The notes under the pieces were generated by a model, which made no database searches, had not been told where the DNA came from, and saw only the letters and a list, made by a program, of their open reading frames with translations. Shown in pieces: positions 1 through 64,000 of a stretch of DNA of 64,000 nucleotides. Made by a program: the position numbers and the translations under genes. The stretch is from NCBI GenBank assembly GCA_964547105.1, contig CAZJLO010000002.1:40779-104778 (forward strand), given 5' to 3'. The DNA comes from an uncultured Thermotogae bacterium (GTDB lineage Bacteria > Bipolaricaulota > Bipolaricaulia > UBA7950 > UBA9294). Every line of letters starts with the position of its first letter. Within the stretch, counting starts at the first letter, position 1.

Positions 1-548
1 GCGCTCCGGATGCCTCCGGATGCCTTGACGAGAGCGGCGTTCTTGACGGCGGACTGCATGAGATGGATATCGTGAACCGTGGCGCCGCCGGTGGAGAACC
101 CAGTGGAGGTCTTGACAAAGTCGAGACCGGCTTGAACGGCAAGCTCACATGCCTTGATCTTCTCATCATCTGTGAGGAGACACGTTTCGAGAATGACCTT
201 GACGATGTGGCCTTCCGTTGCCGACCGTAGTGCCTCCATCTCGCGGAGAACATAGCTGCCGTCGCCAGCCTTGAGAGCGGCGATGTTCATGACGAAGTCG
301 ATTTCATCGGCTCCTTGATCGAGCGCCTCTCGCGTCTCGAAGACCTTATTTTCGATGGTGAAACCGCCTGTGTGGAACCCGATTGCAGCATCTACTTTGA
401 CCGGAGTGCCGGCAAGCAGCTTGGCACAGCGGGCGACGTGGATCGGATGAACGGCGACGGAAGCAAAGCAGAACTTGGCTGCTTCAAGACAGGTACGAGC
501 AAGATCTCCGTAGCGGGCGTCAATGCGGAGCTCTGTGTGATCGATCAT
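1..548 (-). CDS. deoC: deoxyribose-phosphate aldolase (DeoC), C-terminally truncated by window edge
   Basis: Minus-strand translation from ATG at 548 reads MIDHTELRIDARYGDLARTCLEAAKFCFASVAVHPIHVARCAKLLAGTPVKVDAAIGFHTGGFTIENKVF...GLDFVKTSTGF, typical class I DeoC (TIM barrel, KTSTGF lysine region); runs off position 1. Confidence 0.8.
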   Translation of the reverse strand, partial: MIDHTELRIDARYGDLARTCLEAAKFCFASVAVHPIHVARCAKLLAGTPVKVDAAIGFHTGGFTIENKVFETREALDQGADEIDFVMNIAALKAGDGSYVLREMEALRSATEGHIVKVILETCLLTDDEKIKACELAVQAGLDFVKTSTGFSTGGATVHDIHLMQSAVKNAALVKASGGIRS

Positions 549-672
549 CGCAGAGATGTGTGAGTGTATTGGCTGTGACAAGCAGGACTCCTTTCTTCTT
601 GTGAAATAGGGGATGACCCCGGTTCGGTCATCCCCGCAATCAAAGTCAGTCTGCTGCACTCATTCGGCCAGG

Positions 673-1734
673 TCACTTGTCCGGACCTGCGTCTGGTTTC
701 TTGAGAGGCTTCTTGTGTCTCCCGCGGAGGAAGATTGCCCGGATCTGTTCGCCGAGCCGCAGTCCGTTGCGGGAAGCGGCTACCTGGAGGTTGATCACGA
801 CGGCAACGAGGATTACGCCTCCGAGGACGGCGTCCTGGATGTAGGCGTTGGTTCCCATCAGAACCAGTCCGTTCTTGATCACAGCAAGGATGAACGAACC
901 GATAAACGCTCCGCCGATGCTGCCAATGCCTCCGGAAAGGGCAGTCCCGCCGATGACGGTAGACGCAATCGCATCCAGCTCATAGCCGGCACCCTGGGTT
1001 GGCGACACCATTCGGAGGAAGCAGAGGGATACGATCCCTGCGAATCCAGCGGCGAACGAGGTGAGGATGAAATTCGTAATCTTGATCCGGTCGGTGTTGA
1101 TCCCGGAGAGGCGTGCGGCACGAATGTTCCCGCCGGTCGCGTAGACCTTGTATCCGAACGTGGTCTTGCTCAGAAGAAGCCAGCTGAGCACAACCACGAC
1201 CAGCAGCCAGATGATCGGGATAGGGAGGACGTCCCCAAGAACTCCTCCGCCCATGATCTTGGCGATCAGGCCGCGATCTCCCAGAACGCGAGGGCGGCTT
1301 CCGGAAACGACCAAGACAATGCTGCGAACGATCATCATGGTGGCCATGGTGGCGATGAACGAAGGAATCTTCGCTTTGGTCACCACGAGGCCGTTGAACA
1401 ACCCGATGAGGCAGCAGCAAATCAGAGCGAGCACGAAGGACAGAACGGGGGCGATGCCGGCTTCCATCATGACAATGGCGGAGATCCCGCTTAAGGCGAA
1501 CGTCGATCCGATCGACAGATCGAACTCACCGGAGATGATCAGGAACGTGACGGCCATCGTCATAATCCCGAGTAGCGAACTCTGCCGCAGTACATTCATC
1601 AGGTTGTTGGCGGTGAAGAACGTGGATGTGGAGAGCCCAAAAAACAGCATGATGAGCACCAGGGCAAGGAGCACCCCGGACTCACGCATAGAGAAAAAGC
1701 GAGCGATCAGTTTCTTCATATCATCTATCCTCAT
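673..1734 (-). CDS. sugar (ribose-type) ABC transporter permease
   Basis: 408-aa ORF; real start probably MRIDDMKKLIARFF (ATG 1734) or MKK (1719) abutting ATPase stop at 1721; ~10 TM segments, RbsC/branched-chain-type permease motifs (GEFDLSIG, TAIVIGGT). Confidence 0.85.
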   Translation of the reverse strand: MRIDDMKKLIARFFSMRESGVLLALVLIMLFFGLSTSTFFTANNLMNVLRQSSLLGIMTMAVTFLIISGEFDLSIGSTFALSGISAIVMMEAGIAPVLSFVLALICCCLIGLFNGLVVTKAKIPSFIATMATMMIVRSIVLVVSGSRPRVLGDRGLIAKIMGGGVLGDVLPIPIIWLLVVVVLSWLLLSKTTFGYKVYATGGNIRAARLSGINTDRIKITNFILTSFAAGFAGIVSLCFLRMVSPTQGAGYELDAIASTVIGGTALSGGIGSIGGAFIGSFILAVIKNGLVLMGTNAYIQDAVLGGVILVAVVINLQVAASRNGLRLGEQIRAIFLRGRHKKPLKKPDAGPDK

Positions 1735-3397
1735 GATTGCCCGAAGAACGCAGTTTCCCCTGACCTGATGAGGAGGCGGGTCTGCTGCCGTTGGGACTTG
1801 CTGTGCATCCACTGCCGAGACCCTGATGAACATTGATCTCGTGAACGATATTGGCGACAGTGACATTGCTTCCGGACAGTTCGGCAACGATGCGCCCATT
1901 GGCCATGACCAGGATACGGTTGGCGACTTGGACGAGTTCTTCGGAGTCCAACGAAACGTAGATTGCAGAGACCCCGTCCCGTACGAGCTCGAGGATCATT
2001 CGGCGGATCTCCATTTTGGCGCCGACGTCGATCCCGCGGGTCGGCTCATCGAGAAGAAGGATGCGGGGCTTCGCCGCCAGCCACCGGCCCAAGAGCACCT
2101 TTTGCTGGTTCCCGCCCGATAGGCTGGCCGCCTGTGCGTGGATCGATGGCGTGCTGACCTGCATCGATCGGACGCACTCTTCAGCAACCCGCGACTCGGC
2201 GCGGCGGTCGATAAATCCGACGGTAGCGAGATTGTCGAGCACGACAGCAGACGCGTTGGAGCGAACGGGTTGCTCGTAGAAGAGCTCGTCTGCACGCGAT
2301 TCGGTCAAGTAAGCCATCTTCCGCTGGATGCCGTGACGAGGCGTGCGAGCATGGAAGGATTCGCCGTCGAGGATAAGCTGTCCGGTTGTTGGTCGATGGA
2401 CGCCGAATAGGCACTCAAGAAGCTCGGTTCGACCTGCGCCACGCAGGCCCGCTAATCCGAGGACCTCGCCGGGAGCAAGATCGAAGGATATGTCTTTGAG
2501 TCCGAGCCGGTCGTGGCAAAGCCCTTGAACTCGCAGCCGCGGGCACTTGCCGCCTGAATCTGTGGTGATTGCCTGCTTCGCGTTCTCAATGTCATCGGTC
2601 GTCACCCCGCAGCCGACGATTAGCTCAGTCAGGCGGGAGACGGATAGGTCGTGGTTCACATTGTCTTCGGTGGACACGAACCGGCCGTTGCGAAGAACCG
2701 TGATGCGGTCGCAAATGGTAATGACCTCGTTGAGCCGGTGGCTGACGAACACAAACGTCGTTCCTGCTGATCTGAGCTTTCGAAGAACGCCAAACAGTAG
2801 CGAAACCTCGTCTTCCGAAAGGGAAGAGGTGGCTTCATCGAGGATGACGAGTTTGGCATCTTCCACAAGGGCCTTGGCGATGAGTACAAGCTGGCGTTCG
2901 GCCGCGGAACAGCGAGAAACGGGACGCCTCGGATTTAGGTCGATCCCCAGTCGATGAAGCGTCTCCGCTGACCGGCGAACCATCGCGGCTCGGTCGAGGA
3001 GAGGGCCGCGGTGCGGGGGGGTGGGGTCAAGAAAGATGTTCTCTGCGACCGTCAGGTTCTGACAAATCGGCACTTCTTGGTGCACGATCTGGATCCCAAG
3101 TGACTCCGCATCACGAGGATCATGGCAGATGGCCGGCTGGCCATCGAAGATCATCTGCCCGGTATCAGGGGAATACACGCCGCCTGTGACCTTGATCAAC
3201 GTGCTCTTGCCGGCTCCATTTTCTCCGATCAGGCCGTGAATCTCGTGCGTATCGATGGAAAAAGACACATCGCGAAGTGCATGAACCCCCCCGAATGACT
3301 TGGTCATTCCGCGGTACTCCACAAGCCGGCGCTTTCGACACACGGCTTCTCCGCTGGTGGCGGCTGTCTGGTGCGCGATTTCCTGCATCGTCATCAT
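1721..3397 (-). CDS. sugar ABC transporter ATP-binding protein with two ABC domains (RbsA-like)
   Basis: 558 aa; two Walker A motifs (GENGAGKST ; GLRGAGRTEL), LSGGNQQK signature, start/stop packed against neighbours. Confidence 0.9.
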   Translation of the reverse strand: MMTMQEIAHQTAATSGEAVCRKRRLVEYRGMTKSFGGVHALRDVSFSIDTHEIHGLIGENGAGKSTLIKVTGGVYSPDTGQMIFDGQPAICHDPRDAESLGIQIVHQEVPICQNLTVAENIFLDPTPPHRGPLLDRAAMVRRSAETLHRLGIDLNPRRPVSRCSAAERQLVLIAKALVEDAKLVILDEATSSLSEDEVSLLFGVLRKLRSAGTTFVFVSHRLNEVITICDRITVLRNGRFVSTEDNVNHDLSVSRLTELIVGCGVTTDDIENAKQAITTDSGGKCPRLRVQGLCHDRLGLKDISFDLAPGEVLGLAGLRGAGRTELLECLFGVHRPTTGQLILDGESFHARTPRHGIQRKMAYLTESRADELFYEQPVRSNASAVVLDNLATVGFIDRRAESRVAEECVRSMQVSTPSIHAQAASLSGGNQQKVLLGRWLAAKPRILLLDEPTRGIDVGAKMEIRRMILELVRDGVSAIYVSLDSEELVQVANRILVMANGRIVAELSGSNVTVANIVHEINVHQGLGSGCTASPNGSRPASSSGQGKLRSSGNHEDR

Positions 3398-3400
3398 CGG

Positions 3401-3754
3401 CTACTTCGGGGCAATCTCGTAGCTTGTCGTTTGACGCCAGATCTTGCCATTCTTGCATACAAGAGTGTCGAACGCGTCCTTGATCGTTCCAGCATCGGAG
3501 TCAAGCGCCCAGCGAAGGAGCATCATATCCCCCTCGACGGTCATCCCGGCCTTCGGATTGTCGTAGGGGCGCATGTTCGGCATGTCCGCTCGCAGCTGCT
3601 GCAGAGCGCCCGCAATCTGGGCCGGGCCCTTGAAGACGCCGCCGAGGCCGATCAAGACAGCATCATCTGTGTAATCGAACTTCATTGCTTCGACGTCGCC
3701 CGAGAAGACGGCCTCGTTGTGATGATCAAGAATCTCCTGCAATGTCCGCTCCAT
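3401..3754 (-). CDS. NTF2/SnoaL-like small protein
   Basis: 117 aa ORF wedged with 3-nt gap between ABC ATPase and binding protein; SnoaL-like polyketide cyclase-fold style sequence; no signal peptide. Confidence 0.5.
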   Translation of the reverse strand: MERTLQEILDHHNEAVFSGDVEAMKFDYTDDAVLIGLGGVFKGPAQIAGALQQLRADMPNMRPYDNPKAGMTVEGDMMLLRWALDSDAGTIKDAFDTLVCKNGKIWRQTTSYEIAPK

Positions 3755-3833
3755 TTTCTTGTCCTTTCCTCATTGGTGACGTGTTCGTAAAGCAGGGGCG
3801 GGCCGACGAGGCGGCCCGCCCGAATTGCCTGGT

Positions 3834-4823
3834 CTAGCGGTAGCCAGCGGCGATCAGTTCAGTAAGGCCGAAGGCTTCGACGTCTGCTCCCGTCACAACA
3901 TGCCCGCCGGTATTCACGGAGGAGGGCTTAATCCCGAGCGTGTTCCAGAGGTAGAGCTGCATGAACGAAAGGAACCCCTCGGAGTATGGGTGCTGGTCGA
4001 TTGTGAACGCCATGGTGCCGTCGGCGAGAGCTCCGGCGACTTCTTCCGTGAGGTCGAATCCAGCACAGAAGACCTGACCCTCGAGGCCGTTGTTCGAGAT
4101 GAACTGCGCGGCGACCGGGCTTCCTGTGGTATCTACGGCGCAGAAAGCAGCTACATCAGGGTTGGCCAAGTAGTAGCTTTCGACGGCACCGTAGGCAGTG
4201 ACGCGATCGTGCGTGGTGTCGATCACGTCAATCTCGACGCCGACTGGCTCAAGTACGGTCCGGCCCGCCTCCATGCGGTCCTCAAGCGAGGTCTGGCCCG
4301 GGTTCTCCGTCAGGAAGCAGACCTTCTTGCCGGCCGGGTCAGATCCGAGGAGCTCGAGGATGTACTCGCCCCAAGCGATCCCGGCGGCGTAGTTGTCCTG
4401 ACCGATGTACGCGAGACCGTACTTGTCGGCGGCTTCTGTCCCGGTGGCCATGATGACGATCGGAATCCCTGCATCGATGTACTTCTCGATGACCGTATCG
4501 AGCGAGTTCGGAACTGCGACAAATACGGCAACCGCGTCTACGCCACTGGCGAGAAGCGTCTCAAGGACATCGAGCTCCGCCGCAATGTCGCCGTCAGAGG
4601 GTCCAAGATGCTGTGCTTGAGCACCGACCATTTCGGCTGCATCCTTGAATCCCTGGAAAACTGGAACCCAGAACTGAACTGATGTTGCAATGGTCACCAT
4701 CGCGAAATCAAGATCACCATCGGCCTGCTCGTACTGAGCAAGCGGGCTTTGCGCGCCGACCACAAGACCGCACATCAACAACGCTACTGCAAGAACTGCT
4801 GCCACACTATGAAATCTTCGCAT
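3834..4823 (-). CDS. sugar ABC transporter periplasmic substrate-binding protein (RbsB-like)
   Basis: 329 aa, N-terminal signal peptide (MRRFHSVAAVLAVALLMCGLVVGAQS), type I periplasmic binding fold sequence (AVDTTGSPVAAQFI..). Confidence 0.85.
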   Translation of the reverse strand: MRRFHSVAAVLAVALLMCGLVVGAQSPLAQYEQADGDLDFAMVTIATSVQFWVPVFQGFKDAAEMVGAQAQHLGPSDGDIAAELDVLETLLASGVDAVAVFVAVPNSLDTVIEKYIDAGIPIVIMATGTEAADKYGLAYIGQDNYAAGIAWGEYILELLGSDPAGKKVCFLTENPGQTSLEDRMEAGRTVLEPVGVEIDVIDTTHDRVTAYGAVESYYLANPDVAAFCAVDTTGSPVAAQFISNNGLEGQVFCAGFDLTEEVAGALADGTMAFTIDQHPYSEGFLSFMQLYLWNTLGIKPSSVNTGGHVVTGADVEAFGLTELIAAGYR

Positions 4824-5245
4824 TCAATGCCTCCTTCATCCGCCCTGCTGTTGAACGATTCTACCGCTTCCTGTGCAAGAGAGTCAGATACTGAGTACGG
4901 GGCTGCAACCACCTCCTGCCTTCGACCAGAGAGCCTCTTGTTCGAGGCAGGTGGACACGGCGAGACAACGAGCTGGGAACGGAGCGGGTATAGTTCCGGT
5001 TGAGATGTGGAGAGGACGAAACGACCCGCAAACCCACGATGCATCGTGTAAACCAACGTGGTGACGCCTTGTTCTCCTACCTCGCAGCTGATCAGTCGTA
5101 AGGATCATAGGTCGTAAGGATCTCTTTACATCATTATATGGTGATATCTCTCCGGAATCAACCATGAGGAGAAAGAGACAGGCACAGCGACTGAGCCATG
5201 CCTGTCCCTCGTGATCAGAGTACGGGGGGTCTATTTGCTTGCTGG

Positions 5246-6787
5246 TCAGGTTACCTGGGCAAGCCGAGTACACAGATCGCTAATCGCGGCCACGGCGTCC
5301 TTGAAGATTGGCTTCAACTGACGGTAACGGGCGGATGCTTCTGGGGTTGGGGTGCAGTGGTGCACGACTTGTGTGAGATCATCAACTACGGTGAAGTCTT
5401 TCCAGAGGCCGACGCCGACTCCACCGATCATCGCCGCTCCAAGTGCCGCTGCTTCCTGTCCGATGTTGCTCACGTTTACCGGAATCTCAAATACGTCGGT
5501 GAGGATCTGCCGCCAAAGCGGACTCTTGCCGCCACCGCCCACGAGGTTCATCTCGGACGGTATGACACCGCGCTTCCGGTAGTGGTCGAGGATCAGCCCA
5601 AGGTCGAGACTGACCCCTTCCATGGCTGAGCGGATGACATCGGCTCGACTGTGACCGGGGCCGATTCCGATGTAGGCGCCCTTCAGGTCAGGATTGTCTG
5701 CGTGGATGTTGCCGCCGCCGGAGAACGTGCTAAGAAACATCAGTTGGTTGGATCCAGTCGGCGATGTTGCCGCCTCAACCTCCATCAGGGTGAAGGGATC
5801 GGCTGATTGTTGCTTGGCAGCTTCGACCTCGCTTCTGCAGATGACGTCTTGAACCCATTGATATGTACTTCCGGCGGAGTAGACCCCCATCTGAGGCGTG
5901 TACATGCCAGGGACGACATGGCAGAAATTGGAGATTCGCACTTCGTCTCCGATGACCGGGGTTTCGCTTGCCACCGACATCCAGCCGGACGTGCCGATGT
6001 ACGAGTAGATACGGTCTTTGCTGACAACGCCTGCGCCTGCCGCCGTGCATGGCACGTCTTCGCCGCCGACGACGACGGGAATCCCTGCGGGAAGCCCCAT
6101 TTCCTTTGCGGGAGCGGGAAGCAGCTCGCCGGCGATGTGGGTGGACGGGAACACGTCAGGGAGTTTCTCGGCAGGGAAGTCCGCGGCTGCGAGGAGTTCC
6201 TCGGAGTAGGCCATCTTGTGGATGTCAAAGAATCCCGACAGCTGCGCATCGGAGGGATCCGTGACCTGGGCTCCCGTCATGCGGAGCGTGATGTAATCCT
6301 TCGTTCCAAGGAACTTGTGCGTCTTGTGGAACAGATCCGGCTCGTTGTCTCGATACCACATGAGTTTGAATCCTGTGTAGAAAGCTGGATCGAACGCGCA
6401 GCCGGTCTTTCGGTACCACTCGTCCAAGCCGGTCTTGTCGAGGACGCGTGCCGCTTGCTCCGAACTGCGCGAGTCAAACCATACCATTGTGGATTCGCGC
6501 AACAGGTTTCCGTTCTCGTCGACCGGGACGTTTCCCATGCCGTGTCCATCGAAGGAGATGACGGCAACTTCGTTGACGTCGATCCCCGTCTTGGAAATGA
6601 CATCCTTGGTTCCGGCGACGATTGCGTTCCACCAATCGTTTGGCTTCTGCTCAGCCCAGCGCGGCTGCGGATACTCCGTTCCGTAGGATTGGAACGACTT
6701 GCCGAGAAGGGTACCATCCCGATCGTAGAGAACGACCTTGCTTCCACCTGTTCCCATGTCGTGAGCGATGATGTAGCGCTTTGCCAT
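5246..6787 (-). CDS. FGGY-family carbohydrate kinase (xylulokinase/ribulokinase-like)
   Basis: 513 aa; N-terminal IIAHDMGTGGSKVVLYD actin-fold phosphate-1 motif, GGG..S..W motif near C-terminus. Confidence 0.85.
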   Translation of the reverse strand: MAKRYIIAHDMGTGGSKVVLYDRDGTLLGKSFQSYGTEYPQPRWAEQKPNDWWNAIVAGTKDVISKTGIDVNEVAVISFDGHGMGNVPVDENGNLLRESTMVWFDSRSSEQAARVLDKTGLDEWYRKTGCAFDPAFYTGFKLMWYRDNEPDLFHKTHKFLGTKDYITLRMTGAQVTDPSDAQLSGFFDIHKMAYSEELLAAADFPAEKLPDVFPSTHIAGELLPAPAKEMGLPAGIPVVVGGEDVPCTAAGAGVVSKDRIYSYIGTSGWMSVASETPVIGDEVRISNFCHVVPGMYTPQMGVYSAGSTYQWVQDVICRSEVEAAKQQSADPFTLMEVEAATSPTGSNQLMFLSTFSGGGNIHADNPDLKGAYIGIGPGHSRADVIRSAMEGVSLDLGLILDHYRKRGVIPSEMNLVGGGGKSPLWRQILTDVFEIPVNVSNIGQEAAALGAAMIGGVGVGLWKDFTVVDDLTQVVHHCTPTPEASARYRQLKPIFKDAVAAISDLCTRLAQVT

Positions 6788-7150
6788 GCATGCCTCCTTC
6801 TTGTTCTATCGCGATGCGTTGGTTCGGCAGGGTTGTTCGCCGGTCCCGCAGCCGGATCGCATCCAGTCTGACGAAAATACGATAACACTCTGTCATAACA
6901 ACATTACAACCTAGTCGCAAGCATTCTAGATCTCCGCCCCACAGGTGTCAAGGTCGAATACGAAGCGGACTCTTGCCTCTTGCTCTTCTACCCTGCCAGG
7001 GGCAAACAGCTCTCGACACTCCTTGGAAGCGCCCAGCGTAACGTGATGAGGCGAGCGAGGGAAGCTACAATACGCGGATCCGCCGCTGCTGATCGGAACA
7101 GGATCTCCGGCCGGAGACTCAAAGACTGACGAAGTGGAGCTTGAGATACC

Positions 7151-8812
7151 ATGATGAACGTCGACAAGCAAGGCTGGCCCCAGACGGTCTACGAGGCATT
7201 CACGCGTAGCGTGGAACGTTTCCCTGATCGGATCGCAGTTCGAAACACGCAGCCGCAACCAGGCGAGTGCGAAACGGTGAGTTACTCGGAGTTGGATCGG
7301 ATGGTGAACCGCGCTGCATCCGGACTTGCCGGCCTCGGTATCGGCAAGGGAGATCGCGTCGCCATCCACGCACGTCCCTCGATCGGCTACGCCGCCATCT
7401 TCCTTGCGAGTCTGATGCGCGGCGCGTGGGTCGTGCCGCTCGACCCACAGCTGAGGGAGAACGAGTTTCGAACCCTTGTCGAGAAAGCAGGACCGAAGGC
7501 AGTGTTCACCACTCAATCGGCCTCCGATGGAATTCGCGACGTTTCTTCGAGGGTTTTCGAACTCGATGCAGCCGGCGCGCGTGGGTTCGCGGCGTTGCTT
7601 GGCGAAGGTGATGCTTTCCCGGAGGTTGTGGCGCTTGCCCCCGAAGACACGGCCGTGTTGGCATTCACGTCGGGAACGACCGGGCAAGCCAAGGGGGTGG
7701 TCCTGTCGCATCGGAACTTGATTGCCGATGCGTTCCTTTCATCCACCGTCATGCCGATCACCGAGCAAGATGTATTCTTGAGTATCGCACCGTGGCACCA
7801 CCTTCTCGGCCTGACCAGCTCCCTGATCGTTCCGCTGATCCGCGGCGCACAGACGATGTATACCAACGACCATCGAAGGTTGGCGCCGCTTTTGAAGGCT
7901 CATGGGGTCAGCATTTTCATCGGAGTTCCCAAGCTGTACCATGCGTTGTACGTGCGAATGGTGGGGCAGGCGCGGCGGACGCTTGTCGGCCGAGTGCTGT
8001 TCCGCGTTGCCCCCAAGCTTGTCGGAAGGACGATTCGGAACAAGCTCACCGCCGGACATCTGCGGTTCTTCGTCAGCGGATCTGCGCCGCTTGATGGGGA
8101 AGTCAGCAGTGGCTTCCGGCGGCTGGGGATCGGGTTGCTGGAGGGATATGGTTTGACAGAGACATCTCCGATCGTCTGTTTTTGCGACCCGTTCACCAAG
8201 AAGACAGGGACGGTGGGAAAGCCTCTTCCAGGGGTCGAAGCGAAGCTGATCGGGGCCAACGCTGATGGGATCGGCGAACTCTGCCTGCGTGGACCGATCA
8301 TCATGCAAGGGTATCTCGACAATGAGCAAGCGACCTCGGCGATGATCGATCAAGACGGCTGGCTGCACACGGGAGATCTTGCCATGCTTGACGCAGACGG
8401 CGAGATCTACCTGAAAGGTCGCGCGAAGAATGTGATCGTCCTTGAGAACGGCAAGAACGTTTACCCTGAGGAGATCGAGTGGGAGATGTCTTCGGTGCGC
8501 TACGTTGAGGAGATCATGGTCCGCGGGCGGGTGGTGAGCGGCCGCGAGGTTGTGGAAGCGCTGGTGTATCCGAACAGCGATCAGTTGGCCGAAGATGGCA
8601 TCAGCGGGGCGGAGCGGATCCACGCCGCAGTCTGGGATGCGATGCGCGCCCGCCAGTCGCGGCTGTCGCCGCACAAGCGACTGCATGGGCGGGATCGGCT
8701 GGTGATTGTCGAGCAGCCGTTTCCCAAGACCAGCACGCTGGACATCAAGCGGCACGTGCCGTTCGATGCTCTGGATGATCAGAGGAGAAACGCGTCCGAC
8801 GGATCCGTTTGA
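7151..8812 (+). CDS. AMP-dependent synthetase / acyl-CoA ligase
   Basis: 553 aa; AMP-binding motif TSGTTGQAKGV, YGLTETSP, GELCLRGP..GY, LKGRAKNVIV..G.NVYP. Confidence 0.85.
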   Translation: MMNVDKQGWPQTVYEAFTRSVERFPDRIAVRNTQPQPGECETVSYSELDRMVNRAASGLAGLGIGKGDRVAIHARPSIGYAAIFLASLMRGAWVVPLDPQLRENEFRTLVEKAGPKAVFTTQSASDGIRDVSSRVFELDAAGARGFAALLGEGDAFPEVVALAPEDTAVLAFTSGTTGQAKGVVLSHRNLIADAFLSSTVMPITEQDVFLSIAPWHHLLGLTSSLIVPLIRGAQTMYTNDHRRLAPLLKAHGVSIFIGVPKLYHALYVRMVGQARRTLVGRVLFRVAPKLVGRTIRNKLTAGHLRFFVSGSAPLDGEVSSGFRRLGIGLLEGYGLTETSPIVCFCDPFTKKTGTVGKPLPGVEAKLIGANADGIGELCLRGPIIMQGYLDNEQATSAMIDQDGWLHTGDLAMLDADGEIYLKGRAKNVIVLENGKNVYPEEIEWEMSSVRYVEEIMVRGRVVSGREVVEALVYPNSDQLAEDGISGAERIHAAVWDAMRARQSRLSPHKRLHGRDRLVIVEQPFPKTSTLDIKRHVPFDALDDQRRNASDGSV

Positions 8813-10350
8813 TCGATGGGAAATGCAAGAGCATGGGAGATGAGAGGATGACGCACGACGACCTTTGGGCGGATTCTTCTAATCGAGGCAAAGAGGCGGC
8901 ACACCGAGAGCGTTCGGGTTCAGGTTCACCCTTAGAAGACGCCGAATCGGATCTGGACAGCGTGATCGTCGGCGGTCGGGTCCTGTGCCCGTTTGGCGAC
9001 GAACTCGAAGCGGCGGCGATCGGGATTCGCGACGGCCGAATCGCCGCGATCGGGAGCGACCGAGCGTTGCAGCGGCATGCGCGAGAGCGGATCGATGCAC
9101 GGGGTCTGTGGATTCTTCCCGGAGCGATCGATGGACATACCCACATGGAAGCGCCGGCCTTCGGCGCGCAATCCGCTGACACCTTCGAGTCCGGGACGGC
9201 CGCCGCCGCTGCCGGTGGCGTGACCTCGATCATCGATTTCACGCTGGGGATGGCGGGGGTTCCGCTTTGCCGACAGATCGATCTGAGGCAGCAGCAGGCG
9301 CAACGCGCCATGGTCGATGTCGGGATGCACGCCGAAATCGTGACGTCGGAGCAGGCGGAGATCGAGGAGATTCGTGGTGCCGTCGAAGCAGGCGTGAGCA
9401 GCTTCAAGCACTACATGGTCTATGGAGAGCGGGTCGACCATGGTACGCTTCTGAAGTCGTTTCGCGCCATTGCCGCTGTCGGAGCGACAGCGATGGTCCA
9501 TGCCGAGGATCAAGAGATCGTCGAGGCGGCGACAAGAGAGCTCCGAGGCCTTCCATCCGAAGGGATGATGTTACTTCCCCGCAGTCGGCCGGAGGCAAGC
9601 GAAGCCGTTGCCGTAGCGGTTCTCGTCTGCCTGGCGGAACTAACCCGGGCGCACGTCCATGTGGCACACGTGAGCACCGCAGCGGCGTTGCAGCTGATCG
9701 CGGCGGCGAAACGGCGCGGTGTGGCCATTTCCGCGGAGACCTGTCCCCACTACCTTCTTCTGAGCGAGGATGCGTACAAGACTGGAAGCGCACGTCAGTT
9801 CTCCGTTGTGCCACCACTACGTACGGCGGCTGACAGCGCCGCGTTGTGGGCCGCCCTTGCTTGCGGCGTAGTCGACACGGTGGCGACGGATCACTGCCCG
9901 TTTCCGCGAAGCGCGAAGGATGCGCCAGCTGATCCGCTTCTGGTTCCTTGCGGGTTCCCCGGGGTCGAAACGATGGTGCCTCTCCTCTTCTCCTTTGGTG
10001 TGAGGACGTCGCGCATCTCGTTGTCGAAGTTCGTCTCGTGCATCAGCGGCCGCCCGGCTCTGCTTCTTGGCCTGTCACCGGCCAAGGGATCGCTGCAGAT
10101 CGGCGCCGATGCCGATCTGATGCTGTTTGATCCCGATGCAGCGTGGACGATCAGAGCGGATGCCCTGCACATGAACATCGACTTCTCCCCGTTCGAAGGG
10201 CAGAGGATCACTGGGAAAGTGTGTTCGACCCTTGTGCGCGGTCGCCCCGTGTTCCGTGACGGAGAGATTCTCGCTGCACCGGAGTGGGGGCAGTTCCTTC
10301 GGCGCCGTTGCCCTGCGAGTTCCTGCGGCTGGCCATCTCGGGAAACCTAA
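8809..10350 (+). CDS. cyclic amidohydrolase (D-hydantoinase/dihydropyrimidinase family)
   Basis: 513 aa; LPGAIDGHTHM metal-binding motif, G.TS..DF, HVAHVST carboxylated-lysine region; true start may be an internal Met; stop overlaps convergent ribokinase stop by 3 nt. Confidence 0.85.
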   Translation: MIDGKCKSMGDERMTHDDLWADSSNRGKEAAHRERSGSGSPLEDAESDLDSVIVGGRVLCPFGDELEAAAIGIRDGRIAAIGSDRALQRHARERIDARGLWILPGAIDGHTHMEAPAFGAQSADTFESGTAAAAAGGVTSIIDFTLGMAGVPLCRQIDLRQQQAQRAMVDVGMHAEIVTSEQAEIEEIRGAVEAGVSSFKHYMVYGERVDHGTLLKSFRAIAAVGATAMVHAEDQEIVEAATRELRGLPSEGMMLLPRSRPEASEAVAVAVLVCLAELTRAHVHVAHVSTAAALQLIAAAKRRGVAISAETCPHYLLLSEDAYKTGSARQFSVVPPLRTAADSAALWAALACGVVDTVATDHCPFPRSAKDAPADPLLVPCGFPGVETMVPLLFSFGVRTSRISLSKFVSCISGRPALLLGLSPAKGSLQIGADADLMLFDPDAAWTIRADALHMNIDFSPFEGQRITGKVCSTLVRGRPVFRDGEILAAPEWGQFLRRRCPASSCGWPSRET

Positions 10351-11255
10351 CCCTGCGAACGGATGAAAGACTCGATGTCGTCGCGCGTAGGAAGCGCTGC
10401 TTGTGCGCCGGCGATGGTTGTCGTCAGGGCACCGACAATGTTCGCCCACTGGACCGCGTCACGCAGCGACTCCGAGGTGATCTTGCATGCCAACGCTGCG
10501 TTGAATGCGTCACCGGCGGCGGTTGTATCAACCGGATCGACTTGAGGAGGGGCGACACGCTCCAGTGTGGTCGAATCGACCGGCAGCACATACGCGCCTT
10601 CGGCGCCCGACTTGCATACGATACGTCGGACGCCCAGCCCCCGCATTCGTAGCATCGCCGGTCCCAGTTCCGCCATTCCCGTGATCGCCGCCAGCTCCCC
10701 CCGATTCGGCGTGAGCAGGTCGATTCGACCGAGTGGCAGAAGGGAGAGATCTTGTGCCGGGGCAGGATCAAGAATGACGAACGGACGATCGGGATCGAGC
10801 TTTGCCAGCAGGTAGGCGATCGACTCGATCGGCGTTTCTAGTTGGAGGAGGAGAACCTCCGCAGTGGCAACAACAGGAAGAACGCGATCGATGAATGAGC
10901 GATCGACGGAAGCGTTGGCCCCCGGTACATAAGCGATGGCATTTTCTCCGGAATCCTCCACCCAGATCGTTGCCGTCCCGGTCGGCTGTTCCGGGCTTCG
11001 CTCGACGCCGCACACGTCGACTCCAGCCTGCTTCAGACTATGGAGGATGTCGTCGCCAAACGGATCGATCCCGATCCGGCCGAAGAATGCGACGGCCCCG
11101 TCAGGAGCGAGCCGTGCCGCGGCCACTGCTTGGTTGGCGCCCTTTCCGCCTGGCGAGCGGTGCAGGCTTGTTCCCCGAATCGTCTCTCCCGGTCGAGGAA
11201 TGCGCGGAAGTCTCGTTGTTAAGTCCATATTGGCACTGCCCAGCACTGCGATCAC
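10347..11255 (-). CDS. rbsK: ribokinase / PfkB-family sugar kinase
   Basis: ORF-track ORF extends to 11369 but VIAVLGSANMDL with upstream GGAGAA SD suggests GTG start near 11255; GGKGANQA, TGAGD AF NAAL anion-hole/ATP motifs. Confidence 0.8.
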   Translation of the reverse strand: MIAVLGSANMDLTTRLPRIPRPGETIRGTSLHRSPGGKGANQAVAAARLAPDGAVAFFGRIGIDPFGDDILHSLKQAGVDVCGVERSPEQPTGTATIWVEDSGENAIAYVPGANASVDRSFIDRVLPVVATAEVLLLQLETPIESIAYLLAKLDPDRPFVILDPAPAQDLSLLPLGRIDLLTPNRGELAAITGMAELGPAMLRMRGLGVRRIVCKSGAEGAYVLPVDSTTLERVAPPQVDPVDTTAAGDAFNAALACKITSESLRDAVQWANIVGALTTTIAGAQAALPTRDDIESFIRSQG

Positions 11256-11286
11256 AGATGGTTCTCCTTCTGCTCGGTCCAAATTT

Positions 11287-12609
11287 CTAGTGCCGTGTGG
11301 GTCCCGGCGAACAGGCGTTCGGCGCGATGCGTTGTCCCCATGTCGATGTCCATTGGACAAGCGTCTCAAATGGAATGGTGTCGAAACCGATCACATAGGT
11401 TGGAAGCGTGTCGCCAAGCGGTGCGATCCATTGTTTCGGAAGCGCAGACGCACCAAGCGATGCGCCGACGAGAGCGCCGACCAGACCCGCTGTGCAGTCT
11501 GTGTCAAACCCGAGATGGAGCGTGCTCAAGAGAGACCGCTCGAAGTCCGCTTCGCCAAGGATCAGCCCGGCGACGGAACAGGCAAGACTGGGAATACAGT
11601 GAATCCAATGGTAGCGTCCAAACGTTCGTTCGATCCACTTGGCGACAGAGCGTTCATCCGGTGACCTCCGGCAACAATCGATGGTTGCCTCGACAGCCGC
11701 GATGAGGGGGCTGTCGGCCGGGATGTGGCTCAGTCCGGCAATCAGGGCATCCTCCACCGGCAATCCGGCTACGATGAGGGATGTGGTCGCAGCGACGTAG
11801 ACTTCGCCGTCCACGCCTTCGCGGTAGTGAGAAATGCAGGCGTCCCGGAAGGCGGATTCCGCTGCGAGCCGCGGCGAGGCGGGGGCGACCAATCCGTGGA
11901 TCTCGCCGCGCATCTGCGCCCCGACCCATGCTCCGCAGGGATTGCGGAACCACCGGCTCTCCGGAGGCATCACACCGGCCGAGATGTTGTCCAAGGCGGC
12001 TTGCTCCGCGGTGTATGCGAACGGCAGATGCGAAAGCCACTGGAGTGCCAGATCCCGACTTGTCCAGTGAATACCGAACTCATCAAGAACGTGGAGCAGC
12101 AAAGGAGCATAGGCTGTGTCATCATTGACGAGCTTTGGTGTGCCAACATACGACTGGATCCGTCCGTGCGTGTGAAGGATCTGCTCTCGTGACCACCCTT
12201 CCACCGGTTCGCCGAGCGCCGTGCCCGCGCACTTGCCCAACCACGAGCCAAGGATACGATCTTCGTAGACCCGGTGATCGATCGGGAGCGTCATGGGGGG
12301 GAGGGTGCCCGCCGGGAGCTCCTCTTGGTAGGCCTCCCATGTGGCCGGTTCTTGCCGGCGCACGTCCGCGAGGTGCTTGACGATCAGCTCGTTGATCTTG
12401 GCCATCACGACGAGGAGATCATCGTCTCGATCGGCCAGGTAGAGCCGCTCCGCCTCGTCAAGCAGCGGATGTGCCGCAGCCATATCGCATCCAAGGTTCT
12501 CCATCGCCCGAACGGATGCACGCGTAGGATAGATCGAGATCCCTGAGTCGCCAGCGGTCTCCCAGGCGTTACGGATCGAGTTCCGGCGAGACGATGATCT
12601 GTTCATGAC
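11287..12609 (-). CDS. ADP-ribosylglycohydrolase-family protein
   Basis: Likely start MNRSSS.. (ATG 12609, 11 nt after upstream stop); ARH/DraG-family sequence throughout (ILGSWLGKCAGTALGEPVEGW.., DDTAY, GFDTDCTAGLVGALVGA). Confidence 0.8.
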   Translation of the reverse strand, partial: VMNRSSSRRNSIRNAWETAGDSGISIYPTRASVRAMENLGCDMAAAHPLLDEAERLYLADRDDDLLVVMAKINELIVKHLADVRRQEPATWEAYQEELPAGTLPPMTLPIDHRVYEDRILGSWLGKCAGTALGEPVEGWSREQILHTHGRIQSYVGTPKLVNDDTAYAPLLLHVLDEFGIHWTSRDLALQWLSHLPFAYTAEQAALDNISAGVMPPESRWFRNPCGAWVGAQMRGEIHGLVAPASPRLAAESAFRDACISHYREGVDGEVYVAATTSLIVAGLPVEDALIAGLSHIPADSPLIAAVEATIDCCRRSPDERSVAKWIERTFGRYHWIHCIPSLACSVAGLILGEADFERSLLSTLHLGFDTDCTAGLVGALVGASLGASALPKQWIAPLGDTLPTYVIGFDTIPFETLVQWTSTWGQRIAPNACSPGPTRH

Positions 12610-12620
12610 GGTCTCCTTCG

Positions 12621-13769
12621 TCACAGGGCCGCCGCCAGCAGCTCGACGACATCGAGTACATCGACCGAGTGCGCGGTACCCGCCCGCTGCTTGGCATCGA
12701 GAAAGGCCGTCTGGCATGCCGGGCAGGCGCTGACGATCGTATCCGCTTCCGTTGCGAGCGCTTCGGCGAAGCGCTCGGCTTCGGTTGTGATCGACAGCTG
12801 TTCGTGGTCGGCACGTACGAACCCGCCGCTACCGCAGCAGAACGATTGCGGGCCGCTGCGCGGCATCTCTCGTCGCTTCACACCGGGGATGGCATCGATC
12901 AGCTGCCGCGGTGGACCAAGGATGCCCAGGGATCGTCCCAGCGTGCAGGGGTCGTGATAGGTGACAAGGCGGCTTTGCCTCTTTAGTCTCAATTCGCGGA
13001 ATGCGGGAAGCTGCGCGAGATACTCAGTGATGTGAACGGCGCGTACAGGGAGGGGGTGTCCTGTCAGCTTGACGTAGTCCTCGCGGAACGTCCGGAGACA
13101 TCCCGGGCAGGCGAAGACCAGCGTCTCGGCACCGGAACGCCGGATACGTTCCAGATTCTCCTCCAGAGCTTGGCGGGCTCGATCGGGCTGTCCCATCGCC
13201 AAGAAGGGATGGCCGCAGCAAGTCTCATCTTCAAGAACGGCAAAATCGACGCCACATGCCTCGAGCAGCTGATAGGTTCCGCGGGCAATTCCCCGCCGCA
13301 GCAGAGACGGGGTGCAACCGACGAAGAAGACGACATCGGCAGTGGTGCCGACACGTTGCGTGCCTGGTAGCCAGGCAAGTCGCTTCGCTTGCGGGCGCCC
13401 GTACGGATTTCCGTTGTCGGCTACGTCTCTTACCAACGATGCCCCTCCCGGAAGAAGGAGGTCGCGCTCGGCAAGATCGGCCTTCATCGCGGCGTAGATG
13501 TCGGTCAGGGAGAGGTACTTGAAGCACTGCGACTCGCACGCGCCACACTCGGTGCAGGCGAAGACACGCTCGGCGACGTCTTGGTTGTAGGAAACAACGC
13601 CGTCGAGCAGGGCGCGGGCGATGGCGATCTTGCCTCGGGCGCCGTAGGATTCCAGCCTATTGTCCGCGTAGGGCGGGCAGATCGATTGTCCGGCGCTTTC
13701 CATGTGGTCAAAGCAGAATCCGCATCGCAAGCAGCTGTAAATCTGGTCCTTGTAGGCTTCGAGGTTCAT
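12621..13769 (-). CDS. Fe-S oxidoreductase with CCG domains (GlcF/heterodisulfide-reductase-like)
   Basis: 382 aa; two 4Fe-4S Cys clusters (CLRCGFCFDHME ; CTECGACESQC) and two CCG motifs (CGSGG, CPGC); ATGA overlap with upstream gene. Confidence 0.75.
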   Translation of the reverse strand: MNLEAYKDQIYSCLRCGFCFDHMESAGQSICPPYADNRLESYGARGKIAIARALLDGVVSYNQDVAERVFACTECGACESQCFKYLSLTDIYAAMKADLAERDLLLPGGASLVRDVADNGNPYGRPQAKRLAWLPGTQRVGTTADVVFFVGCTPSLLRRGIARGTYQLLEACGVDFAVLEDETCCGHPFLAMGQPDRARQALEENLERIRRSGAETLVFACPGCLRTFREDYVKLTGHPLPVRAVHITEYLAQLPAFRELRLKRQSRLVTYHDPCTLGRSLGILGPPRQLIDAIPGVKRREMPRSGPQSFCCGSGGFVRADHEQLSITTEAERFAEALATEADTIVSACPACQTAFLDAKQRAGTAHSVDVLDVVELLAAAL

Positions 13770-15184
13770 CGGGTCTCCTCAGGGACGAGCAGTCCCGGAT
13801 TCAGGGTTCCGTGCGGATCGAGCGTTCGCTTCAGGGTTCGGAGGAGGTCATAGCTGGTTCCCAGCTTAGGCATGATGTGCGGTGCGACGCCGCCTCCAAG
13901 TCCGCCGGGGCTCATCCGGCCCTCGGTGAACATCCGTTCGGCGATCTCGCCTCGTAGCTTCATGCCATACTCCCAGGCGTCGTCCCGGCGCTCATCGTAG
14001 AGGGTATCGATCCACAGATACGCGCCGTTGCGGGAGAAGTACGCATCGACACCCTTGACGCGGATGCCGAATTGCTCGAAGGCTTGCTCTCGTTCATTCT
14101 TCATCTCACGGAACAGGGCGATCGCCTTCTTCAGCCCCTGGGAAGAGATGAAGCCGGCCACTTCTGGACAGAAGTACGGACGATGGCTGTAATAGGGGCC
14201 GGGAGCCGTGTTGCGCAACCAGGAGTACATGTGTTCCTGCCAGTAGTGCTTGGTCCCGTCGGCCGGACGTGCCCGGCCGGCATGCGAGAAGCAGATCGCT
14301 TCCGCCTCTCGAATCCGCTCTCTTGCAGCCGATGCTCGATCTCGGACGATCAGATGAAGGAACGCGTCTCCCTGCTCTCCGGTTGGCTTGGGCCCCCCGA
14401 ACAACCCGACGATAAACGTCGCAGCACCGCTTGCCTGGATGCCGGTCGCAGCATCGATGGCATCCTGATACTCATCGAAGGCAAAGAAACGGAATTCTTC
14501 CGCCTCGGGGATCCGGTGGATGCGATACGTTACGGATGTGATGATACCGAGGATGCCGTACGACCCAATGAACAACCCGGCAAGATCTGCTCCGTTTGCG
14601 TTTCTTTCGATCGGCTCGGACGCGGGATTGGACGCGGAACCCGTATGGATGACGGCACCCGACGGCAAGACGACCTCAAGAGAGAGAACATGATCTCCGG
14701 TCATGCCGTATTCGGTTGCGCCGTGCGGAGTGGCGTTAACGGCCACGGTCCCGCCGATCGTACACGAGAACAGCCCGCCGCCTCCGGGCACGCCGAGTTC
14801 CCAACCACTTCGGTGGAGCTGCCGATCGATGGCGTACCAAATCGCGCCGCACTGTGCGGTGACGTATCCGGCCTCAAGATCGATCTTCGTGATCCCGTTC
14901 ATGCGGGTTGTGTCGAGGACGACAACTCCTTCCTTGACGCCGCTTCCGAGGAACGTGGTTGCACGGCCACGGGTGTGGATCTGGAATCCGAGGTCATTCG
15001 CCAGCCGCACCAAGGAACCGATTTCTTCGGTGCTCCCGGGTTGGACGACCAGAGCGGGGATGCCTGCTCTGTCGGGCCCGCAATCGCGCGAGTAGCAAAC
15101 GCGATCCACGAGGCTGTCCGTCACATGCTCTGCTCCGACGATCTCTGCGAGCTTTCCGCCGAGATTCTCAAGCATATCGTTCAC
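13766..15184 (-). CDS. FAD-linked oxidase (GlcD/D-lactate dehydrogenase family)
   Basis: 472 aa; FAD-binding PCMH domain sequence (ALVVQPGSTEEIGSLVRLANDLGFQIHTRGRATTFLGSG), C-terminal FAD-oxidase domain. Confidence 0.8.
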   Translation of the reverse strand: MNDMLENLGGKLAEIVGAEHVTDSLVDRVCYSRDCGPDRAGIPALVVQPGSTEEIGSLVRLANDLGFQIHTRGRATTFLGSGVKEGVVVLDTTRMNGITKIDLEAGYVTAQCGAIWYAIDRQLHRSGWELGVPGGGGLFSCTIGGTVAVNATPHGATEYGMTGDHVLSLEVVLPSGAVIHTGSASNPASEPIERNANGADLAGLFIGSYGILGIITSVTYRIHRIPEAEEFRFFAFDEYQDAIDAATGIQASGAATFIVGLFGGPKPTGEQGDAFLHLIVRDRASAARERIREAEAICFSHAGRARPADGTKHYWQEHMYSWLRNTAPGPYYSHRPYFCPEVAGFISSQGLKKAIALFREMKNEREQAFEQFGIRVKGVDAYFSRNGAYLWIDTLYDERRDDAWEYGMKLRGEIAERMFTEGRMSPGGLGGGVAPHIMPKLGTSYDLLRTLKRTLDPHGTLNPGLLVPEETR

Positions 15185-16559
15185 CTACTTTCCTGATTTC
15201 TTGAAGAGCCAACGCTTCGTCAATGCAGGTGAGTTCTCGGTCTTGCATGACGAGCCGCCCGTTGATGATGGTTGTGATGACATCGTTCGCCTTGGCGCAG
15301 TACACCAGAGATGCGAACAGGTCGTCGATCCTGTTGGAGAACTGGAGTTGGTGAGCGCCCGTTGTGTCGAGAACGACCAGATCGGCGAGCTTTCCCGGAT
15401 CGATGACGCCGGCATCGATGCCGCATGCTTGGGCGCCGTTCTCCGTGGCGAAGCGGAAGATATCTCGAGCCGTGAGGACCGTCGGGTCTTGCTTGGCGAC
15501 CTTCTGAAGCAGAAGACCGCAGCGCATTTCCTCAAACGGATCGAGTAGATCATTGGATGCTGCACCGTCCGTTCCCAACGTGATCGGAACGCCGGCACGA
15601 TGGAGATCGACGATCGGTGCAATCCCGCTTCCGAGTTTCATGTTGCTTTTGGGGTTGTATGCCACGGCGACATCGCGTGCTGCAGCCAGCCGGATGTCTC
15701 CCTCGGTGAGGTGGACGCCGTGGACGGCAAGAAGCGGGCTCTCGAGAACGCCGAGGTTGTCCAGGCGTGCCAATGGAGTCATACCGACATCCTGCAGCGA
15801 TTGCTCGACCTCCCAAGCAGTCTCCGACACATGGGTTGTGATTCCGAGGTTGTGTACGTGGGCCTGCCTGCCAATCCACGTGAGCAGGTCGTCCGTGCAG
15901 GTAAACGGCGTCGAAGGCGCGAGCATCACGGTCGACAAGGGAGCAACCCTTGGCATTCGGTGCCATCGCTCGATCAGGGCCAACGTGTCGTCCTTTGTCT
16001 GCTCGCGCGAGACGCGAAGTTCTTCGGGAACCCACTTGTCCACCAAGCTCATCGCGGCAACGCCGCGGATCCCGATCTGGTGCCAGGCGTCGATCACGCC
16101 GTCGATATTCATATCCATGTCTACGAAGGAAGTGATGCCGCTGCGGATCATTTCGATGCAGCCAAGAAGCGACCAGAGCGAGGCGATCTCCGTTGCACCA
16201 TCGTTCCAGGCAGCGCGAAGGACGCGCTTGACAAATGGGAATGTCACATCATCGCACCATGCGACCAGCGACAGGTCGTCGCGACGTCCTTTGAGCATTG
16301 ACTGATAGAGGTGGGTGTGGCTGTTGACCAGCCCGGGGATGACCAGCCGGTTGCGACCGTCGATCACGACAAGGTCGTCATCGGGACCGTTGTCGGATCC
16401 GAACGGCCCTTCCCCGACCGAGGAAACCCGCGTGCCTTCAATCAACACATCGACGTCGTGCTCGATTCGGTCGGCATCGCGGATCAGCGTCGAGATGTTC
16501 CTGAGTAGGATTCTCGATTCCGGCTGTCTGCCGGCGGGCAATACGATCCGATCGGTCAT
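15168..16559 (-). CDS. COG0402-type amidohydrolase (cytosine/guanine/MTA-SAH deaminase-like)
   Basis: Start MTDRIVLP at 16559 (ATGA overlap with upstream stop); motifs PGLVNSHTHLYQS, HVSET, AYNPKSNMKLGSG, GTDGAASN. Confidence 0.85.
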   Translation of the reverse strand: MTDRIVLPAGRQPESRILLRNISTLIRDADRIEHDVDVLIEGTRVSSVGEGPFGSDNGPDDDLVVIDGRNRLVIPGLVNSHTHLYQSMLKGRRDDLSLVAWCDDVTFPFVKRVLRAAWNDGATEIASLWSLLGCIEMIRSGITSFVDMDMNIDGVIDAWHQIGIRGVAAMSLVDKWVPEELRVSREQTKDDTLALIERWHRMPRVAPLSTVMLAPSTPFTCTDDLLTWIGRQAHVHNLGITTHVSETAWEVEQSLQDVGMTPLARLDNLGVLESPLLAVHGVHLTEGDIRLAAARDVAVAYNPKSNMKLGSGIAPIVDLHRAGVPITLGTDGAASNDLLDPFEEMRCGLLLQKVAKQDPTVLTARDIFRFATENGAQACGIDAGVIDPGKLADLVVLDTTGAHQLQFSNRIDDLFASLVYCAKANDVITTIINGRLVMQDRELTCIDEALALQEIRKVGERYA

Positions 16560-17713
16560 CTCGTTTCTCCTTGTCCATGACGGAAACCATGTGATTCTCT
16601 GTCGTCGTCTCGAATCCAGGACAGAGCGTGTGTCGCGCAGGCGGAGACACAAAGGCCGCACTGCCGGCACAGTGAACCGACCTCGGAGTCAAACGACGAC
16701 CTGGCTCCGTAAGGGCAGATTTCCACGCAGCGGTTGCAGTGGGTACATACCTCGGGATTCCAGATGAAGGTGAACAGGCGATCGCCCCCGGCATCGGCGG
16801 CAGGCCGTGTGGCGTCGGGAACGATGGCCGCGCCGATGCAGTCGGCGTAGGCATCGAAGCCAAGCTCCTCAAGGCGCAGCGCGAGGCCTTCCGGAAGCGA
16901 TCGGAGCATCGCCAAGCCTCGGAGAAGAGGCGCGGTGCAGACACCGATTGCCGTGGCCCCCGCCATCAGCATCTCCACCGCATCTTCGGCACGCATGACT
17001 CCGCCCGTTCCGATGATCGGGACGGAGCGGGGGAGAACCGCGGACAGGCGGGCAACCAAATGAAGTGCAATCGGGAATAGCGAGCCGCCGGAGAGCCATG
17101 CTGAGACGGAGCCAAGTTGGGGCCGTCGTCTCTCCACATTGATGCGCAGCGCTGGTCCGATGGAATCGGAAGCGGTGATCGCAGCTGCGCCGCGCGCTGC
17201 GCAACGCTGCGCTGCGCCGATCGGATCGCGCCAATTGACGCTGATCTTGGCGATCACCGGGATCTTAACCAGAGTGACGGCCTGCATGACCATTGCTTCG
17301 ATCGCCGCCTCATCGTACGACACGATCTCCAGGGCGTCCGCTCCCGCTTTCTCCAGGCAGGGCGCCAACGCAGCGACATCCGGCGGTGCGAGCCCGACAC
17401 TGGCGATCACGATCGCCCCGGATTCCTTTGCAAGCGGAAGCTCGTGTTCGATCCACGCGGACGCAGACAGCGTCGACCAGCGTTCGGCGTTGAGAAGCGT
17501 GCCGGTTCGCTCCCAGAAGATAGTTGGCGTCGGATCGACGGCTGCGGCCCGGGAGATCGTCTTGGTGACCACGGCCGCTGCTCCGGCTTTGTGCGCGCGG
17601 GCGATCGATTCCCCGTTGTGGGAAAGGGGTCCCGAGGCGAGCAGGAACGGATGGGGCAATTGCAGGGAGCCGATTCGAGTCGTCAGTTTCACGAGAGATC
17701 TCCTTTCTTCCAC
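16556..17713 (-). CDS. dihydroorotate/dihydropyrimidine dehydrogenase-like flavoprotein with C-terminal 2x[4Fe-4S] ferredoxin domain (PreA-like)
   Basis: 385 aa; DHOD class-1 TIM-barrel sequence (LASGPL, IIGTGGV) followed by CTHCNRCVEICP and CRQCGLCVSAC ferredoxin motifs. Confidence 0.8.
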   Translation of the reverse strand: MEERRSLVKLTTRIGSLQLPHPFLLASGPLSHNGESIARAHKAGAAAVVTKTISRAAAVDPTPTIFWERTGTLLNAERWSTLSASAWIEHELPLAKESGAIVIASVGLAPPDVAALAPCLEKAGADALEIVSYDEAAIEAMVMQAVTLVKIPVIAKISVNWRDPIGAAQRCAARGAAAITASDSIGPALRINVERRRPQLGSVSAWLSGGSLFPIALHLVARLSAVLPRSVPIIGTGGVMRAEDAVEMLMAGATAIGVCTAPLLRGLAMLRSLPEGLALRLEELGFDAYADCIGAAIVPDATRPAADAGGDRLFTFIWNPEVCTHCNRCVEICPYGARSSFDSEVGSLCRQCGLCVSACATHALSWIRDDDRESHGFRHGQGETR

Positions 17714-19056
17714 AGCCGAAGAGCCTCGCGTGCGGCGCGGGAGCGGATGTATTCACTGTCCAACGTCCGGACCGTGCCACGCTCCATCAGGATGTTCCCG
17801 CCGACCATTGACAGCACGACATGCGTGCTGTTCCGATAGAGGAGCGTCTGGTCGAGCAGGTTGTCTTCGGTGAGCGGCGTATCCTCGCCTGGAACGACCC
17901 CGATCAGATCGGCCGGTGCGCCGACGGACAGCATGCCGAGTTCGGGCATACCGATTGCGGCGGCGCTCCACGAAGTCGCCATTCTCCATGCAGTCTCCGC
18001 AGGAATCGCGGTGGCATCGCGTTGTGCCGCCTTGTGAAGGAGGAACGCACCGCGCATCACTTCGAATGGATCATTGATGTAGCCGTCCGTGCCCAGCCCC
18101 GGGGTCAGCCCGCGTTCGATCATTCGCGGAACCGGGGCGATGCCTCCTCCGACTTCGCAGTTGCTGAGCGGCATATGTGCGGCCCGGACTCCCTGCTTGG
18201 CAAGAACATCCAACTCATCGCCGTCCACGGCGACAAGCTGCGATGCGAGAACGGATGGGTCCCAGAAAGCGAGCCGGTCGTACCAATGCACGGGGCGAAG
18301 CCCATTTCGTGCAACGCACCACGCCGGTTCATACTCGCTCTCCGAAAGATGCAGCTGGAGGTCGGCGTGAACACTTGCCGCCGATGCCTTTGCCCGGCGC
18401 ACGAATGCTTCGGAACACGTGAAGCTGGTATGGATGCATTGCATCCCGCGGATTCGGGAGTCGCCCCTCGTATCTCGGATGAACCGCTCGTTCTCGGTGA
18501 GGGGCGCATCGCCGCAGGTGGCTCCTGCCCGCTCGGACGCCTCGATCGATAGAATCGCCCGAAGGCCGGCTTGCTCCACGACGGATGCCTCGCTTGCGAG
18601 AATGCCCGCCGGTGCGAATGGCGCCTCTAGAATGTCGCAGAAGGTCGTGAATCCCGAGCGGATCATGGACAGGCAGGCCAGTTCGCAGGCGGCGACGATC
18701 ATCTGTTCATCAAGGAGGTTCTCGACTTTGGGCCACCAGAACGCCTCCAGGAACGAGTCGAATCCCGGTTCCGGCGGAGCGGCGGGGATTCCGTGGGCCA
18801 ACAGCCCGTATGCGTGCATGTGGGCGTTTACGAATCCAGGGCACAGGACAAGATCCCGACAATCGATGTGGTCGGCGTTGGGGAATGTCTCGGCGAGCGT
18901 CTCGTTGGGAGCGATCTCGGTGATTCGCCCGTCGCAAACGACGACACCCCACCCGCGATGAATCGAGAAAGCGGATGAGGAAGTCGGCGTACCGCCTGAT
19001 CCCGATCCCGGTCCCGATGCGATGACCCAGCCGCCGAAAAGAACAAGAGGATTCAC
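17689..19056 (-). CDS. COG0402-type amidohydrolase (SsnA/chlorohydrolase/deaminase-like), second copy
   Basis: 455 aa; CPGFVNAHMHAYG, HLSESEYE, HMPLSNCEVGGG, GLGTDG; ATGA overlap with upstream AOR stop. Confidence 0.85.
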   Translation of the reverse strand: MNPLVLFGGWVIASGPGSGSGGTPTSSSAFSIHRGWGVVVCDGRITEIAPNETLAETFPNADHIDCRDLVLCPGFVNAHMHAYGLLAHGIPAAPPEPGFDSFLEAFWWPKVENLLDEQMIVAACELACLSMIRSGFTTFCDILEAPFAPAGILASEASVVEQAGLRAILSIEASERAGATCGDAPLTENERFIRDTRGDSRIRGMQCIHTSFTCSEAFVRRAKASAASVHADLQLHLSESEYEPAWCVARNGLRPVHWYDRLAFWDPSVLASQLVAVDGDELDVLAKQGVRAAHMPLSNCEVGGGIAPVPRMIERGLTPGLGTDGYINDPFEVMRGAFLLHKAAQRDATAIPAETAWRMATSWSAAAIGMPELGMLSVGAPADLIGVVPGEDTPLTEDNLLDQTLLYRNSTHVVLSMVGGNILMERGTVRTLDSEYIRSRAAREALRLWKKGDLS

Positions 19057-21008
19057 GAGACCTCGCCTCCTGCAAGTGGCTTGCCTGCCGGGCGCCGGCG
19101 GTATCGCTTCAGCTCCGCCTCGACGTCAGCAAGTTTGAGTCTCCGCAGTGTCTCGGGTGTCGGCCAGCCATCCACCTGATCCCACCCGCGCAACGCGTAG
19201 TACTCGGCCAACATCTGCTCGGCATGTGCGATCTCGCCGCGGGCGCCTCGGGAAGGAGATGGTTCCTGCGTGAATCGCCGAGGCAGACGGTCATCGGCGC
19301 GGGAAATCCCGTGGCGGGCGTTGTAGGCACGCATTTGGTTGGTGATGCGCTCGCCTGCCTCGCGGAGTTCAGCTTCGTTAATGTCCCAGCCGGTTGACAA
19401 ACGGAGCCCTTCCGTAAGATCGGGCCAGTAGATCTCGGCCATCACAAATGTTCCGCCGGATTTGCAGACACCGAGGGAATCTACCACGGCCCCGAAGTCC
19501 TCGCCATCTTTCACGAGGAATGGCTTGTGTTTTGTTGCATGGGGATCCGCCATCTCAGGAAGATACGTTGGGCCGTAGCGGCGTGCGACCTCGTCAGGAA
19601 CGCCGGTTTCATCGATGGTTGGGAACGCCTTCAGATGGTCGGCGCCTCGGCTGGCGGTGATGTGGGCCAATCCCATCGACTGCTGTGCCCGACCGTCCTG
19701 TGCGGGGATCTCCATCCCCTTGACGTGCATGGCATATTCGGCGCAATCACCGCCGATGGAAGCGGCCGCTCGTGAAACCCCTTCAGCAAGGAGATCGCCG
19801 AACCCTTCGCGAGCCGCGATCATCCGAATGAGCTTGAGCATGCTCTCCGAGTTGCCCCAGCTAAGATCGAGCCCTTGGGAAACCGAATGCGGCAGCATGT
19901 CGCGCTGCTGTAGTTCCATTGCGAACGAAATGGCGCGCCCGGCGGAAATCGTGTCCATCCCCAGCCGATCGCAGAGATCATTGGCTTCGAGGATCGCTTC
20001 GATGTCGGCGCAACCGACGTTGGAACCGAAGGCGTTGAGCGTCTCGTATTCCAGGCTCGAGACCTCAAGGCCGCTCCTCGGTCCTCGTTCAATGCGGTAG
20101 ACCTTGTCGCAGCGGATCGGGCATGCGTGACAGCCCTCATCTCGCACCCAGTAGCGATTGCGGAGGACCTCGGCGCTGATGGCCGCCGCTTGGTCGAACT
20201 CCCCGTTCTGGAAATTCCGTGTCGGGAATCGCCCGATCTCGTTGGCAAGAAGAACCAAGCTTGCCGTTCCGTATCGGGAGACGGTGGGGAACAGCGGGTT
20301 GGCCCGGATCCGCGCATGCATCGCACGCGCGACTGTGGCGAAGCGCTTGGAGTTGGCCAGCGGGACAGGTCGAGTTCCGCGGATGCAGATTGCCTTGAGC
20401 TTCTTTGAGCCGAGAACGGCACCAAGTCCACACCGCCCGAAACTGCGATTCGGCGATGCCTGGATTGCCGCGAAGCGAATGAGATTCTCTCCAGCGGGTC
20501 CGATTGTGGCGACCTTCATCGCCGGGTCCTCGAACCGGCAACGGATCATTCGCTCTGTTTCCAGCGTGTCATGTCCCCAGAGGTCGTCGGCCGGCTCAAG
20601 CCTCGGGCCGCGACGGTCGATGCAGAGCAAGGTTGGAGATGGGGCAATGCCTCGGATGGCAATCATGTCGTAGCCGGCGCGTTTCAGCTCAGGTCCGAAG
20701 AAGCCGCCAGCATTGGAGTCGCCGTAGATCCCGGTCAGCGGCGACTTGGCGATCGCCTCGGTGCGTCCCGAACAGGGCCAACCCGTTCCCACGAGCGGAC
20801 CGGTGGCAATCACCAGCCAAGCGTCGGCGGACAAGGGGTCGATCTCGGCGCCGACGTGATCCCACAACCAGCGGACGCCGAACCCGTTGCCGCCCAACCA
20901 GGACCTAGCGAACGCTCCGTCCAAGACGCGTGTGCGAACGGTCCCGGCGGAAAGATCGACTTCAAGCCATGCCCCCATGTAGCCACCAGCGATTGCGTTC
21001 GATGTCAT
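19053..21008 (-). CDS. tungsten-type aldehyde:ferredoxin oxidoreductase (AOR) family protein 1
   Basis: Likely start MTSNAIAGGYMGAWLEVDLSAGTV (ATG 21008, ATGA overlap with upstream AOR stop); AOR N-domain (DPLS..LVIATGPLVGT..SGR..AKSPLTG..DSNAGGFFGPELK), DEGCHACPIRC 4Fe-4S ligands, EYE..NAFGSN, C-terminal LPRRF.. Confidence 0.9.
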   Translation of the reverse strand: MTSNAIAGGYMGAWLEVDLSAGTVRTRVLDGAFARSWLGGNGFGVRWLWDHVGAEIDPLSADAWLVIATGPLVGTGWPCSGRTEAIAKSPLTGIYGDSNAGGFFGPELKRAGYDMIAIRGIAPSPTLLCIDRRGPRLEPADDLWGHDTLETERMIRCRFEDPAMKVATIGPAGENLIRFAAIQASPNRSFGRCGLGAVLGSKKLKAICIRGTRPVPLANSKRFATVARAMHARIRANPLFPTVSRYGTASLVLLANEIGRFPTRNFQNGEFDQAAAISAEVLRNRYWVRDEGCHACPIRCDKVYRIERGPRSGLEVSSLEYETLNAFGSNVGCADIEAILEANDLCDRLGMDTISAGRAISFAMELQQRDMLPHSVSQGLDLSWGNSESMLKLIRMIAAREGFGDLLAEGVSRAAASIGGDCAEYAMHVKGMEIPAQDGRAQQSMGLAHITASRGADHLKAFPTIDETGVPDEVARRYGPTYLPEMADPHATKHKPFLVKDGEDFGAVVDSLGVCKSGGTFVMAEIYWPDLTEGLRLSTGWDINEAELREAGERITNQMRAYNARHGISRADDRLPRRFTQEPSPSRGARGEIAHAEQMLAEYYALRGWDQVDGWPTPETLRRLKLADVEAELKRYRRRPAGKPLAGGEVS

Positions 21009-22903
21009 CCGTCTTCCCCTTGTCCCGGCAGGTCCAGTCGCGCCAACGTTGTCTCGGTCGGCAGGCCGTCGCGCGTCCAACCGCGAAGGCCGTAGTAGGT
21101 TTGGAGCATGGCCGGCAGATCGTGGATTCTTGGTTGTGGCGCTGAAACGGACCGTTCCCGGAGAACTTGCTCGGATTGATGGAGTGGAAGCGAATCCTCA
21201 ACGAATCGCCTTGGGAGGGTGTCGTCCGCTGATCGGAGCCCATGCTGGACGTTGATCCAGCGCTCGAGATTGACAATCCGCTCCCCGACTGTGAGAAGAT
21301 CACTCGCCGACATCGGCAATCCCAGCGATGACAGCGCCAGCGCGATGTCCGTCGGGAGAATGGCGTACGTTTCGGTTGTTGTGAACTTGCAGACGCCGAG
21401 AGCGTCGGAAACAGCACAGTACTCCTCGGAGAACTTCAGAAGGCTCGGCTTGGAGGTTTCGTCCCACGGGTCGAGTACGGATGGAAGCAGGTCGGGAAGG
21501 ATTTTCTTGACGACCGTCTCATTGTTGGTGAGCTCGATGGTCGGGAGGCCGTACAGGTGATCAGCGCCTCGATTGGACGTCGCATGCCCGAGGCCGAACG
21601 CCTTGGCCACACGTGGCTCCTGGCAAGGGATCTCAAGGCCCTTCACATGCATTGCGAGATCGAGGGCATCGCCGCCGATCCGTTCCGCCGCACATCGCGT
21701 TCCTTGGCCGAGCAATGCTCCAAGACCGCGCTGCGATGCTATCTGCTCGATCAATTCAAGGATTGCGGCCGGATTGCCCCAGGTGAGGTCAACCGTTGGA
21801 TCATCGAGCAGCCCGCGTTCGTGGCACTCCATCGCGAATGAGATGGCGCCGCCGACGGAGATGGTGTCGAGCCCCAGCTGGTTGCAGCGAGCATTGGCAT
21901 GGACGATTGCCTCCGCGTCGGAGCAGAAACAGTTGGGGCCGAGCGCGTCGATCGACTCATATTCGGGGCCGGCGCTTCGGCACTGATGAGGTCCTGTCCC
22001 GACTTCTGAGATGCGGCCGCACCGAATCGAACAACCCTGGCAGCCTTTGGTTTGGGATCGGAAAGGCTCAAATGCGCCGGCATCAACCCGATCGACAAAC
22101 GGGACTTGCCCCAACCGGTGGTTCTTCGTCGGAAGATCGCCGACGACATTCTTGATCGCCACCAGGTAGGGCGTTCCCCATTGGGCAAGCGACGAAACAC
22201 CGGGGTTGTCGGCGACAGCACGGTGGGCTGCGCTCGCTAACGATACGAACCGGCGTGGCCAGCGCAGCGTATCCCCCGATACCGTTACAATCGCCTTGAG
22301 CCGTTTGTGACCGAGAACCGCGCCTCCGCCGCAACGCGCCGCGGCGCGTCCACCGTCGATCAGAATTCCGGCCATCGGGACACCACGTTCGCCGGCGGGA
22401 CCGATGCAGGCGACCGAAGCGGAGGCAGGTCTCACTTGATCAAGGAGGCGTGCCTCAGCGACATCCGAGTCCATCCCCCACACAAACGACGCGTCGCAAA
22501 GGACGGCGGTCCCATCTTCTACGCGCAGGTAGACCGGATCGTGGGCCCGCCCGGCGATGGCCAGTGCGGCGATGCCTTGGGACGCGAGCCGATGGGCGAG
22601 GGCTCCTCCGGCATTGGCGTAGCCGTAGATCTCCGTTAGCGGAGATCTGAAACCAAAGTGAACCCGCGAAGACGACGGCCACGGGCTGGCGGACAGAAGC
22701 CCCGGTGCGACAATAAACGGGGCTTCGGGGGAACACGGGGCAATCTCCCAGATGTGGGCGTCGGCAAGAAGCCGCGCCGCCAACCCTCGACCGCCAAGAT
22801 ACGAAGAGCGGTAGGACGATGGCAGGACGGAACGGGTGATGGAGCGCGTTTCGAGGTCGACACAGAGCATGAAGGAAGGAAGGGGAGCGCTAGGGTTAGG
22901 CAT
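21005..22903 (-). CDS. tungsten-type aldehyde:ferredoxin oxidoreductase (AOR) family protein 2
   Basis: 632 aa; same AOR architecture (CQGCSIRC, EYESIDALGPN, LPRRFVED); alternative start MLCVDLETRS at 22870; the two AORs are clearly divergent paralogs, not a recent duplicate. Confidence 0.85.
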   Translation of the reverse strand: MPNPSAPLPSFMLCVDLETRSITRSVLPSSYRSSYLGGRGLAARLLADAHIWEIAPCSPEAPFIVAPGLLSASPWPSSSRVHFGFRSPLTEIYGYANAGGALAHRLASQGIAALAIAGRAHDPVYLRVEDGTAVLCDASFVWGMDSDVAEARLLDQVRPASASVACIGPAGERGVPMAGILIDGGRAAARCGGGAVLGHKRLKAIVTVSGDTLRWPRRFVSLASAAHRAVADNPGVSSLAQWGTPYLVAIKNVVGDLPTKNHRLGQVPFVDRVDAGAFEPFRSQTKGCQGCSIRCGRISEVGTGPHQCRSAGPEYESIDALGPNCFCSDAEAIVHANARCNQLGLDTISVGGAISFAMECHERGLLDDPTVDLTWGNPAAILELIEQIASQRGLGALLGQGTRCAAERIGGDALDLAMHVKGLEIPCQEPRVAKAFGLGHATSNRGADHLYGLPTIELTNNETVVKKILPDLLPSVLDPWDETSKPSLLKFSEEYCAVSDALGVCKFTTTETYAILPTDIALALSSLGLPMSASDLLTVGERIVNLERWINVQHGLRSADDTLPRRFVEDSLPLHQSEQVLRERSVSAPQPRIHDLPAMLQTYYGLRGWTRDGLPTETTLARLDLPGQGEDG

Positions 22904-23918
22904 GGTCTTGTCCTCTTCGGGATCGAGCCGAATCGCTTGTCCAAGCTGTTATGAGGATCCGCGGATCAATGGCTCCGGCGTGGGCAACGGAGCCGGTTGT
23001 CTCATCATTCACAGTGATCTGGGCAATCTTGTTGAGGTGGGTCAGATCGGGGATCGCCTCGAAGACGCCACCGGCGGCTTCGAGCAACTCGGCGAAGAGG
23101 TGCCCGTAGTGTCGGCAAGAACGAAAAACCAACTGATCCGCGATCTTCGAGACGTGCAACCCGGGAGGCAGCCGAAGCGAGATCGTTGCGCATCCGGCGT
23201 AGTGGATGAAGTCGTCGGCGAGGAGTCGGGGCGCCACGGTCTGTCCCAGGCGGGCAATCGAGGGAGCGATCGGAACGGATCCGGTGATGTGCGACACGCA
23301 GGCGGCATCCATCCCGAGGCTCTCCTGTAGCGTAAACAGGACACTTTCGTTGCCGCGTCCTGCGATCTGCGCCGAGCCAGCGGGACTGCCAGGCGGGACG
23401 GCGATGAGCACGAGATCAGCGGCGGCGACCCTGGCCCGGGCGGCGATCGCCTTCACGACAGCGGGGGATGGTCTCGTTTCCGTCTCGATCACCGCTGTTC
23501 GCCAGCTGCGGGCGAGATCGCCACGATTCGCGGGTGAGGTAGCGAACGCGGCGCGAATCGGGCCGGACACGCGAACCGCATCGTCGACTTCGGAGAGGGG
23601 AAGCGAAAGCTGCAGCCCCAGTGCGGAGCGGACTGGAAGCCAGGAATCGACGATCATTCTCGGGAGAACCCAGCCGTCGAGGTCCGTCGTATCGAGCCGG
23701 GCCATCGCCATCCCGCCGTGGCAGATTTCGACGAGTCTTCGGCCGGCTTCCCAGGATCCCGGCGCATCAATGCCACAGTCGATGATCATCGGAGCGGAAG
23801 GAGCAGTTGAGATGTCGACCCCAAGCAATGGGGCATCGGCGCGCAGCGCATCCAGCAGAAGCTCAAGCCGTGGGGCAGCCTCAACAAGCATCTGCCTGCT
23901 CCAGGTGACGTCTCTCAA
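22896..23918 (-). CDS. mch: methenyltetrahydromethanopterin cyclohydrolase (Mch) family protein
   Basis: 340 aa; IIDCGIDAPGSWEAGRRLVEICHGGMA, GSVPIAPS, ITVNDETTGSVAHAGAIDPRIL closely parallel Mch signature blocks as I recall them. Confidence 0.75.
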   Translation of the reverse strand: MRDVTWSRQMLVEAAPRLELLLDALRADAPLLGVDISTAPSAPMIIDCGIDAPGSWEAGRRLVEICHGGMAMARLDTTDLDGWVLPRMIVDSWLPVRSALGLQLSLPLSEVDDAVRVSGPIRAAFATSPANRGDLARSWRTAVIETETRPSPAVVKAIAARARVAAADLVLIAVPPGSPAGSAQIAGRGNESVLFTLQESLGMDAACVSHITGSVPIAPSIARLGQTVAPRLLADDFIHYAGCATISLRLPPGLHVSKIADQLVFRSCRHYGHLFAELLEAAGGVFEAIPDLTHLNKIAQITVNDETTGSVAHAGAIDPRILITAWTSDSARSRRGQDHA

Positions 23919-23969
23919 TGTAGCGATCCTTTCTTCGAACCAGCCGTGGCGGAGTCTTCTCTCCGCCGC

Positions 23970-24884
23970 CTACGTGACGATAAGATCCTTCAGGGGGAGA
24001 CGGCGGTTTCCCCATTGCCCGCCAAATGACGGTGCTGTAATCGCGACGATGCCGGGGGTGGCACAGAACGCGTTGATGGCGACGCGAAGACCGTTGCGGA
24101 TTGCCTTGTCCGAAATGGCGACGAGCGGGAATTCGATGACGGCGGCGGCCGCATCAGGGATCTGCGTCTTGACATCGGGGCGATTGCGCAGGGAGGGGCA
24201 GAAGGGCTCGTTGATTGTGACTCCTTCTTCCTTGTAGACGAGCCCGCCAACCTTTGCCCCGCTGATTCCGCCGATGGGGTAGTTGAAAATGGCCACGCCG
24301 ACAACATCGGACAGAACACGGCGGGCCGCTTCTTGGGCCGCCGCAACACAGCAGGTTGCGTTCTCGCCGAAGACTTCCAGAACGCCGTCGGTACCGATGC
24401 AAACGCCCACCTCGCGCTCGATCAGCTGATCCCCGGTCATGATCGGCAGCCGGATGATGTCGCGTCTGCCGAGCTTCTCCGGTGTCTCATATCCGTCTCC
24501 CCACATGGCCACACGGGTCGCGACATCGATCGATCGGATCGACTGTCCGTTCGGTGTGGCGTCGAACAGCGAGCATGTCGGCAAATGCGGGAACAGGTAG
24601 AGCCGGTCGAGAAGAGCAGCGAGGAACGCATCCAACCCTAACGGAGTCGGCGCATTGAGCTGGATCCAAACGCCGGGACGCCCGTCGGGTGTGTGATCTG
24701 GAGAGACTGGACCCTCCACGCAGCCCTGGATTGGGGCGGCGGTGATGATGCTCCAACCGCATAGGTAGCTGGCTTCCGCCAAGGCGACCGATTCCGAAAT
24801 TGCAGTCACCAGCATTCGCGCAATATAGACATCCGTGCACTCACAGACTACGTCGGCGATTGTTGTTCCACGGTATTTCATCAA
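23970..24884 (-). CDS. ftr: formylmethanofuran:tetrahydromethanopterin formyltransferase (Ftr/FhcD) family protein
   Basis: 304 aa; ARMLVTA.., HTPDGRPGVWIQ, C-terminal GIVAITAPSFGGQWGNRRLPLKDLI parallel Ftr conserved blocks (TPDGRPG ; GVVAITAGNYGGKLG..FPL..LL). Confidence 0.8.
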   Translation of the reverse strand: MMKYRGTTIADVVCECTDVYIARMLVTAISESVALAEASYLCGWSIITAAPIQGCVEGPVSPDHTPDGRPGVWIQLNAPTPLGLDAFLAALLDRLYLFPHLPTCSLFDATPNGQSIRSIDVATRVAMWGDGYETPEKLGRRDIIRLPIMTGDQLIEREVGVCIGTDGVLEVFGENATCCVAAAQEAARRVLSDVVGVAIFNYPIGGISGAKVGGLVYKEEGVTINEPFCPSLRNRPDVKTQIPDAAAAVIEFPLVAISDKAIRNGLRVAINAFCATPGIVAITAPSFGGQWGNRRLPLKDLIVT

Positions 24885-24919
24885 CTACTCCTTACCTGGA
24901 CCGATACACCGGAGAAGAA

Positions 24920-25990
24920 TCAGAGAAGCTGGGATGCCTCCCCAGGCCGTGAACCCGGCGTGTGCAGCACGCGCAACGCATTGCAGCGCAGCTTCAAGGC
25001 GACGGATTCTCCAAATGCCAGCTGCCGCACACCATTTCCATCGAGGACGAGCACCGCGGAGGGATCCAGCCCGCCGACGGAAATGGTGTCATCGGGGCCG
25101 AAACAGACGTGGTACAAGTGAAGCGGTTCGACATCGGCCAGGATCTGGTCATCGACTTGTGTACGAATTGCAACGTCGCTGATTCCGGCGAGGACCGCGG
25201 GACGGCCGAGGTACGGTCCCCAAGACATCAGACCGCTCACTGCTTTCCCGGCGTAGACCGAGCACTCATCGAGATTGAGCGGCGAAGCGACGATCTGTGC
25301 CAAACGGTGAAGTTTCCCGTCAATCACCGTCCGGCCGTTCTTCTCGACGAACGTCGTCTCCCGGCAGACCGATCTTGGTTTGGTCGAGCGGTCCTCCCCC
25401 CGCAGGTGCGCTGCGGCATCCAGATCGACTCGCCTTCCGCTCCTTGTTCCGAAGTACAAGTTGCTGAACGCTACGTCGTTGAATGCGATCCCTAGACGGA
25501 CGCCGTCGCAGAACGCCTCGATTCCGTGGACGCTTGCCACGTCAAGTTCGGCTAGTCTTTCAGCTGTCAACGCGGTGCCGTGGACACGAATCAGCGGACC
25601 GACGTTCGATGAACCGACTCCGATTCCCAGCAGGGGAATCGGGCGTCCGCTGTCGATAATCACGGAGGCGATGTCAGCAAGGGTTCCATCGCCGCCGATG
25701 CCGATGAGGGCGTCGACACCCGCGGCGAGCAGCGACCGGGCGGCGGAGCCGGCGCTGGGAACGGACTCAAGCGTAGATCCCTTCACCAGCTCAACCTGCG
25801 CTGCATCCGTTGAGGCGGCTGCGCGGGCCGAGAATCCGCCGCGAAGCAACACGATCCGCCAACTCGACCTGGCGCGGGCAACGGCATCGACAGCACGGCA
25901 CACCGTTTCGCGTACGACATCTTCTCCCGCCCCCGCCTTCGGGTTGGCGACAACGCCGACTCGAGCGTGAGGAAGAACCCAAGGCGTCAT
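24920..25990 (-). CDS. ATP-NAD kinase / diacylglycerol-kinase-fold protein of unknown specificity
   Basis: 356 aa; GVVANPKAG and GIGGDGTLAD (GGDGT) catalytic motifs; lacks the full NAD-kinase NxGxLGFL/GSTAY pattern, so substrate unclear; ATGA overlap with upstream permease. Confidence 0.5.
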   Translation of the reverse strand: MTPWVLPHARVGVVANPKAGAGEDVVRETVCRAVDAVARARSSWRIVLLRGGFSARAAASTDAAQVELVKGSTLESVPSAGSAARSLLAAGVDALIGIGGDGTLADIASVIIDSGRPIPLLGIGVGSSNVGPLIRVHGTALTAERLAELDVASVHGIEAFCDGVRLGIAFNDVAFSNLYFGTRSGRRVDLDAAAHLRGEDRSTKPRSVCRETTFVEKNGRTVIDGKLHRLAQIVASPLNLDECSVYAGKAVSGLMSWGPYLGRPAVLAGISDVAIRTQVDDQILADVEPLHLYHVCFGPDDTISVGGLDPSAVLVLDGNGVRQLAFGESVALKLRCNALRVLHTPGSRPGEASQLL

Positions 25991-26814
25991 TTGACGGCGC
26001 CTCCCGTGAGTCCCGAAACCAAGTAGCGCTGGCCAAGCATGAACAAGATCAGCACTGGAAGGGACACCAACAAGGCAGCAGCGCTAAGCGGCCCCCATTG
26101 GACGACGCCGCCGGAGCCGATAAAGCGGGCAAGATACACCGGCAACGTGTAGTGGGCATTGTCGCGCATGATGACCAGCGCGAAGAAGAACTCGTTCCAG
26201 GAGAGAAGAAGCGAGAACGTTCCGACGGCAAGAAGCCCGGGAACCGATAGCGGGAGGACGATCTTCACGAGCGAGCGGATCCGTGTGCAGCCGTCGATCT
26301 GCGCCGCTTCCTCGAGAGCGTAGGGGATCTTGTCGAAGTACCCTTTCAGCAGCCAGACGCTGAACGGCATGCTGAACGTTGTGTGCATGATGATCAGGCC
26401 GAACAGCGTGTTGACAAGCCCGTATACGGAAAGCACGGTGAACAGGCCGAGCACCATGATAATGCCGGGGAACGCCTGGGTGGCCAAGAGCCAGATCGAG
26501 AATACCGTCCTACCCCTGAACTTGTAGCGGGACAGGGCGTAGCTTGCCGGCGCGGAGACACAGGCGGACAAGACAATCGTCGAGAAGGCAACGATCACGG
26601 TATTTCGAAGATTGACGAAGAACGTCGTATTGAACAGCACCTCGCGAAAGTTGTCGAGCGTTGGAGCAAGCGGAATGCCCATCGGAGATCCGAAGATTTC
26701 GACATCCGACTTCAGCGCGTTGAACACGAGAAGAAGAACCGGAAACGCAAGCGCCAACACAAACACGAATACGGCAACATTGAGGAGAATTTGCTTGACT
26801 GGATGCATCCTCAT
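25987..26814 (-). CDS. carbohydrate ABC transporter permease (CUT1, MalG/AraQ-type)
   Basis: 275 aa; 6 TM, EAA loop (ALEEAAQIDGCTRIRSLVKIVLP). Confidence 0.85.
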   Translation of the reverse strand: MRMHPVKQILLNVAVFVFVLALAFPVLLLVFNALKSDVEIFGSPMGIPLAPTLDNFREVLFNTTFFVNLRNTVIVAFSTIVLSACVSAPASYALSRYKFRGRTVFSIWLLATQAFPGIIMVLGLFTVLSVYGLVNTLFGLIIMHTTFSMPFSVWLLKGYFDKIPYALEEAAQIDGCTRIRSLVKIVLPLSVPGLLAVGTFSLLLSWNEFFFALVIMRDNAHYTLPVYLARFIGSGGVVQWGPLSAAALLVSLPVLILFMLGQRYLVSGLTGGAVK

Positions 26815-27704
26815 TCCAGCACCTCCCGGATGTAGAACACGACCACCAACAGGAGCACACAGAGGATGATCAGCCCGATCGCGGCGCCATAGCCGGCCTG
26901 GTAGTACATGAACGCGTTCTGGTAGGCGTACAGAGGCAGTGTAATCGAGGCGCTGCCGGGTCCGCCTTTCGTAAGAACGAAAACGATGTCGAACATGTTG
27001 AAAGTCCAGATCGATTCCAAGGTGAGAATGATCAAGATCACCTTCTTCATGCTTGGCATGATCACGCGGAATTGGGATTGGAAGTGGCCGGCGCCGTCGA
27101 TCGAGGCCGCTTCGAGAACCTGCTTGTCAAGCGCTTGCAGTCCGGCGAGCAGCATGATCGTCACAAAGGGAATTCCCATCCAGATATTGGCGATGATGCA
27201 CGTCCAGAGCGCAAGCTGGGGATCACTCAACCAGCTCGGCGGATTGGCGACTCCCACTCCGCGGAGCACGGTGTTGATGGGGCCGTTGGGCAGGAAAATG
27301 TAGCGCCAGATCAGTGAAACCACCGTTCCAGGGAGCGCCCAGGGGATCAGCGTGATTGTGCGGTAGAACCGGCGTCCCCGCAGGTACTGCGAGTTCAGCA
27401 TGGTGGCCAGGATATACGAGAAGAAGAACATCCCCCCGACGCTTGTCACCGTCCAAACAAGGCTGTTGGAGAAACCTCGAAAGAAGGTCCCATCCTGGAA
27501 CAGCAGGATGAAGTTCTCCCATCCGACGAAGACGTTTTCCTGAGCCAGCGCCCTGTACGCATAGAACACTTTGGATATTCCCTGAGCCAGGGGGTACAGG
27601 CTTACGCCGCAGAGCACGATGAGCGCCGGCATCAGAAACGGAAGCGCCTGTCGTTCCGCGCGGAATCTCTGTGTCGGCGGAATCGGTCTCGTCCTAGTGA
27701 CCAT
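26811..27704 (-). CDS. carbohydrate ABC transporter permease (CUT1, MalF/UgpA-type)
   Basis: 297 aa; EAA loop (VLEAASIDGAGHFQSQFRVIMP), 4-nt overlap with downstream permease. Confidence 0.85.
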   Translation of the reverse strand: MVTRTRPIPPTQRFRAERQALPFLMPALIVLCGVSLYPLAQGISKVFYAYRALAQENVFVGWENFILLFQDGTFFRGFSNSLVWTVTSVGGMFFFSYILATMLNSQYLRGRRFYRTITLIPWALPGTVVSLIWRYIFLPNGPINTVLRGVGVANPPSWLSDPQLALWTCIIANIWMGIPFVTIMLLAGLQALDKQVLEAASIDGAGHFQSQFRVIMPSMKKVILIILTLESIWTFNMFDIVFVLTKGGPGSASITLPLYAYQNAFMYYQAGYGAAIGLIILCVLLLVVVFYIREVLE

Positions 27705-28746
27705 CGTTTTCTCCGAACGTGATCGCGATCTTCAACCCATCTCCTGCAGACGCAAGCTCAAACGCTCGTTCGATCTCAGAGATGTGCACGGAGTGGGTAA
27801 TCATCTTTGAGATTTCTGACGCATGGTTGTGAACAAGGTCGACCGCGGCCGCGAAGTGCTCGGTGGAGAACCCGAAACTCCCCACGATCGATACTTCGCG
27901 ATAGTGGATGTCGAACGGATCGACGGAAAGCTTCACGTCGCGGGCGAGTCCTCCGAACCACAGGACGACTCCTCCTGGGGCGACCAGCGACTCGAGCTCC
28001 TCGACGGCACGTTTGACGCCAACCGCGGCAATTGCTCGATCCGCATGGGGCGTTCCCCATCGACGGCTCATTTCATCCTTCAGGACTGCAGTGGTTGCAT
28101 CAATGACATCCAATCCAAGCTGTCGTAGGCGTTCAATCCTTGACTCCGAGCTCTCGGTGATGAGCACACTTGCCCCGCGGAGGCTTGCCGCAAGCGCCGT
28201 TAGGACGCCCATCGGACCGCCACCGACGATCAACAGCTTGTCCCGATCGGAAACGCCGGCGCGGTTGAGGCCGTTGAGCACACAGGCAAGCGGCTCGGCC
28301 AGCGTGGCGACTTCGTCGGAAACCTGGTCATCAACTCGAAATGTTCCGTGATTGACGATTCTCTGCGGAACAACGACATACTCCTGCAGCGCGCCGGACG
28401 TCGCGGCTTTGGATCGACACAGTTCCCCAAGGCCGCGTGTGCAAAGCTCGCAGGTGCCGCACGGGACGTACGGCGCGACGGCGACACGATCTCCGAGAGA
28501 GAATCCGCTGACATGAGCGCCGATCTCTACGACTTCCCCGCACATCTCGTGGCCGAGGACGCAGGGCGGCGCGAAGTACGGATGCCCTCGGGAGAATGCC
28601 TTGAGATCCGTACCGCACAATCCGACTGCGCGGATCTTGATCAGAAGCTGATCGTCTTCGGGAACAGGTCTCTCTTTCCGTCGGATCTCAATCCGACCGA
28701 GTTCGACGAGCTCCGCCGCGAGCATTCGGTCCTTCTCTTCCATCAT
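27694..28746 (-). CDS. Zn-dependent alcohol/polyol dehydrogenase (MDR family)
   Basis: Start likely MMEEKDRM (28746); GHEMCGEV catalytic Zn motif, CGTCELC structural Zn, GGGPMG Rossmann. Confidence 0.85.
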   Translation of the reverse strand: MMEEKDRMLAAELVELGRIEIRRKERPVPEDDQLLIKIRAVGLCGTDLKAFSRGHPYFAPPCVLGHEMCGEVVEIGAHVSGFSLGDRVAVAPYVPCGTCELCTRGLGELCRSKAATSGALQEYVVVPQRIVNHGTFRVDDQVSDEVATLAEPLACVLNGLNRAGVSDRDKLLIVGGGPMGVLTALAASLRGASVLITESSESRIERLRQLGLDVIDATTAVLKDEMSRRWGTPHADRAIAAVGVKRAVEELESLVAPGGVVLWFGGLARDVKLSVDPFDIHYREVSIVGSFGFSTEHFAAAVDLVHNHASEISKMITHSVHISEIERAFELASAGDGLKIAITFGENDGH

Positions 28747-28853
28747 CGGTTCACCCACTCCGGTTCCACTTGTGCTGCAACAGGCTGTCTGAGATGAGAT
28801 GCAGCAGGAATGGGGGGCGGGCGAGCCGCCCCCCTTCCCATGGTTCGGTACCC

Positions 28854-29366
28854 TTAGTACTCGACGCGAATCTCTACGACGAACCACGACCAGACTTCAG
28901 GAGCGTAGAGGTCTTCCACGCCTTCGATCTGATACGGGAACACCAGCTTGATGGGGCCGCCCATGCTGCTGATGATCTCGTCGCCGTCCGACATGAATGC
29001 GATCAAGATTGGGTAGTAAAGCGCGTCTCTGGCTTCGATGACGACTTCGAGCCCGTCGGAGGCCACAGAAACGATCCGTGCCGCGTCGGCGGGAATCCCC
29101 ACGTAGTCGAGAAGGATGCCAAGCTCAACACCACCATAGATCTGAGCGCCGAGCCACGGATCTTCGACTTCATAGTCCGTGTACGGAAGCGCCTCAAGCA
29201 TCGCCATGTCGAATTCGAGCACACCGTTCTCATTCTCAAGTGCGATCGCTCCCGACATGGTCAATACGACGTCGCCCGTGGGAGCAGGACAGCTCTGAGC
29301 AAACGCCATGGTACCGAGAAGCCCTACAACCAGCAGACACAACCCAACGCGAGCTGTGCTTTTCAT
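28854..29366 (-). CDS. small secreted protein, possibly molybdopterin-oxidoreductase-fold (sulfite-oxidase-like) domain
   Basis: Start MKSTARVGLCLLVVGLLGTMAFAQ signal peptide; ~170 aa; pattern ..LPYTDYEVEDPWLG..GVELGILLDYVG..DGLEVVIEA..PILIAFMSDG..GGPIKLVFP resembles Oxidored_molyb domain; weak. Confidence 0.45.
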   Translation of the reverse strand: MKSTARVGLCLLVVGLLGTMAFAQSCPAPTGDVVLTMSGAIALENENGVLEFDMAMLEALPYTDYEVEDPWLGAQIYGGVELGILLDYVGIPADAARIVSVASDGLEVVIEARDALYYPILIAFMSDGDEIISSMGGPIKLVFPYQIEGVEDLYAPEVWSWFVVEIRVEY

Positions 29367-29494
29367 TGTCTCCTCCTTCATCCCGTCCGGGGTCATGATT
29401 CGATCCGAGTTTGAGTCCCAACATCAACATGGCTGCATTTTGCGGTGAAGACTTGACGTCTGTTTGCGCACCACCTCCTCGGTCCGATGGCTGC

Positions 29495-30766
29495 CTATTG
29501 CAGTCCGGTCCTTCTTAGAAATTGGTTGCCCTGGGTGGTCGCCGCTTCAAGAGCGGCTTCCAGGTCTTGGTTTCCAAGAATGACAAGCTCCATCTGAGGA
29601 ATGAACGATTGCCACTCCCAGGCGAAGAAGCCAAACATCTGCGGCTTCACATCTTCGGCGTACTCAAGCCATGAGTAGGCAAGCGCCCATTCGTTCTCTT
29701 CAACCTGAAAGCGGGGATCTTCAAGCGCTGTCTCGCGAACGGGGAACAACCAGTCGGCAAGGGCAAGCCGGATCTGATTCTCGGTCGATGTGAAGTACTC
29801 GACAAACGCCGCCGCGTCCTGTTTGTTGTCGGATCCAGAGTGAATCCCGATTGCCTGAGGGTCGGCCTCGGTGACGTTCCGCCGCGGTCCCTCCAGTTGG
29901 AGCATCCCCCAGTCAACTTCGCCCCGTGTGATCGTTGTGACCCAATTCCTCACCCAGCAACCGAAACTGAACATCGCGTAGGTGCCGTTCTTGAATCCTT
30001 GGAGAAGCGTCATGAAGTCGTAACTCAGAACATCTTGTGGCATCACATCATGTTCCGTCACCAGGTCGGTGTAGAAACCGATCGCCTCGCGGGCGTTGTC
30101 ATCGACCTCCACATGCCAGGTTCCATCATCGTGCTCGACAAGAACGTGCCCATCGTTCTGCTCGACGAGGACCCACCACAACCGCTGCTCAACCGGCGCA
30201 AGCAGACCCCAGGTCGTAACCGCTCCCTGTTCGTCGCGCTGCGTCAGCCGCTGGGCGTAGTCGAGCAGCTGATTCCATGTGATCAAGCCGTCTTCCGGAA
30301 CGATGATTCCAGCAGCTTCGAAGAGTGCCTTGTTATAGAAAATGACCAGAGTTTCCTGAAGAAACGGCACACCGTAGATGGTTTCGTCATCGCTGACGTT
30401 GGCCCAGTTCTTGTCCGGCGTATCGGTGAGCAGGTCGCTTGGGAGCCAGTCATTGAGAGGCTCGGCATAGCCCATCAAACCGTATTCGAAACACATCACC
30501 GAATCCTGATGGAAGATGTCGGGTGCGACCCCGGCTTGGAAGCTCGTCAGCATGAAATCGTCGAGATTCTCCCAGGCTTGCCACAGGATCTCGACCTGAA
30601 TATCGGGGTGCGTGTCATTCCATTCCCGTACGATCGCTTTGATCTCCTTAACGGTGTCGCCCTGCCACGCCGGCGTGACGAACTGCAGGTCTGCCGCCCA
30701 GATGGCCGCACTGGACAGCAAGAGCAACAGGGACACCCCTGCAACTGCGATCAATCTCCGTTTCAT
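29495..30766 (-). CDS. ABC transporter extracellular solute-binding protein (family 1, CUT1)
   Basis: Start MKRRLIAVAGVSLLLLLSSAAIWA signal; SBP_bac_1-like sequence. Confidence 0.8.
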   Translation of the reverse strand: MKRRLIAVAGVSLLLLLSSAAIWAADLQFVTPAWQGDTVKEIKAIVREWNDTHPDIQVEILWQAWENLDDFMLTSFQAGVAPDIFHQDSVMCFEYGLMGYAEPLNDWLPSDLLTDTPDKNWANVSDDETIYGVPFLQETLVIFYNKALFEAAGIIVPEDGLITWNQLLDYAQRLTQRDEQGAVTTWGLLAPVEQRLWWVLVEQNDGHVLVEHDDGTWHVEVDDNAREAIGFYTDLVTEHDVMPQDVLSYDFMTLLQGFKNGTYAMFSFGCWVRNWVTTITRGEVDWGMLQLEGPRRNVTEADPQAIGIHSGSDNKQDAAAFVEYFTSTENQIRLALADWLFPVRETALEDPRFQVEENEWALAYSWLEYAEDVKPQMFGFFAWEWQSFIPQMELVILGNQDLEAALEAATTQGNQFLRRTGLQ

Positions 30767-30788
30767 CGACAACCTCCCGGTTTCCTGT

Positions 30789-32519
30789 TTACGATTCATC
30801 ATCAGATTCCTCATCCAGCTCGACAAGGAACGACTCAGCGTACGCCTTGATCGGGTCCGTCGATGTCGGGCGGAACAAGCCCATCAGTGCAAGTCGATCG
30901 TTTCTCGCGACCGGAAACGGGACATTCGCGACAATGATTGTCTTGGTCCCGTCGTTCACGGAGGCGTTTGCCCCCATCACCGCACGGACCGTCAGCGAGG
31001 GAGCGGCAACGATACGCCCCTGGAAAACCTCGGGATGATCGATGATCTCCGCAAGCGAGATCTCAGGATTGCAGATGTAGTAGTCTTGCTCGGCGTCGCG
31101 CCGTGAACCGTCGGACATGCTGAATGAGACGTGCAGTGTGTGGTAGCCGTTGGCTAGGGTCGAAACATTCAACTCGGAGCTGGCTGCGGACCACATGCCG
31201 CACGAGTTTGCTCCGACCGGAACGAAAGGATTGTCATCCCAAGCAAGTTCTGCCGAAACCGCCTCGCCCCACACCCGAACTTCGAGGTTGTCAATCCATG
31301 AGAGGACCGCTGCCTGGGGGAAGGCGAACTCGGCTGTATCTTCGCCGATGGTCCGCCAGATGCTATCGATCAGCCCGCGGCGAATCTGATAGACCCGGTA
31401 ACCGAACGATCGTCCATCGGCGGCCGGTCCTTCCCACCACGACCCGCAGACCGCGCCGGATGTGAGTTCCAAGTACGGCTCCGTTTGCAGTTCGAAGTTC
31501 AGGTGCCAATGTCCGGTGATAAGAGCGGCGATGCCGGCGTTGGCGAGAATCGTCTTGACTTCACCCATGATCTCATTCTTGGCCCAGTTCGAACTCGGCT
31601 CGTGGCAGAACACGAGGATCGGCTGTTGCCTGCCGGCTGATTCGAGATCGGCCCTCAGCCAAGTAAGTTGTCGCTCGGAGACTGTGTACGAGAGACTTGT
31701 TCCGGTGAGCGTGTGAGGGTCGAGGACGATGCAGTGAACGCCCTCGCAATCAAACGCGTAGTACGTAGGTCCAAAGGACTGCTCAAAGATGGCTCGATCG
31801 ATTGCCGGATCACGAACGATCTCGTGGTTCCCGACGACGGCGCGGGCTGGAGCATCAAGCGAAGGAACAAGCTGTTCTGCGATGTAGCTTGTCCACGCCT
31901 CGACCAGACCAAGCTCCGGCGTCTTCGAGTCGGCGACTTGATCTCCCGTCAGAATGACGAAATCGGGCGCGACGGAGTTGATCTCAGCAGCCATTGCATC
32001 AAGGATCCCTTGTGGCTGAACTGCCATCGCACGATCGTAGAAAGCTTCACGAAACTCCTCTGGAGTGGCCGCAAAGTGGATGTCGGATGCTTGCACGAAC
32101 GTAAGAATGCCATCGCTATCGGGCACCACTTCCAGCCCGAAGTCAATCGTCATGAGGCCTTCTCTCCCGAGGACGGGAGCATACCAGTCACCGCTGGCTT
32201 GATAGCCGGTGGGAACGGTGATGAATGCGAACCGGGACGACTCGTCCAGCGAGAGTTCGAAGCCTCCTTGTCCGTCGGTTCGGACGATGATCGCTCCATC
32301 ACTAACGGCAATGTCGCCGACACCCGTTTCATCGGCGTCCCGAAGCCGGTTGCCGTTCGCGTCGATGAAGACCGTTCCGCGACACGAGTCTGGGTTCGCC
32401 GAGCCAGCCAGTCCTCCGACGAGCAGCACGAAAAGCACGGTGAGGACAAGGCAGCAGCGCTTCGCGCCGCGGGGACGGAAGCCGATCCCGCCGTGGGTCA
32501 AGGGCCAAGCCTTGGTCAT
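30789..32519 (-). CDS. secreted calcineurin-like metallophosphoesterase
   Basis: 576 aa; signal/TM N-terminus, metallophosphatase motifs (QASDIHF, GDQVAD, VVGNHE, GHWH), acidic C-terminal tail LDEESDDES. Confidence 0.75.
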   Translation of the reverse strand: MTKAWPLTHGGIGFRPRGAKRCCLVLTVLFVLLVGGLAGSANPDSCRGTVFIDANGNRLRDADETGVGDIAVSDGAIIVRTDGQGGFELSLDESSRFAFITVPTGYQASGDWYAPVLGREGLMTIDFGLEVVPDSDGILTFVQASDIHFAATPEEFREAFYDRAMAVQPQGILDAMAAEINSVAPDFVILTGDQVADSKTPELGLVEAWTSYIAEQLVPSLDAPARAVVGNHEIVRDPAIDRAIFEQSFGPTYYAFDCEGVHCIVLDPHTLTGTSLSYTVSERQLTWLRADLESAGRQQPILVFCHEPSSNWAKNEIMGEVKTILANAGIAALITGHWHLNFELQTEPYLELTSGAVCGSWWEGPAADGRSFGYRVYQIRRGLIDSIWRTIGEDTAEFAFPQAAVLSWIDNLEVRVWGEAVSAELAWDDNPFVPVGANSCGMWSAASSELNVSTLANGYHTLHVSFSMSDGSRRDAEQDYYICNPEISLAEIIDHPEVFQGRIVAAPSLTVRAVMGANASVNDGTKTIIVANVPFPVARNDRLALMGLFRPTSTDPIKAYAESFLVELDEESDDES

Positions 32520-32652
32520 GATGATCTCCTTCTCTGCTGGTTCCGTGACGCCGTCCGTGGATCATCGACGGGAATCCGGGCGGAAGGAGCACCCGAACCC
32601 GCGCCGAAATCCCGGTCCGCTTTTGCGTAGCACATCTGACTCGCGACTGAAA

Positions 32653-33480
32653 TCACTTCACTCCTCCTTGTGTGAGTCCGGCAACAAGATAGCGCTGTCC
32701 GAGCATGAATAGGAGCAGCGCCGGAAGCGTCGACAGCAGCGCCGCCGCGCTCAGGGGACCCCAGCGAACCACCCCGCTCATCCCGACGAACCTCGACAGG
32801 AAAACGGGCAGCGTGAACACGCTCTCACTCCGCGTGACGATGAGGGCGAAGAAAAACTCGTTCCACGACAACAGAAAGGAGAACGTGCCTACGGCGAGAA
32901 TTCCCGGCACGGCCAGCGGGAGAACAACCTGGGTCAGAGCCCGAAGGCGATTGCAGCCGTCAATGAGCGCTGCCTCTTCAAGTGCCGTTGGAATTCGATC
33001 GAAGTAGCCTTTGAGAAGCCAGATGCTGAACGGGATGCTGAAGCTTGTGTGCATGATCATCAAGCCAAACTGTGAGTTGAGCAGTCCGAAGATGCGAAAG
33101 ATCGTGAACATCCCAAGCACCATGATGATCCCCGGGAAAGCCTGCGTGGCAAGAAGCCATGTGGAAAACAGGCGTTTCCCCCGGAAACGGAATCTCGACA
33201 TGGCATATCCAGCCGGGGCGGTGACGACAATCGTGAGCAGCACTGTCACACCGGCAACCACAAAGCTGTTGCGGAAGTTCACGGCGAACGTGCTTTCATG
33301 GAAGATTTCCGCGAAGTTCGCCGAAGTGACGTTGTGAGGCAGCGCTACCGGGTTCCGGGTGATATCTGCTTCCGTGCGGATGGAGTTCAAGAACATCAGC
33401 AGCAGCGGGAATGTCAGCAGTACCACATAGAGCAGCGCAACGGCATGGAGCAGAATGCGTTTGGGTCGCGAGAGCCTCAT
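32653..33480 (-). CDS. carbohydrate ABC transporter permease (CUT1, MalG-type), second system
   Basis: 275 aa paralog of 25987-26814 (ALEEAALIDGCNRLRALTQVVLP). Confidence 0.85.
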   Translation of the reverse strand: MRLSRPKRILLHAVALLYVVLLTFPLLLMFLNSIRTEADITRNPVALPHNVTSANFAEIFHESTFAVNFRNSFVVAGVTVLLTIVVTAPAGYAMSRFRFRGKRLFSTWLLATQAFPGIIMVLGMFTIFRIFGLLNSQFGLMIMHTSFSIPFSIWLLKGYFDRIPTALEEAALIDGCNRLRALTQVVLPLAVPGILAVGTFSFLLSWNEFFFALIVTRSESVFTLPVFLSRFVGMSGVVRWGPLSAAALLSTLPALLLFMLGQRYLVAGLTQGGVK

Positions 33481-34364
33481 TCCAGCACCTCACGTATGTA
33501 CACCAAGATGAGAAGGATCAGGCAGACCATGATGACAAGGCCGATTGCGGCAGCATAGCCCATCTGGTAGTAGAAGAAGCCGTTCTGGTAGGCATACATC
33601 GGCAGGGTGAGCGATGCATTCCCCGGCCCGCCGCGCGTCAGAATGTACACGATGTCAAACATGTTGAAGGTCCAGATGCTCATCAGTGTCACGACGATCA
33701 GCACGACGCGCTTGATCACCGGCAATGTGATTCTGAAAGTCGTCTGCAGGAAACTCGCGCCATCGATTGCCGCGGCTTCATACAGCGACCCCTCGACGGA
33801 TTGCAGGCCGGCAAGAAGCATCACCGTCATGAACGGAATGTTCATCCAGACGTTGGCGATGATGCAGGCCCAGAGAGCGACGCTCGGATCGAGCAGCCAC
33901 GCCGGAGGATTGGACACGCCGAGAGCGCCCAACAGAACATTCAGCGGGCCTTCATTGGCGAGCATGTAGCGCCAAGTCAGCGCAACGACAACCGGAGGTG
34001 TCGCCCACGGGATCAGCATGAGGCTGCGGAACACCCGGCGCCCGACAAGTTCGCGCGAGTTCAAGACAAGTGCAAGGATGATTGCAAGAACGAATTGAGC
34101 CGACACGCACGTCACAACCCAAATCAGACTGTTGGCGAACGCTTTGACGAAGAGTTCATCGTGGAACATTCGGGCAAAATTCCCGAAGCCGGTGAAGGAG
34201 AAGCTCTGCGACATGAGCTGGTAGGAGTGCAAGGAGCGGATGATCCCGTTGATGAACGGATAGAGGTTGATCGCCGCCATGATCAGCAGGGTGGGGATGA
34301 GGAACGGGAGAGCCCGCCGCTCCTCACGGAACCGTTCTGCCGCGTGTGCTTCTGCGCCCAACAA
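33477..34364 (-). CDS. carbohydrate ABC transporter permease (CUT1, MalF-type), second system
   Basis: 295 aa paralog of 26811-27704 (LYEAAAIDGASFLQTTFRITLP). Confidence 0.85.
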   Translation of the reverse strand: MLGAEAHAAERFREERRALPFLIPTLLIMAAINLYPFINGIIRSLHSYQLMSQSFSFTGFGNFARMFHDELFVKAFANSLIWVVTCVSAQFVLAIILALVLNSRELVGRRVFRSLMLIPWATPPVVVALTWRYMLANEGPLNVLLGALGVSNPPAWLLDPSVALWACIIANVWMNIPFMTVMLLAGLQSVEGSLYEAAAIDGASFLQTTFRITLPVIKRVVLIVVTLMSIWTFNMFDIVYILTRGGPGNASLTLPMYAYQNGFFYYQMGYAAAIGLVIMVCLILLILVYIREVLE

Positions 34365-34438
34365 GTCTCCCTTCGCCGCTCCACTTCCAGTCAGGCCAGC
34401 CGTTCGTTTCTCGGCGCGGCCCGGCCGAAGCCCGAGCC

Positions 34439-35725
34439 CTACTGAAGCCCTATGCTTCGCAGGTAGGCATTGCCGCTCTCTTCAATCGATGTCATCGCTT
34501 CGTCGAAAGCCTTGTTGCCGAGCATGACGTTCTCCAATTCGGGGACGATCACCCGCATGTCGAATGCGATAATCGTCGGCATTCGCGGAAGAACGTCGAC
34601 CGCGAAGGGAAGCCAGCTCTTCGCCAGATCCCACTGGTAGGTCACCTCGCCGAATCGTGGGTCGCCTTGAGCGGACGTCCTTGCGGGGAAGATCCAATCG
34701 GGGTAGGCAATCTCGACGACATTCGCCGCGCTGGAGATGTAGTCGAGAAACTGTGCCGCCTCCGCCTTATGTTCGGACCCGGCCCAGATGCCGTGTGCCT
34801 GAGGCCCGCCGGACGTGATATTCTGCACCGGCCCCTCAAGGTGGAAGATACCCCAGTCCACATCCTCCCACTGCGCGAGAATGCGACGATTCCAGCAGCC
34901 ATAGATGATCATTGCGTAGCGATCTTTCGAGAACCCGCTCATCAAGTAGGTGTAGTCGCTGCTGATTGCGTCAGGGGGCATGACCTGCCACTCCGTCACC
35001 AGATCGCAGTAGAAGCGCAGCGCTTCCCTTGCCGCCGGGTCGACGCTGACCGACCACGAGCCATCATTGTTGCGGTGCACGATCTGGCCGCCATTCTGCG
35101 CCACGAGCATCCACGGGAACTTCTCCATCACCGAGGCAAGAAGTCCCCAGGTCAGCACAGCTCCATCAGAATCGCGCACAGTCAACTGCTGTGCGTAGTC
35201 GACGATCTGCTGCCAGGTGACCGAAGCATTCTCCGGCAACACGATGCCCGCATCGTTGAACATCCGACGGTTGTAGAATACGGCGTGGGTTTCCACCAGG
35301 AACGGCGAGCCATAGATTTCGCCATCGTAATCGCTGGCGCTATCCCACATCCACTGGGGGATATCGCTCAACAGCTCGTCATCGAGATATGGTGTCAGCG
35401 GCTCGGCAAACCCAAGGACACCATACTCGTAGCACATGACCGCATCCTGATGGAAGATGTCGGGAGCATCGCCGCCGAGGAAGCTTGTCAGCAAGAACTC
35501 ATTCGCGGATGCCCACGCTCCCCAGACAATCTCCACCTGGATGTCGGGATGGGAATCATTCCACTCGGCGACGACATCTCGCACTGCCCGCACGACCCCC
35601 GGCTGCCACGCCAAGCTGTAGTACTGCAGCCGAACCGGGCTGGCCATTGCCGCCGACGAGCACAAAACGCCGAGCAAGAACAACCCGACAACCAACTTGC
35701 CAAGACCAGTCCATCTTGCATTCAT
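34439..35725 (-). CDS. ABC transporter extracellular solute-binding protein (family 1), second system
   Basis: 428 aa; signal peptide MNARWTGLGKLVVGLFLLGVLCSSAAMA; paralog of 29495-30766. Confidence 0.8.
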   Translation of the reverse strand: MNARWTGLGKLVVGLFLLGVLCSSAAMASPVRLQYYSLAWQPGVVRAVRDVVAEWNDSHPDIQVEIVWGAWASANEFLLTSFLGGDAPDIFHQDAVMCYEYGVLGFAEPLTPYLDDELLSDIPQWMWDSASDYDGEIYGSPFLVETHAVFYNRRMFNDAGIVLPENASVTWQQIVDYAQQLTVRDSDGAVLTWGLLASVMEKFPWMLVAQNGGQIVHRNNDGSWSVSVDPAAREALRFYCDLVTEWQVMPPDAISSDYTYLMSGFSKDRYAMIIYGCWNRRILAQWEDVDWGIFHLEGPVQNITSGGPQAHGIWAGSEHKAEAAQFLDYISSAANVVEIAYPDWIFPARTSAQGDPRFGEVTYQWDLAKSWLPFAVDVLPRMPTIIAFDMRVIVPELENVMLGNKAFDEAMTSIEESGNAYLRSIGLQ

Positions 35726-35832
35726 CGTTCGGTCCTCCCTCGCGAGTCTTCCTGCAGAACGAACTCCGTCGACTCCCTCCGTTGGTCGGCGTCTGCCGCT
35801 GACGCGCTATGTTCTCCCTCGGCGATTCGCTG

Positions 35833-36594
35833 CTAGCCATCCGCCACTCGGTCGCGATCGCCATGGACGACGCCCACCAAATCTTCGACCACTGCACGAG
35901 GAGAAGCCGCCTCGAACACGTTTCGCCCGAAAGCGATTCCAGCTGCTCCGTGTTGGATAGCGTCGGCGGCGATGTTCACCGGATCGGATGCCTTGGCCCC
36001 TCCGGCGGCCAAGAACGGGACACCGCACCCGCCGATGATGGTTGCATCGGCGCCCGTTCCGGTTGTGTACGCCTTGACGACGTCCGCGCCCAGCTCGTAG
36101 GCGACGCGAGCGGCCACGGCAATCCACTCCGCATCCCCGAATCGCTCCGGCGCGGCGGGAAGCATCTCCGCGATCAGGGGAATCGCGTGCTGGGAGCAAT
36201 CCTCGGCCAGTTGAGCAAGAAGCGTCAGCGATGCTGCTTCGCCCGGTCCCCCGACGAACCCCATCGCGATGACGGCATCCGCTCCGAGGTAGGCAGCCTG
36301 TCGTACACTGCAAATCTTCCGGTGGTAGTCGAAGATGGTGTTCTTCTCAGTGCTTGCCCCGGTGACCCGGACAATCAGCGCACAGCGCCCTGCGTAGACC
36401 GCTGCGCAATCTCGTGCTGCTCCGGGGTTGAGAATGATGCCATCAGCGCCGCCATCGACAACTTCGCCAACGATCGCAGGCATGGACACGAGTCCCTGAA
36501 TCGGGCCTTTGAATTGTGCGTGGTCAAGGGCGACAACCATCGCCCGGCCATCCCCGCGAAACAATCTTCGCATGTGGATCAATTTTCCCGTCAT
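35833..36594 (-). CDS. class I (DhnA/FbaB/LsrF-type) aldolase
   Basis: Start MTGKLIHMRRLF; DeoC/LacD-family TIM-barrel aldolase sequence with Schiff-base lysine region (ADVVKAYTTG). Confidence 0.7.
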   Translation of the reverse strand: MTGKLIHMRRLFRGDGRAMVVALDHAQFKGPIQGLVSMPAIVGEVVDGGADGIILNPGAARDCAAVYAGRCALIVRVTGASTEKNTIFDYHRKICSVRQAAYLGADAVIAMGFVGGPGEAASLTLLAQLAEDCSQHAIPLIAEMLPAAPERFGDAEWIAVAARVAYELGADVVKAYTTGTGADATIIGGCGVPFLAAGGAKASDPVNIAADAIQHGAAGIAFGRNVFEAASPRAVVEDLVGVVHGDRDRVADG

Positions 36595-37598
36595 GTGGTG
36601 GTTCCTTTCATCGAGCGGCATGTCCCGCCACGGATCAGCATGGTCGGCACGATGACGTTCTCATCGGCCCCGTTGAGGAGGAGACGTGTTGCTTGTTGAC
36701 CGATCTGGTACACCGGCACTTCCACCGTGGTGAGCTCGGGGCGAAGAAATGTCGCATACGGCACGTGCGGCACATGATCAAAGCCGGCAACGGCGAGATC
36801 TCCGGGAATGGAAAGGCCGCGCTCCTCTGCGGCACGGAGAATCCCGAACGCCATCAGATCGTTCCCGGCCAGGATTGCCTGGACGTCATCGTGATCAAGA
36901 ATTTCGCTTCCGCACTCATAGCCCGATTCATACGTGAAATCGCCACGGTGTAGTGCGACCGGCTTGATTTCGCAGGAATCGAGGGCCTGGATGAAACCGG
37001 CGAGTCGATCATCTGAGGTGCTCACGCCTTCTGGCCCGGCGATGTATGCGATGCGGCGATACCCAAGTTCGAGCACGTAGTTGGCGAGTTCGCAACTTGC
37101 GTCACGGTTGTCGGCTTCCACGCACGCTAGGTGGGCGACGCGGCGATCGGGAACCAGAATACGGGTGCCTCGGTCGATCAGACGTTGAATCGCCGCCATG
37201 TTGGGTGTCGCCGTCGGTACGAGCAGCACACCGTCCACCCCTTCCGACAGGAGAATGTCAAGGTAGCGCAATTCCCGCTCCGGTTGCTGATCGCTGTCGC
37301 AGATCAATGTGCTGAACCCACGGTCGAATGCCTCCGCTTCGATGCCGCGTACCAGAAGAGCGAAGTAGAGGTTGGAGATATCGGGAACGAGAACGCCGAG
37401 CATCTGCGAGCGCTGCCGGCGAAGCTGCTGTGCCGCCTTGACGGGCGTATAGCAGAGAGCCTCCATTGCGTCGACCACGCGCTGCTTGGTTTCCGGACGC
37501 ATGTGGTCCGCCTCGCGTCCGTTGATCACCCGAGAAACGGTGCTTGGAGATACATTTGCCTTCTGGGCAACCTCTCGAATCGTGATTCGCTGTTTCAT
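36591..37598 (-). CDS. LacI-family transcriptional regulator
   Basis: 335 aa; N-terminal HTH (ITIREVAQKANVSPSTVSRVING), periplasmic-binding-fold effector domain; heads the long minus-strand array. Confidence 0.9.
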   Translation of the reverse strand: MKQRITIREVAQKANVSPSTVSRVINGREADHMRPETKQRVVDAMEALCYTPVKAAQQLRRQRSQMLGVLVPDISNLYFALLVRGIEAEAFDRGFSTLICDSDQQPERELRYLDILLSEGVDGVLLVPTATPNMAAIQRLIDRGTRILVPDRRVAHLACVEADNRDASCELANYVLELGYRRIAYIAGPEGVSTSDDRLAGFIQALDSCEIKPVALHRGDFTYESGYECGSEILDHDDVQAILAGNDLMAFGILRAAEERGLSIPGDLAVAGFDHVPHVPYATFLRPELTTVEVPVYQIGQQATRLLLNGADENVIVPTMLIRGGTCRSMKGTTT

Positions 37599-37625
37599 AG
37601 GAAATCGTTTTCCGAAATCGTTACC
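37599..37625. promoter_or_regulatory. candidate LacI-family operator (imperfect palindrome GGAAATCGTTTTCC plus adjacent half-site GAAATCGTT)
   Basis: Seen directly; CG-centred ANCGNT core typical of LacI/GalR operators; sits in the 5' UTR of the LacI gene and ~175 nt upstream of the divergent C-S lyase gene. Confidence 0.35.
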
Positions 37626-37797
37626 CTACCCTAGATGAGATTCGCAGTTTTGTCAAGAGGGAAAACGGCTCGGCATGATGATCGAGCATGGGGTCCTGTC
37701 TCGAACCGTCCGCCGAGCGGTCGCGGGCGATACCTGTATCCGGTTCGCCGCTTGTGTATGATCGACGCTGACGAAACCGGGTGGGGATGGGGGACAT

Positions 37798-38970
37798 ATG
37801 AGCAGGGCGAATTGGTTCGACCGGGCGATCGATCGGCGGAGCGGCGACAGCACGAAATGGCATGCCTATGGGAAGGATGTCCTCCCGATGTGGGTCGCGG
37901 ATATGGACTTCGCATCGCCTCCCGCCGTGATCGAAGCGCTTGAATCTCGCGTGCGGCATGGCGTATTTGGGTATCCCACGGACTGTGCCGAGCTTCGCGC
38001 CGCTGTTGTCGAATGGTTGTGGCGGAAGCACGGCTGGCGGATATCAGAACAGGACATTGTCTTCCTGCCAAACGTGGTGGCCGGGTTCAACCTTGCTGCG
38101 CGCGCTGTCTGTCACCCGGGAGATGGCATTATCTACCAGCCTCCCGTCTACTTCCCGATTCTCCGGGTTCCGGAGAACTCGAAAACAGCGGCGCAGCCAT
38201 CTCCGTTGATGCGCGACGGCGACGGTTCCTATCGCGTTGATTTGGAGGGTTTTCGTGCCGTGGCTGGTCCGGAGACAGGGATGTTCCTCTTGTGCAACCC
38301 GCACAACCCGGTCGGCCGGGTGCTCACGCCTGAGGAGCTTGCCGGACTGGCCGAGGTTTGCCTGGAGAGCGACATCGTGATCTGTTCAGACGAGATTCAC
38401 GGCGATCTTGTCTACGATGGCCATCGACATGTGCCGATGGCTTCCTTGTCGCCTGAGGTTGAGGCGCGGACGATTACCCTGATTGCCCCGAGCAAGACAT
38501 TCAACGTGGCCGGGATGGGATTAGCGATGGCGATCATCCCTGATCCGATCCTCCGCGAACGGTTCGAGGCGAGTCGAGGCGGGTTGGTGCCGTCACCTTC
38601 GATTCTCGGATACACGGCGGCCCTTGCGGCGTATGAGCACGGCCAGACATGGCACCGGGAGCTTGTCGCCTATCTTGAGGGCAACCGTGACTTCCTCACC
38701 GAATTTGTTGCGTCGGAGCTTGCCGGAATCTCAGTGCGTCCGGCGGAAGCGACGTTCCTTGCGTGGCTGGATTGTCGTTGTCTCAGCCTGATGCGGTCAC
38801 CTCATGACTTCTTCCTTGAGGAGGCGCGCGTGGCCGTCAATGACGGGGCGACGTTCGGCCCGGGGGGCGAGGGGTTCGTTCGGCTGAATTTCGGGTGCCC
38901 GCGCGCGCAACTCGAACAGGCGCTCGATCGGATGCGGTCTGCACTGAACGCACGATCCGCCAAGAGATAG
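37798..38970 (+). CDS. MalY/PatB-family PLP-dependent C-S lyase (cystathionine beta-lyase-like aminotransferase)
   Basis: 390 aa; class I/II aminotransferase fold, SKTFNVAGM PLP-lysine motif. Confidence 0.85.
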   Translation: MSRANWFDRAIDRRSGDSTKWHAYGKDVLPMWVADMDFASPPAVIEALESRVRHGVFGYPTDCAELRAAVVEWLWRKHGWRISEQDIVFLPNVVAGFNLAARAVCHPGDGIIYQPPVYFPILRVPENSKTAAQPSPLMRDGDGSYRVDLEGFRAVAGPETGMFLLCNPHNPVGRVLTPEELAGLAEVCLESDIVICSDEIHGDLVYDGHRHVPMASLSPEVEARTITLIAPSKTFNVAGMGLAMAIIPDPILRERFEASRGGLVPSPSILGYTAALAAYEHGQTWHRELVAYLEGNRDFLTEFVASELAGISVRPAEATFLAWLDCRCLSLMRSPHDFFLEEARVAVNDGATFGPGGEGFVRLNFGCPRAQLEQALDRMRSALNARSAKR

Positions 38971-39040
38971 CGGCCAACAAGGGATGGGCCGTCGACACTG
39001 CCGCGCTTCTCCGGGAAGCAAGAGCCAATCCGGTTCCGCT

Positions 39041-39361
39041 CTACTTCGGACAGCACTGGATGTTCTCGCTCATCAATTGCTCGATATCTCCGAGTGCATC
39101 GTGCGTCCAGCAATCGTCACCACCGGCGCTCTCGCGGAAGACGAGCGCCATGATGTAGGCCAGTTCCTTGAGCGTCGCCCCCGCCTCCAGTGCTCCTTTG
39201 AAGTGCTTGAGCAGACAGGGACGGGAGCGGCTTTTGATGGACAGCGCGAAGCAGATGAACTGATACGTCTTTTCGTCGATCGAGCGCTTGTCTTGATAGA
39301 GCGTATCGATTTCGTCGAACTTGTCGGCAAACTCGGGAAACCACTGGGCGAGCATTCGCAT
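39041..39361 (-). CDS. carboxymuconolactone decarboxylase (AhpD-like) family protein
   Basis: Start MRMLAQWFPEF with GGAGG SD; ~106 aa; CMD-family helical sequence. Confidence 0.6.
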   Translation of the reverse strand: MRMLAQWFPEFADKFDEIDTLYQDKRSIDEKTYQFICFALSIKSRSRPCLLKHFKGALEAGATLKELAYIMALVFRESAGGDDCWTHDALGDIEQLMSENIQCCPK

Positions 39362-39436
39362 AGGAACCTCCTGGGTTCGATCCCCTTGACGAGACCCAAG
39401 CGAGCAGGGCCGCACGATCGACCTAGTTCGCTTCGT

Positions 39437-40126
39437 TCAGACCAAGTAGACATACGTAAGTGAGAAGTAGAATCCGACTCCAAGGAACACGATGCCGGTG
39501 ATGCGGCGAGCCCAACGTTCGATCGATTGGAATCTTCCGAACAGGGTTGCTGCGGCGCGGACTCCCATGGCCAGTGCAATTGCCACCGCGATGACCGGCA
39601 GGGCTGTTCCGATCCCGTAGGCGAGCGGAACGGCGAACCGAGAGTGTTCGGTGACGGCAAGAGGAATCAAGCTACCGAAGAACAGGGTTGCCGAAACCGG
39701 ACAGAACGCTAGCGCGAGAAGCACGCCCAATAACCATGCGCCAAGCAGCCCGATCCGCTCGATTCGCTGCTGCCATCGCTCTCCAATCCCGGTGCGGCGG
39801 CCGGCGCGAAGCCGAATCAAGTCGAGCAGGATCAACCCCACGACGATCAGAATCGGGCCGAGAAGCTTGTTCAACGCTCGCTGCAGAACCAAGGAAAGGC
39901 CCGGGGCGGCGACAAGGCCCGCCACGAGCAACGCGCCGATCACGACATACGTTGTGGCACGGCCCAAGGCATACAGCGCACCGGAAGCGAGAACGACCCC
40001 GGGGCGATCCATGCGTCGGGCAACGAACGAGATCGCGGTGATATTCGCTGCCAGCGGACACGGGCTGATCGAAGTGAGAATGCCCAGCCAAACGGCGGAA
40101 GCCCACAGCAGAATGGTGTCAGTCAT
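39437..40126 (-). CDS. cytochrome c biogenesis CcdA / DsbD-like thiol-disulfide transmembrane electron transporter
   Basis: 229 aa, 6 TM; two conserved Cys in TM1/TM4 (SPCPLAAN ; FCPVSATLF). Confidence 0.7.
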   Translation of the reverse strand: MTDTILLWASAVWLGILTSISPCPLAANITAISFVARRMDRPGVVLASGALYALGRATTYVVIGALLVAGLVAAPGLSLVLQRALNKLLGPILIVVGLILLDLIRLRAGRRTGIGERWQQRIERIGLLGAWLLGVLLALAFCPVSATLFFGSLIPLAVTEHSRFAVPLAYGIGTALPVIAVAIALAMGVRAAATLFGRFQSIERWARRITGIVFLGVGFYFSLTYVYLV

Positions 40127-40793
40127 CGAGTTCTCCCAACATCAGCCGTGTTTGGGCGATGACGTAGGCGTCGAATGGGCCGCCTTGATCCTGGTGGATC
40201 AGCTCCCAGGTACGTGTCAGGACGCGGTACTCCCGCTCGAGATCGCCCTCGACGAGCACGAGAACCAATGACGGGGACGTCAGGTCGTAGTCGAAGATCA
40301 CGTGTTGGTTCTCGGCAAGCTCCATGTTGATGGCGGCCCAGCGCAACCTTCTGCTGGCGAGTTCATCGGGAAACGCTCGTTGCAGCGCCTCGTCCGCCCG
40401 TTGCTCGATTGCCAGGCACGTTACACAGCGGTGCGTGTTGTGGAAGTAGTAGGCGACCACGAATGGCTCGGGAACCGTGGCAACGATGGGCATAGGGTCG
40501 GCTGCCGACGATGTCGAGGGTTGATCGGTGCCTCCGCTGTCGCCATGCGGGAGAGCGGGCGCGTTGACGAGCGTGTTTTGGCCCTGTTGCTCGGATGGAT
40601 CGACCGGCGACGGAGCGGGTGCTACCATTGCAGTGTTCTCGGTCTCACCTTCCCCCGGGACGGATTCCACCGCCACGGGTGCGCGGCTCGTCGTCCATGA
40701 GCCGACTTCGCCGGCGATCCCCAATGCAAACGTGGTTGCGGCAAATGCCATGAGCGCGACCGTGAAAAGCCTTCGAATCCAAATCATGGCCAA
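40119..40793 (-). CDS. membrane-anchored thioredoxin-like CxxC protein
   Basis: 224 aa; N-terminal TM, low-complexity linker, FHNTHRCVTC (CxxC) thioredoxin-fold region; stop overlaps CcdA start. Confidence 0.55.
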   Translation of the reverse strand: MAMIWIRRLFTVALMAFAATTFALGIAGEVGSWTTSRAPVAVESVPGEGETENTAMVAPAPSPVDPSEQQGQNTLVNAPALPHGDSGGTDQPSTSSAADPMPIVATVPEPFVVAYYFHNTHRCVTCLAIEQRADEALQRAFPDELASRRLRWAAINMELAENQHVIFDYDLTSPSLVLVLVEGDLEREYRVLTRTWELIHQDQGGPFDAYVIAQTRLMLGELDD

Positions 40794-40816
40794 CCTCCGA
40801 TGGGTCCATCGGGCAC

Positions 40817-41053
40817 CTATGGTCGGATCAGCAGAGCCTTGATCTCCTCCGGCGTGAGTACCTTGCCCGCGGACTTCACGTCACCCTCCACAACCAGGGC
40901 GGGCGTGAGCATCACACCGTACCCGACGATATCCGCGATGTCTTCCACTTTGAAAACGTCTGCTTCGATGCCCTCTTCAGCAATGGCAGCATGCACATTG
41001 GCGAGAAGCTGCTGGCATTTCGGGCAGCCTGTACCGAGGATCTCGATTTTCAT
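40817..41053 (-). CDS. redox-active disulfide protein 2 (small thioredoxin-like)
   Basis: Only the last 78 aa of the 234-aa track ORF look real: MKIEILGTGCPKCQQL.. (CPKC), GGAG SD before ATG 41053. Confidence 0.65.
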   Translation of the reverse strand: MKIEILGTGCPKCQQLLANVHAAIAEEGIEADVFKVEDIADIVGYGVMLTPALVVEGDVKSAGKVLTPEEIKALLIRP

Positions 41054-41079
41054 GGTTGCTCCTTCTCGATTGAGTCGGC

Positions 41080-42393
41080 TTAGCCGACGATGACACCAAA
41101 CAGTTTCCCTGACAGTGTCGCCGCGATGCATACCAGCGCCACGTAGGCCAAGGTTTTCTTGGTTCCGAGCACCTTGCGGATCACCAACATATTCGGAAGC
41201 GACAGGGCCGGTCCGGCAAGCAACAAGGCGAGCGCCGGCCCGTCTCCCATCCCCGCCCCTTGAAGCCCCTGCAAGATAGGCAGTTCGGTCAGTGTGGCGA
41301 AGTACATCAACGCGCCGGACACGCTGGCGATCGCGTTGGCCGCCCAGGAGTTTCCGCCCACAAGTCCCGAGATCCACGATTCGGGGATCAGTGCAGCATG
41401 CCCCGGGCGTCCAAGGAGGAATCCGGCGAGCAGAACGCCGCCGAACAGGTACGGGAGGATGAGCTTGGCGTAGGTCCAGCTGGAAGCGCCCCACTCCTTG
41501 ATCTCCGGCCGGCGGAACCACCGGAGGAGCATGACGAGCAGGACGGCAAGGAAGCCGAGTGCAATGTAGAAGCGGGATTCATAGATCGTCGTGTAAGCCG
41601 AAGGGGTGTAGGAGAGTTCAGCCAGCTCATCGGTCGGGATGGTGACAACTTCGTCCATTCCGGTAGGGCGAACGGAAAGTTCGGTTGCGGTCTGGCCGAC
41701 GCGGATACCGGTGACCATAGTGCCTGCTGATGTCCGCACGGAGATCGATCCCGGCTTTCCCCAGTTGACGAACACGAGGAAACCGATCATCACGGCGACG
41801 AATGCGGCGGTTTTCCACAAGGGGCGAGCTTCGGGCGGCTCCTGTGGGGCAACGGCGGCAGCCTGTTGCTCTCGGGTCTGCTCCTCGTGGCGGAACAGGA
41901 AGTGCATCGCAAGTCCGATGAGAATCGCGAACAACACCGCCCCGATCGCCCGCGCAATCCCGAACTCCACTCCGAGGACGCGAGCCGTGAGGATGATCGC
42001 CAACACGTTGATCGCGGGCCCGGAGTACAGGAAGGCAACCGCCGGACCGAGGCCTGCGCCGCGCTTGTAGATACCGGCAAACAGCGGAAGCACAGTGCAC
42101 GAACACACAGCAAGAACCGCGCCGGACACAGAAGCAACGGTATAGGCAACCGCTTTTCGCGCTGAGGAACCCAAGTACTTGATGACACTGCCTTGCTTGA
42201 TGAAAACGGCGATCGCGCCGGCGATGAAGAACGCGGGGACAAGGCAGAGCAACACGTGTTCCCGTGCGTACTCCTGAAGCATGGCAAACGCTTCGCCGAT
42301 CGCGGCGGAGACGCGCGGGTTTCCGAACGGAACGAAGTAGGCGAAGAGGAAGGTTGCGGCAAGGATGACGAAGATGCGGAGCTGCTTGTTCAT
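41080..42393 (-). CDS. YraQ/DUF318-family permease
   Basis: 437 aa polytopic membrane protein with two CxC-containing halves (VCSCTVLP) typical of ArsR-associated permeases. Confidence 0.7.
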   Translation of the reverse strand: MNKQLRIFVILAATFLFAYFVPFGNPRVSAAIGEAFAMLQEYAREHVLLCLVPAFFIAGAIAVFIKQGSVIKYLGSSARKAVAYTVASVSGAVLAVCSCTVLPLFAGIYKRGAGLGPAVAFLYSGPAINVLAIILTARVLGVEFGIARAIGAVLFAILIGLAMHFLFRHEEQTREQQAAAVAPQEPPEARPLWKTAAFVAVMIGFLVFVNWGKPGSISVRTSAGTMVTGIRVGQTATELSVRPTGMDEVVTIPTDELAELSYTPSAYTTIYESRFYIALGFLAVLLVMLLRWFRRPEIKEWGASSWTYAKLILPYLFGGVLLAGFLLGRPGHAALIPESWISGLVGGNSWAANAIASVSGALMYFATLTELPILQGLQGAGMGDGPALALLLAGPALSLPNMLVIRKVLGTKKTLAYVALVCIAATLSGKLFGVIVG

Positions 42394-42674
42394 GAGCTGT
42401 CCTCCGGGAGAGGGAGCCGCTCAAGGCGCTGAAGGACTTCGAGGATGCTGGGATCCGATAGGTGCCACAGCACGCGGACGCCGTCCCGGCGCGAGGCAAT
42501 GAGCCCCGACCGTGAGAGCTGTGCGAGATGCCGTGAGACCACGGATGCATCCAGGTCGAGGACCGGTGCAAACTCACATCCACACCGCTCTCCTTCGGAC
42601 AGCAATGTCAGAATGTGGATCCGCGCCGGATGGGCGATGGCCTTCCCAATCGTTGCAACGCGGTCGCTGTTCAT
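42390..42674 (-). CDS. ArsR/SmtB-family transcriptional regulator
   Basis: Start MNSDRVATIGKAIAHPARIHILTLL..; HTH and ELCVCEF-like metal/redox sensing region (CGCEFAPVLDL). Confidence 0.8.
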   Translation of the reverse strand: MNSDRVATIGKAIAHPARIHILTLLSEGERCGCEFAPVLDLDASVVSRHLAQLSRSGLIASRRDGVRVLWHLSDPSILEVLQRLERLPLPEDSS

Positions 42675-42811
42675 GATGCTCCTTGCAAACATGCACAATA
42701 ATGCACGAATACTAGCACACGCTTCTCGTCATGTCAATCAAGGACGCCCTTCGGGATCCGTCGGCGGGCTCTGAAACATGGAAAACGGCTACGAAGGCGG
42801 TCGTATCGTGT

Positions 42812-43993
42812 TCAATCAACCCGTGGGTCAAGGTCACGGCTCTCAGGCGGCTCGCCGAGCAGGATGCCCTCTCTGGCGATCGCAAGTCCCTCATCGTTGC
42901 GCACGGAAAGGATCTGCGTCGCACTCCCGGGAGCGTGACGTGGCATGACGTCCTGTGATTGGGGAGCCAGGTTCGCAGCAGGATCAAGACGGAAACCCAG
43001 GTGGGAAAGACGCTTGCAGAGTTCTCCTCGGACATCGGGTGACGTCAGACCGACATCATCCGTGAACACGAGAGCATCGATCGGTCCCGCGGCGGCGAGC
43101 ATCGCCCCGACCGCGGATGTGAGGCGATGGAAGTACACCCCGAGTGCCAGCGATACGCGTGGTTGGCTGGAGCGGAACAGGGTCTTGCTCGAGTCGCGGC
43201 GAATATCGAGCAAGTCGCGGATATCGCTGGAAACACCGGAAAGCCCGAGCAGTCCGCTGGCATGATTCAAGATCTGACGAGCCTCTTCGACTCCGCCTCC
43301 GAGACGATCTGCAAGTCGAAGCGGAATCATCGGGTCTACGTCGCCGCATCGCGTGCTCATGACCAGACCCGCCGTCGGTGTGGCACCCATCGACGTATCG
43401 ACTGAACGGCCGTCGCGAATAGCGGCGACGCTTGATCCGCCGGTCCCCAAGTGACAGGCGACCAGCGAGACCTCATCAACGCAACGATCGAAGTACGCTG
43501 CCGTCTTCGCGGTGATGTCGTGATACGACAAGCCATGGAAGCCGACCTTGTGCATCGCTGGATCCAGAAACCACGGATAGGGGAGCCCGTATGTCTTTGC
43601 CTCGTTGGAGAGAGTGCAGTGAAACGCCGTATCAAAGGCAACATACTGGGGAATCCCCGGCAGATCGCGCAACGTGGCTTGGATGACGGAGAGGCTGTTG
43701 GGGTTGTGGATCGGGGCCAGTGGACAGCATGCGTTGAGCCGGACGAGCACAGTGTTGTCGACCCAGGCGGACCGATTGAAGGTGGATCCGCCGTGCACGA
43801 ACCGATGTCCGACACGGTCAACGGTGAAGCCGTGCGTACGAAGCAAGTCAACCAGCCTTTCCGTAGCGGCGGCGTACGTCGGGAGTTCGGCGGGCATCTG
43901 GCTTGCGCCTCCGGGAGCCCGATAGCTGATGGACGCATCTGCGAGTCCATGCACCGCGACTCGATGAGCCTTGGCGCTCAGAAGCTCGGACAC
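42812..43993 (-). CDS. acetate/propionate kinase family protein with atypical N-terminus (possible pseudogene)
   Basis: 393 aa; HRFVHGG, APIHNP, FDTAFH, VGFHGLSYH, ACHLGTGGSSVAAI motifs present but the N-terminal NCGSSS phosphate-1 segment is not recognisable. Confidence 0.65.
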   Translation of the reverse strand: MSELLSAKAHRVAVHGLADASISYRAPGGASQMPAELPTYAAATERLVDLLRTHGFTVDRVGHRFVHGGSTFNRSAWVDNTVLVRLNACCPLAPIHNPNSLSVIQATLRDLPGIPQYVAFDTAFHCTLSNEAKTYGLPYPWFLDPAMHKVGFHGLSYHDITAKTAAYFDRCVDEVSLVACHLGTGGSSVAAIRDGRSVDTSMGATPTAGLVMSTRCGDVDPMIPLRLADRLGGGVEEARQILNHASGLLGLSGVSSDIRDLLDIRRDSSKTLFRSSQPRVSLALGVYFHRLTSAVGAMLAAAGPIDALVFTDDVGLTSPDVRGELCKRLSHLGFRLDPAANLAPQSQDVMPRHAPGSATQILSVRNDEGLAIAREGILLGEPPESRDLDPRVD

Positions 43994-44215
43994 GTGGTGA
44001 GAAAGATCGACCAGATGGGGTCGTTGAGGGTTGCGATGTTCATAGCGGGTCGGCTGTCATTCTACCAGCAGACGCCCTTTGTAGCTGTCCGTGCCTTCGT
44101 CGGCCGGATCGGCCGTGCCTTGGTGATTGCGTTACGCCTACGAGGCGGCGATACTCAGGCAACGCTCTGCTTCTGGCGGAGGAGACTTGGCCACGGAGAT
44201 CTTCGGAGGAATCGA

Positions 44216-44767
44216 ATGAGTCAGCACGCCGCGACAATGAGCGAATGGGATCGAAGTGCCCAGATCCTACGTAGATCGCTGGAGGCCGGAGGAGCATTCT
44301 TGCTGACCCAGACTCCGGATGGACGGACGAATCCGATGACGATCGGCTGGGCCCAGTTGGGGATTATCTGGAATCGTCCGATCTGCACGGTGTTCGTTCG
44401 CAAGAGCCGCTATAGCTATGGATGCATCACCAACGCACGGGAGTTTGTCGTAAGTGTTCCGTTCTCCGGAGAACTCAGAGGCGAGCTTGCCGTCTGCGGT
44501 TCCACTTCCGGAAGGGAAATCGACAAGATCCGGGAAACCGGTCTTCCGCTTGTACCGGGCCGCGTCATTGGCACGCCGGTGATCAAGGACTGCGACCTGC
44601 AGATTGAGTGCCGGACGGTTGCGAGCACGCAGATGCTCACCGCCGACCTGATTGCGGACGACGTCCGAGAGTCATTCTATTCGGAGGGCGACGAACATCT
44701 TGTTGTCTTTGGCGAGATCGTCGCCATGTATCGGACGGATTCGAAACCGATGCGGAAGGAAGCGTAG
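44216..44767 (+). CDS. flavin reductase-like (FMN-binding split-barrel) domain protein
   Basis: Real part is the last 183 aa of the 438-aa track ORF, starting MSQHAATMSEW after GGAGGA SD; flavin-reductase-fold sequence. Confidence 0.7.
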   Translation: MSQHAATMSEWDRSAQILRRSLEAGGAFLLTQTPDGRTNPMTIGWAQLGIIWNRPICTVFVRKSRYSYGCITNAREFVVSVPFSGELRGELAVCGSTSGREIDKIRETGLPLVPGRVIGTPVIKDCDLQIECRTVASTQMLTADLIADDVRESFYSEGDEHLVVFGEIVAMYRTDSKPMRKEA

Positions 44768-44783
44768 CGTGGTGCAAGATGGT

Positions 44784-45296
44784 ATGTCTGCGGCGCCTAT
44801 TCGGGCCGCGCATCGGTTATTGGCGGGCGGTTCCCGACCGGATCCTCGCGGTGAATGGCTTCTCTGCGTCCTTCACGTAGAGCGGATGCGATTGATTGCG
44901 ATGCGGGGAAGCCAGCTCGTCTACCGCAGCGATCGGCGAGGGATCCGTCCTCTTTTGGAGATGCTTGACACAGGTTCGGAAGGGAGTCTTCGCGGGGCTT
45001 CGTTCGCTGATGCTGTGGTCGGGAAAGCCTCGGCGCTGCTGCTGGCGTTCGCCGGAGCAGCGTTTGTAGCAACGGATCTTCTCTCTGATGCTGCCGCTGT
45101 GCTGCTCACGGAGCAAGGCGTGCCGTTCTATGCGCGGAAACGCGTGTCGCGGATTGCGGGACGCGTTCCGGGGCAGCCTTGCCCATTTGAGCAGTCCGTG
45201 GCATCGATTGATGAGCCGAAAGACGCACTCAAGGTTCTTGCCGCTCTGCACGAGCGGCTCCGGGACCAGGGTTCACAGCACGGACCACAGGCGTAG
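44784..45296 (+). CDS. DUF1893 (TM1506-like) family protein
   Basis: Start MSAAPIRAAH..; DAVVGKASALLLAFAGAAFV region typical of DUF1893. Confidence 0.5.
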   Translation: MSAAPIRAAHRLLAGGSRPDPRGEWLLCVLHVERMRLIAMRGSQLVYRSDRRGIRPLLEMLDTGSEGSLRGASFADAVVGKASALLLAFAGAAFVATDLLSDAAAVLLTEQGVPFYARKRVSRIAGRVPGQPCPFEQSVASIDEPKDALKVLAALHERLRDQGSQHGPQA

Positions 45297-45319
45297 GCCA
45301 GCCGGAAGCATCCGGGGAC

Positions 45320-46285
45320 TCAGAACGTGAACCGCGCCGAGACGACGTGGGATCCAGAAATGCCGATGACGCCCTGCTGGAAAGGTTGGACGTAAGCATA
45401 GTCGACGACGATCCCCCTGATCGGGCCGACGCCGACCCCTCCAGAGAAACGAATGCGCCTCTTATCTTCTTCGGAAGTCGGTTCGACACGAATGCCTGCA
45501 CGAAGTGAGAGGCTGGGGATGACCAGGATCTCCACTCCGGCTCCGATCGAGGTTGGCTGCTGCACGCTGAGGGTTAGTTCGGATGCTGTCTTGAGAGTCC
45601 CGTCGAACCAGGCCGCGGATGCGGCCAGGCGATGGGTCGCCGGAACGATCGAGAGGGGTTCCTGACCGGTTCCCTTCCAGTGGATGAACGTATTGGAGAT
45701 ATCGCGGCTGTGGAAGGCCAACGTCCAGACGCCTGTCGAGAACTGACCACCGAGATCCCATCCGAATCCGCGTGCCTCACCTTCGAGCATCTCCTCGTGG
45801 TAGAGCTTGATCGTCGTTCCCAAACGGAGCGATCCGCTCTGCGACGATGAACCAGCGCCGACTCCCACAAGCAGGATCGAGCTTGTATAGTCGAACAGCC
45901 CGTTGCCCTCCGTGCTCGGGATGTCTTCGACCGATGCATTCAGCCAACCGATCCCGGCGCCGAGACGCCCTGAACCGAATACACTTGCGGTTCCAATGAA
46001 TTGCTGCGAATAGCCGAGGTTCGGACCGAGCGGCTGGCTGTACATTGCCGCAAGCTCCAGCGGAACCGAGCACAACAAAGCGGGATTCCAGAACACGGCT
46101 GTTGCATCGTTTACGATAGCCGTTGCCGTGCCGCCAAGGGCAAGCGCACGCGCCCCGACACCCTCACGGAACTGCGCCGCTGCGCTCCATCCAGGTTCGA
46201 TCTGCGCCTCGGCCGCGATGACGAACACAAGACAGACTAGGGCAAACAAGATTGCCGCCTTGGATAGGATCGAACGCTTCCGCAT
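45320..46285 (-). CDS. outer-membrane beta-barrel protein, PorV/FadL-like
   Basis: 321 aa; signal peptide, AVFWNPA motif, alternating amphipathic strands, C-terminal Phe; AGGAGG SD. Confidence 0.5.
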   Translation of the reverse strand: MRKRSILSKAAILFALVCLVFVIAAEAQIEPGWSAAAQFREGVGARALALGGTATAIVNDATAVFWNPALLCSVPLELAAMYSQPLGPNLGYSQQFIGTASVFGSGRLGAGIGWLNASVEDIPSTEGNGLFDYTSSILLVGVGAGSSSQSGSLRLGTTIKLYHEEMLEGEARGFGWDLGGQFSTGVWTLAFHSRDISNTFIHWKGTGQEPLSIVPATHRLAASAAWFDGTLKTASELTLSVQQPTSIGAGVEILVIPSLSLRAGIRVEPTSEEDKRRIRFSGGVGVGPIRGIVVDYAYVQPFQQGVIGISGSHVVSARFTF

Positions 46286-46329
46286 GATCAGCCTCCTATA
46301 AGTACGCCACGTAGTTCATCCTACAAGAA

Positions 46330-46358
46330 GGAGGCGGATCTCGGAAAGACCCGCCTCC
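46330..46358 (-). terminator. stem-loop (GGAGGCGG..13 nt..CCGCCTCC), candidate intrinsic terminator/attenuator
   Basis: Perfect 8-bp GC-rich inverted repeat 11 nt after the T9SS-cargo stop, followed on the minus strand by a U-containing stretch. Confidence 0.45.
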
Positions 46359-46368
46359 GATCGTCGTC

Positions 46369-48183
46369 CTAACGAAGGATGGCGATCTTGTCGACAGCGA
46401 CAGAGATCCAGCTACCCTCCACTTCCGCAAGTACCTGATAGACGTAGACGCCGTTCGCCAAGAAGCGTCCGTGCAGATCCTCCGTATGCCAAGCGATTTC
46501 AGCACCTGCGGAGATCTGCTCCCAGATCAACGCGCCGGACAGATCGAATACTTTCACCCACAGTTGATCGACCTCGACCGCCATCGGCCCGACAGCCTCG
46601 AAGTACGCCGTATGAACGTCGCGAATCGGGCTTGGGGCGACGGAAACACTGAGCCCCGCGGCGATCTCCATCGGCAAGGCATCGATGCTGGTCGTTCCAT
46701 GCGGCGGTACGGTGCGTATCGAGTCACATGCGGTGAACTCCTCGCCGCTTGTCTTCGTTCCCTTGAGATAGCCGACTTCGTCTCCGTGTACGAAGTCACA
46801 CTCCTGCGCGATGAAGTGAGCGACCAAGTCGACGAAGCCGTCGCCGTTGACGTCCTCGTACCCGACCTGCGGCACTGGGTTCTTCTTGCCGCGGTAGGCG
46901 ATGGAGTCCTCATCGCCCGTGTGCCCGAACGTCAACGATGTGACATCAACCTCCGTCGTGGCGTCAAACGCCTCGTTGGAGAGGATCGCCACCGGGATCT
47001 TCCCGTTTTGATCGGGGTTGATCGAATTCGGGAAACTGCCTGGCTTGATATCGATCAGAACGGGAGGAGGAGGCGTCGTCTTCTCCAGTGTCAGCAGCGC
47101 CCATAACGTGCTGAGGATGCCGGTCGAACTCCCGTCCCAGTTAGACCGCGGCCAAGAACCGTCGGCGTTCTGGGCATCGCAGATGAGGGTGGTCATCTCA
47201 TCGAACCAGTCGATCGGCGATCCGCCGATCTCGAGTTCCCCAATCTGGTACGCTTCAAACCCCTTCATCAAGCAGTAGGCTGCCAACAGACAGGGCGTCG
47301 AGCCTCCCGATCCCTTCCAGCCAGGGTCAACGTTGAGGTCGTTCCAGTGCAGCTCGATGTAGTCGAGGGCGTCTTGCACGCGTGTGTCATCAACATCGTC
47401 GCCGACGAAGGCAAACTCGAACAGCAGGTTGCCTGTCTTCAGCAGGTTGACCCAGTCATCGGGATCTGTATATCCGGATCCGCCGCTGGCATCGCTCTGG
47501 ATGAAATCAAGCCACCCGCTTAACGCGGCCTTGACACTGTCAACGTTGCACCCCTGTGCCTCGGCATAGCGCAACGCAAGCACCACGAAGCCGGTGTTGG
47601 AGTTGTCGCTAGGTTCGTTGGTGAACCAGTACCGCCACGCGCCGTCTGGATTCTGCGCCATCTTGAAGTACTCGACAATCTCTGACGTGATGTACTCTAG
47701 TGTTTGCGCTCCTGTCCAAGGGTTGGCTCCAGGATGCACATACGTGGGGTTTTTCGCAGCGGTGACGGCCATCAACGCTAGCGCTGTATTGTAGGTCTCG
47801 TGGCCAGCGGTGTTGAAGCAGATTCCGGTTCCACAGGATTCCGCTGCTTCAAGGATGTAATCGAGTCCGGCCATAAAATGGGCATGATAAATGTAGCCGG
47901 CATCGAATGGGCCAGTGATTTCACCTTCCTCGGCGAGTTCGTAGGCGTAGTCTGCGAGCTTGACCACAGCAAAACCTGTGCCGGCGATCGGTTCGTAGTC
48001 ACTCCAATGTCCGTCTGCGTACTGCTGTGTCACCATCCACGCAACGCCGGCCTCAATTGCCGCTTGGATCTCTTCGTCGCTTGCTCCCATCGCCGGCAGC
48101 ATGAGCATCCCGGCCAGGAGAAGCACAAACAGTCCTCCGATGAACTTGCGGATCATGATCAGCCTCCTTGGTATCTTTCCCAT
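46369..48183 (-). CDS. secreted protein with alpha-toroid (prenyltransferase/terpene-cyclase-like) repeats and C-terminal T9SS/FlgD-Ig-like sorting domain
   Basis: 604 aa; signal peptide (likely start MIRKF.. 48156); repeated ..DG.W.. motifs (QYADGHWSD, NPDGAWRYW, NADGSWPRS); C-terminal ..LANGVYVYQVLAEVEGSWISVAVDKIAILR resembles type IX secretion CTD. Confidence 0.55.
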   Translation of the reverse strand: MGKIPRRLIMIRKFIGGLFVLLLAGMLMLPAMGASDEEIQAAIEAGVAWMVTQQYADGHWSDYEPIAGTGFAVVKLADYAYELAEEGEITGPFDAGYIYHAHFMAGLDYILEAAESCGTGICFNTAGHETYNTALALMAVTAAKNPTYVHPGANPWTGAQTLEYITSEIVEYFKMAQNPDGAWRYWFTNEPSDNSNTGFVVLALRYAEAQGCNVDSVKAALSGWLDFIQSDASGGSGYTDPDDWVNLLKTGNLLFEFAFVGDDVDDTRVQDALDYIELHWNDLNVDPGWKGSGGSTPCLLAAYCLMKGFEAYQIGELEIGGSPIDWFDEMTTLICDAQNADGSWPRSNWDGSSTGILSTLWALLTLEKTTPPPPVLIDIKPGSFPNSINPDQNGKIPVAILSNEAFDATTEVDVTSLTFGHTGDEDSIAYRGKKNPVPQVGYEDVNGDGFVDLVAHFIAQECDFVHGDEVGYLKGTKTSGEEFTACDSIRTVPPHGTTSIDALPMEIAAGLSVSVAPSPIRDVHTAYFEAVGPMAVEVDQLWVKVFDLSGALIWEQISAGAEIAWHTEDLHGRFLANGVYVYQVLAEVEGSWISVAVDKIAILR

Positions 48184-48469
48184 GAAGATCCGCTTGGTTT
48201 TCGGTGTGGGATGATCTCAGTGAACCACCTCCTTCGAGGAACAGCGGCGAAGCATAGAGGTGGCAGCAGATGAATGCAGCGCCCGCGATGAGGAATCAGG
48301 GGGCGTGTTGCGTGAACGTCAGTCTGCCTTGTCTGTCCTCAGCGAACAGCATACCACATCACGTGCTCGCAAGAGAAAAAGAGTCATCCCTGTGGAGTAA
48401 CGCAAACACACTCAGCGGAGATCCAAGAAACGACCACGAGAGAATGACGCCTGACGTGCGTCCCGCGTG

Positions 48470-49297
48470 CTACGGATCGACCGGGTCTTCGGCAAGCAGG
48501 GTACCGCGGAAGACGGTGACGGCTTGGCCTCGAAGGCGAACACGGTCTTCCGCAAGCTCGACTTCCAGTGAGCCGCCACGCGGCGAAGCCTGGAACGCTC
48601 TCATCGCCTTCTTCTCGAGAAGACGAGCCCAGTACGGGGTCAGCGCACAGTGAGCGGATCCGGTGACCGGATCCTCGTCGATTCCCACACCGGGAGCAAA
48701 GAAGCGGGACACGAAGTCGAACGGCTCCGAACCTTGTGCCGTGACCATCACACCACGTACGCCGAGGGCAAGAAGAGCAGGGAAATCCGGGCTGAGGGCG
48801 CGGAGGGCTTCCTCCGATTCGATCGCCACCAGGTAATCGAATCGCGATTTGCCCACATAGACGGCTTTGACACCCAGCGCTTGCAGGAGGCCTATGGGGG
48901 GATCGATCTCTTCGGGGAAGGTGGCGGGGAAATCGAGCTCGATCCACGGCCGGTTCGCTTGCATCTGCCTTCGAGCTATAAGCGTCCCACTCAGGGTTTG
49001 GTAGAGAGCGGGTTTGTCGAGCTTCAAAATGCCTTCCTCCCACAAGATGTGCGAGGTGGCAAGCGTGGCATGTCCGCACAGGGCGACTTCGGCTTTGGGG
49101 GTGAACCAGCGCAGGGAGAAGCCATCTTGCTTCGGCAGGACAAACGCCGTTTCCGACAGGTTCATTTCCGCCGCGACCTGTTGCATCCATTGCGCCGAGC
49201 GCTCCTGGGCCTGGTCGTTGAGCAGACATACGGCGGCTGGGTTACCTGCAAACGGGCGATCGGTGAACGCATCGACCTGAAACAACTGTATCGACAT
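48470..49297 (-). CDS. PhzF-family isomerase
   Basis: Start MSIQLFQVDAFT.. with GGGAGG SD; PhzF fold sequence (FQVDAFT, TGSAHCAL). Confidence 0.8.
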   Translation of the reverse strand: MSIQLFQVDAFTDRPFAGNPAAVCLLNDQAQERSAQWMQQVAAEMNLSETAFVLPKQDGFSLRWFTPKAEVALCGHATLATSHILWEEGILKLDKPALYQTLSGTLIARRQMQANRPWIELDFPATFPEEIDPPIGLLQALGVKAVYVGKSRFDYLVAIESEEALRALSPDFPALLALGVRGVMVTAQGSEPFDFVSRFFAPGVGIDEDPVTGSAHCALTPYWARLLEKKAMRAFQASPRGGSLEVELAEDRVRLRGQAVTVFRGTLLAEDPVDP

Positions 49298-49352
49298 GAA
49301 ACCTCCCTCTCTTGTGTCGCGACGATTCCCCTCTGGAACCAACGGAGTTTAG

Positions 49353-50655
49353 CTGGTCCGGGAAGCTCCCGCGCGAGAAGCGTCCGGCCTGGAGATCGGG
49401 TTGGTATTCGCTGCGTACTCCGTTTCGCGTGCGATCCTCGGGCCGTTTGTCGGTCGCCTGTCCGATCAGGTTGGAAGGAAGCCGTTGATCGTGATTGGGT
49501 TGGCCGGATATGCGCTGGTCTGCGTGCTCTACGCCAGTGCCGGGAACCTTTGGGAACTGGGGATCTACCGGTTCATGCAGGGGATCGCTGCGGTGCTGGT
49601 AACGCCGATTGCGCAGGCTTACGTGGGGGACTTGACGCCCAAGGGCCGGGAAGGTCGCTACGCGAACGTGTTCTATGCATCGCAGTTTGTCGGCCTTGCG
49701 ATCGGACCGATGCTCGGAGGCGGGATCGGAGCGGCATGGTCGTACACCGCTACGTTTTTCGTGATGGGCGGGCAAACGATGGTCGCGCTGGTCCTCGTGA
49801 TCGTCACGGTTCCCGCTGATTGCATGCTTCAAACAGCGATTCGAACGGCGCGAGAGCGGATCCGGCGCGGCGCGATCTCGGAGATGAGGAGAGCATTTGG
49901 GGTTCTGCTTCGGAACGATGCCGTGAAATCGATCTGTGCTTACGTTGGGACTCGCGGATTCTGGCGATCCTCGTTCACGACGTTTTATCCGTTGTTTGCC
50001 GCGGCAACGCTCGGGGCAAGCGAAGCGGATGTCGGGATCGTTCTTTCCGCATACATGTTCGCCGAAGCATTCGCTCAAGTGCCCGCCGGTCTTCTCGCCG
50101 ATCGCTTTCCCCGCGTCCGCCAGATCGTCGTTGACAGCGTGCTTGCGCCGCTCGGGTTGCTGGTGATCCCGTTCTTCAATTCAACAGGGACCGATTGTGG
50201 GAGCCGCCGCGTTCATGGGTGTGTCTTTCGCGCTGGGGCGTGCCTCGCTCGTTGCGATTCGAACCGAGCTTGGCAGAACGCATGGCATGGCGACGCCGGC
50301 CGGTTTCCATGGCCGTGCGTTTGCCGGCGGCCAGATGCTGGGCCCGGTCATTAGCGGGGTTGTCGTGGAAGAGAGGTCGGTCTTTCCGTTTGCGTTTCTG
50401 ATCGGCGTGATCGGTTCGATTGCGGTGATCGGATGGACGAATCGCTGGCTGCGACGGGATCCGGCAGCAGCGGCGATGGCCAGATTCCGCCCCAGGCAGC
50501 AGCCCAAGCGAATACGGTTCCAGCTCTGCTGGCCTTGGCTCCAAGAAGCCCCATCCAGCCCACGGCTGACAAGCCAGCAGACGGACCGCCTCCATCTAGT
50601 CCGCGCCGAGGTCCGGTTCGCGTGGCGGGCCGGGAAGCGCCTTGATGGAGAATGA
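49353..50655 (+). pseudogene. MFS transporter remnant (N-terminally truncated, frameshifted)
   Basis: In-frame TAG at 49350-49352 leaves no room for TM1-2. The sequence begins inside an MFS motif (..VFAAYSVSRAILGPFVGRLSDQVGRKP). The frame switches near 50190, where a second ORF (50197-50655) carries the C-terminal TM helices. Confidence 0.6.
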
Positions 50656-51102
50656 CCCGATCGTCGGGTTGACCAGGCGGCCGTAGTCCTCATAGGCGAT
50701 GCGAACGACTTCGGAGTGACTTCCGGCGCTGAACGCGATTTCGAGATCCTCGGCCAATGCGGCCGAGACATAAACCGGCATATTCCACAAGTTGCCGAAC
50801 GGAGGCATTGCCCCAAGATCGCAGTTGGGGAAGAGTTCGCGGAACTCCGCCTCACTCGACAGCGCGACCTCGGACGCGCCGGCTGCCTCACGAAGCCGCT
50901 CAAGATCAACTCGATGCGAAGCGGGGACAACCGCCATTGCCATCTCGCCGTCAAGCTTCACCATCACCGTTTTTGCCAGCTCTTTGCCGGGAATGTGAGC
51001 AAACGCCGCCACTTCCTGCGCGCTGTACCCCGGGGAGTGTTGGATGACTACATATCGAGTTTCGTGTTCGTCGAGAAATGTCTTCAGCTTCTGGACCGGC
51101 AT
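50596..51102 (-). CDS. YbaK/ProX-like aminoacyl-tRNA deacylase domain protein
   Basis: 168 aa; PF04073-like pattern (LAKTVMVKLDGEMAMAVVPASHRVDL..). Confidence 0.6.
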   Translation of the reverse strand: MPVQKLKTFLDEHETRYVVIQHSPGYSAQEVAAFAHIPGKELAKTVMVKLDGEMAMAVVPASHRVDLERLREAAGASEVALSSEAEFRELFPNCDLGAMPPFGNLWNMPVYVSAALAEDLEIAFSAGSHSEVVRIAYEDYGRLVNPTIGSFSIKALPGPPREPDLGAD

Positions 51103-51272
51103 GTCAACCTCCTTTGCAGCTTCGCTCGTTCGGAACTCCCTCGGATCCGAGGCGATCCTTCGGCCAGTTCCGATTCAGTATAAAGGGGGGACGGCTCTGC
51201 AGAGAAGGGGGCGCCGGGGACAGACCGCCAACAACTTGTGCGCAGTGCTCATGATCTGCTAGCCTCCCCTCT

Positions 51273-52016
51273 GTGAGAGGAGGTTCCATGCGAACTCGTG
51301 TGGTTGGGATAGTGATGGTGGCGGCAATAGTCCTCGTGTTCGTGTCGGGTTGTGCCGTATTGGACTGGCTCGACAAGGTTCTCAATCCGCCGCTGAATGA
51401 TGCGGCGCCCACGGCGATCCTCCAGATGGAAGTTGCCGACGTGGCGTACCAGCTTGGCTACAATCCGAATCTTCGTGCGCCGCTCGATGTGCAATTCGAT
51501 GCATCGGACTCGCTGGACTCCAGCGGACAACCGGTGTCGGGCTCCCTGAGCGAGCCCACCGACTTCCTTTGGGATTTCGGGGATGGATCTCCGATGGTCG
51601 GGCCTGAGGCCGATCTGGTGCGCCAGCTTCACCGATTCGTTGACCCAGGCATGTATACCGTGACAGTTACGGCGACTTCGTCTGTAAATGGGCAGACGGA
51701 TTCGGACAGTGTGACGGTGACGGTCGGCGAGCCATGGCTGGATATCATTCGAGAGGACACAGATCCGCAGGTTTCGGGGCAAGTCTTGGTAACCGTTCAC
51801 TTCAGCAACGAGAGCGAGCGTCCTCTCTATGCCGCTGGTGTCTGGCTCTACGATGACGATGGATCGATCGACGGCGCGGTGAAGGATTACGTGGCTCTGG
51901 GGCTGCCGCCATTGGCGCCGATGCAGGATGACAGCATTCAGCTGCTCATCGATCCCCCGAACGGCTTTGTGTGGGCGCGTTCGATGTGGTGCGATCCAAT
52001 TCCGCCCGCTCCGTAG
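51273..52016 (+). CDS. lipoprotein with PKD domain
   Basis: Signal peptide plus lipobox (VFVSGC), WDFGDG PKD signature. Confidence 0.6.
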   Translation: MRGGSMRTRVVGIVMVAAIVLVFVSGCAVLDWLDKVLNPPLNDAAPTAILQMEVADVAYQLGYNPNLRAPLDVQFDASDSLDSSGQPVSGSLSEPTDFLWDFGDGSPMVGPEADLVRQLHRFVDPGMYTVTVTATSSVNGQTDSDSVTVTVGEPWLDIIREDTDPQVSGQVLVTVHFSNESERPLYAAGVWLYDDDGSIDGAVKDYVALGLPPLAPMQDDSIQLLIDPPNGFVWARSMWCDPIPPAP

Positions 52017-52485
52017 TCGGCGGGGCTGCATTCTCTGAGGTGTGGGACGGGAACGGGCTGAGGGGATTAGGAAGCAACGAGTTCGGTCGAGGTTTGAGCT
52101 GACTATCCCCGTCGACTGCCGGTTGTAGATAGAATGATCGCTGCCGTTGTCTGCGATTTCGTTTGCGGGCCATCGGTGACATCCCGCGATCTGTATCGAG
52201 TGGCCTGCTCGGATGATGGAAGCGATACCCGGTCTGCGGCACGGGTCCCGAGCGCGTCGCTGCCGGCGATTGGCTGTTTTGCACGCGATCGGCATCTTGT
52301 AGGCTTCTGGTTCCATGGGATGATCGGCGCGGGCTGCGTTCGTCGGTGCGCGCGAGCAGGATTCGCCCCGACGATCGACGGATCAGTTCAAGGAGATAGA
52401 ACCTGGACGCGCTTCTTGCTTGCGACGATCGATGACGGTACAAGAAGGCAGCAATCCAAATCGTCTAAATGGAGAGGGAGACGCG

Positions 52486-53073
52486 ATGAAGCTGACGACG
52501 GTCTTTGCCGGGGCGCGAAAGCACGGCAACACAGCGACGCTTCTTGGCTGGGCGGAAGACTGCGCCAGAAGCGAAGGGCACATGGTGACACGTGTCAATC
52601 TTGACGGGATGAAGCTGCACGGCTGCCGGGGATGCTACGCATGTGCGCGGCACGAAGACAGGCCGGGGTGCGTACAGCAGGACGATGCATATGCCGTGTA
52701 CCAGGCGATGATTACGGCGGAAGCGCTGTTGTTCGCTACGCCCCTCTACATGTGGAGCTACGTCGGACCGATGAAAATTCTGATGGATCGTTGCCTTGCC
52801 CTTGCCACCGGCTACGCAACCACCGCGCCTCACCGATCGTTGGTTGAAGGGATCCGATCCGCCTTGTTGGTGAGCTGCGGTGGTGGCATCGAACGCAACA
52901 CCGACGCAATCCAACTGAGCTTTCCTCGATGGGAAGGCTACCTGAAGCTTTCGTCACAAGGGATCTGGGTTTTCCCGAACTGCACGACGCCGGACAACCT
53001 TGGTCCGGAGGCAAAGGCCAAAGCACTCCAACTCGCGAATCGATTGCTCGGCCAGGAACGATCCTCGGGATAG
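52486..53073 (+). CDS. flavodoxin-like / NAD(P)H-dependent FMN reductase family protein
   Basis: Start MKLTTVFAGARKHGNTATLL (196 aa); flavodoxin-fold N-terminal motif, Cys-rich loop (CRGCYAC). Confidence 0.6.
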   Translation: MKLTTVFAGARKHGNTATLLGWAEDCARSEGHMVTRVNLDGMKLHGCRGCYACARHEDRPGCVQQDDAYAVYQAMITAEALLFATPLYMWSYVGPMKILMDRCLALATGYATTAPHRSLVEGIRSALLVSCGGGIERNTDAIQLSFPRWEGYLKLSSQGIWVFPNCTTPDNLGPEAKAKALQLANRLLGQERSSG

Positions 53074-53317
53074 ATTGCGTTTTCAGCAGCGGATCGATCC
53101 CGGGTTTCTTTGTCTACGGCCAGGGCGACGGTTGGCTTCGCGTAGCACGAGCAGCCTCGGGCTGCAAGAAGCAAGAACACCGTTTTCTGCTTGATCCTTC
53201 TCGGCAATCCGGATCGCATTCGCGTGCCAATTGGACGAGTGCGCTGTATCTTGACAAGGCGATAGTGTATTAGTACACTAGCACACCATGATCACGCCGA
53301 ACAACTGGAGACTCGAG

Positions 53318-53674
53318 ATGAGCGCCGGCCCGATCTTTGTGCAGATTGGCGCCAATGTCCGGCAGCTGCTTGCGCGAGCCGATCTACTGCCGGGTGACAA
53401 GCTGCCTTCGGCGCGCGATCTCGCCGCAAAGCTGGGAGTGAACCCCAATACGGTCGTGCATGCCTACCGAGAGCTAGAGAGGAGCAAAGTGATCGAGACG
53501 AAGAGGGGCCTGGGAACATTCGTTCGCGAAGATGCTCCGATCGCCGAAATGCGCAGGGAGCTTCTTCGGGCGGCGGCAGTCGGTTTCGCCGACGAGATCC
53601 AGCGGCTGGGCGTGCCTGCGTGGGAAGCGCTCGCCGCCCTGGAGGAGGTTTGGGATGCTGGCAAGGCTGAGTGA
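53318..53674 (+). CDS. GntR-family (YtrA-like, short) transcriptional regulator
   Basis: Start MSAGPIFVQIG..; winged HTH (LPSARDLAAKLGVNPNTVVHAYRELE). Confidence 0.75.
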   Translation: MSAGPIFVQIGANVRQLLARADLLPGDKLPSARDLAAKLGVNPNTVVHAYRELERSKVIETKRGLGTFVREDAPIAEMRRELLRAAAVGFADEIQRLGVPAWEALAALEEVWDAGKAE

Positions 53675-54335
53675 CGTGACAAAGAGATACCTGCGCGGTG
53701 AGGGGCTGCGGAGTGTGACACTGGATTTCCCGGCGGGGGAAGTGGTCGGTGTGCTAGGTCTCAACGGGAGCGGAAAGTCGACAATGCTGAAAATCCTTGC
53801 CGGGTTGCTGGTTCCCTCGGAAGGAACAGCAACGGTATTCGGCGGAGCCCCAAGACGCAATCGTGCTCGCGTGGTCTACTTGGGGGAAACGGATGCGCTC
53901 TGGGCATGGATGACTCCCGCGGACGCGGAGCGGTTCATGGTGGGACTCTATGGCGACTTTGACGTGGTTCGGTTCAACGAACTCCTTGACGGACTCGAGG
54001 TTCCGCGGCGCAAGACCAAGGCAATGTCCAAGGGAGAGCGAGGCCGGCTACGGCTGGCGATGGCGCTGGCAAGAAACGCGCGCCTGTATCTGCTGGACGA
54101 ACCGCTGGCAGGGATCGACCTTCTGTCTCGTGAGAAAATCCTTACCTCGATTGTGAAGGAGTGGCACACAGACGAGACGATCCTCCTCTCTACCCACGAA
54201 GTTGCCGAAGCGGAGGCGCTGTTCGACCGAGTCGTACTCCTTCGCGAAGGACGGCTGGCACTGGATGCAGGTGCCGAACAGCTTCGTAGTGGCGGGCGCA
54301 GTGTAGTGGACGTGTTCCGGGAGGTGTTGTCGTGA
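53655..54335 (+). CDS. ABC transporter ATP-binding protein
   Basis: Start MLARLSD overlapping GntR by 20 nt; Walker A GLNGSGKST, signature MSKGERGRL, Walker B LYLLDEP. Confidence 0.85.
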   Translation: MLARLSDVTKRYLRGEGLRSVTLDFPAGEVVGVLGLNGSGKSTMLKILAGLLVPSEGTATVFGGAPRRNRARVVYLGETDALWAWMTPADAERFMVGLYGDFDVVRFNELLDGLEVPRRKTKAMSKGERGRLRLAMALARNARLYLLDEPLAGIDLLSREKILTSIVKEWHTDETILLSTHEVAEAEALFDRVVLLREGRLALDAGAEQLRSGGRSVVDVFREVLS

Positions 54336-55117
54336 CGTTCTGGAGGCAGTTCAACACGCTGATGTGGGTGGAGGCGCGCCGATCTTGGGTGTGGGCGGTT
54401 GCTCTCGTGGGATCGCTCCTCTTCTGGGCATGGGGGATGAACCAGGTGGATCTGGTCGATCCCGCTGAGCAGCTCGGCGTGCGAGCGATCATCTTGGTGG
54501 TGGCGTGTGGAATCGGCGCGATCGTCCTCTGCTTGATGGTCGGTCGCATCCGCGCGGAGACGCGGCACGGGCAGTACCAGGTGCTGTTGCTGACTCCTCC
54601 CAGTGGATACGTCCATGTTGCCGTCCGCTTCCTGTTCGCGGGGGTCACCGCCATCATCTACTACGTCATTGTCGGCGGATTGGCATGGTGGGCGATCGCG
54701 CAAGCCCATCTCCAGTTGGATGCGGGGAGTGTCGCGCAACTGGTGATCGCCTGTCCGCTCTATGGCGTTGCCGTGGGGATGATCCCTGTTTTGGCGTGGA
54801 CGCTTCTCCTGATGGTGTTCATCAGCTCGTACCGCATTGCGGGACCGGGATGGATTCCCGGCACGGTGATGATCTTGGCGACGCCGTTTCTTGGCCGCTG
54901 GATTGTGGAGGGCATTTGGCGAGTTTCCTACCGTCTCCCCGGCTGGCGGCTGTTCGAGGGGCTGCGTGCGGCAATCGACACGGCGGCATGGGAAGCCGAA
55001 GTGGAGGGATTTCAAGGGGTGTTTGCGTTGCCGCAAGAGCCGTTGTGGATCATGCTTGCCCTCTCGGCACTGATGTTGGCCGTTGCCGGGCGGATCTGGC
55101 AGGAGGTGGAGGGATGA
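54332..55117 (+). CDS. ABC-2-type membrane protein (hypothetical permease)
   Basis: GTG start overlapping ATPase stop; 6 predicted TM helices. Confidence 0.5.
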   Translation: MTFWRQFNTLMWVEARRSWVWAVALVGSLLFWAWGMNQVDLVDPAEQLGVRAIILVVACGIGAIVLCLMVGRIRAETRHGQYQVLLLTPPSGYVHVAVRFLFAGVTAIIYYVIVGGLAWWAIAQAHLQLDAGSVAQLVIACPLYGVAVGMIPVLAWTLLLMVFISSYRIAGPGWIPGTVMILATPFLGRWIVEGIWRVSYRLPGWRLFEGLRAAIDTAAWEAEVEGFQGVFALPQEPLWIMLALSALMLAVAGRIWQEVEG

Positions 55118-55275
55118 CACAGGCTTTCCTGATTGTCGTTCGGATCGCGCTCGTAGCGCTCGTTGGATGGTGGGCGTACAGGCTTTGGTTTGGCACATCG
55201 AGCTGGACGACTCGTGCTGCAGCGGTGGTTTTTTGCGGCGCGCTCGCGTGGCAGATTGTTGGAGGAGCGCTGTGA
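55114..55275 (+). CDS. small two-TM membrane protein (hypothetical)
   Basis: 53 aa MTQAFLIVVRIALVALVGWWAYRLWFG..; ATGA overlap with preceding stop; weak. Confidence 0.25.
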   Translation: MTQAFLIVVRIALVALVGWWAYRLWFGTSSWTTRAAAVVFCGALAWQIVGGAL

Positions 55276-55297
55276 TGGGAATCGGAGCTTGGGAGGG

Positions 55298-56206
55298 ATG
55301 ATGCGAAAGGGTTGGCCAGTGCGTGTAGGGTTCATCTTCGTTGTGGCAATGGCAGGATCGTTGTTGATCCTTACCGGCTGTGACGAATACGGTGGTTCAT
55401 CGTTCCAAGTGGAGCGAAGCGAGGAGATTCCAGTCGAGGCCGTGTCGCCGATGCTGCTCGATGTGGATTCGAGCAATGGGCATGTCACCGTCATCGGTGA
55501 TGACACGGCAACAGGCGTCACAGTGGTCGCCACGCTTCGTGCCAACGGAGACAGCGAGAAGGAAGCCGAGGAGCGCCTTGGACGCATTGTCTATCGCGTT
55601 GAGCAGCAGAATGATCGGGTCCTCATTCTGTTTGATGCCAGTGCCCAGGACGATGACGTGCGGCGCCACGCATCGGTTGACTTCGACATCACCGTACCGA
55701 CGGTCTGTGATGTGCTTGCCGACACGAGTAACGGGGCCATCACGCTGGAAACGATCATCGGAACGGCGAATCTGACAACAAGCAACGGCTCGATTGACGT
55801 GTATGACGTCTCCGGCGATCTGCGGCTGGATACGTCCAATGGACGGATCGACGTGTCGCGTGTAGAAGGAGACATCGATGCTGACACGTCGAACGGCGAG
55901 GTGTGGATCCATCGAACGATCGGACGAGTCATCGCGGAAAGCAGCAATGGCTCGATCCGATTCGAGGGGACCCTCATCGGAGCGGACAACAGCCTAACGA
56001 CCGGGAATGGCAGCGTGACACTTGCGATTGCCGAAGATGCATCAATCGCGATTGAGGCGAGGACGAGCATCGGCTCGATCTCCTCCAGGTTGCTGCTTGA
56101 CGGGGATACGGAAGGGCGAGAGTGGACGGCGACCCTGAACGCACCGACCGATGTTGCCGTCAGTCTGAGAACGACCAATGGCTCGATCCGCATCGAGGGT
56201 ATGTGA
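55298..56206 (+). CDS. lipoprotein with DUF4097 (putative adhesin beta-repeat) domain
   Basis: Start MMRKGW.. signal + LTGC lipobox; repeated ..SNGSI../..TSNGRIDV.. beta-helix-like repeats. Confidence 0.55.
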   Translation: MMRKGWPVRVGFIFVVAMAGSLLILTGCDEYGGSSFQVERSEEIPVEAVSPMLLDVDSSNGHVTVIGDDTATGVTVVATLRANGDSEKEAEERLGRIVYRVEQQNDRVLILFDASAQDDDVRRHASVDFDITVPTVCDVLADTSNGAITLETIIGTANLTTSNGSIDVYDVSGDLRLDTSNGRIDVSRVEGDIDADTSNGEVWIHRTIGRVIAESSNGSIRFEGTLIGADNSLTTGNGSVTLAIAEDASIAIEARTSIGSISSRLLLDGDTEGREWTATLNAPTDVAVSLRTTNGSIRIEGM

Positions 56207-56680
56207 TTCTTGGTTGAGGATACACGGCAAGCGACGGTTGGGGCGTCCTTCGAGGGATCCTGGCTCAGAAATCCTTAGGTGACGCCACTTGGATCACGGC
56301 GTGTTCGTTTGGCCGAGAGCCGTCTGCGTGATTGACTGAGCCGGCACGTCCGTCGGATGGATTGGGGGCGCCTTGGTGGGGTTCTCCCTTCTTCCCCAGT
56401 GTGAAACCTCGGGTGCCAGGGGGCGGGTCCCGGATATAGGGTCCGAACCGGAATTCCGGATCTGACGAGGTTGCTCAAGGCACTGTTCCGGCATGGATCT
56501 TCTTGTCCGGATCGGACGCGAACCTGTTGTGCGAAGCGGGTTTCTCCAGTCGTACTCGGTTGCGTTAGGTGGAATCAAGATGCAGCATCTAGACGGTGAC
56601 TGCGAAACCTCGTATGGTGAGAGTGTGCGAACGCGACTGACGGGCGGGGAAGTCGACCAAATCCGTTCAGAGGAGCCGAC

Positions 56681-57289
56681 ATGACCGAAGCCGAGCGCGA
56701 CGACGAACGTAGGGTGGAGTGGTTTGAACTCCCGGGCCCTGAGAACACCGACGCTGTCATCCGATGCGTATCGCGACGCCTTTCCGAGGGCGATCTGCAT
56801 CACGTCGTAGTCGCTTCCGGAACGGGCGAGACTGCGGCTCAACTAATGGCGTACATCGATGAGTTCGATGCTCAGATCATCTGCGTCACCCATCATGCGG
56901 GCTTCTCAGGTGACGACGAAGTCGAATTGGAACGAGCCTACGTGTCCCAGCTGCGCAAGGGCGGCGCATCGATTCTTACAGCGACGCACGCACTCAGCGG
57001 CGTCGGTCGATCGATCAGCAAGACGTTCGGCGGAGTGACCCCGGTGGAGCTGATCGCTGCCGTTCTCCGTCTGTTCGGCCAGGGTACCAAGGTGTGCGTC
57101 GAGATTGCCGTCATGGCAGCAGATAGCGGGCTCGTTCCCACCGATCAAGACATTCTCTGTATTGGAGGAACAGGACGCGGAGCCGATACCGCGCTTGTCC
57201 TGCGTCCTTCCCACATGGATCGCTTCTTTGATCTCCGGATTCGCGAAGAACTCTGCCGGCCCGTTCGGGATCGACAAGAATCAGCGTAG
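56681..57289 (+). CDS. hypothetical protein, possibly pyruvate-kinase C-terminal-like alpha/beta domain
   Basis: 202 aa; VVVASGTGETA..CVEIAVMAADSGLV..ILCIGGTG pattern; weak family recall. Confidence 0.4.
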   Translation: MTEAERDDERRVEWFELPGPENTDAVIRCVSRRLSEGDLHHVVVASGTGETAAQLMAYIDEFDAQIICVTHHAGFSGDDEVELERAYVSQLRKGGASILTATHALSGVGRSISKTFGGVTPVELIAAVLRLFGQGTKVCVEIAVMAADSGLVPTDQDILCIGGTGRGADTALVLRPSHMDRFFDLRIREELCRPVRDRQESA

Positions 57290-57292
57290 ATG

Positions 57293-57306
57293 AAGAGGTT
57301 CCTCTT
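57293..57306. terminator. short hairpin between convergent genes (AAGAGG tt CCTCTT + TCTT)
   Basis: Seen 4 nt after stop of 56681-57289; only 6-bp stem, weak. Confidence 0.25.
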
Positions 57307-57353
57307 TCTTGGCTGCGTGTTGGAGTGGGATCGGGATTGGGATTTGTGTTGCA

Positions 57354-59615
57354 TCATGCGTGACGTGCGGCGAGACCGAGCCGTCGGACAAGCGTCACAT
57401 AGCGGACATCTTGGCGATCTCGGAACGGATCGAGAAGGGGTTCGATCGCTGCTTCCATGAGCCACGGGCATCGACGGTCGACGGCCTGTTCGAGATGCCG
57501 GAATCCCATCTCGGAATCCCCTGCGGCAAGCGCAATCAGCCCCAGCACCGCTGGCAGATCGCTGGAGTTCCCCGCGAGCTGCTCCGCGGTCTTGCGGTGA
57601 GACTCCCCGTCAGTCGTTCTCCCGGCGATGAAACATGCAGCGGAGCGCCGTCCGGCGATCCACAGGGCGAGACGTGCATCTGTCGGCGTTGCTCGCTTTG
57701 ACGCAAGGTCAAACGCTGCAAACGCCTTGTCGAAATCCCCTAAGCACGTGTGTGCAACAGCTTTGTGAAACCCAACCCATCCCCACGCACCCGGACGCAG
57801 ATCTGACAGTTCTTGCAGGTCGATGAGCTCATGAAATCGACGTCGCAGTCGCAGCAAGCGGGCGAATCGTGCAGGCATTTCCTGCCATGGAAGACGCTCA
57901 ATCCATGGGTCGGCAGTCTCTCCTTGACCCAGGAGTGTCAACGTCAGCGCGATGGCGCCAATCGCCTTCAAGTCCTTTGGATCATCTTTCGCGGCCTGCC
58001 GGGCCTGCGCCAGTGCCTCATCCCACTCAAAGCATGACAGGTTCAATTCGGCAAGGTGAGAACGGACTCCACTGAATGTCGGATCGATTTCCAAAGCCCG
58101 CGTAAACTGAGCCTTCGCCTCCTCAATTCGGCCTACCTTGCGAAGCAGATCGCCACGAGAAGCGACGATGACTGGGGAGCGCGGACTAGCCTCCACTGCG
58201 AGCTGGCTTTCGGCGAGGGCATCTCCCTTGCGTCCCATCTCGGAGAGCAGCAAGCTGTACCACTGGTGAGCGCTCGCGTAGCTTGGATTCAAGAGGATCG
58301 CATCCCGGTAACTTCTTTCTGCGGCGACAAGATCTCCCTCAAGGTATTGCATCACAAGTCCGAGCGCGGCATGTGCTTCGGCGAGCTGCGGATTCAGTGA
58401 TAGGGCCTTCTCGGCGGCGCTCCGAGCCTTCCTGTATGCCTCTTGCGGCTTCATGTATCCGCGGTCGGCAAGGATCGCGTAGGTGTCGGAAAGTCCCGCA
58501 TACGCGGGTGCGAATGTCGGATCGATGTGAGCGGCCTTCCGAAACATTTCGAGTGCTCGGACAAGACCGGCCCTGCTACGCTTATTCCAGTAGTGTCTTC
58601 CTTTCAGATAGGCGGTGCATGCCGGTTCGGCGCAAGTCGAGTCTATCTCGCTCTGGGGAACCAACTGCAGCCGCAACGTGTGTGCAACGCATTCGGCAAT
58701 CTCCGACTGGACGGCGAACACATCTTCCACATTTCGATCGAACCGGTCGGACCACAGATGCGCCTCCGTGGAGACGTCCACCAATTGAACGTGGATTCGA
58801 AAACGCTCCGCGGCACGGCGCACGCTTCCTTCGAGTACGGTTCCGACTCCCAACTCACGTCCGATCTGGGCGATCGTCCGGCGTTGAGTCTTGTAGGTCA
58901 TCACCGAGGTCTGAGAGATGACGTGCATCCCTGGGACTTTCGAGAGCGCGTAGGTCAGTTCCTCGGTCATTCCGTCGGTGAAGTAGGTGTCCTCGGGATC
59001 GGCGCCGATGCATGTCAGCGGCAGCACGGCGACGCGGGATCGATTGGGGGCGATTCGCGGAGAGCGGCCGAGCATCGACAAGGATGCCGCGCGATCCTCC
59101 CAGGGGAGAACGATCTGGTGGACCTCGAGCGACTGCCTCACGTTCTTCAGATCATGGTATCCAAGACTGACCAGAGGCGCCTCGATCTTGTTCCAGACCT
59201 GATCGCGGATTGCCGATGTCAGAACGATTCCGCTTGACGGAGCGAGCGCCTCAATCCTGGAGGTAATGTTGACGCCATCTCCGAAGATGTCTCCTTCTCG
59301 GTGCACAACATCTCCCACATGAAGTCCGATCCGGACTTCGATACGACGAGGATCAGGAGCCGCCGAGTTTCGCTCATGGAGTGCCGATTGAATGTCGATT
59401 GCGCAGCGAGCCGCATCGAGTGCACTTCGGAATTCCACCAAGAATCCATCGCCGGTGTTCTTGACAAGCTGGCCGTTGTAGCGGACGAGGATTGATTTGA
59501 GCAGATGATTGTGTTCTTCCAGTAGCTCCAGCGCTAGGGCTTCATCGGCCTGAACTTGTGCGGTATAGCCGACGATGTCCGTCAGCATCAAGGCGCTGAG
59601 GCTGCGCTCATCCAT
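57354..59615 (-). CDS. adenylate/guanylate cyclase (class III) with TolB-like and TPR repeat regions
   Basis: 753 aa; N-terminal CHD (LMLTDIVGYT, GDGFLVEF, RIGLHVGDV), central region, multiple TPR-like repeats. Confidence 0.8.
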   Translation of the reverse strand: MDERSLSALMLTDIVGYTAQVQADEALALELLEEHNHLLKSILVRYNGQLVKNTGDGFLVEFRSALDAARCAIDIQSALHERNSAAPDPRRIEVRIGLHVGDVVHREGDIFGDGVNITSRIEALAPSSGIVLTSAIRDQVWNKIEAPLVSLGYHDLKNVRQSLEVHQIVLPWEDRAASLSMLGRSPRIAPNRSRVAVLPLTCIGADPEDTYFTDGMTEELTYALSKVPGMHVISQTSVMTYKTQRRTIAQIGRELGVGTVLEGSVRRAAERFRIHVQLVDVSTEAHLWSDRFDRNVEDVFAVQSEIAECVAHTLRLQLVPQSEIDSTCAEPACTAYLKGRHYWNKRSRAGLVRALEMFRKAAHIDPTFAPAYAGLSDTYAILADRGYMKPQEAYRKARSAAEKALSLNPQLAEAHAALGLVMQYLEGDLVAAERSYRDAILLNPSYASAHQWYSLLLSEMGRKGDALAESQLAVEASPRSPVIVASRGDLLRKVGRIEEAKAQFTRALEIDPTFSGVRSHLAELNLSCFEWDEALAQARQAAKDDPKDLKAIGAIALTLTLLGQGETADPWIERLPWQEMPARFARLLRLRRRFHELIDLQELSDLRPGAWGWVGFHKAVAHTCLGDFDKAFAAFDLASKRATPTDARLALWIAGRRSAACFIAGRTTDGESHRKTAEQLAGNSSDLPAVLGLIALAAGDSEMGFRHLEQAVDRRCPWLMEAAIEPLLDPFRDRQDVRYVTLVRRLGLAARHA

Positions 59616-59829
59616 GGTTATCCCTCCTGTTCGCCGGGGCTGATCAGAGCAGATGCGCCTTGGCTATTGTAGATGGTCGGCGTAGCGCAACCAAACACCG
59701 AGGACCTTGTGCACGTGCGTTCAGCAGTGGACGCTGCCCGGACTCCCAGTCGCGACCGAGGGACTCAACGGAGTATGGCGTCGATCCGCACGCGCCACCA
59801 GAGCCGCTTCCCAGCGACGGGGCAGATCT

Positions 59830-60176
59830 CGATGATGGCTGGACTGTCATTCCGTCGGCAAGTTCTCGATCGAGGAAGAGCCTGATCGCGGTTCGGATCA
59901 CGACAATACCCGCTTGCACGGCTACTTCATGAGGTGCTGGATGGCGGATGCCCAGACGATGTTCGAGGCAACCGGGAACTCCAAGCCGAGAAGCAAGTGC
60001 GATCCGAGCTGATGACGCAGAGCTTCGCGAACTGAGCACACACCGGCAGTGCACGTACGGTGGATCTCGGATCGAAGGATCCTCCATCCCATGATGGCGC
60101 ACCCCCATACGATGACCAGCACGCCAAATGCTCCGATCACCCGAGATACATGAGCAAGGATGAACATCACGCGCAT
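59830..60176 (-). pseudogene. DUF1622 membrane protein gene, apparently frameshifted
   Basis: N-terminal part in 59922-60176 frame (..LLLGLEFPVASNIV..); expected C-terminal helix (..AGIVVIRTAIRLFLDREL) appears in a different frame (ORF 59644-60198). Confidence 0.45.
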
Positions 60177-60287
60177 CTCCCACGTGCGATCCTATCAACC
60201 AGAGGCACGCCGGTGAATTGCGCCGCCCGATGCGACTCGGTGGACGATTCGTAGAGCGGGCTTGGTGCAGCGGGGTTCCGGATGTGG

Positions 60288-61289
60288 CTACTCGACCTCA
60301 TCGGATGCGGAAGGCGGTGGGGGGGCAATGGGTTCCGCGAAGTAGTCGTTTCGCCAGACTTCGATCTCTCCATCCTCGAAGATGAGTGACAATCCGAGCA
60401 TCTCGTCTCCGCGCGCATAGAGACGGCCTTCACTGAGCGGGCCATGGAGGTGGTAGAGGTCGACTTCAAGAGCGACGCCACCTGACGAAATCATCACGGT
60501 GTCGACACGTTCGACGGACATCCGCGGCAACACGTCCCCTTCGCCGCCCTGCGCCGTTCCTGGCGGCCCTCCAAACATCAGCATGTCGAATTCGGCTTCG
60601 GGTTCGCCCCGTGCGGTAAGGATCGCAGGGAGCAGCGCGTAGCTGGAGAAAGTTCCGATAACGATTGCTTGGTCCGGCGAGATCGTGCGCGTAATCAGGT
60701 CACTGCCGGTCGTCCATTCGACGGTGTCTTCGAAGAACGTCGCCTCGACCAGCATGTCCTGTCCGAGCGGTGCTTGAGTCGTCAGACGATAGAATCGAGG
60801 ACGGCCGTCTCGACCGACGACGAGTTCCTGCTGGAAAGAGATGCGGAGCGTGACGAGTACGACTCTGAAGAAGAACTCCCCCGTCGTGCTCAACCGAATG
60901 GAATCCTCTTCGTTGCGTATCTCGAACTGCTCCTGGCCGAATGGCTTGGCATCGCTCGCCATTCTCAAGAGTCCGGAAAGCTCTGTCCAAGCGACTTGAT
61001 CAGGCTGCGCCGGCGGCAACTTGGCGGTGCTTACCGATGGAAAGACGAACACGGGGTAGGGCAGGGTAAGTGGCTCAACTGGAGAGCGGCTGATGGGCGG
61101 CGGAGCGGCATTGACCGGATCGAACCAGCTCTCGGGGAGTGGTCGTTGTACATCGGACGTAAGGGCATCCAACGAAGGGGAATCGGGCATCGTCAGGACG
61201 AATACAATGATCAAAGCGGCGATTGCTGCAACGACAACCCCCAAAATGGAGCCGCCGATGATGAGAATGCGCTTCCTCGTTTTTCTCAT
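60288..61289 (-). CDS. hypothetical membrane-anchored protein
   Basis: Start MRKTRKRILIIGGSILGVVVAAIAALIIV (single N-terminal TM), Pro-rich segments; no recognisable domain. Confidence 0.5.
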   Translation of the reverse strand: MRKTRKRILIIGGSILGVVVAAIAALIIVFVLTMPDSPSLDALTSDVQRPLPESWFDPVNAAPPPISRSPVEPLTLPYPVFVFPSVSTAKLPPAQPDQVAWTELSGLLRMASDAKPFGQEQFEIRNEEDSIRLSTTGEFFFRVVLVTLRISFQQELVVGRDGRPRFYRLTTQAPLGQDMLVEATFFEDTVEWTTGSDLITRTISPDQAIVIGTFSSYALLPAILTARGEPEAEFDMLMFGGPPGTAQGGEGDVLPRMSVERVDTVMISSGGVALEVDLYHLHGPLSEGRLYARGDEMLGLSLIFEDGEIEVWRNDYFAEPIAPPPPSASDEVE

Positions 61290-61372
61290 GCCATCTCCCT
61301 GTCCACGCTCGTCAGTGTAGCGGCATCTGCCCACGACACGGAGAGAAGAAGTGAAGCGTTGGTGAGGTTCCG

Positions 61373-62020
61373 GTGTCGAATGCCGTATCCTCTCGGAATG
61401 ACGCTGCTCGCGGAGGACGACGGTTGAACGAAGATCGCCCGGGCGGATCGCCGAAACGGTCTGCATGTCAGGCGTGCAAGATTCATGTGGTCGGTACGTC
61501 GGGATCCGGCAAGACCACATTTGCCGCCTCCCTTGCCGGGCGTCTCGGCATCCCTTACGTGGAGATGGATGCCTTGTTCTGGGGGCCGGGGTGGTCGAAG
61601 ACCCCTGATGACGTGTTTCGACAGAAGGTCGAATCGGCAACGCAGGGAGCTGCTTGGGTGATCGATGGGAACTACAGCCGAGTTCGCGATCTGGTTTGGC
61701 GGCGTGCGGATGTGGTGATTTGGCTTGACTACCGGTTGGCGGTCACGGTGTTTCGCGTGGTTCGCCGGACGGTGCGCCGTAGCCTGACGCACGAGGAACT
61801 CTGGCATGGCAACCGCGAGCGTTTCCGGACGTCGTTTCTCTCCAGGGAATCGATCGTTTTGTGGACACTTCGAACCTACTGGCGGCGGAAACGCGATTAC
61901 ACCGAGTTGGCGCAACGGAGCGAGGACTTCCAGCTTCATGTGGTTCGTCTTCGTTCCACGTGCCAGGCGCGTCAGTTGCTGAGGAATCCCCACGGCCTTC
62001 TAGGGTTGGGAGCAGCATGA
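61373..62020 (+). CDS. P-loop NTPase (adenylate/shikimate-kinase-like, topology-modulation-protein-type)
   Basis: Walker A VVGTSGSGKTT; start uncertain (may be internal GTG/ATT-proximal codon near 61480). Confidence 0.6.
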   Translation: MSNAVSSRNDAARGGRRLNEDRPGGSPKRSACQACKIHVVGTSGSGKTTFAASLAGRLGIPYVEMDALFWGPGWSKTPDDVFRQKVESATQGAAWVIDGNYSRVRDLVWRRADVVIWLDYRLAVTVFRVVRRTVRRSLTHEELWHGNRERFRTSFLSRESIVLWTLRTYWRRKRDYTELAQRSEDFQLHVVRLRSTCQARQLLRNPHGLLGLGAA

Positions 62021-62916
62021 ATCGCCCCTTCGAAGAGCGGATCGGTGCATGGTTTGTGCTTCTTGCTGCGACCTGCTGGTCGATCCTCGGAATTGTTGGA
62101 AGAATGGCGTTTTCATCGGGCATCGGTCCGCAGACCCTGGTTTTCGCTCGAGTCGTCGTTGCCGTTGTGTTGCTGGGCTCTGGCGTCGCTGCCGTGAAGC
62201 CGGATCTACTTCGCGTACGGGTACGCGATTTGAGAATCCTCGTTCCGATCGGAGCGGTCGTCGCCCTCAACTACAGCACCTACTACCAATCGGTCCTGCA
62301 TCTCGGCGTCGCTGTTTCGATCGCCGTGTTCTACATCTTTCCGGCATTGACGGCGGTCGCCGCTTGGTTGGTGCTTGGGGAACGCGTTGGAGCGAGAACG
62401 ATTGCTGCGCTGGCGATTGCCGTGGCTGGCTGTGCTCTGGTATCCGGATTGCTGGAGACCGGGGTTTCACTCTCGGCTTTGGGGATTTTGTTCGCGCTTC
62501 TATCCGCGGCCAGCTACGCTGGCTACGCAGTGCTGATCCGCCGAGCCGTTCGAGAGCGATCGCCAATTTGGCTGTTGTTCTACTCGCTGGTGTTTGCCGT
62601 CCCAGGCCTGGCCATCGCGACCATTCTCGCCGGCGAGCCGCTCTTCCCTTCCTTGGGAAGAGGGTGGGTGTATGTTGCCGTTCTCGCCATCGTGCCGACG
62701 CTTGCCGGATATGCGCTGTATACGCACGGCTTGCGACGGCTTCCGGCGGCGCGTGCGGCAATCCTTGCCACGATGGAGCCGGTTCTCGCAACGGTGTGGG
62801 CGGTTATGTTGTTGTCAGAACGCCTCACCGGGTGGCAATCCGTGGGATTCGGGTTGGTGCTGATCTCGGCGTGGTTTGCCTGCCGGGGGCGGCAGAGCGG
62901 TGGAAGCAACCTCTAG
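62017..62916 (+). CDS. DMT-superfamily (EamA) transporter
   Basis: Start MNRPFEE with ATGA overlap; 10 TM, two EamA halves. Confidence 0.8.
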   Translation: MNRPFEERIGAWFVLLAATCWSILGIVGRMAFSSGIGPQTLVFARVVVAVVLLGSGVAAVKPDLLRVRVRDLRILVPIGAVVALNYSTYYQSVLHLGVAVSIAVFYIFPALTAVAAWLVLGERVGARTIAALAIAVAGCALVSGLLETGVSLSALGILFALLSAASYAGYAVLIRRAVRERSPIWLLFYSLVFAVPGLAIATILAGEPLFPSLGRGWVYVAVLAIVPTLAGYALYTHGLRRLPAARAAILATMEPVLATVWAVMLLSERLTGWQSVGFGLVLISAWFACRGRQSGGSNL

Positions 62917-63201
62917 CATGCTTGAGGCAATGAATACCAAACGGCGGTTGCGTCGGGGAAAGGCGCGCAGATCCTAGCGAGATCCGTTGAGGAATTGCGC
63001 AACGATGGTCGCCCGAGTGGAGTGATCGTCGTGTCTGGCGTACTCCGCGAATGCTCCATCGGCTGGAGAGAGATCAAGCAGGCGTTCAGGACCAGGCCTG
63101 AGGAACGCGGCCGTCGGGTGTGAAGCCTTCGCGGCGGGCGCCGCAGAAACACCAGTTCGTGGAGCAGTTCCCCAAGCAGATACCGGCTCAAGAGGGCCAG
63201 T

Positions 63202-63873
63202 TCAGCGGCACACGCCAACTGCGGTGCGAACGAGATTCGGAAGATCCACAATACGGGCGAGGTGGTGGTCTGCGGAGGACATTTCATCGACCGTCCCGTA
63301 GCCGTAGGTTGCAGCGACGATCGTACAGCCGGTGTTGCGACCGGCCTCAAGATCGTGATATCGATCGCCGATCATCCAGGCATGCCGGTGATGGAAGGTC
63401 CGGCGTTGATCGTTGATCATGTCTGCCTTGGTCCGGGCGTTGTCCTCAAGAGTCTGGATCGAGGCAAACAGGGCAAGCAGGTTGAATCGCCCGAGAACGC
63501 TCTCGGCATAAAGCCGATCGCCGTTGGTGCAGATAGCAAGGCGACATCCCCGCTCTGCCAGCGTTCGAAGTGTCTCGGCTGTCCCGGGGAACAGCGCACC
63601 GTTTTCTTGGATGGATTGCTGCTCACGCTGGGCGATCACTTGGGCCAACTCGGCTCGATCCTGCGAGAGTCCTTGAGCAACGAGCCAATCAAGGAAGGTA
63701 TCGAATGGCTCCCCGATCCGCGACAGAATCAGCTTGTCGTCGGGATCTTGACGGCCATAGGCACTGTAAACGGCGCGCATTGTCGGCAGGAACGAACTCG
63801 CCGTTCGGTACAACGTTCCATCCAGATCGAACATCAATAGCATCGGCAATGGGACCGGCATGGCATCACTCAC
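63202..63873 (-). CDS. HAD-family hydrolase (subfamily IA)
   Basis: LMFDLDGTL motif I, ICTNG motif II, GDRYHD motif IV region. Confidence 0.8.
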   Translation of the reverse strand: MSDAMPVPLPMLLMFDLDGTLYRTASSFLPTMRAVYSAYGRQDPDDKLILSRIGEPFDTFLDWLVAQGLSQDRAELAQVIAQREQQSIQENGALFPGTAETLRTLAERGCRLAICTNGDRLYAESVLGRFNLLALFASIQTLEDNARTKADMINDQRRTFHHRHAWMIGDRYHDLEAGRNTGCTIVAATYGYGTVDEMSSADHHLARIVDLPNLVRTAVGVCR

Positions 63874-64000
63874 TCCAGGGCGTGGATTCGGGGACGACGG
63901 GAAGCGTGTCTACCCTTGATGTTGGGCGAGGCAGGCGCTCCAATCACAACTGTATCCGCACGGCCCTTATGTGTCCTTGATCATAGCGGCGTTGGCCACG

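Follow-up and report, generated by a model that had tools for sequence, protein, structure and literature searches.

The window analyzed here, the whole 64-kb stretch of DNA from an uncultured Bipolaricaulota bacterium, contains a minus-strand operon of about 27 kb and about 21 genes headed by a LacI-family regulator gene, and within it lies a pair of genes related to those of formylmethanofuran:H4MPT formyltransferase (Ftr) and methenyl-H4MPT cyclohydrolase (Mch) (Table 1). The original prediction had assigned the pair to these families from the motifs HTPDGRPG, GIVAITAPSFGG...RLPLKDLI, IIDCGIDAPGSWEAG, and VNDETTGSVAHAGAIDP. All of these are present in the two open reading frames (ORFs), and the profile searches returned the expected models. 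The Mch-like ORF (340 aa) matches Pfam MCH (PF02289) with 148.6 bits (E 3e-43; profile positions 10-309 of 311), and the Ftr-like ORF (304 aa, or 303 aa if started at the ATG at 24881) matches FTR (PF01913; 71.2 bits; 1-142 of 142) and FTR_C (PF02741; 72.1 bits; 1-149 of 149), so that both are full-length homologs. In the PDB, the Mch-like sequence matches 1QLM (Mch; E 7e-26) and the Ftr-like sequence 1M5H (Ftr; E 9e-39). A Foldseek search of the PDB with the Mch-like protein as modeled by AF2 (pLDDT 91.3) retrieved Mch structures only (TM 0.78-0.87; identity 21-27%).

Table 1. The operon and a neighboring amidohydrolase gene, in order from the operon head (positions are those of the window; type I loci are those of the Bipolaricaulota type)
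Feature	Position	Strand	Basis or remarks
LacI-family regulator, operon head	36591..37598	-	Same place in L002, L009, L016, and L040
DhnA-type class I aldolase (ADH-synthase-like)	35833..36621	-	PF01791, 103.9 bits; NF005556, 187 bits (cut-off, 241)
Second transporter set: two permeases and SBP (34439-35725)	32653..35725	-	
Metallophosphoesterase, secreted/anchored	30789..32519	-	Metallophos + MetallophosN; N-terminal hydrophobic segment
Extracellular solute-binding protein 1 (SBP_bac_1)	29495..30826	-	
Small secreted Oxidored_molyb-like protein	28854..29396	-	PF00174, 24.7 bits; signal-peptide-like N terminus; in all type I loci
Zn-dependent (MDR) alcohol/polyol dehydrogenase (Zn-ADH)	27694..28887	-	ADH_N + ADH_zinc_N
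Two CUT1-type ABC permeases	25987..27704	-	BPD_transp_1; ORFs overlap by 4 bp
NAD-kinase-fold kinase, operon-specific family, immediately upstream of the Ftr-like gene	24920..25990	-	Weak Pfam matches, AF2
Ftr-like protein, divergent formylmethanofuran:H4MPT formyltransferase paralog	23970..24884	-	Pfam, NCBIfam, and PDB matches
Mch-like protein, divergent methenyl-H4MPT cyclohydrolase paralog	22896..23918	-	Pfam, NCBIfam, AF2/Foldseek
Aldehyde:ferredoxin oxidoreductase (AOR) a	21005..22903	-	AFOR_N + AFOR_C; 8-bp overlap with Mch-like stop; top PDB matches AOR 9MQX and 1AOR, FOR 1B25 ranking lower
Aldehyde:ferredoxin oxidoreductase (AOR) b	19053..21080	-	AFOR_N + AFOR_C; top PDB match 1AOR, 430 bits; true start probably near 20978
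Amidohydrolase A, SsnA-like cog0402 aminohydrolase	17689..19056	-	Amidohydro_1; SsnA 216 bits and chlorohydrolase 232 bits, both under NCBIfam cut-offs
PreA/dihydroorotate-dehydrogenase-like flavoprotein, C-terminal 4Fe-4S domain	16556..17692	-	DHO_dh + Fer4 gene call/Pfam in L001; NCBIfam PyrD 139.8 bits, PreA 115 bits
Amidohydrolase B, cog0402 deaminase type	15168..16670	-	Pfam Amidohydro_1, 223.8 bits; start likely near 16559
FAD_binding_4 2-hydroxyacid dehydrogenase (GlcD-like)	13766..15184	-	
Fe-S/CCG subunit (GlcF/TfrB/LdhH-like)	12621..13769	-	
ADP-ribosylglycohydrolase-family protein	11287..12717	-	PF03747, 163.4 bits; kept in type I and type II loci
PfkB-family (ribokinase-type) kinase, final operon gene	10347..11369	-	PF00294, 179.9 bits
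Amidohydrolase C, dihydropyrimidinase (DHPase)/hydantoinase-type	8809..10350	+	TIGR02033, 375.8 bits (cut-off, 393)

Both proteins reach only about half of the NCBIfam equivalog cut-offs (Ftr-like, 158.9 bits on TIGR03119 and 160.3 bits on NF002554, with cut-offs of 292.6 and 297; Mch-like, 123.4 bits on TIGR03120, with a cut-off of 228.8) and are 21-33% identical to the canonical enzymes. The Ftr-like protein belongs to a clade of about 77 clusters that are at least 45% identical to the query, while canonical Ftr does not exceed 33-34%; for reference, the identity between bacterial FhcD and archaeal Ftr, two proteins with one common function, is 45% (PMC6926001). The catalytic residues are retained nonetheless. 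Ftr Glu245 (E251 in the query) is invariant in 75 sequences, and the Mch set Gln93/Arg183/Glu186 (A. fulgidus numbering; Q103, R188, and E191 in the query) is invariant in 41 clade members. Of the canonically conserved columns, 35 of 60 are kept in the Ftr-like protein and 23 of 28 in the Mch-like protein. The residues around the catalytic ones are altered: E53Q, F124W, G163D, and L286W near the Ftr active site are invariant in the clade, and V185N, K191T, A95S, and a deletion of W97 adjoin the Mch catalytic residues clade-wide, with further Mch changes at N226D, L230H, S251F, Y273E, D276P, and F280N. Judged by sequence, the two genes are divergent paralogs of canonical C1 enzymes.

The neighbors described in the original prediction (sugar-type ABC permeases, a Zn-ADH, two AORs, amidohydrolases, and a PfkB-family kinase) were all found; they are co-directional with the pair, and many overlap by 4 bp. 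The solute-binding proteins look like generic sugar binders, and the top NCBIfam matches of the Zn-ADH, threonine and scyllo-inosose dehydrogenases, lie under their cut-offs. The NAD-kinase-fold kinase shows weak Pfam DAGK_cat and NAD_kinase matches and a GGDGT motif, and the top PDB folds for its AF2 model (pLDDT 85.7) are the NAD kinases 7QVS and 1U0R (E 2e-15). Its family comprises only 23 clusters, whose contigs, judged by recorded size, are mostly those carrying Ftr-like genes. Amidohydrolase C lies on the opposite strand and is probably associated with the operon; in three loci (L006, L009, and L035), the kinase gene and the Ftr-like gene have its ortholog between them.

Synteny extends over the whole operon in about 16 related loci from metagenomes, in which identity of the Mch-like protein is just 43-71%, and the predicted link between the pair and its flanking genes is thereby borne out. 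Furthermore, the Ftr-like module occurs in four unrelated gene contexts with GC contents of 34-69%. All 13 loci with 8 kb or more of sequence downstream of the Ftr-like gene carry amidohydrolase B, and 19 of 23 loci have an Mch gene no more than 4.5 kb away from the Ftr-like gene. The L006/L035 lineage has no Mch gene in the 4.4 kb (L006) or 10 kb (L035) of sequence available downstream of the Ftr-like gene, and a DHPase-type cyclic amidohydrolase gene abuts the Ftr-like gene. Two distant loci (L010 and L034) have an Mtd-like gene (Mpt_N, 81.8 bits) and an ECF vitamin-type transporter adjoining the module, and L005 has a canonical Mch (TIGR03120, 301.7 bits, over the cut-off of 228.8) at a distance of 8 kb from it.

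Amidohydrolase B is orthologous to the amidohydrolase adjoining FTR/MCH in L004, L005, L007, and L010. Its top NCBIfam matches are PRK06038/PRK08393 and 5'-deoxyadenosine deaminase, and its top PDB matches are the MTA/SAH deaminase 4F0R (199.6 bits), 4DYK/4GBD, 8-oxoguanine deaminase, and TM0936; the formimidoylglutamate deiminase model gives 166 bits. PnrA/Bmp nucleoside-type ABC transporters are encoded between the Ftr-like and Mch genes in L030 and L033, and loci of both type I and type II have ADP-ribosylglycohydrolase and PfkB. The contexts share a nucleoside theme of PnrA-type transporters, ADP-ribosylglycohydrolase with PfkB, and the NAD-kinase-fold kinase. A PRPP synthetase gene is carried by L037.

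No Fae, Mtd, or Fhc/Fwd domains were found among the window genes scanned, in agreement with the reported absence of Fae, Mtd, and FhcABC near the pair, nor did the 64 kb of the window or the roughly 16 type I loci yield any other H4MPT- or methanofuran (MFR)-linked genes. The original prediction knew of no earlier description of the gene context, and our literature search likewise found no paper on it. Its suggestion of N-heterocycle breakdown fits the cog0402 deaminases, the PreA-like reductase, and the hydantoinase/DHPase-type enzyme.

We tentatively propose, with a probability of about 45%, that the Ftr-like and Mch-like proteins are active, neofunctionalized paralogs that act with amidohydrolase B directly on the substrate heterocycle rather than on H4MPT or methanofuran. 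In this reading, the three enzymes would dismantle an imported ribosylated amino-N-heterocycle: it would be deaminated, its amidine ring would be opened to give an N-formyl amine, and the formyl group would be removed. We infer the following scheme, including its class of substrate, its order of reactions, and its formyl acceptor. An extracellular phosphorylated riboside would be dephosphorylated by the secreted metallophosphoesterase and imported via the solute-binding protein/ABC system. An exocyclic amino group would be taken off by amidohydrolase B, whose closest relatives carry out this reaction on adenosine analogues and 8-oxoguanine, and the Mch-like enzyme, using its Arg/Glu/Gln set, would hydrate the amidine/amidinium carbon of the ring N-CH=N to give a ring-opened N-formyl amine. 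Such a ring opening is the chemistry of Mch on methenyl-H4MPT+ and likewise that of IMP and GTP cyclohydrolases on purines. The Ftr-like enzyme may then pass the formyl group to an amine acceptor by means of its retained buried Glu. The ADP-ribosylglycohydrolase and PfkB would free the ribose and phosphorylate it. The two AORs, together with the Zn-ADH, NADK-fold kinase, and DhnA-type aldolase, may handle side-chain and sugar fragments, and ring remnants may be left to the SsnA-like and hydantoinase/DHPase-type amidohydrolases and the PreA-like reductase.

Several observations point to action on the heterocycle itself: the half-cut-off scores and the Ftr identity gap, set against the FhcD/Ftr value; catalytic residues that stay invariant while adjoining residues are replaced clade-wide; the persistence of the module across four unrelated contexts; and the nucleoside theme, including amidohydrolase B and PRPP synthetase. 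The lack of a nearby Mch gene in L006/L035, where a DHPase-type enzyme abuts the Ftr-like gene, is expected if the role of Mch is catabolite ring opening. The missing H4MPT/MFR-linked genes argue in the same direction, as do published Acetothermia/Bipolaricaulota reconstructions, which employ folate enzymes (PMC9586279). Other points speak against it. The solute-binding proteins resemble sugar binders, the joint recruitment of two successive pterin enzymes is simplest if a pterin-like ligand was retained, the 23 retained Mch columns suggest that the head-group pocket may be similar, and the Mtd-like and ECF genes lie by the module in L010 and L034. Moreover, Mch chemistry is metal-free and proceeds on a cationic amidinium, and ordinary neutral purines are far less electrophilic, which by our own reasoning makes a plain purine nucleoside a chemically doubtful substrate; the formyl acceptor could itself be a C1 carrier. 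The location of these intact but strongly diverged relatives of Ftr and Mch, along with a purine-type deaminase, in a large conserved operon for uptake and breakdown suggests that they have a job outside classical C1 metabolism.

The original prediction had instead invoked a methanopterin/methanofuran-like carrier that accepts a C1 unit released from the substrate of the operon. In such a model, which we regard as possible but rather doubtful, the pair acts on an H4MPT/MFR-like or folate carrier that takes a formyl or formimino unit from N-heterocycle cleavage: amidohydrolase B would turn the formimino group into a formamide, the Ftr-like enzyme would load formyl, and the Mch-like enzyme would cyclize it to methenyl for C1 metabolism. 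The joint retention of two catalytically intact enzymes, the deiminase-model score of amidohydrolase B, the Mtd-like genes of L010 and L034, and the canonical Mch of L005 are consistent with it, and the Wood-Ljungdahl pathway of the Bipolaricaulota could take up C1 units (PMC9586279). However, that pathway is described as being of the folate type and the phylum as largely folate-auxotrophic (PMC9586279, PMC13408713). The low equivalog scores, the clade-wide replacements within the active-site segments, and the missing carrier-linked genes also argue against the carrier model; the window amidohydrolases are deaminase- or hydantoinase/DHPase-type rather than FwdA/FhcA-type, and both AORs are of the AOR rather than the formaldehyde oxidoreductase (FOR) type. 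Conversion of N5-formyl-H4F to methenyl-H4F normally requires ATP, which makes a folate version thermodynamically awkward. It is unlikely, though conceivable, that the carrier is instead the substrate, the operon importing and dismantling or salvaging methanopterin-type cofactors from co-resident methanogens while the pair unloads C1 units from methenyl- or formyl-H4MPT; canonical Mch and Ftr both bind H4MPT. By our own mapping, the operon offers a plausible enzyme for each structural part of methanopterin: metallophosphoesterase for the phosphodiester, ADP-ribosylglycohydrolase for the alpha-ribosyl O-glycoside, PfkB for ribose, the FAD_binding_4/CCG dehydrogenase for 2-hydroxyglutarate, Zn-ADH, kinase, and aldolase for the aminophenyl-deoxyribitol chain, AOR for the arylacetaldehyde, and deaminase and reductase for the pterin. 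The secreted phosphoesterase and solute-binding proteins, the ECF and Mtd-like genes flanking the module in L010/L034, and the predicted reliance of Bipolaricaulota on external pterins (PMC13408713) agree with this, but the mapping is circumstantial, the binding-site replacements speak against authentic H4MPT, amidohydrolase B is nearest to adenosine-analogue rather than known pterin deaminases, the PnrA-type transporters indicate nucleosides, and our literature search found no paper on such a pathway.

The canonical Ftr and Mch reactions are freely reversible, and the pair might run in the salvage or biosynthetic direction, the Ftr-like enzyme formylating an amino-pyrimidine or amino-imidazole riboside, imported as a ring-opened or damaged precursor, and the Mch-like enzyme closing the ring to rebuild a purine-like nucleoside. 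The vitamin or nucleoside transporters adjoining the module in L010, L030, and L033 and the PRPP synthetase of L037 would suit this, yet the Bipolaricaulota module sits among plainly catabolic enzymes (AORs, aldolase, 2-hydroxyacid dehydrogenase, and PreA-like reductase) and a deaminase as obligatory partner suits degradation better, so that we consider this direction improbable. Finally, the low equivalog scores could also mark a duplicate that is orphaned or decaying and functionally unconnected to its neighbors, an alternative that the original prediction had itself named and to which we give almost no credence. The ORFs are full length and span the entire Pfam models, the catalytic residues are invariant in the 41 Mch and 75 Ftr homologs, the genes overlap their neighbors or sit very near them, and gene order is kept in loci down to 43% identity; synteny and conservation effectively refute it.

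Both genes of the pair are present in the window as open reading frames, of 304 aa (303 aa from the ATG) for the Ftr-like and 340 aa for the Mch-like protein, with the sequence blocks quoted in the original prediction. The family identity of both proteins is confirmed, far beyond chance and unambiguously in Pfam. The Ftr-like protein matches both lobes of formylmethanofuran:H4MPT formyltransferase (Ftr/FhcD; EC 2.3.1.101) over the full length of the models (PF01913, 71.2 bits; PF02741 [FTR_C], 72.1 bits), and the Mch-like protein matches methenyl-H4MPT cyclohydrolase (Mch; EC 3.5.4.27) with 148.6 bits (PF02289; cut-off, 25; E = 3e-43) along profile positions 10 to 309 of 311. Searches of PDB sequences returned Ftr entries only for the former (1M5H, E = 9e-39; 1M5S; 1FTR; FhcD 6S6Y) and Mch entries only for the latter (1QLM, E = 7e-26; 4FIO; 4GVQ). 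Likewise, an AF2 model of the Mch-like protein (26 homologs; pLDDT, 91.3) matched only Mch structures in the PDB, with TM-scores of 0.78 to 0.87 at 21 to 27% identity (1QLM, 4FIO, and 4GVQ), and thus has the unique fold of that family.

Both proteins fall under the NCBIfam cut-offs. The Ftr-like protein scores 158.9 bits against 292.6 for TIGR03119 and 160.3 against 297 for NF002554, while the Mch-like protein reaches about half of the equivalog cut-off of TIGR03120 (123.4 versus 228.8 bits), a model with which a canonical Mch from the related locus L005 scores 301.7 bits. In a collection of 5.8 billion proteins, relatives of the Ftr-like protein form about 77 clusters at the 90% identity level that are 45 to 100% identical to it; below 45% there is a gap, and canonical Ftr proteins are at most 33 to 34% identical. 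By comparison, bacterial FhcD and archaeal Ftr, which have one function, are 45% identical (PMC6926001). The Mch-like protein, 21 to 28% identical to canonical Mch, has 31 close relatives as 90%-identity clusters and about 15 representatives at 50% identity; among 1.84 billion cluster representatives scanned exhaustively with HMMER, only 347 were members of the Mch superfamily, about 15 of them in this subfamily. Named relatives of the pair belong to “Candidatus Bipolaricaulota”/Bipolaricaulis, except for one labelled Atribacteria, and at least one locus with an Ftr-like protein in a scan of genome contigs derives from a Bipolaricaulota metagenome-assembled genome. In public annotation the relatives are called hypothetical proteins or genuine Mch/Ftr. 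Judged by sequence, the two proteins are divergent paralogs, not orthologs, of the canonical enzymes.

An alignment of 41 members of the Mch-like clade with 78 canonical Mch and two PDB sequences shows that the clade keeps 23 of the 28 columns that are at least 85% conserved in canonical Mch, including Asp37, Gln93, Ser109-Gly110-Pro111, Gln179, Arg183, and Glu186 (A. fulgidus numbering). Arg183 and Glu186 reportedly form the catalytic pair of Mch, and segment 93 to 95 is said to line the active site; an E186Q variant exists as PDB entry 4GVR. The counterparts of Gln93, Arg183, and Glu186 in the window protein (Q103, R188, and E191) are invariant in the 41 clade sequences. However, the catalytic helix reads A-G-R-x-N-E-S-V-x-F-T in the clade versus S-A-R-V-V-E-T-x-x-x-K in canonical Mch, the active-site segment becomes Q-x-S-x through the change of Ala95 to Ser, and Trp97, which 85% of canonical sequences have, is lost by deletion. 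Further changes are Asn226 to Asp, Leu230 to His, Ser251 to Phe, Tyr273 to Glu, Asp276 to Pro, and Phe280 to Asn; K191T, L230H, Y273E, and F280N are invariant in the clade. The alignment thus has the candidate pocket positions Ala95, Trp97, Lys191, Asn226, Tyr273, and Phe280 replaced or deleted across the whole clade.

The Ftr-like clade keeps 35 of 60 columns conserved in a canonical set of only 13 sequences, the other 25 being altered. The TPDGRPG and SGxK motifs, Asn221, and the catalytic Glu are retained; the latter (Glu246 in A. fulgidus, Glu245 in M. kandleri, Glu252 in FhcD, and Glu251 here) is invariant in 75 clade sequences. A catalytic role of this buried Glu in Ftr/FhcD has been described (PMC6926001). 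Several canonical invariants are changed (Phe16 to Thr, Glu53 to Gln, Phe124 to Trp, Gly163 to Asp, and Leu286 to Trp) and Ser46 is deleted, while Gln52, Trp127, Asp165, Glu250, and Trp290 (303-aa numbering) are invariant in 21 members from all gene contexts. The pair therefore reads as enzymes that would perform unchanged chemistry on an altered ligand.

The pair lies in a minus-strand operon in which many genes overlap by 4 bp.

Coordinates of the operon genes, in operon order, and of other features in the window and in related loci
Feature	Sequence	Position	Strand
Operon	window	37598 -> 10347	-
1. LacI regulator	window		-
2. DhnA-type class I aldolase	window		-
3. Solute-binding protein (SBP) and two permeases	window		-
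4. Secreted metallophosphoesterase	window		-
5. Second SBP	window		-
6. Small secreted Oxidored_molyb-like protein	window	28854-29396	-
7. Zn-ADH	window	27694-28887	-
8. Two further permeases	window		-
9. NAD-kinase-fold kinase	window	24920-25990	-
10. Ftr-like gene	window	23970-24884	-
11. Mch-like gene	window	22896-23918	-
12. Two aldehyde:ferredoxin oxidoreductases (AORs)	window		-
13. Amidohydrolase A (SsnA-like)	window		-
14. PreA/DHOD-like flavoprotein with Fe-S domain	window		-
15. Amidohydrolase B (DadD-like)	window		-
16. GlcD-like FAD enzyme and CCG/Fe-S partner	window		-
17. ADP-ribosylglycohydrolase (ADPRGH)	window		-
18. PfkB kinase	window		-
Amidohydrolase C (DHPase type), divergent, just past operon	window	8809-10350	+
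Acyl-CoA ligase, divergent, just past operon	window	7151-8812	
Ribose-type uptake set	window	1721-6787	
FGGY sugar kinase	window	5246-6787	
Peripla_BP_4 binding protein	window	3834-4823	
Double-domain ABC ATPase	window	1721-3397	
Regions with ORFs lacking a Pfam match	window	44817-52316, 59644-61640	
Examples of such ORFs	window	45320-46285, 48650-49819, 50181-50954, 51249-52316, 53948-55198, 60288-61640	
Cyclase/TPR protein	window	57354-59615	-
Split Zn-ADH	L001	5103-6225	
Divergent Mch	L005	300-1316	-
Mtd-like gene	L010	4472-5380	-
DHPase-type amidohydrolase	L006	8580-9962	
DHPase-type amidohydrolase	L009	8589-10004	
PnrA/Bmp transporter set	L030	1256-6072	
PnrA/Bmp transporter sets	L033	991-4097, 10953-15765	

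The nearest PDB entries of amidohydrolase B are an MTA/SAH deaminase (4F0R), 5'-deoxyadenosine/MTA/SAH deaminases (4DYK and 4GBD), an 8-oxoguanine deaminase, and TM0936. The SBPs of the window, at 29495-30826 and 34439-35725, resemble generic CUT1-type sugar binders only, and the ADPRGH gave weak partial PDB matches only. Because a PDB sequence search with the kinase upstream of the Ftr-like gene gave no match, its structure was predicted; the AF2 model (pLDDT, 85.7) is nearest to NAD kinases, at 14 to 16% identity. The kinase family comprises 23 clusters at 90% identity, most of them on contigs that match, in recorded size, those carrying the Ftr-like gene. The small secreted protein of about 170 aa has a signal-peptide-like N terminus and a marginal Oxidored_molyb match (24.7 bits); its length does not suffice for a normal Moco domain.

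Forty-three further loci (L002 to L044) were obtained from homolog-bearing contigs and one metagenome scan, and tblastn mapping sorts the related loci into four context types. Type I (GC content, 0.54 to 0.69) consists of about 16 Bipolaricaulota-like loci that keep the whole operon, with Mch-like identities down to 43%; the small secreted protein adjoins the SBP in every one of them. In type II (GC content, 0.44 to 0.47), the genes run in the order divergent Mch, MFS transporter, amidohydrolase B, Ftr-like protein, DUF2193, PfkB, ADPRGH, FGGY kinase, and purple acid phosphatase, and further genes nearby encode a canonical Mch, an M19 peptidase, PRPP synthetase, and an AsnC regulator. DUF2193 is an archaeal [4Fe-4S] protein whose function is not known (PMC12375889). 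The divergent Mch of type II (L005, L036, L037, and L038) scores just under the TIGR03120 cut-off (223 bits) and in the alignment lacks the catalytic Arg183 as well as Gln93; in L005, the canonical Mch lies 8 kb from it and the module.

Type III (GC content, 0.34 to 0.40) has two arrangements. L010 and L034 carry, in order, an Mtd-like gene, an M19 peptidase, an ECF transporter resembling YkoEDC, the Ftr-like and Mch-like genes, amidohydrolase B, and sarcosine-oxidase-like genes. Their Mtd-like protein (302 aa) has an N-terminal domain of methylene-H4MPT dehydrogenase (Mpt_N, 81.8 bits) and no NCBIfam match, and among the mapped loci such a gene stands beside the module only in these two. In L030 and L033, the order is Ftr-like gene, PnrA/Bmp nucleoside-type ABC transporter (Bmp, 212 bits), Mch-like gene, and amidohydrolase B; each transporter set comprises an SBP, two BPD_transp_2 permeases, and a fused ATPase, and PnrA-type transporters are confined to these two distant loci. 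L033 also has genes for E1alpha/E1beta of a 2-oxoacid dehydrogenase and sarcosine-oxidase-like genes. Type IV is a single locus, L007, with DUF2193, the Ftr-like gene, an Mch, amidohydrolase B, and an SBP.

Amidohydrolase B is orthologous in all four types and occurs in all 13 nonredundant loci whose sequence extends at least 8 kb past the Ftr-like gene on the downstream side. Of the 23 loci that extend at least 1.5 kb downstream, 19 have an Mch gene no farther than 4.5 kb away; in two of the four exceptions it follows behind the PnrA transporter, and in the other two (L006 and L035) there is none in the 4.4 kb and 10 kb examined, respectively. A DHPase-type amidohydrolase gene immediately precedes the Ftr-like gene in L006 and L035 and lies between the kinase and Ftr-like genes in L006 and L009; its ortholog in the window, amidohydrolase C, is on the opposite strand and adjoins the acyl-CoA ligase gene. 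The conserved unit is the Ftr-like gene, an Mch gene, and a purine-type deaminase gene. Its recurrent company, as annotated, is one of nucleoside and ribose handling: PnrA transporters, ADPRGH with PfkB, the NADK-fold kinase, and PRPP synthetase. Because of this conservation and synteny, the possibility that the pair is an orphan duplicate with no link to its flanking genes is effectively excluded.

The partners reported as missing in the original prediction (Fae, Mtd, and Fhc/Fwd) are indeed absent from the window genes scanned, as are other domains linked to H4MPT or methanofuran (MFR). Neither Fae, MtdA/B, and FhcABC/Fwd nor H4MPT/MFR biosynthesis genes appear in the type I maps (tblastn and gene calls, 8 to 21 kb per locus), in which tblastn covered a reference protein set only, including the Mtd-like protein. 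Scans of the window genes gave no PurH, PurO, or FTCD domain, none of the operon genes was identified as an MtnA-type isomerase or phosphorylase, and a search for riboswitches with Rfam gave nothing at the gathering threshold, either for the window or for eight distant loci. The AORs are ruled out as formaldehyde oxidoreductases, their best matches being of AOR type, not FOR. The amidohydrolases are ruled out as FwdA/FhcA analogues, all three being of the cog0402 deaminase or the hydantoinase/dihydropyrimidinase type.

We tentatively favor, at a probability of about 0.45, a model in which an imported ribosylated amino-N-heterocycle is the direct substrate of the conserved trio, and we infer each of its steps. 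The heterocycle would be deaminated after import, the Mch-like enzyme would hydrolytically open the ring at the amidine carbon to give an N-formyl amine, and the Ftr-like enzyme would transfer the formyl group off this intermediate, while the remaining operon enzymes may consume the ribose, side chains, and ring remnants. Mch is metal free and acts on a cationic amidinium; therefore, the true substrate may be a cationic or otherwise activated heterocycle and not a plain purine. Thiamine/formylaminopyrimidine, 7-methylguanosine, and NAD-derived compounds are chemically attractive candidates. If direct action on a heterocycle is true, it would be a new metal-free hydrolytic route of ring opening and deformylation for N-heterocycles in anaerobes and the first non-C1 function for both folds. 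We favor it because of the conserved trio, the nucleoside/ribose company, and the folate-type phylum, in which reconstructions of Acetothermia/Bipolaricaulota place folate enzymes in the Wood-Ljungdahl pathway (PMC9586279), which is predicted to be extensively folate auxotrophic (PMC13408713), and which is not listed in a review of H4MPT/MFR gene distribution (PMC5020050).

The original prediction had the pair work on a pterin- or furan-type C1 carrier, a reading consistent with four points: two enzymes that canonically share one pterin are retained together, the Mch-like clade keeps 23 of 28 conserved columns, L010 and L034 have the Mtd-like gene, and amidohydrolase B resembles formiminoglutamate deiminase. 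We regard this reading as rather unlikely. In a further reading, Bipolaricaulota, which are pterin auxotrophs by prediction and live with methanogens, would use the operon to take up archaeal cofactors of the methanopterin type and to strip them or break them down. Horizontally acquired and retuned Mch and Ftr would unload the C1 unit, and the other operon enzymes would use up the ribose, hydroxyglutarate, aryl-ribitol, and pterin that make up the remainder. An operon enzyme can be matched to each chemical part of methanopterin, but the matching is circumstantial; we regard this reading as improbable. Either reading would imply an undescribed pterin/furan cofactor economy in uncultured Bipolaricaulota, and cofactor degradation would represent the first route for the catabolism or salvage of a methanogen C1 coenzyme. 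Because the canonical Mch and Ftr reactions are both reversible, the pair might also run in reverse in a ring-closing salvage role, to which we give a slimmer chance still.

Several further known systems come close to the one described here. In methylotrophs, FhcD works with the amidohydrolase FhcA, and here too a formyltransferase homolog keeps company with an Mch homolog and a member of the amidohydrolase superfamily, a set that would formally allow methenyl to be turned into formyl and the formyl to be released. However, amidohydrolase B is a mononuclear deaminase-type cog0402 enzyme, not FwdA/FhcA, and it, instead of FhcABC/Fwd, always accompanies the Ftr-like gene. PurH (AICAR transformylase/IMP cyclohydrolase) and the GTP cyclohydrolases may share the logic of a deaminase, a cyclohydrolase leading to an N-formyl intermediate, and formyl transfer or removal, and clostridial purine fermentation via formimino-THF the theme of anaerobic N-heterocycle breakdown with C1 release; the enzymes of all these are not homologous to the pair, and the likeness would be mechanistic only. 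The operon also recalls the salvage of nucleoside by-products (DadD/MtaD and the DHAP shunt) in that it encodes a DadD-like deaminase, a kinase, a DhnA-type aldolase, an ADH, and aldehyde-oxidizing enzymes, but these all fall under equivalog cut-offs, and the Ftr/Mch pair and additional enzymes for ring degradation are present besides them.

Mch and Ftr serve as markers of H4MPT/MFR-dependent C1 metabolism: methanogenesis- or methylotrophy-like pathways are inferred from genomes that encode them, and such finds enter arguments about the antiquity of these pathways. Here, a coherent and widespread subfamily pair with its catalytic machinery kept is set in a putative nucleoside/heterocycle uptake-and-breakdown operon of a folate-type phylum, a setting that, together with the obligatory deaminase partner, would surprise a specialist in C1 metabolism. 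Automatic Mch/Ftr labels on these proteins are probably misleading under any model, and metabolic reconstructions built on such labels could be distorted. We class the two folds and the kept catalytic machinery as known and the conserved functional setting as new; that such a context was undescribed agrees with our literature search, which found no report of Ftr/Mch homologs in a comparable setting.

A near-identical contig, L001 (ENA assembly ERZ23495388), differs from the window by single-nucleotide polymorphisms and at least one indel; its Zn-ADH is split into calls of 220 and 36 aa, while the window ORF is intact. Several sizeable ORFs (144 to 450 aa) in other parts of the window had no Pfam match at E ≤ 1e-4. 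A ribose-type uptake set lies just past the operon. The cyclase/TPR protein (753 aa), which is unrelated to the pair, joins the catalytic domain of an adenylate/guanylate cyclase to an extended TPR array.

Follow-up and report, generated by a model that had tools for sequence, protein, structure and literature searches.

Two neighbouring genes in the 64 kb stretch of DNA analysed here (the window) encode a secreted protein with a C-terminal domain (CTD) resembling T9SS type A sorting domains (gene A) and a small outer-membrane barrel resembling PorV and PorQ (gene B). We consider it rather probable that both genes form a two-gene cargo/carrier (anchor) module outside the phyla in which the T9SS is known. 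The strongest evidence for this is comparative, namely the invariant linkage between CTD and barrel genes. Both open reading frames named in a preliminary description of this DNA were recovered on the minus strand, and their features are summarized in Table 1.

Table 1. Genes, protein domains and intergenic element of the A/B locus (positions in the window)
Feature	Position	Strand	Description
Gene A	46369..48156	-	595-aa secreted protein: signal peptide, alpha/alpha toroid, beta-sandwich and T9SS-type-A-like CTD
Sec signal peptide of A	48082..48156	-	MIRKFIGGLFVLLLAGMLMLPAMGA, followed by SDEE; sequence reading; helix 2-18 in the model
Alpha/alpha toroid of A, residues 27-357 of 595	47086..48078	-	12 helices and three Q..DG.W repeats (model, sequence)
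Middle beta-sandwich of A, about residues 365-482	46711..47064	-	DVNGDGFVD calcium-site-like loop
CTD of A, residues 496-595	46372..46671	-	7-strand beta-sandwich, T9SS type-A-like sequence, ending ...VDKIAILR
13-bp GC-rich hairpin, then TTCTTGT	46330..46358	-	In the 83-nt A-B spacer
Gene B	45320..46285	-	321-aa PorV/PorQ-clade outer-membrane beta-barrel, FadL superfamily
N-terminal hatch of B, residues 34-76	46058..46186	-	Includes W66-N67-P68-A69; NPA at 46079..46087
Transmembrane barrel of B, residues 77-321	45323..46057	-	All connecting loops <=12 residues (DSSP); terminal Phe

Linkage of CTD and barrel genes in related loci

Upstream sequence was available for 13 metagenome loci, and in all of them the B homologue is immediately preceded by a CTD open reading frame on the same strand. 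The link between A and B that had been proposed from the sequence is therefore strongly supported by comparative context. The same arrangement was also found in loci L001-L005, L008-L012 and L014. In L034 the CTD gene lies 2 kb upstream of the barrel, in L032 and L033 a CTD-like protein is encoded directly downstream of it, and in L013 three CTD proteins (beta-helix, matrixin and subtilase) are situated around the barrel. Another open reading frame of this last locus (L013:4738-5766) was dismissed as low-complexity, wrong-frame sequence. A profile scan of genome contigs with a six-sequence alignment yielded only four loci.

The passengers carried by barrel-linked CTDs are unrelated and comprise the toroid, beta-helix, matrixin, subtilase and other proteins. 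Therefore, the conserved unit consists of CTD and barrel and not of toroid and barrel, and a toroid-specific partnership was ruled out as the CTD cargo beside barrel homologues includes proteins other than toroids. Within one population the barrel was 96-100% identical, whereas the passenger was only 22-61% identical. The toroid and CTD homologue L006/L007 has no adjoining barrel, which we counted against the module.

The linkage is kept across clades of 53%, 60% and 71% GC despite changing passengers and unrelated neighbourhoods. This argues against the view that the adjacency of A and B lacks functional meaning, with the CTD as a generic Ig/FlgD-like module and B as a housekeeping porin or a BamG-like BAM subunit. 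Weak FlgD_ig matches were indeed given by the CTD, FadL-family barrels can act as BAM subunits (PMC12611786, PMC12578637) and BamG (9hiv_F) was among the Foldseek matches of B. However, neither BamA nor BamD was found near the barrel loci, and we regard a meaningless adjacency as very improbable.

The hairpin in the spacer between A and B (z = -2.75) is kept in four related loci and resembles a leaky terminator or an element that stabilises the transcript. Together with the ribosome-binding context shared by both genes it was counted in favour of the module.

Gene B encodes a PorV/PorQ-like barrel

B carries a signal peptide and ends in ...ARFTF. Its structural model (pLDDT 88.3) shows a compact FadL-type barrel of 14 strands and, at the N-terminus, a helical hatch. 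B contains W66-N67-P68-A69, of which WNP is invariant in the B family. In Foldseek the best TM-score was obtained for PorV (8gl6_F, 0.70), followed by FadL (3pgr, 0.67). B matched the profiles of PorV2 (NF052325; E 8e-21, 74.3 bits, under the curated cutoff of 325), of the PorV/PorQ family (NF033709; E 1.5e-15, 57.6 bits, under the cutoff of 90, profile positions 10-310 of 326) and of PorQ (NF033711; E 1e-7, 31.1 bits, under the cutoff of 220). These scores below the NCBIfam cutoffs were counted against the module. For PorP/SprF (TIGR03519) the E-value was 0.22, and the FadL/TodX family of Pfam (PF03349, Toluene_X) gave 15.6 bits at a gathering score of 29.7. When the B family profile was compared with the PDB, F. 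johnsoniae PorV (6h3i_F) was matched at E 3e-33; TbuX (E 8e-5) and TodX came next, at about 1e-4 or weaker, so that about 28 orders of magnitude separated the FadL-type chains from the stronger PorV match. Profile matches and the model place B in the PorV/PorQ clade, and the earlier reading of B as an outer-membrane barrel of PorV/FadL type that carries an NPA motif and ends in Phe agrees with them.

B might alternatively be a FadL-type importer of hydrophobic molecules, with A as its extracellular partner whose toroid binds an isoprenoid or another lipid and passes it to the channel. With its FadL fold, hatch and NPA motif B would suit such a role. The toroid fold, which is like that of isoprenoid-binding enzymes, and the Pfam matches of B relatives to PF03687 (UPF0164) and Toluene_X are also in its favour. 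Nevertheless, the B family is much nearer to PorV than to FadL or TodX, its members pair with CTD proteins carrying proteases, beta-helices and others rather than toroids, and the toroid homologues of other phyla have no FadL neighbour, which makes an importer improbable. A literature search for a link between PorV and UPF0164 found nothing relevant.

PorV is the longer protein by 80 residues, and about 65 of its residues (255-320) have no counterpart in B. The long extracellular loops by which PorV proper binds the CTD and enters SprA are not present in the B model. The small size and the short loops of B were also counted against the module.

Gene A encodes a secreted protein with a type-A-like CTD

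The length of 604 residues initially assigned to A results from an upstream ATG at 48183, 27 nt 5' of the likely start. The open reading frame is real, but M10 (ATG at 48156) is the likely start, which shortens the protein to 595 residues. This start is preceded by the ribosome-binding site AAGGAGG 7 nt 5' of the ATG in the context AAGGAGGCTGATCATG, which is nearly the same as that of B, and it was also chosen by gene callers. Cleavage of the signal peptide would occur before SDEE. In the AlphaFold model of A (pLDDT 87.8) the signal peptide is followed by an alpha/alpha toroid of 12 helices, a beta-sandwich and, at the C-terminus, a second beta-sandwich of seven strands. Structure prediction, Foldseek and the three Q..DG.W repeats thus bear out the initial description of a secreted alpha-toroid protein with DG.W repeats.

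The seven strands of the CTD lie between residues 503 and 585 of 595 and form the extreme C-terminal beta-sandwich of the model. Best NCBIfam matches were the CTDs of PorZ (E 1.4e-7) and PorU (5.5e-4), and in Foldseek the domain matched the C-terminal region of PorU (6za2, E 2e-6). Against TIGR04183 it scored 18.4 bits at a cutoff of 23 (E 0.0016), which was likewise counted against the module, and PF18962 gave no match at E<=1. Sibling CTDs of the same subfamily that adjoin B homologues exceeded the TIGR04183 cutoff with 32.8, 30.1 and 30.0 bits, and the A CTD is 49-52% identical to siblings passing this model. For type B (TIGR04131) the E-value was 0.12 at best. Moreover, A has a near-terminal Lys, and K or R is found at the same position in most aligned CTDs. 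In solved complexes the near-terminal Lys of type A CTDs, which is almost invariant, touches PorV (PMC10994853). On sequence comparison the A CTD appears homologous to T9SS type A sorting domains, and the resemblance of the C-terminal beta-sandwich to such domains, which had been suspected, was confirmed by the model and the PorZ and PorU matches. A CTD-HMM search of all six-frame open reading frames in the window revealed no CTD protein other than A.

The toroid and the middle beta-sandwich of A

Conserved polar motifs of the toroid are PSDNSNTG, GGSGY and W.N.LKTGN. The middle beta-sandwich, which gave a faint FG-GAP match, is common to homologues of about 500 residues without a CTD. A shares the alpha/alpha toroid fold and QW-like repeats with squalene-hopene and class II terpene cyclases. 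The matches to squalene-hopene cyclases were weak in Pfam (repeats, E 1e-5, under the gathering score), in the PDB profile search (E 2e-9) and in Foldseek (E 1e-6), and the Pfam and NCBIfam scores of A for class II terpene cyclase models were far under the family cutoffs. In contrast to the two-domain beta-gamma architecture of squalene-hopene cyclases, the model of A shows one toroid. Its DVDD is missing in 52 of 53 aligned homologues, and only GD of this motif is kept in the family. Because DVDD is not conserved and A is a secreted single-toroid protein, a catalytic terpene cyclase was ruled out. The alternative of a complement-like thioester domain (alpha-2-macroglobulin/complement TED) had to be abandoned as well since A has no CxEQ motif; its fold is weakly similar to C3 and alpha-2-macroglobulin (TMq about 0.33, Foldseek). 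No conserved cyclase or thioester motif was found in the toroid family. Rather than being a terpene cyclase, toroid and middle beta-sandwich probably form a module that binds a ligand or acts on a polymer.

The passenger is a member of a large family of secreted, uncharacterised proteins of bacteria and archaea. At least 813 homologues exist, among others in Chloroflexota, in CPR bacteria and in a Methanohalophilus genome, which contradicts the assumption that alpha-toroid surface proteins are uncommon. Most homologues have no CTD; among the best 120 it is present in 25. Secreted proteins annotated as 'prenyltransferase/squalene oxidase repeat-containing' or 'terpene cyclase/mutase family' from Chloroflexota, CPR and Methanohalophilus have the signal peptide, toroid and middle beta-sandwich of A and are 40-50% identical over about 75% of its length. 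Unlike A, they lack a CTD and terminate in a short basic tail behind the beta-sandwich. No conserved neighbours, and no FadL neighbour, were found for distant toroid homologues on a Methanohalophilus, a CPR and an 80-kb contig.

Host lineage and search for T9SS core genes

The named relatives are Candidatus Bipolaricaulota MAGs, one of them labelled Thermotogae. Accordingly, the host lineage is most likely Bipolaricaulota, which are atypical diderms, and not the FCB-related lineage initially assumed. Methanopterin-type enzymes were absent among the approximately 45 proteins or called genes of the window that were checked against Pfam. T9SS core genes (porK/L/M/N, gldK/L/M/N, sov/sprA, porU, porT and others) were found neither among these nor in the flanks of the related loci L013 and L025.

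A complete canonical T9SS with SprA translocon, PorKLMN/GldKLMN motor and PorU sortase might be encoded elsewhere in the genome. B would then be a PorV orthologue and A one of many ordinary type A substrates. The type A sequence of the CTD and the profile match of the B family to PorV are consistent with this, and sibling cargoes such as proteases and beta-helix proteins resemble typical T9SS substrates. However, the core families are absent from the sequence searched, the long loops of PorV are missing in B, and a general shuttle is not expected beside individual cargo genes at every locus. In the literature the T9SS, including the sorting of CTD proteins by PorV, is assigned to Bacteroidota/FCB (PMC4793230; PMC10994853), and a systematic survey found the T9SS only in Bacteroidetes (PMC4793230). 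Our search of the searchable papers for a link of Bipolaricaulota/Acetothermia with the T9SS found nothing relevant. Moreover, A-LPS conjugation requires LPS. According to one report, LPS genes are missing from an Acetothermia genome that has outer-membrane markers (PMC6092417). This finding was also counted in favour of the module, as was the toga-like outer membrane described for the first Bipolaricaulota isolate (bioRxiv 10.1101/2025.11.21.689855). A canonical system appears unlikely.

Discussion

For the cargo/carrier module we propose that A is exported by Sec and that B, as the predicted dedicated carrier or anchor, binds the A CTD and holds or shuttles A at the cell surface. The contact between CTD and B would be non-covalent by analogy with PorQ-PorZ and PorV-PorU of Porphyromonas, and the cognate gene pair would follow the logic of SprF-SprB. 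Toroid and middle beta-sandwich would represent the displayed passenger. Attachment to A-LPS is not expected because the host is reported to lack LPS. We also counted against the module that it offers no path for a folded passenger through the outer membrane unless genes for a translocon are located in another part of the genome.

A more far-reaching and tentative idea is that Bipolaricaulota and neighbouring deep-branching, LPS-less diderms with a toga-like outer membrane may possess a minimal, self-contained surface-display system. It would be made up solely of a type-A-like CTD and its small cognate barrel of the PorV/PorQ kind and would work without SprA translocon, GldLM/PorLM motor and PorU sortase. 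Passengers might be exchanged as cassettes between the conserved signal peptide and the CTD. If this holds true, the CTD-barrel pair could be the older core on which the T9SS of Bacteroidota was built later. The module, in which the genes of a CTD cargo of type-A-like sequence and of a barrel resembling PorV and PorQ are strictly linked, occurs in a deep-branching phylum that is unrelated to Bacteroidota/FCB and whose outer membrane is unusual and reported to lack LPS. It offers a simpler setting to ask what the CTD-barrel interaction does alone. It bears on T9SS evolution as well as on the surface display of proteases and binding proteins in poorly known bacteria, and the swapping of passengers in one population suggests a natural display scaffold.

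The closest solved relative of B, both by profile and by TM-score, is F. johnsoniae PorV (6h3i_F, 8gl6_F), the shuttle for type A CTDs, which has the same FadL-type fold with hatch. PorV, with 402 residues, handles every type A cargo, and its gene is not linked to those of the cargo, whereas the 321-residue B is encoded beside CTD genes. The long extracellular loops of PorV wrap the CTD and enter SprA (PMC10994853).

Anchoring subcomplexes of PorQ:PorZ and PorV:PorU have been documented (PMC5562754). In this attachment complex of P. gingivalis a 14-strand barrel of the PorV/PorQ family holds a surface protein via its retained T9SS-type CTD, as is predicted for A and B. By contrast, the genes for barrel and cargo are adjacent in the A/B pair, the passenger varies, the host stands outside Bacteroidota/FCB and B is smaller with minimal loops. 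Genes for a sortase, the A-LPS pathway or a translocon were not seen in the window or the related loci examined.

In the SprB-SprF system the sprF-type carrier gene adjoins the cargo gene. Here, a dedicated carrier of the PorP/SprF family anchors the F. johnsoniae cargo, which has a type B CTD, at the surface (PMC10994853). The A CTD is type A-like instead of type B, and B belongs by its profile matches to the PorV/PorQ clade and not to PorP/SprF. Nevertheless, both systems have one outer-membrane barrel per cargo, encoded beside it and dedicated to it, in the case of B by prediction.

Layout of genes A and B

[quoted passage not shown] They are co-directional and separated by an 83-nt spacer. 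In a first-stage reading gene A had been placed at 46369..48183 and described as a secreted protein of 604 aa. The model of A shows a signal peptide, in line with secretion, but the length was not upheld, as AAGGAGG lies at the usual distance before the ATG of M10, the initiation context AGGAGGCTGATCATG is identical before A (48142-48156, minus) and before B (46286-46300, minus), and public gene calls take the same start. The hairpin in the spacer is kept in four related loci (L003, L004, L011, L017) with one G-to-A change that retains pairing; the proteins there are only about 60-77% identical. It would act as a leaky terminator or stabiliser within the operon, and as an attenuator it could set the A:B expression ratio.

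Features of the A-B locus, predicted domains of protein A and a neighbouring gene cluster
Feature	Position	Strand	Remark
Gene A	46369..48156	minus	595 aa, start M10 (ATG at 48156)
Gene B	45320..46285	minus	321 aa
Hairpin, 13-bp GC-rich, then TTCTTGT	46330..46358	minus	in A-B spacer
Signal peptide of A	N-terminus	minus	AlphaFold model
(alpha/alpha)6 toroid of A, twelve helices	residues 27-357	minus	AlphaFold model
Beta-sandwich of A	about residues 365-482	minus	AlphaFold model
Short low-confidence linker of A	between beta-sandwich and C-terminal sandwich	minus	AlphaFold model
Seven-strand C-terminal sandwich of A	about residues 496-595	minus	AlphaFold model
Tandem aldehyde:ferredoxin oxidoreductase genes (two) plus adjoining cluster	19053-22903 (minus) and 8809-19056		

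The barrel and the C-terminal domain

In its model (pLDDT 88.3) B folds into a compact barrel whose N-terminus forms a helical hatch. It ends in Phe and contains W66-N67-P68-A69, of which WNP is invariant in 54 relatives. Foldseek matched it to FadL (E 5e-10, TMq 0.67) and, with the top TM-score, to PorV 8gl6_F (TMq 0.70). Matches in NCBIfam were PorV2 (E 8e-21), the PorV/PorQ family over the full length (E 1.5e-15) and PorQ (E 1e-7), all under the curated cutoffs; Pfam gave Toluene_X alone, faintly. The profile of the 54 relatives hit F. johnsoniae PorV at E 3e-33 and FadL-type transporters at E 1e-4 or weaker. Exhaustive searching with the B profile returned 23,255 cluster representatives (E<=1e-3), and some of the relatives found by profile bear the names PorV/PorQ family (Poribacteria) or UPF0164 (Calditrichaeota). 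Based on the Foldseek, NCBIfam, profile and named-relative evidence, B belongs, as a small representative, to the PorV/PorQ branch of the FadL superfamily, in agreement with the preliminary description of a FadL/PorV-like barrel with an NPA motif and terminal Phe.

Searched alone, the last 100 residues of A matched the CTDs of PorZ (E 1.4e-7) and PorU (E 5.5e-4), scored 18.4 bits against TIGR04183, the T9SS type A sorting domain (cutoff 23), and gave faint Pfam matches to CHU_C and FlgD_ig. Among PDB entries the A family profile reached the C-termini of PorU and PorZ (E 0.3-0.4), and Foldseek aligned PorU 6za2 to the C-terminal region of A (E 2e-6). Other proteins carry CTDs of this subfamily that are 49-52% identical to that of A and score 30-33 bits with TIGR04183. 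Because these siblings exceed the cutoff, the subfamily was taken to be a divergent type A branch; the copy on A itself falls just short. The suggested T9SS-like C-terminal beta-sandwich was supported. A near-invariant CTD Lys contacts PorV in substrate-translocon structures (PMC10994853), to which the Lys of A's end, ...DKIAILR, corresponds.

The toroid passenger

The model of A was built from 53 homologues (pLDDT 87.8). The proposed alpha-toroid was recovered and carries three Q..DG.W repeats, while its resemblance to squalene-hopene cyclase (SHC) repeats is weak (Pfam E 1e-5, under the gathering score; PDB profile E 2e-9 over a span of about 30 residues; Foldseek SHC E 1e-6, TMq 0.34). Drimenyl-diphosphate synthase and the C3/alpha-2-macroglobulin TED stand lower in the Foldseek list. 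A complement-like thioester domain, also suggested previously, was not upheld, since inspection of the sequence of A revealed no CxEQ thioester motif. DVDDT at 47386-47400 (minus; residues 254-258 of 595) is identical to the SHC DxDDTA core. As a class II cyclase acid, DVDD is most likely a chance match, as DVDDT is missing in 52 of 53 aligned homologues, the preceding GD alone being conserved. The conserved polar motifs of the toroid family (PSDNSNTG, GGSGY, W.N.LKTGN, Y.C.MKG) point to a putative binding pocket rather than a known catalytic site.

Homologues of A gave 813 matches among the scored candidates. Named ones carry the annotation 'terpene cyclase/mutase family' or 'prenyltransferase/squalene oxidase repeat' and occur in Chloroflexota, Dehalococcoidia, Paceibacterota and Methanohalophilus mahii. 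The typical homologue (~500 aa) comprises signal peptide, toroid, middle sandwich and, in the majority, a basic tail at the end; only 25 of the top 120 bear the CTD. Among the loci compared, the neighbourhoods of CTD-less homologues had nothing in common. As the family is large, mostly CTD-less and without shared neighbours, the toroid passenger, i.e. the part between signal peptide and CTD, is a common secreted module to which the CTD was added in this lineage.

Conserved linkage of CTD and barrel

The link between A and B, the main result, comes from HMMs built for the CTD, for the barrel and for protein A and run over all loci fetched via homologues of B or A. In the window's own clade (barrels 74-100% identical) the barrel is without exception preceded by a toroid+CTD gene (L001-L005, L011, L014-L017). 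Second-clade loci (barrel 41% identical, GC 53%) have, immediately upstream, a gene with the same CTD on other passengers (469 to 1150 aa). L013, from a Bipolaricaulota MAG of 71% GC, has a barrel flanked by three CTD proteins, namely a beta-helix/NosD protein, a matrixin with BACON and PKD domains, and a subtilase. A CTD ORF lies upstream of the barrel in L027 (32% identical) and a CTD gene 2 kb upstream in L034. Overall, the CTD gene was directly upstream on the same strand in 13/13 metagenome-scan loci with upstream sequence. This conserved linkage contradicts a coincidental adjacency of A and B. L006/L007 are the one counter-example to the pairing, with a toroid+CTD homologue followed by an unrelated membrane protein. 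Also in L013, at about 5000-5750 (plus), the DNA separating the second CTD cargo from the barrel has a putative TlpA/ResA-type thioredoxin reading, …VVLLLFWQSTCPDC… (by eye, alignment output).

Within the second-clade population (metagenome loci L018-L026; e.g. L025:2461-6725, L018:1640-5783) barrels are 96-100% and CTDs 73-100% identical, and conservation extends to the 5' leader, which includes the signal peptide, and to the DNA flanks; passengers are only 22-61% identical. Because barrels, CTDs and leader are conserved while passengers vary, what is kept as a functional unit is a signal peptide, a passenger of any kind, the CTD and the barrel. Passenger diversity contradicts the explanation that A and B form a FadL-type uptake pair. 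In L020 a second copy of the leader sequence follows the barrel (9376-9531), a hint of tandem units. Neighbours in L025 (1073-1759, 7862-10804, 13290-14507) encode an AbiU2-type HEPN protein, a UvrD/PD-(D/E)XK helicase-nuclease and a LytR_cpsA_psr protein. The region around the second-clade module is variable and rich in defence genes.

More distant barrel relatives (L032:2796-10803, Eisenbacteria MAG JACRLI010000004; L033:428-8507) are followed by an FG-GAP protein of 583-601 aa with a C-terminus that the CTD HMM recognises (E 1e-10); next comes an Rhs/YD-shell protein of roughly 1767 aa. Here the conserved arrangement is a different one, and it may connect PorV-like barrels with the display of Rhs toxins.

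Genomic context and host

About 45 proteins across the 64 kb were examined by Pfam scan or through recorded gene calls, among them sugar ABC transporters, two aldehyde:ferredoxin oxidoreductases, amidohydrolases, acetate kinase, ArsR/ArsP, PhzF, an MFS transporter and a PKD protein. Among these we found no PorK/L/M/N, SprA, PorU, PorT or PorP families and none of the previously mentioned methanopterin-type enzymes; T9SS core families were likewise absent from the L013 and L025 flanks, and the CTD HMM found the domain in the window on A alone. As a less likely alternative to the proposed A-B module, a complete T9SS may be encoded elsewhere in the genome. The cluster beside the oxidoreductases holds three amidohydrolase-family genes, an FAD-binding protein, an ADP-ribosylglycohydrolase and a PfkB kinase. 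An ORF of 450 aa at 60288-61640 (minus) has no Pfam match; its probable true start is internal, MRKTRKRILIIGG…, which would leave a single N-terminal transmembrane helix and, after it, an uncharacterised extracytoplasmic domain.

The suggested FCB-related lineage was not supported, since the named relatives are Candidatus Bipolaricaulota MAGs (P0006, L013, L014), which NCBI taxonomy places among candidate phyla outside FCB. Thermotogae is the label of one close relative, and Ignavibacteria that of one short second-clade contig. An Acetothermia genome was reported without LPS genes yet with outer-membrane markers (PMC6092417), and the first isolate has a toga-like outer membrane plus S-layer (bioRxiv 10.1101/2025.11.21.689855). 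A systematic survey detected T9SS in Bacteroidetes only (PMC4793230), and our literature search found no paper connecting Bipolaricaulota and T9SS.

Proposed mechanism and comparison with known systems

The best-supported reading is that B serves as a dedicated outer-membrane partner of the CTD. A would cross the outer membrane by a presumed route, and B would bind its CTD. If the host indeed lacks LPS, as reported, sortase-mediated transfer to A-LPS is unlikely and non-covalent retention of A on B would be the simplest outcome. The P. gingivalis proteins PorQ and PorV anchor PorZ and PorU, respectively, in roughly 1:1 subcomplexes, and PorV retains uncleaved cargo at the surface (PMC5562754). 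Type B cargo is taken out of the translocon by a carrier of its own, and this carrier then serves as its anchor (PMC10994853). Like these pairs, A-B fits a logic in which a barrel anchors a CTD, and its own features are a type A-like CTD and a PorV/PorQ-like barrel. However, B is 80 residues shorter than PorV and every loop in its model has <=12 residues, whereas the long loops of PorV wrap the CTD and enter SprA (PMC10994853). The parts of the A-B module are of already known kinds; new are the strictly cognate pairing, a barrel that is small and poor in loops, passengers that resemble cassettes, and a non-FCB host reported without LPS.
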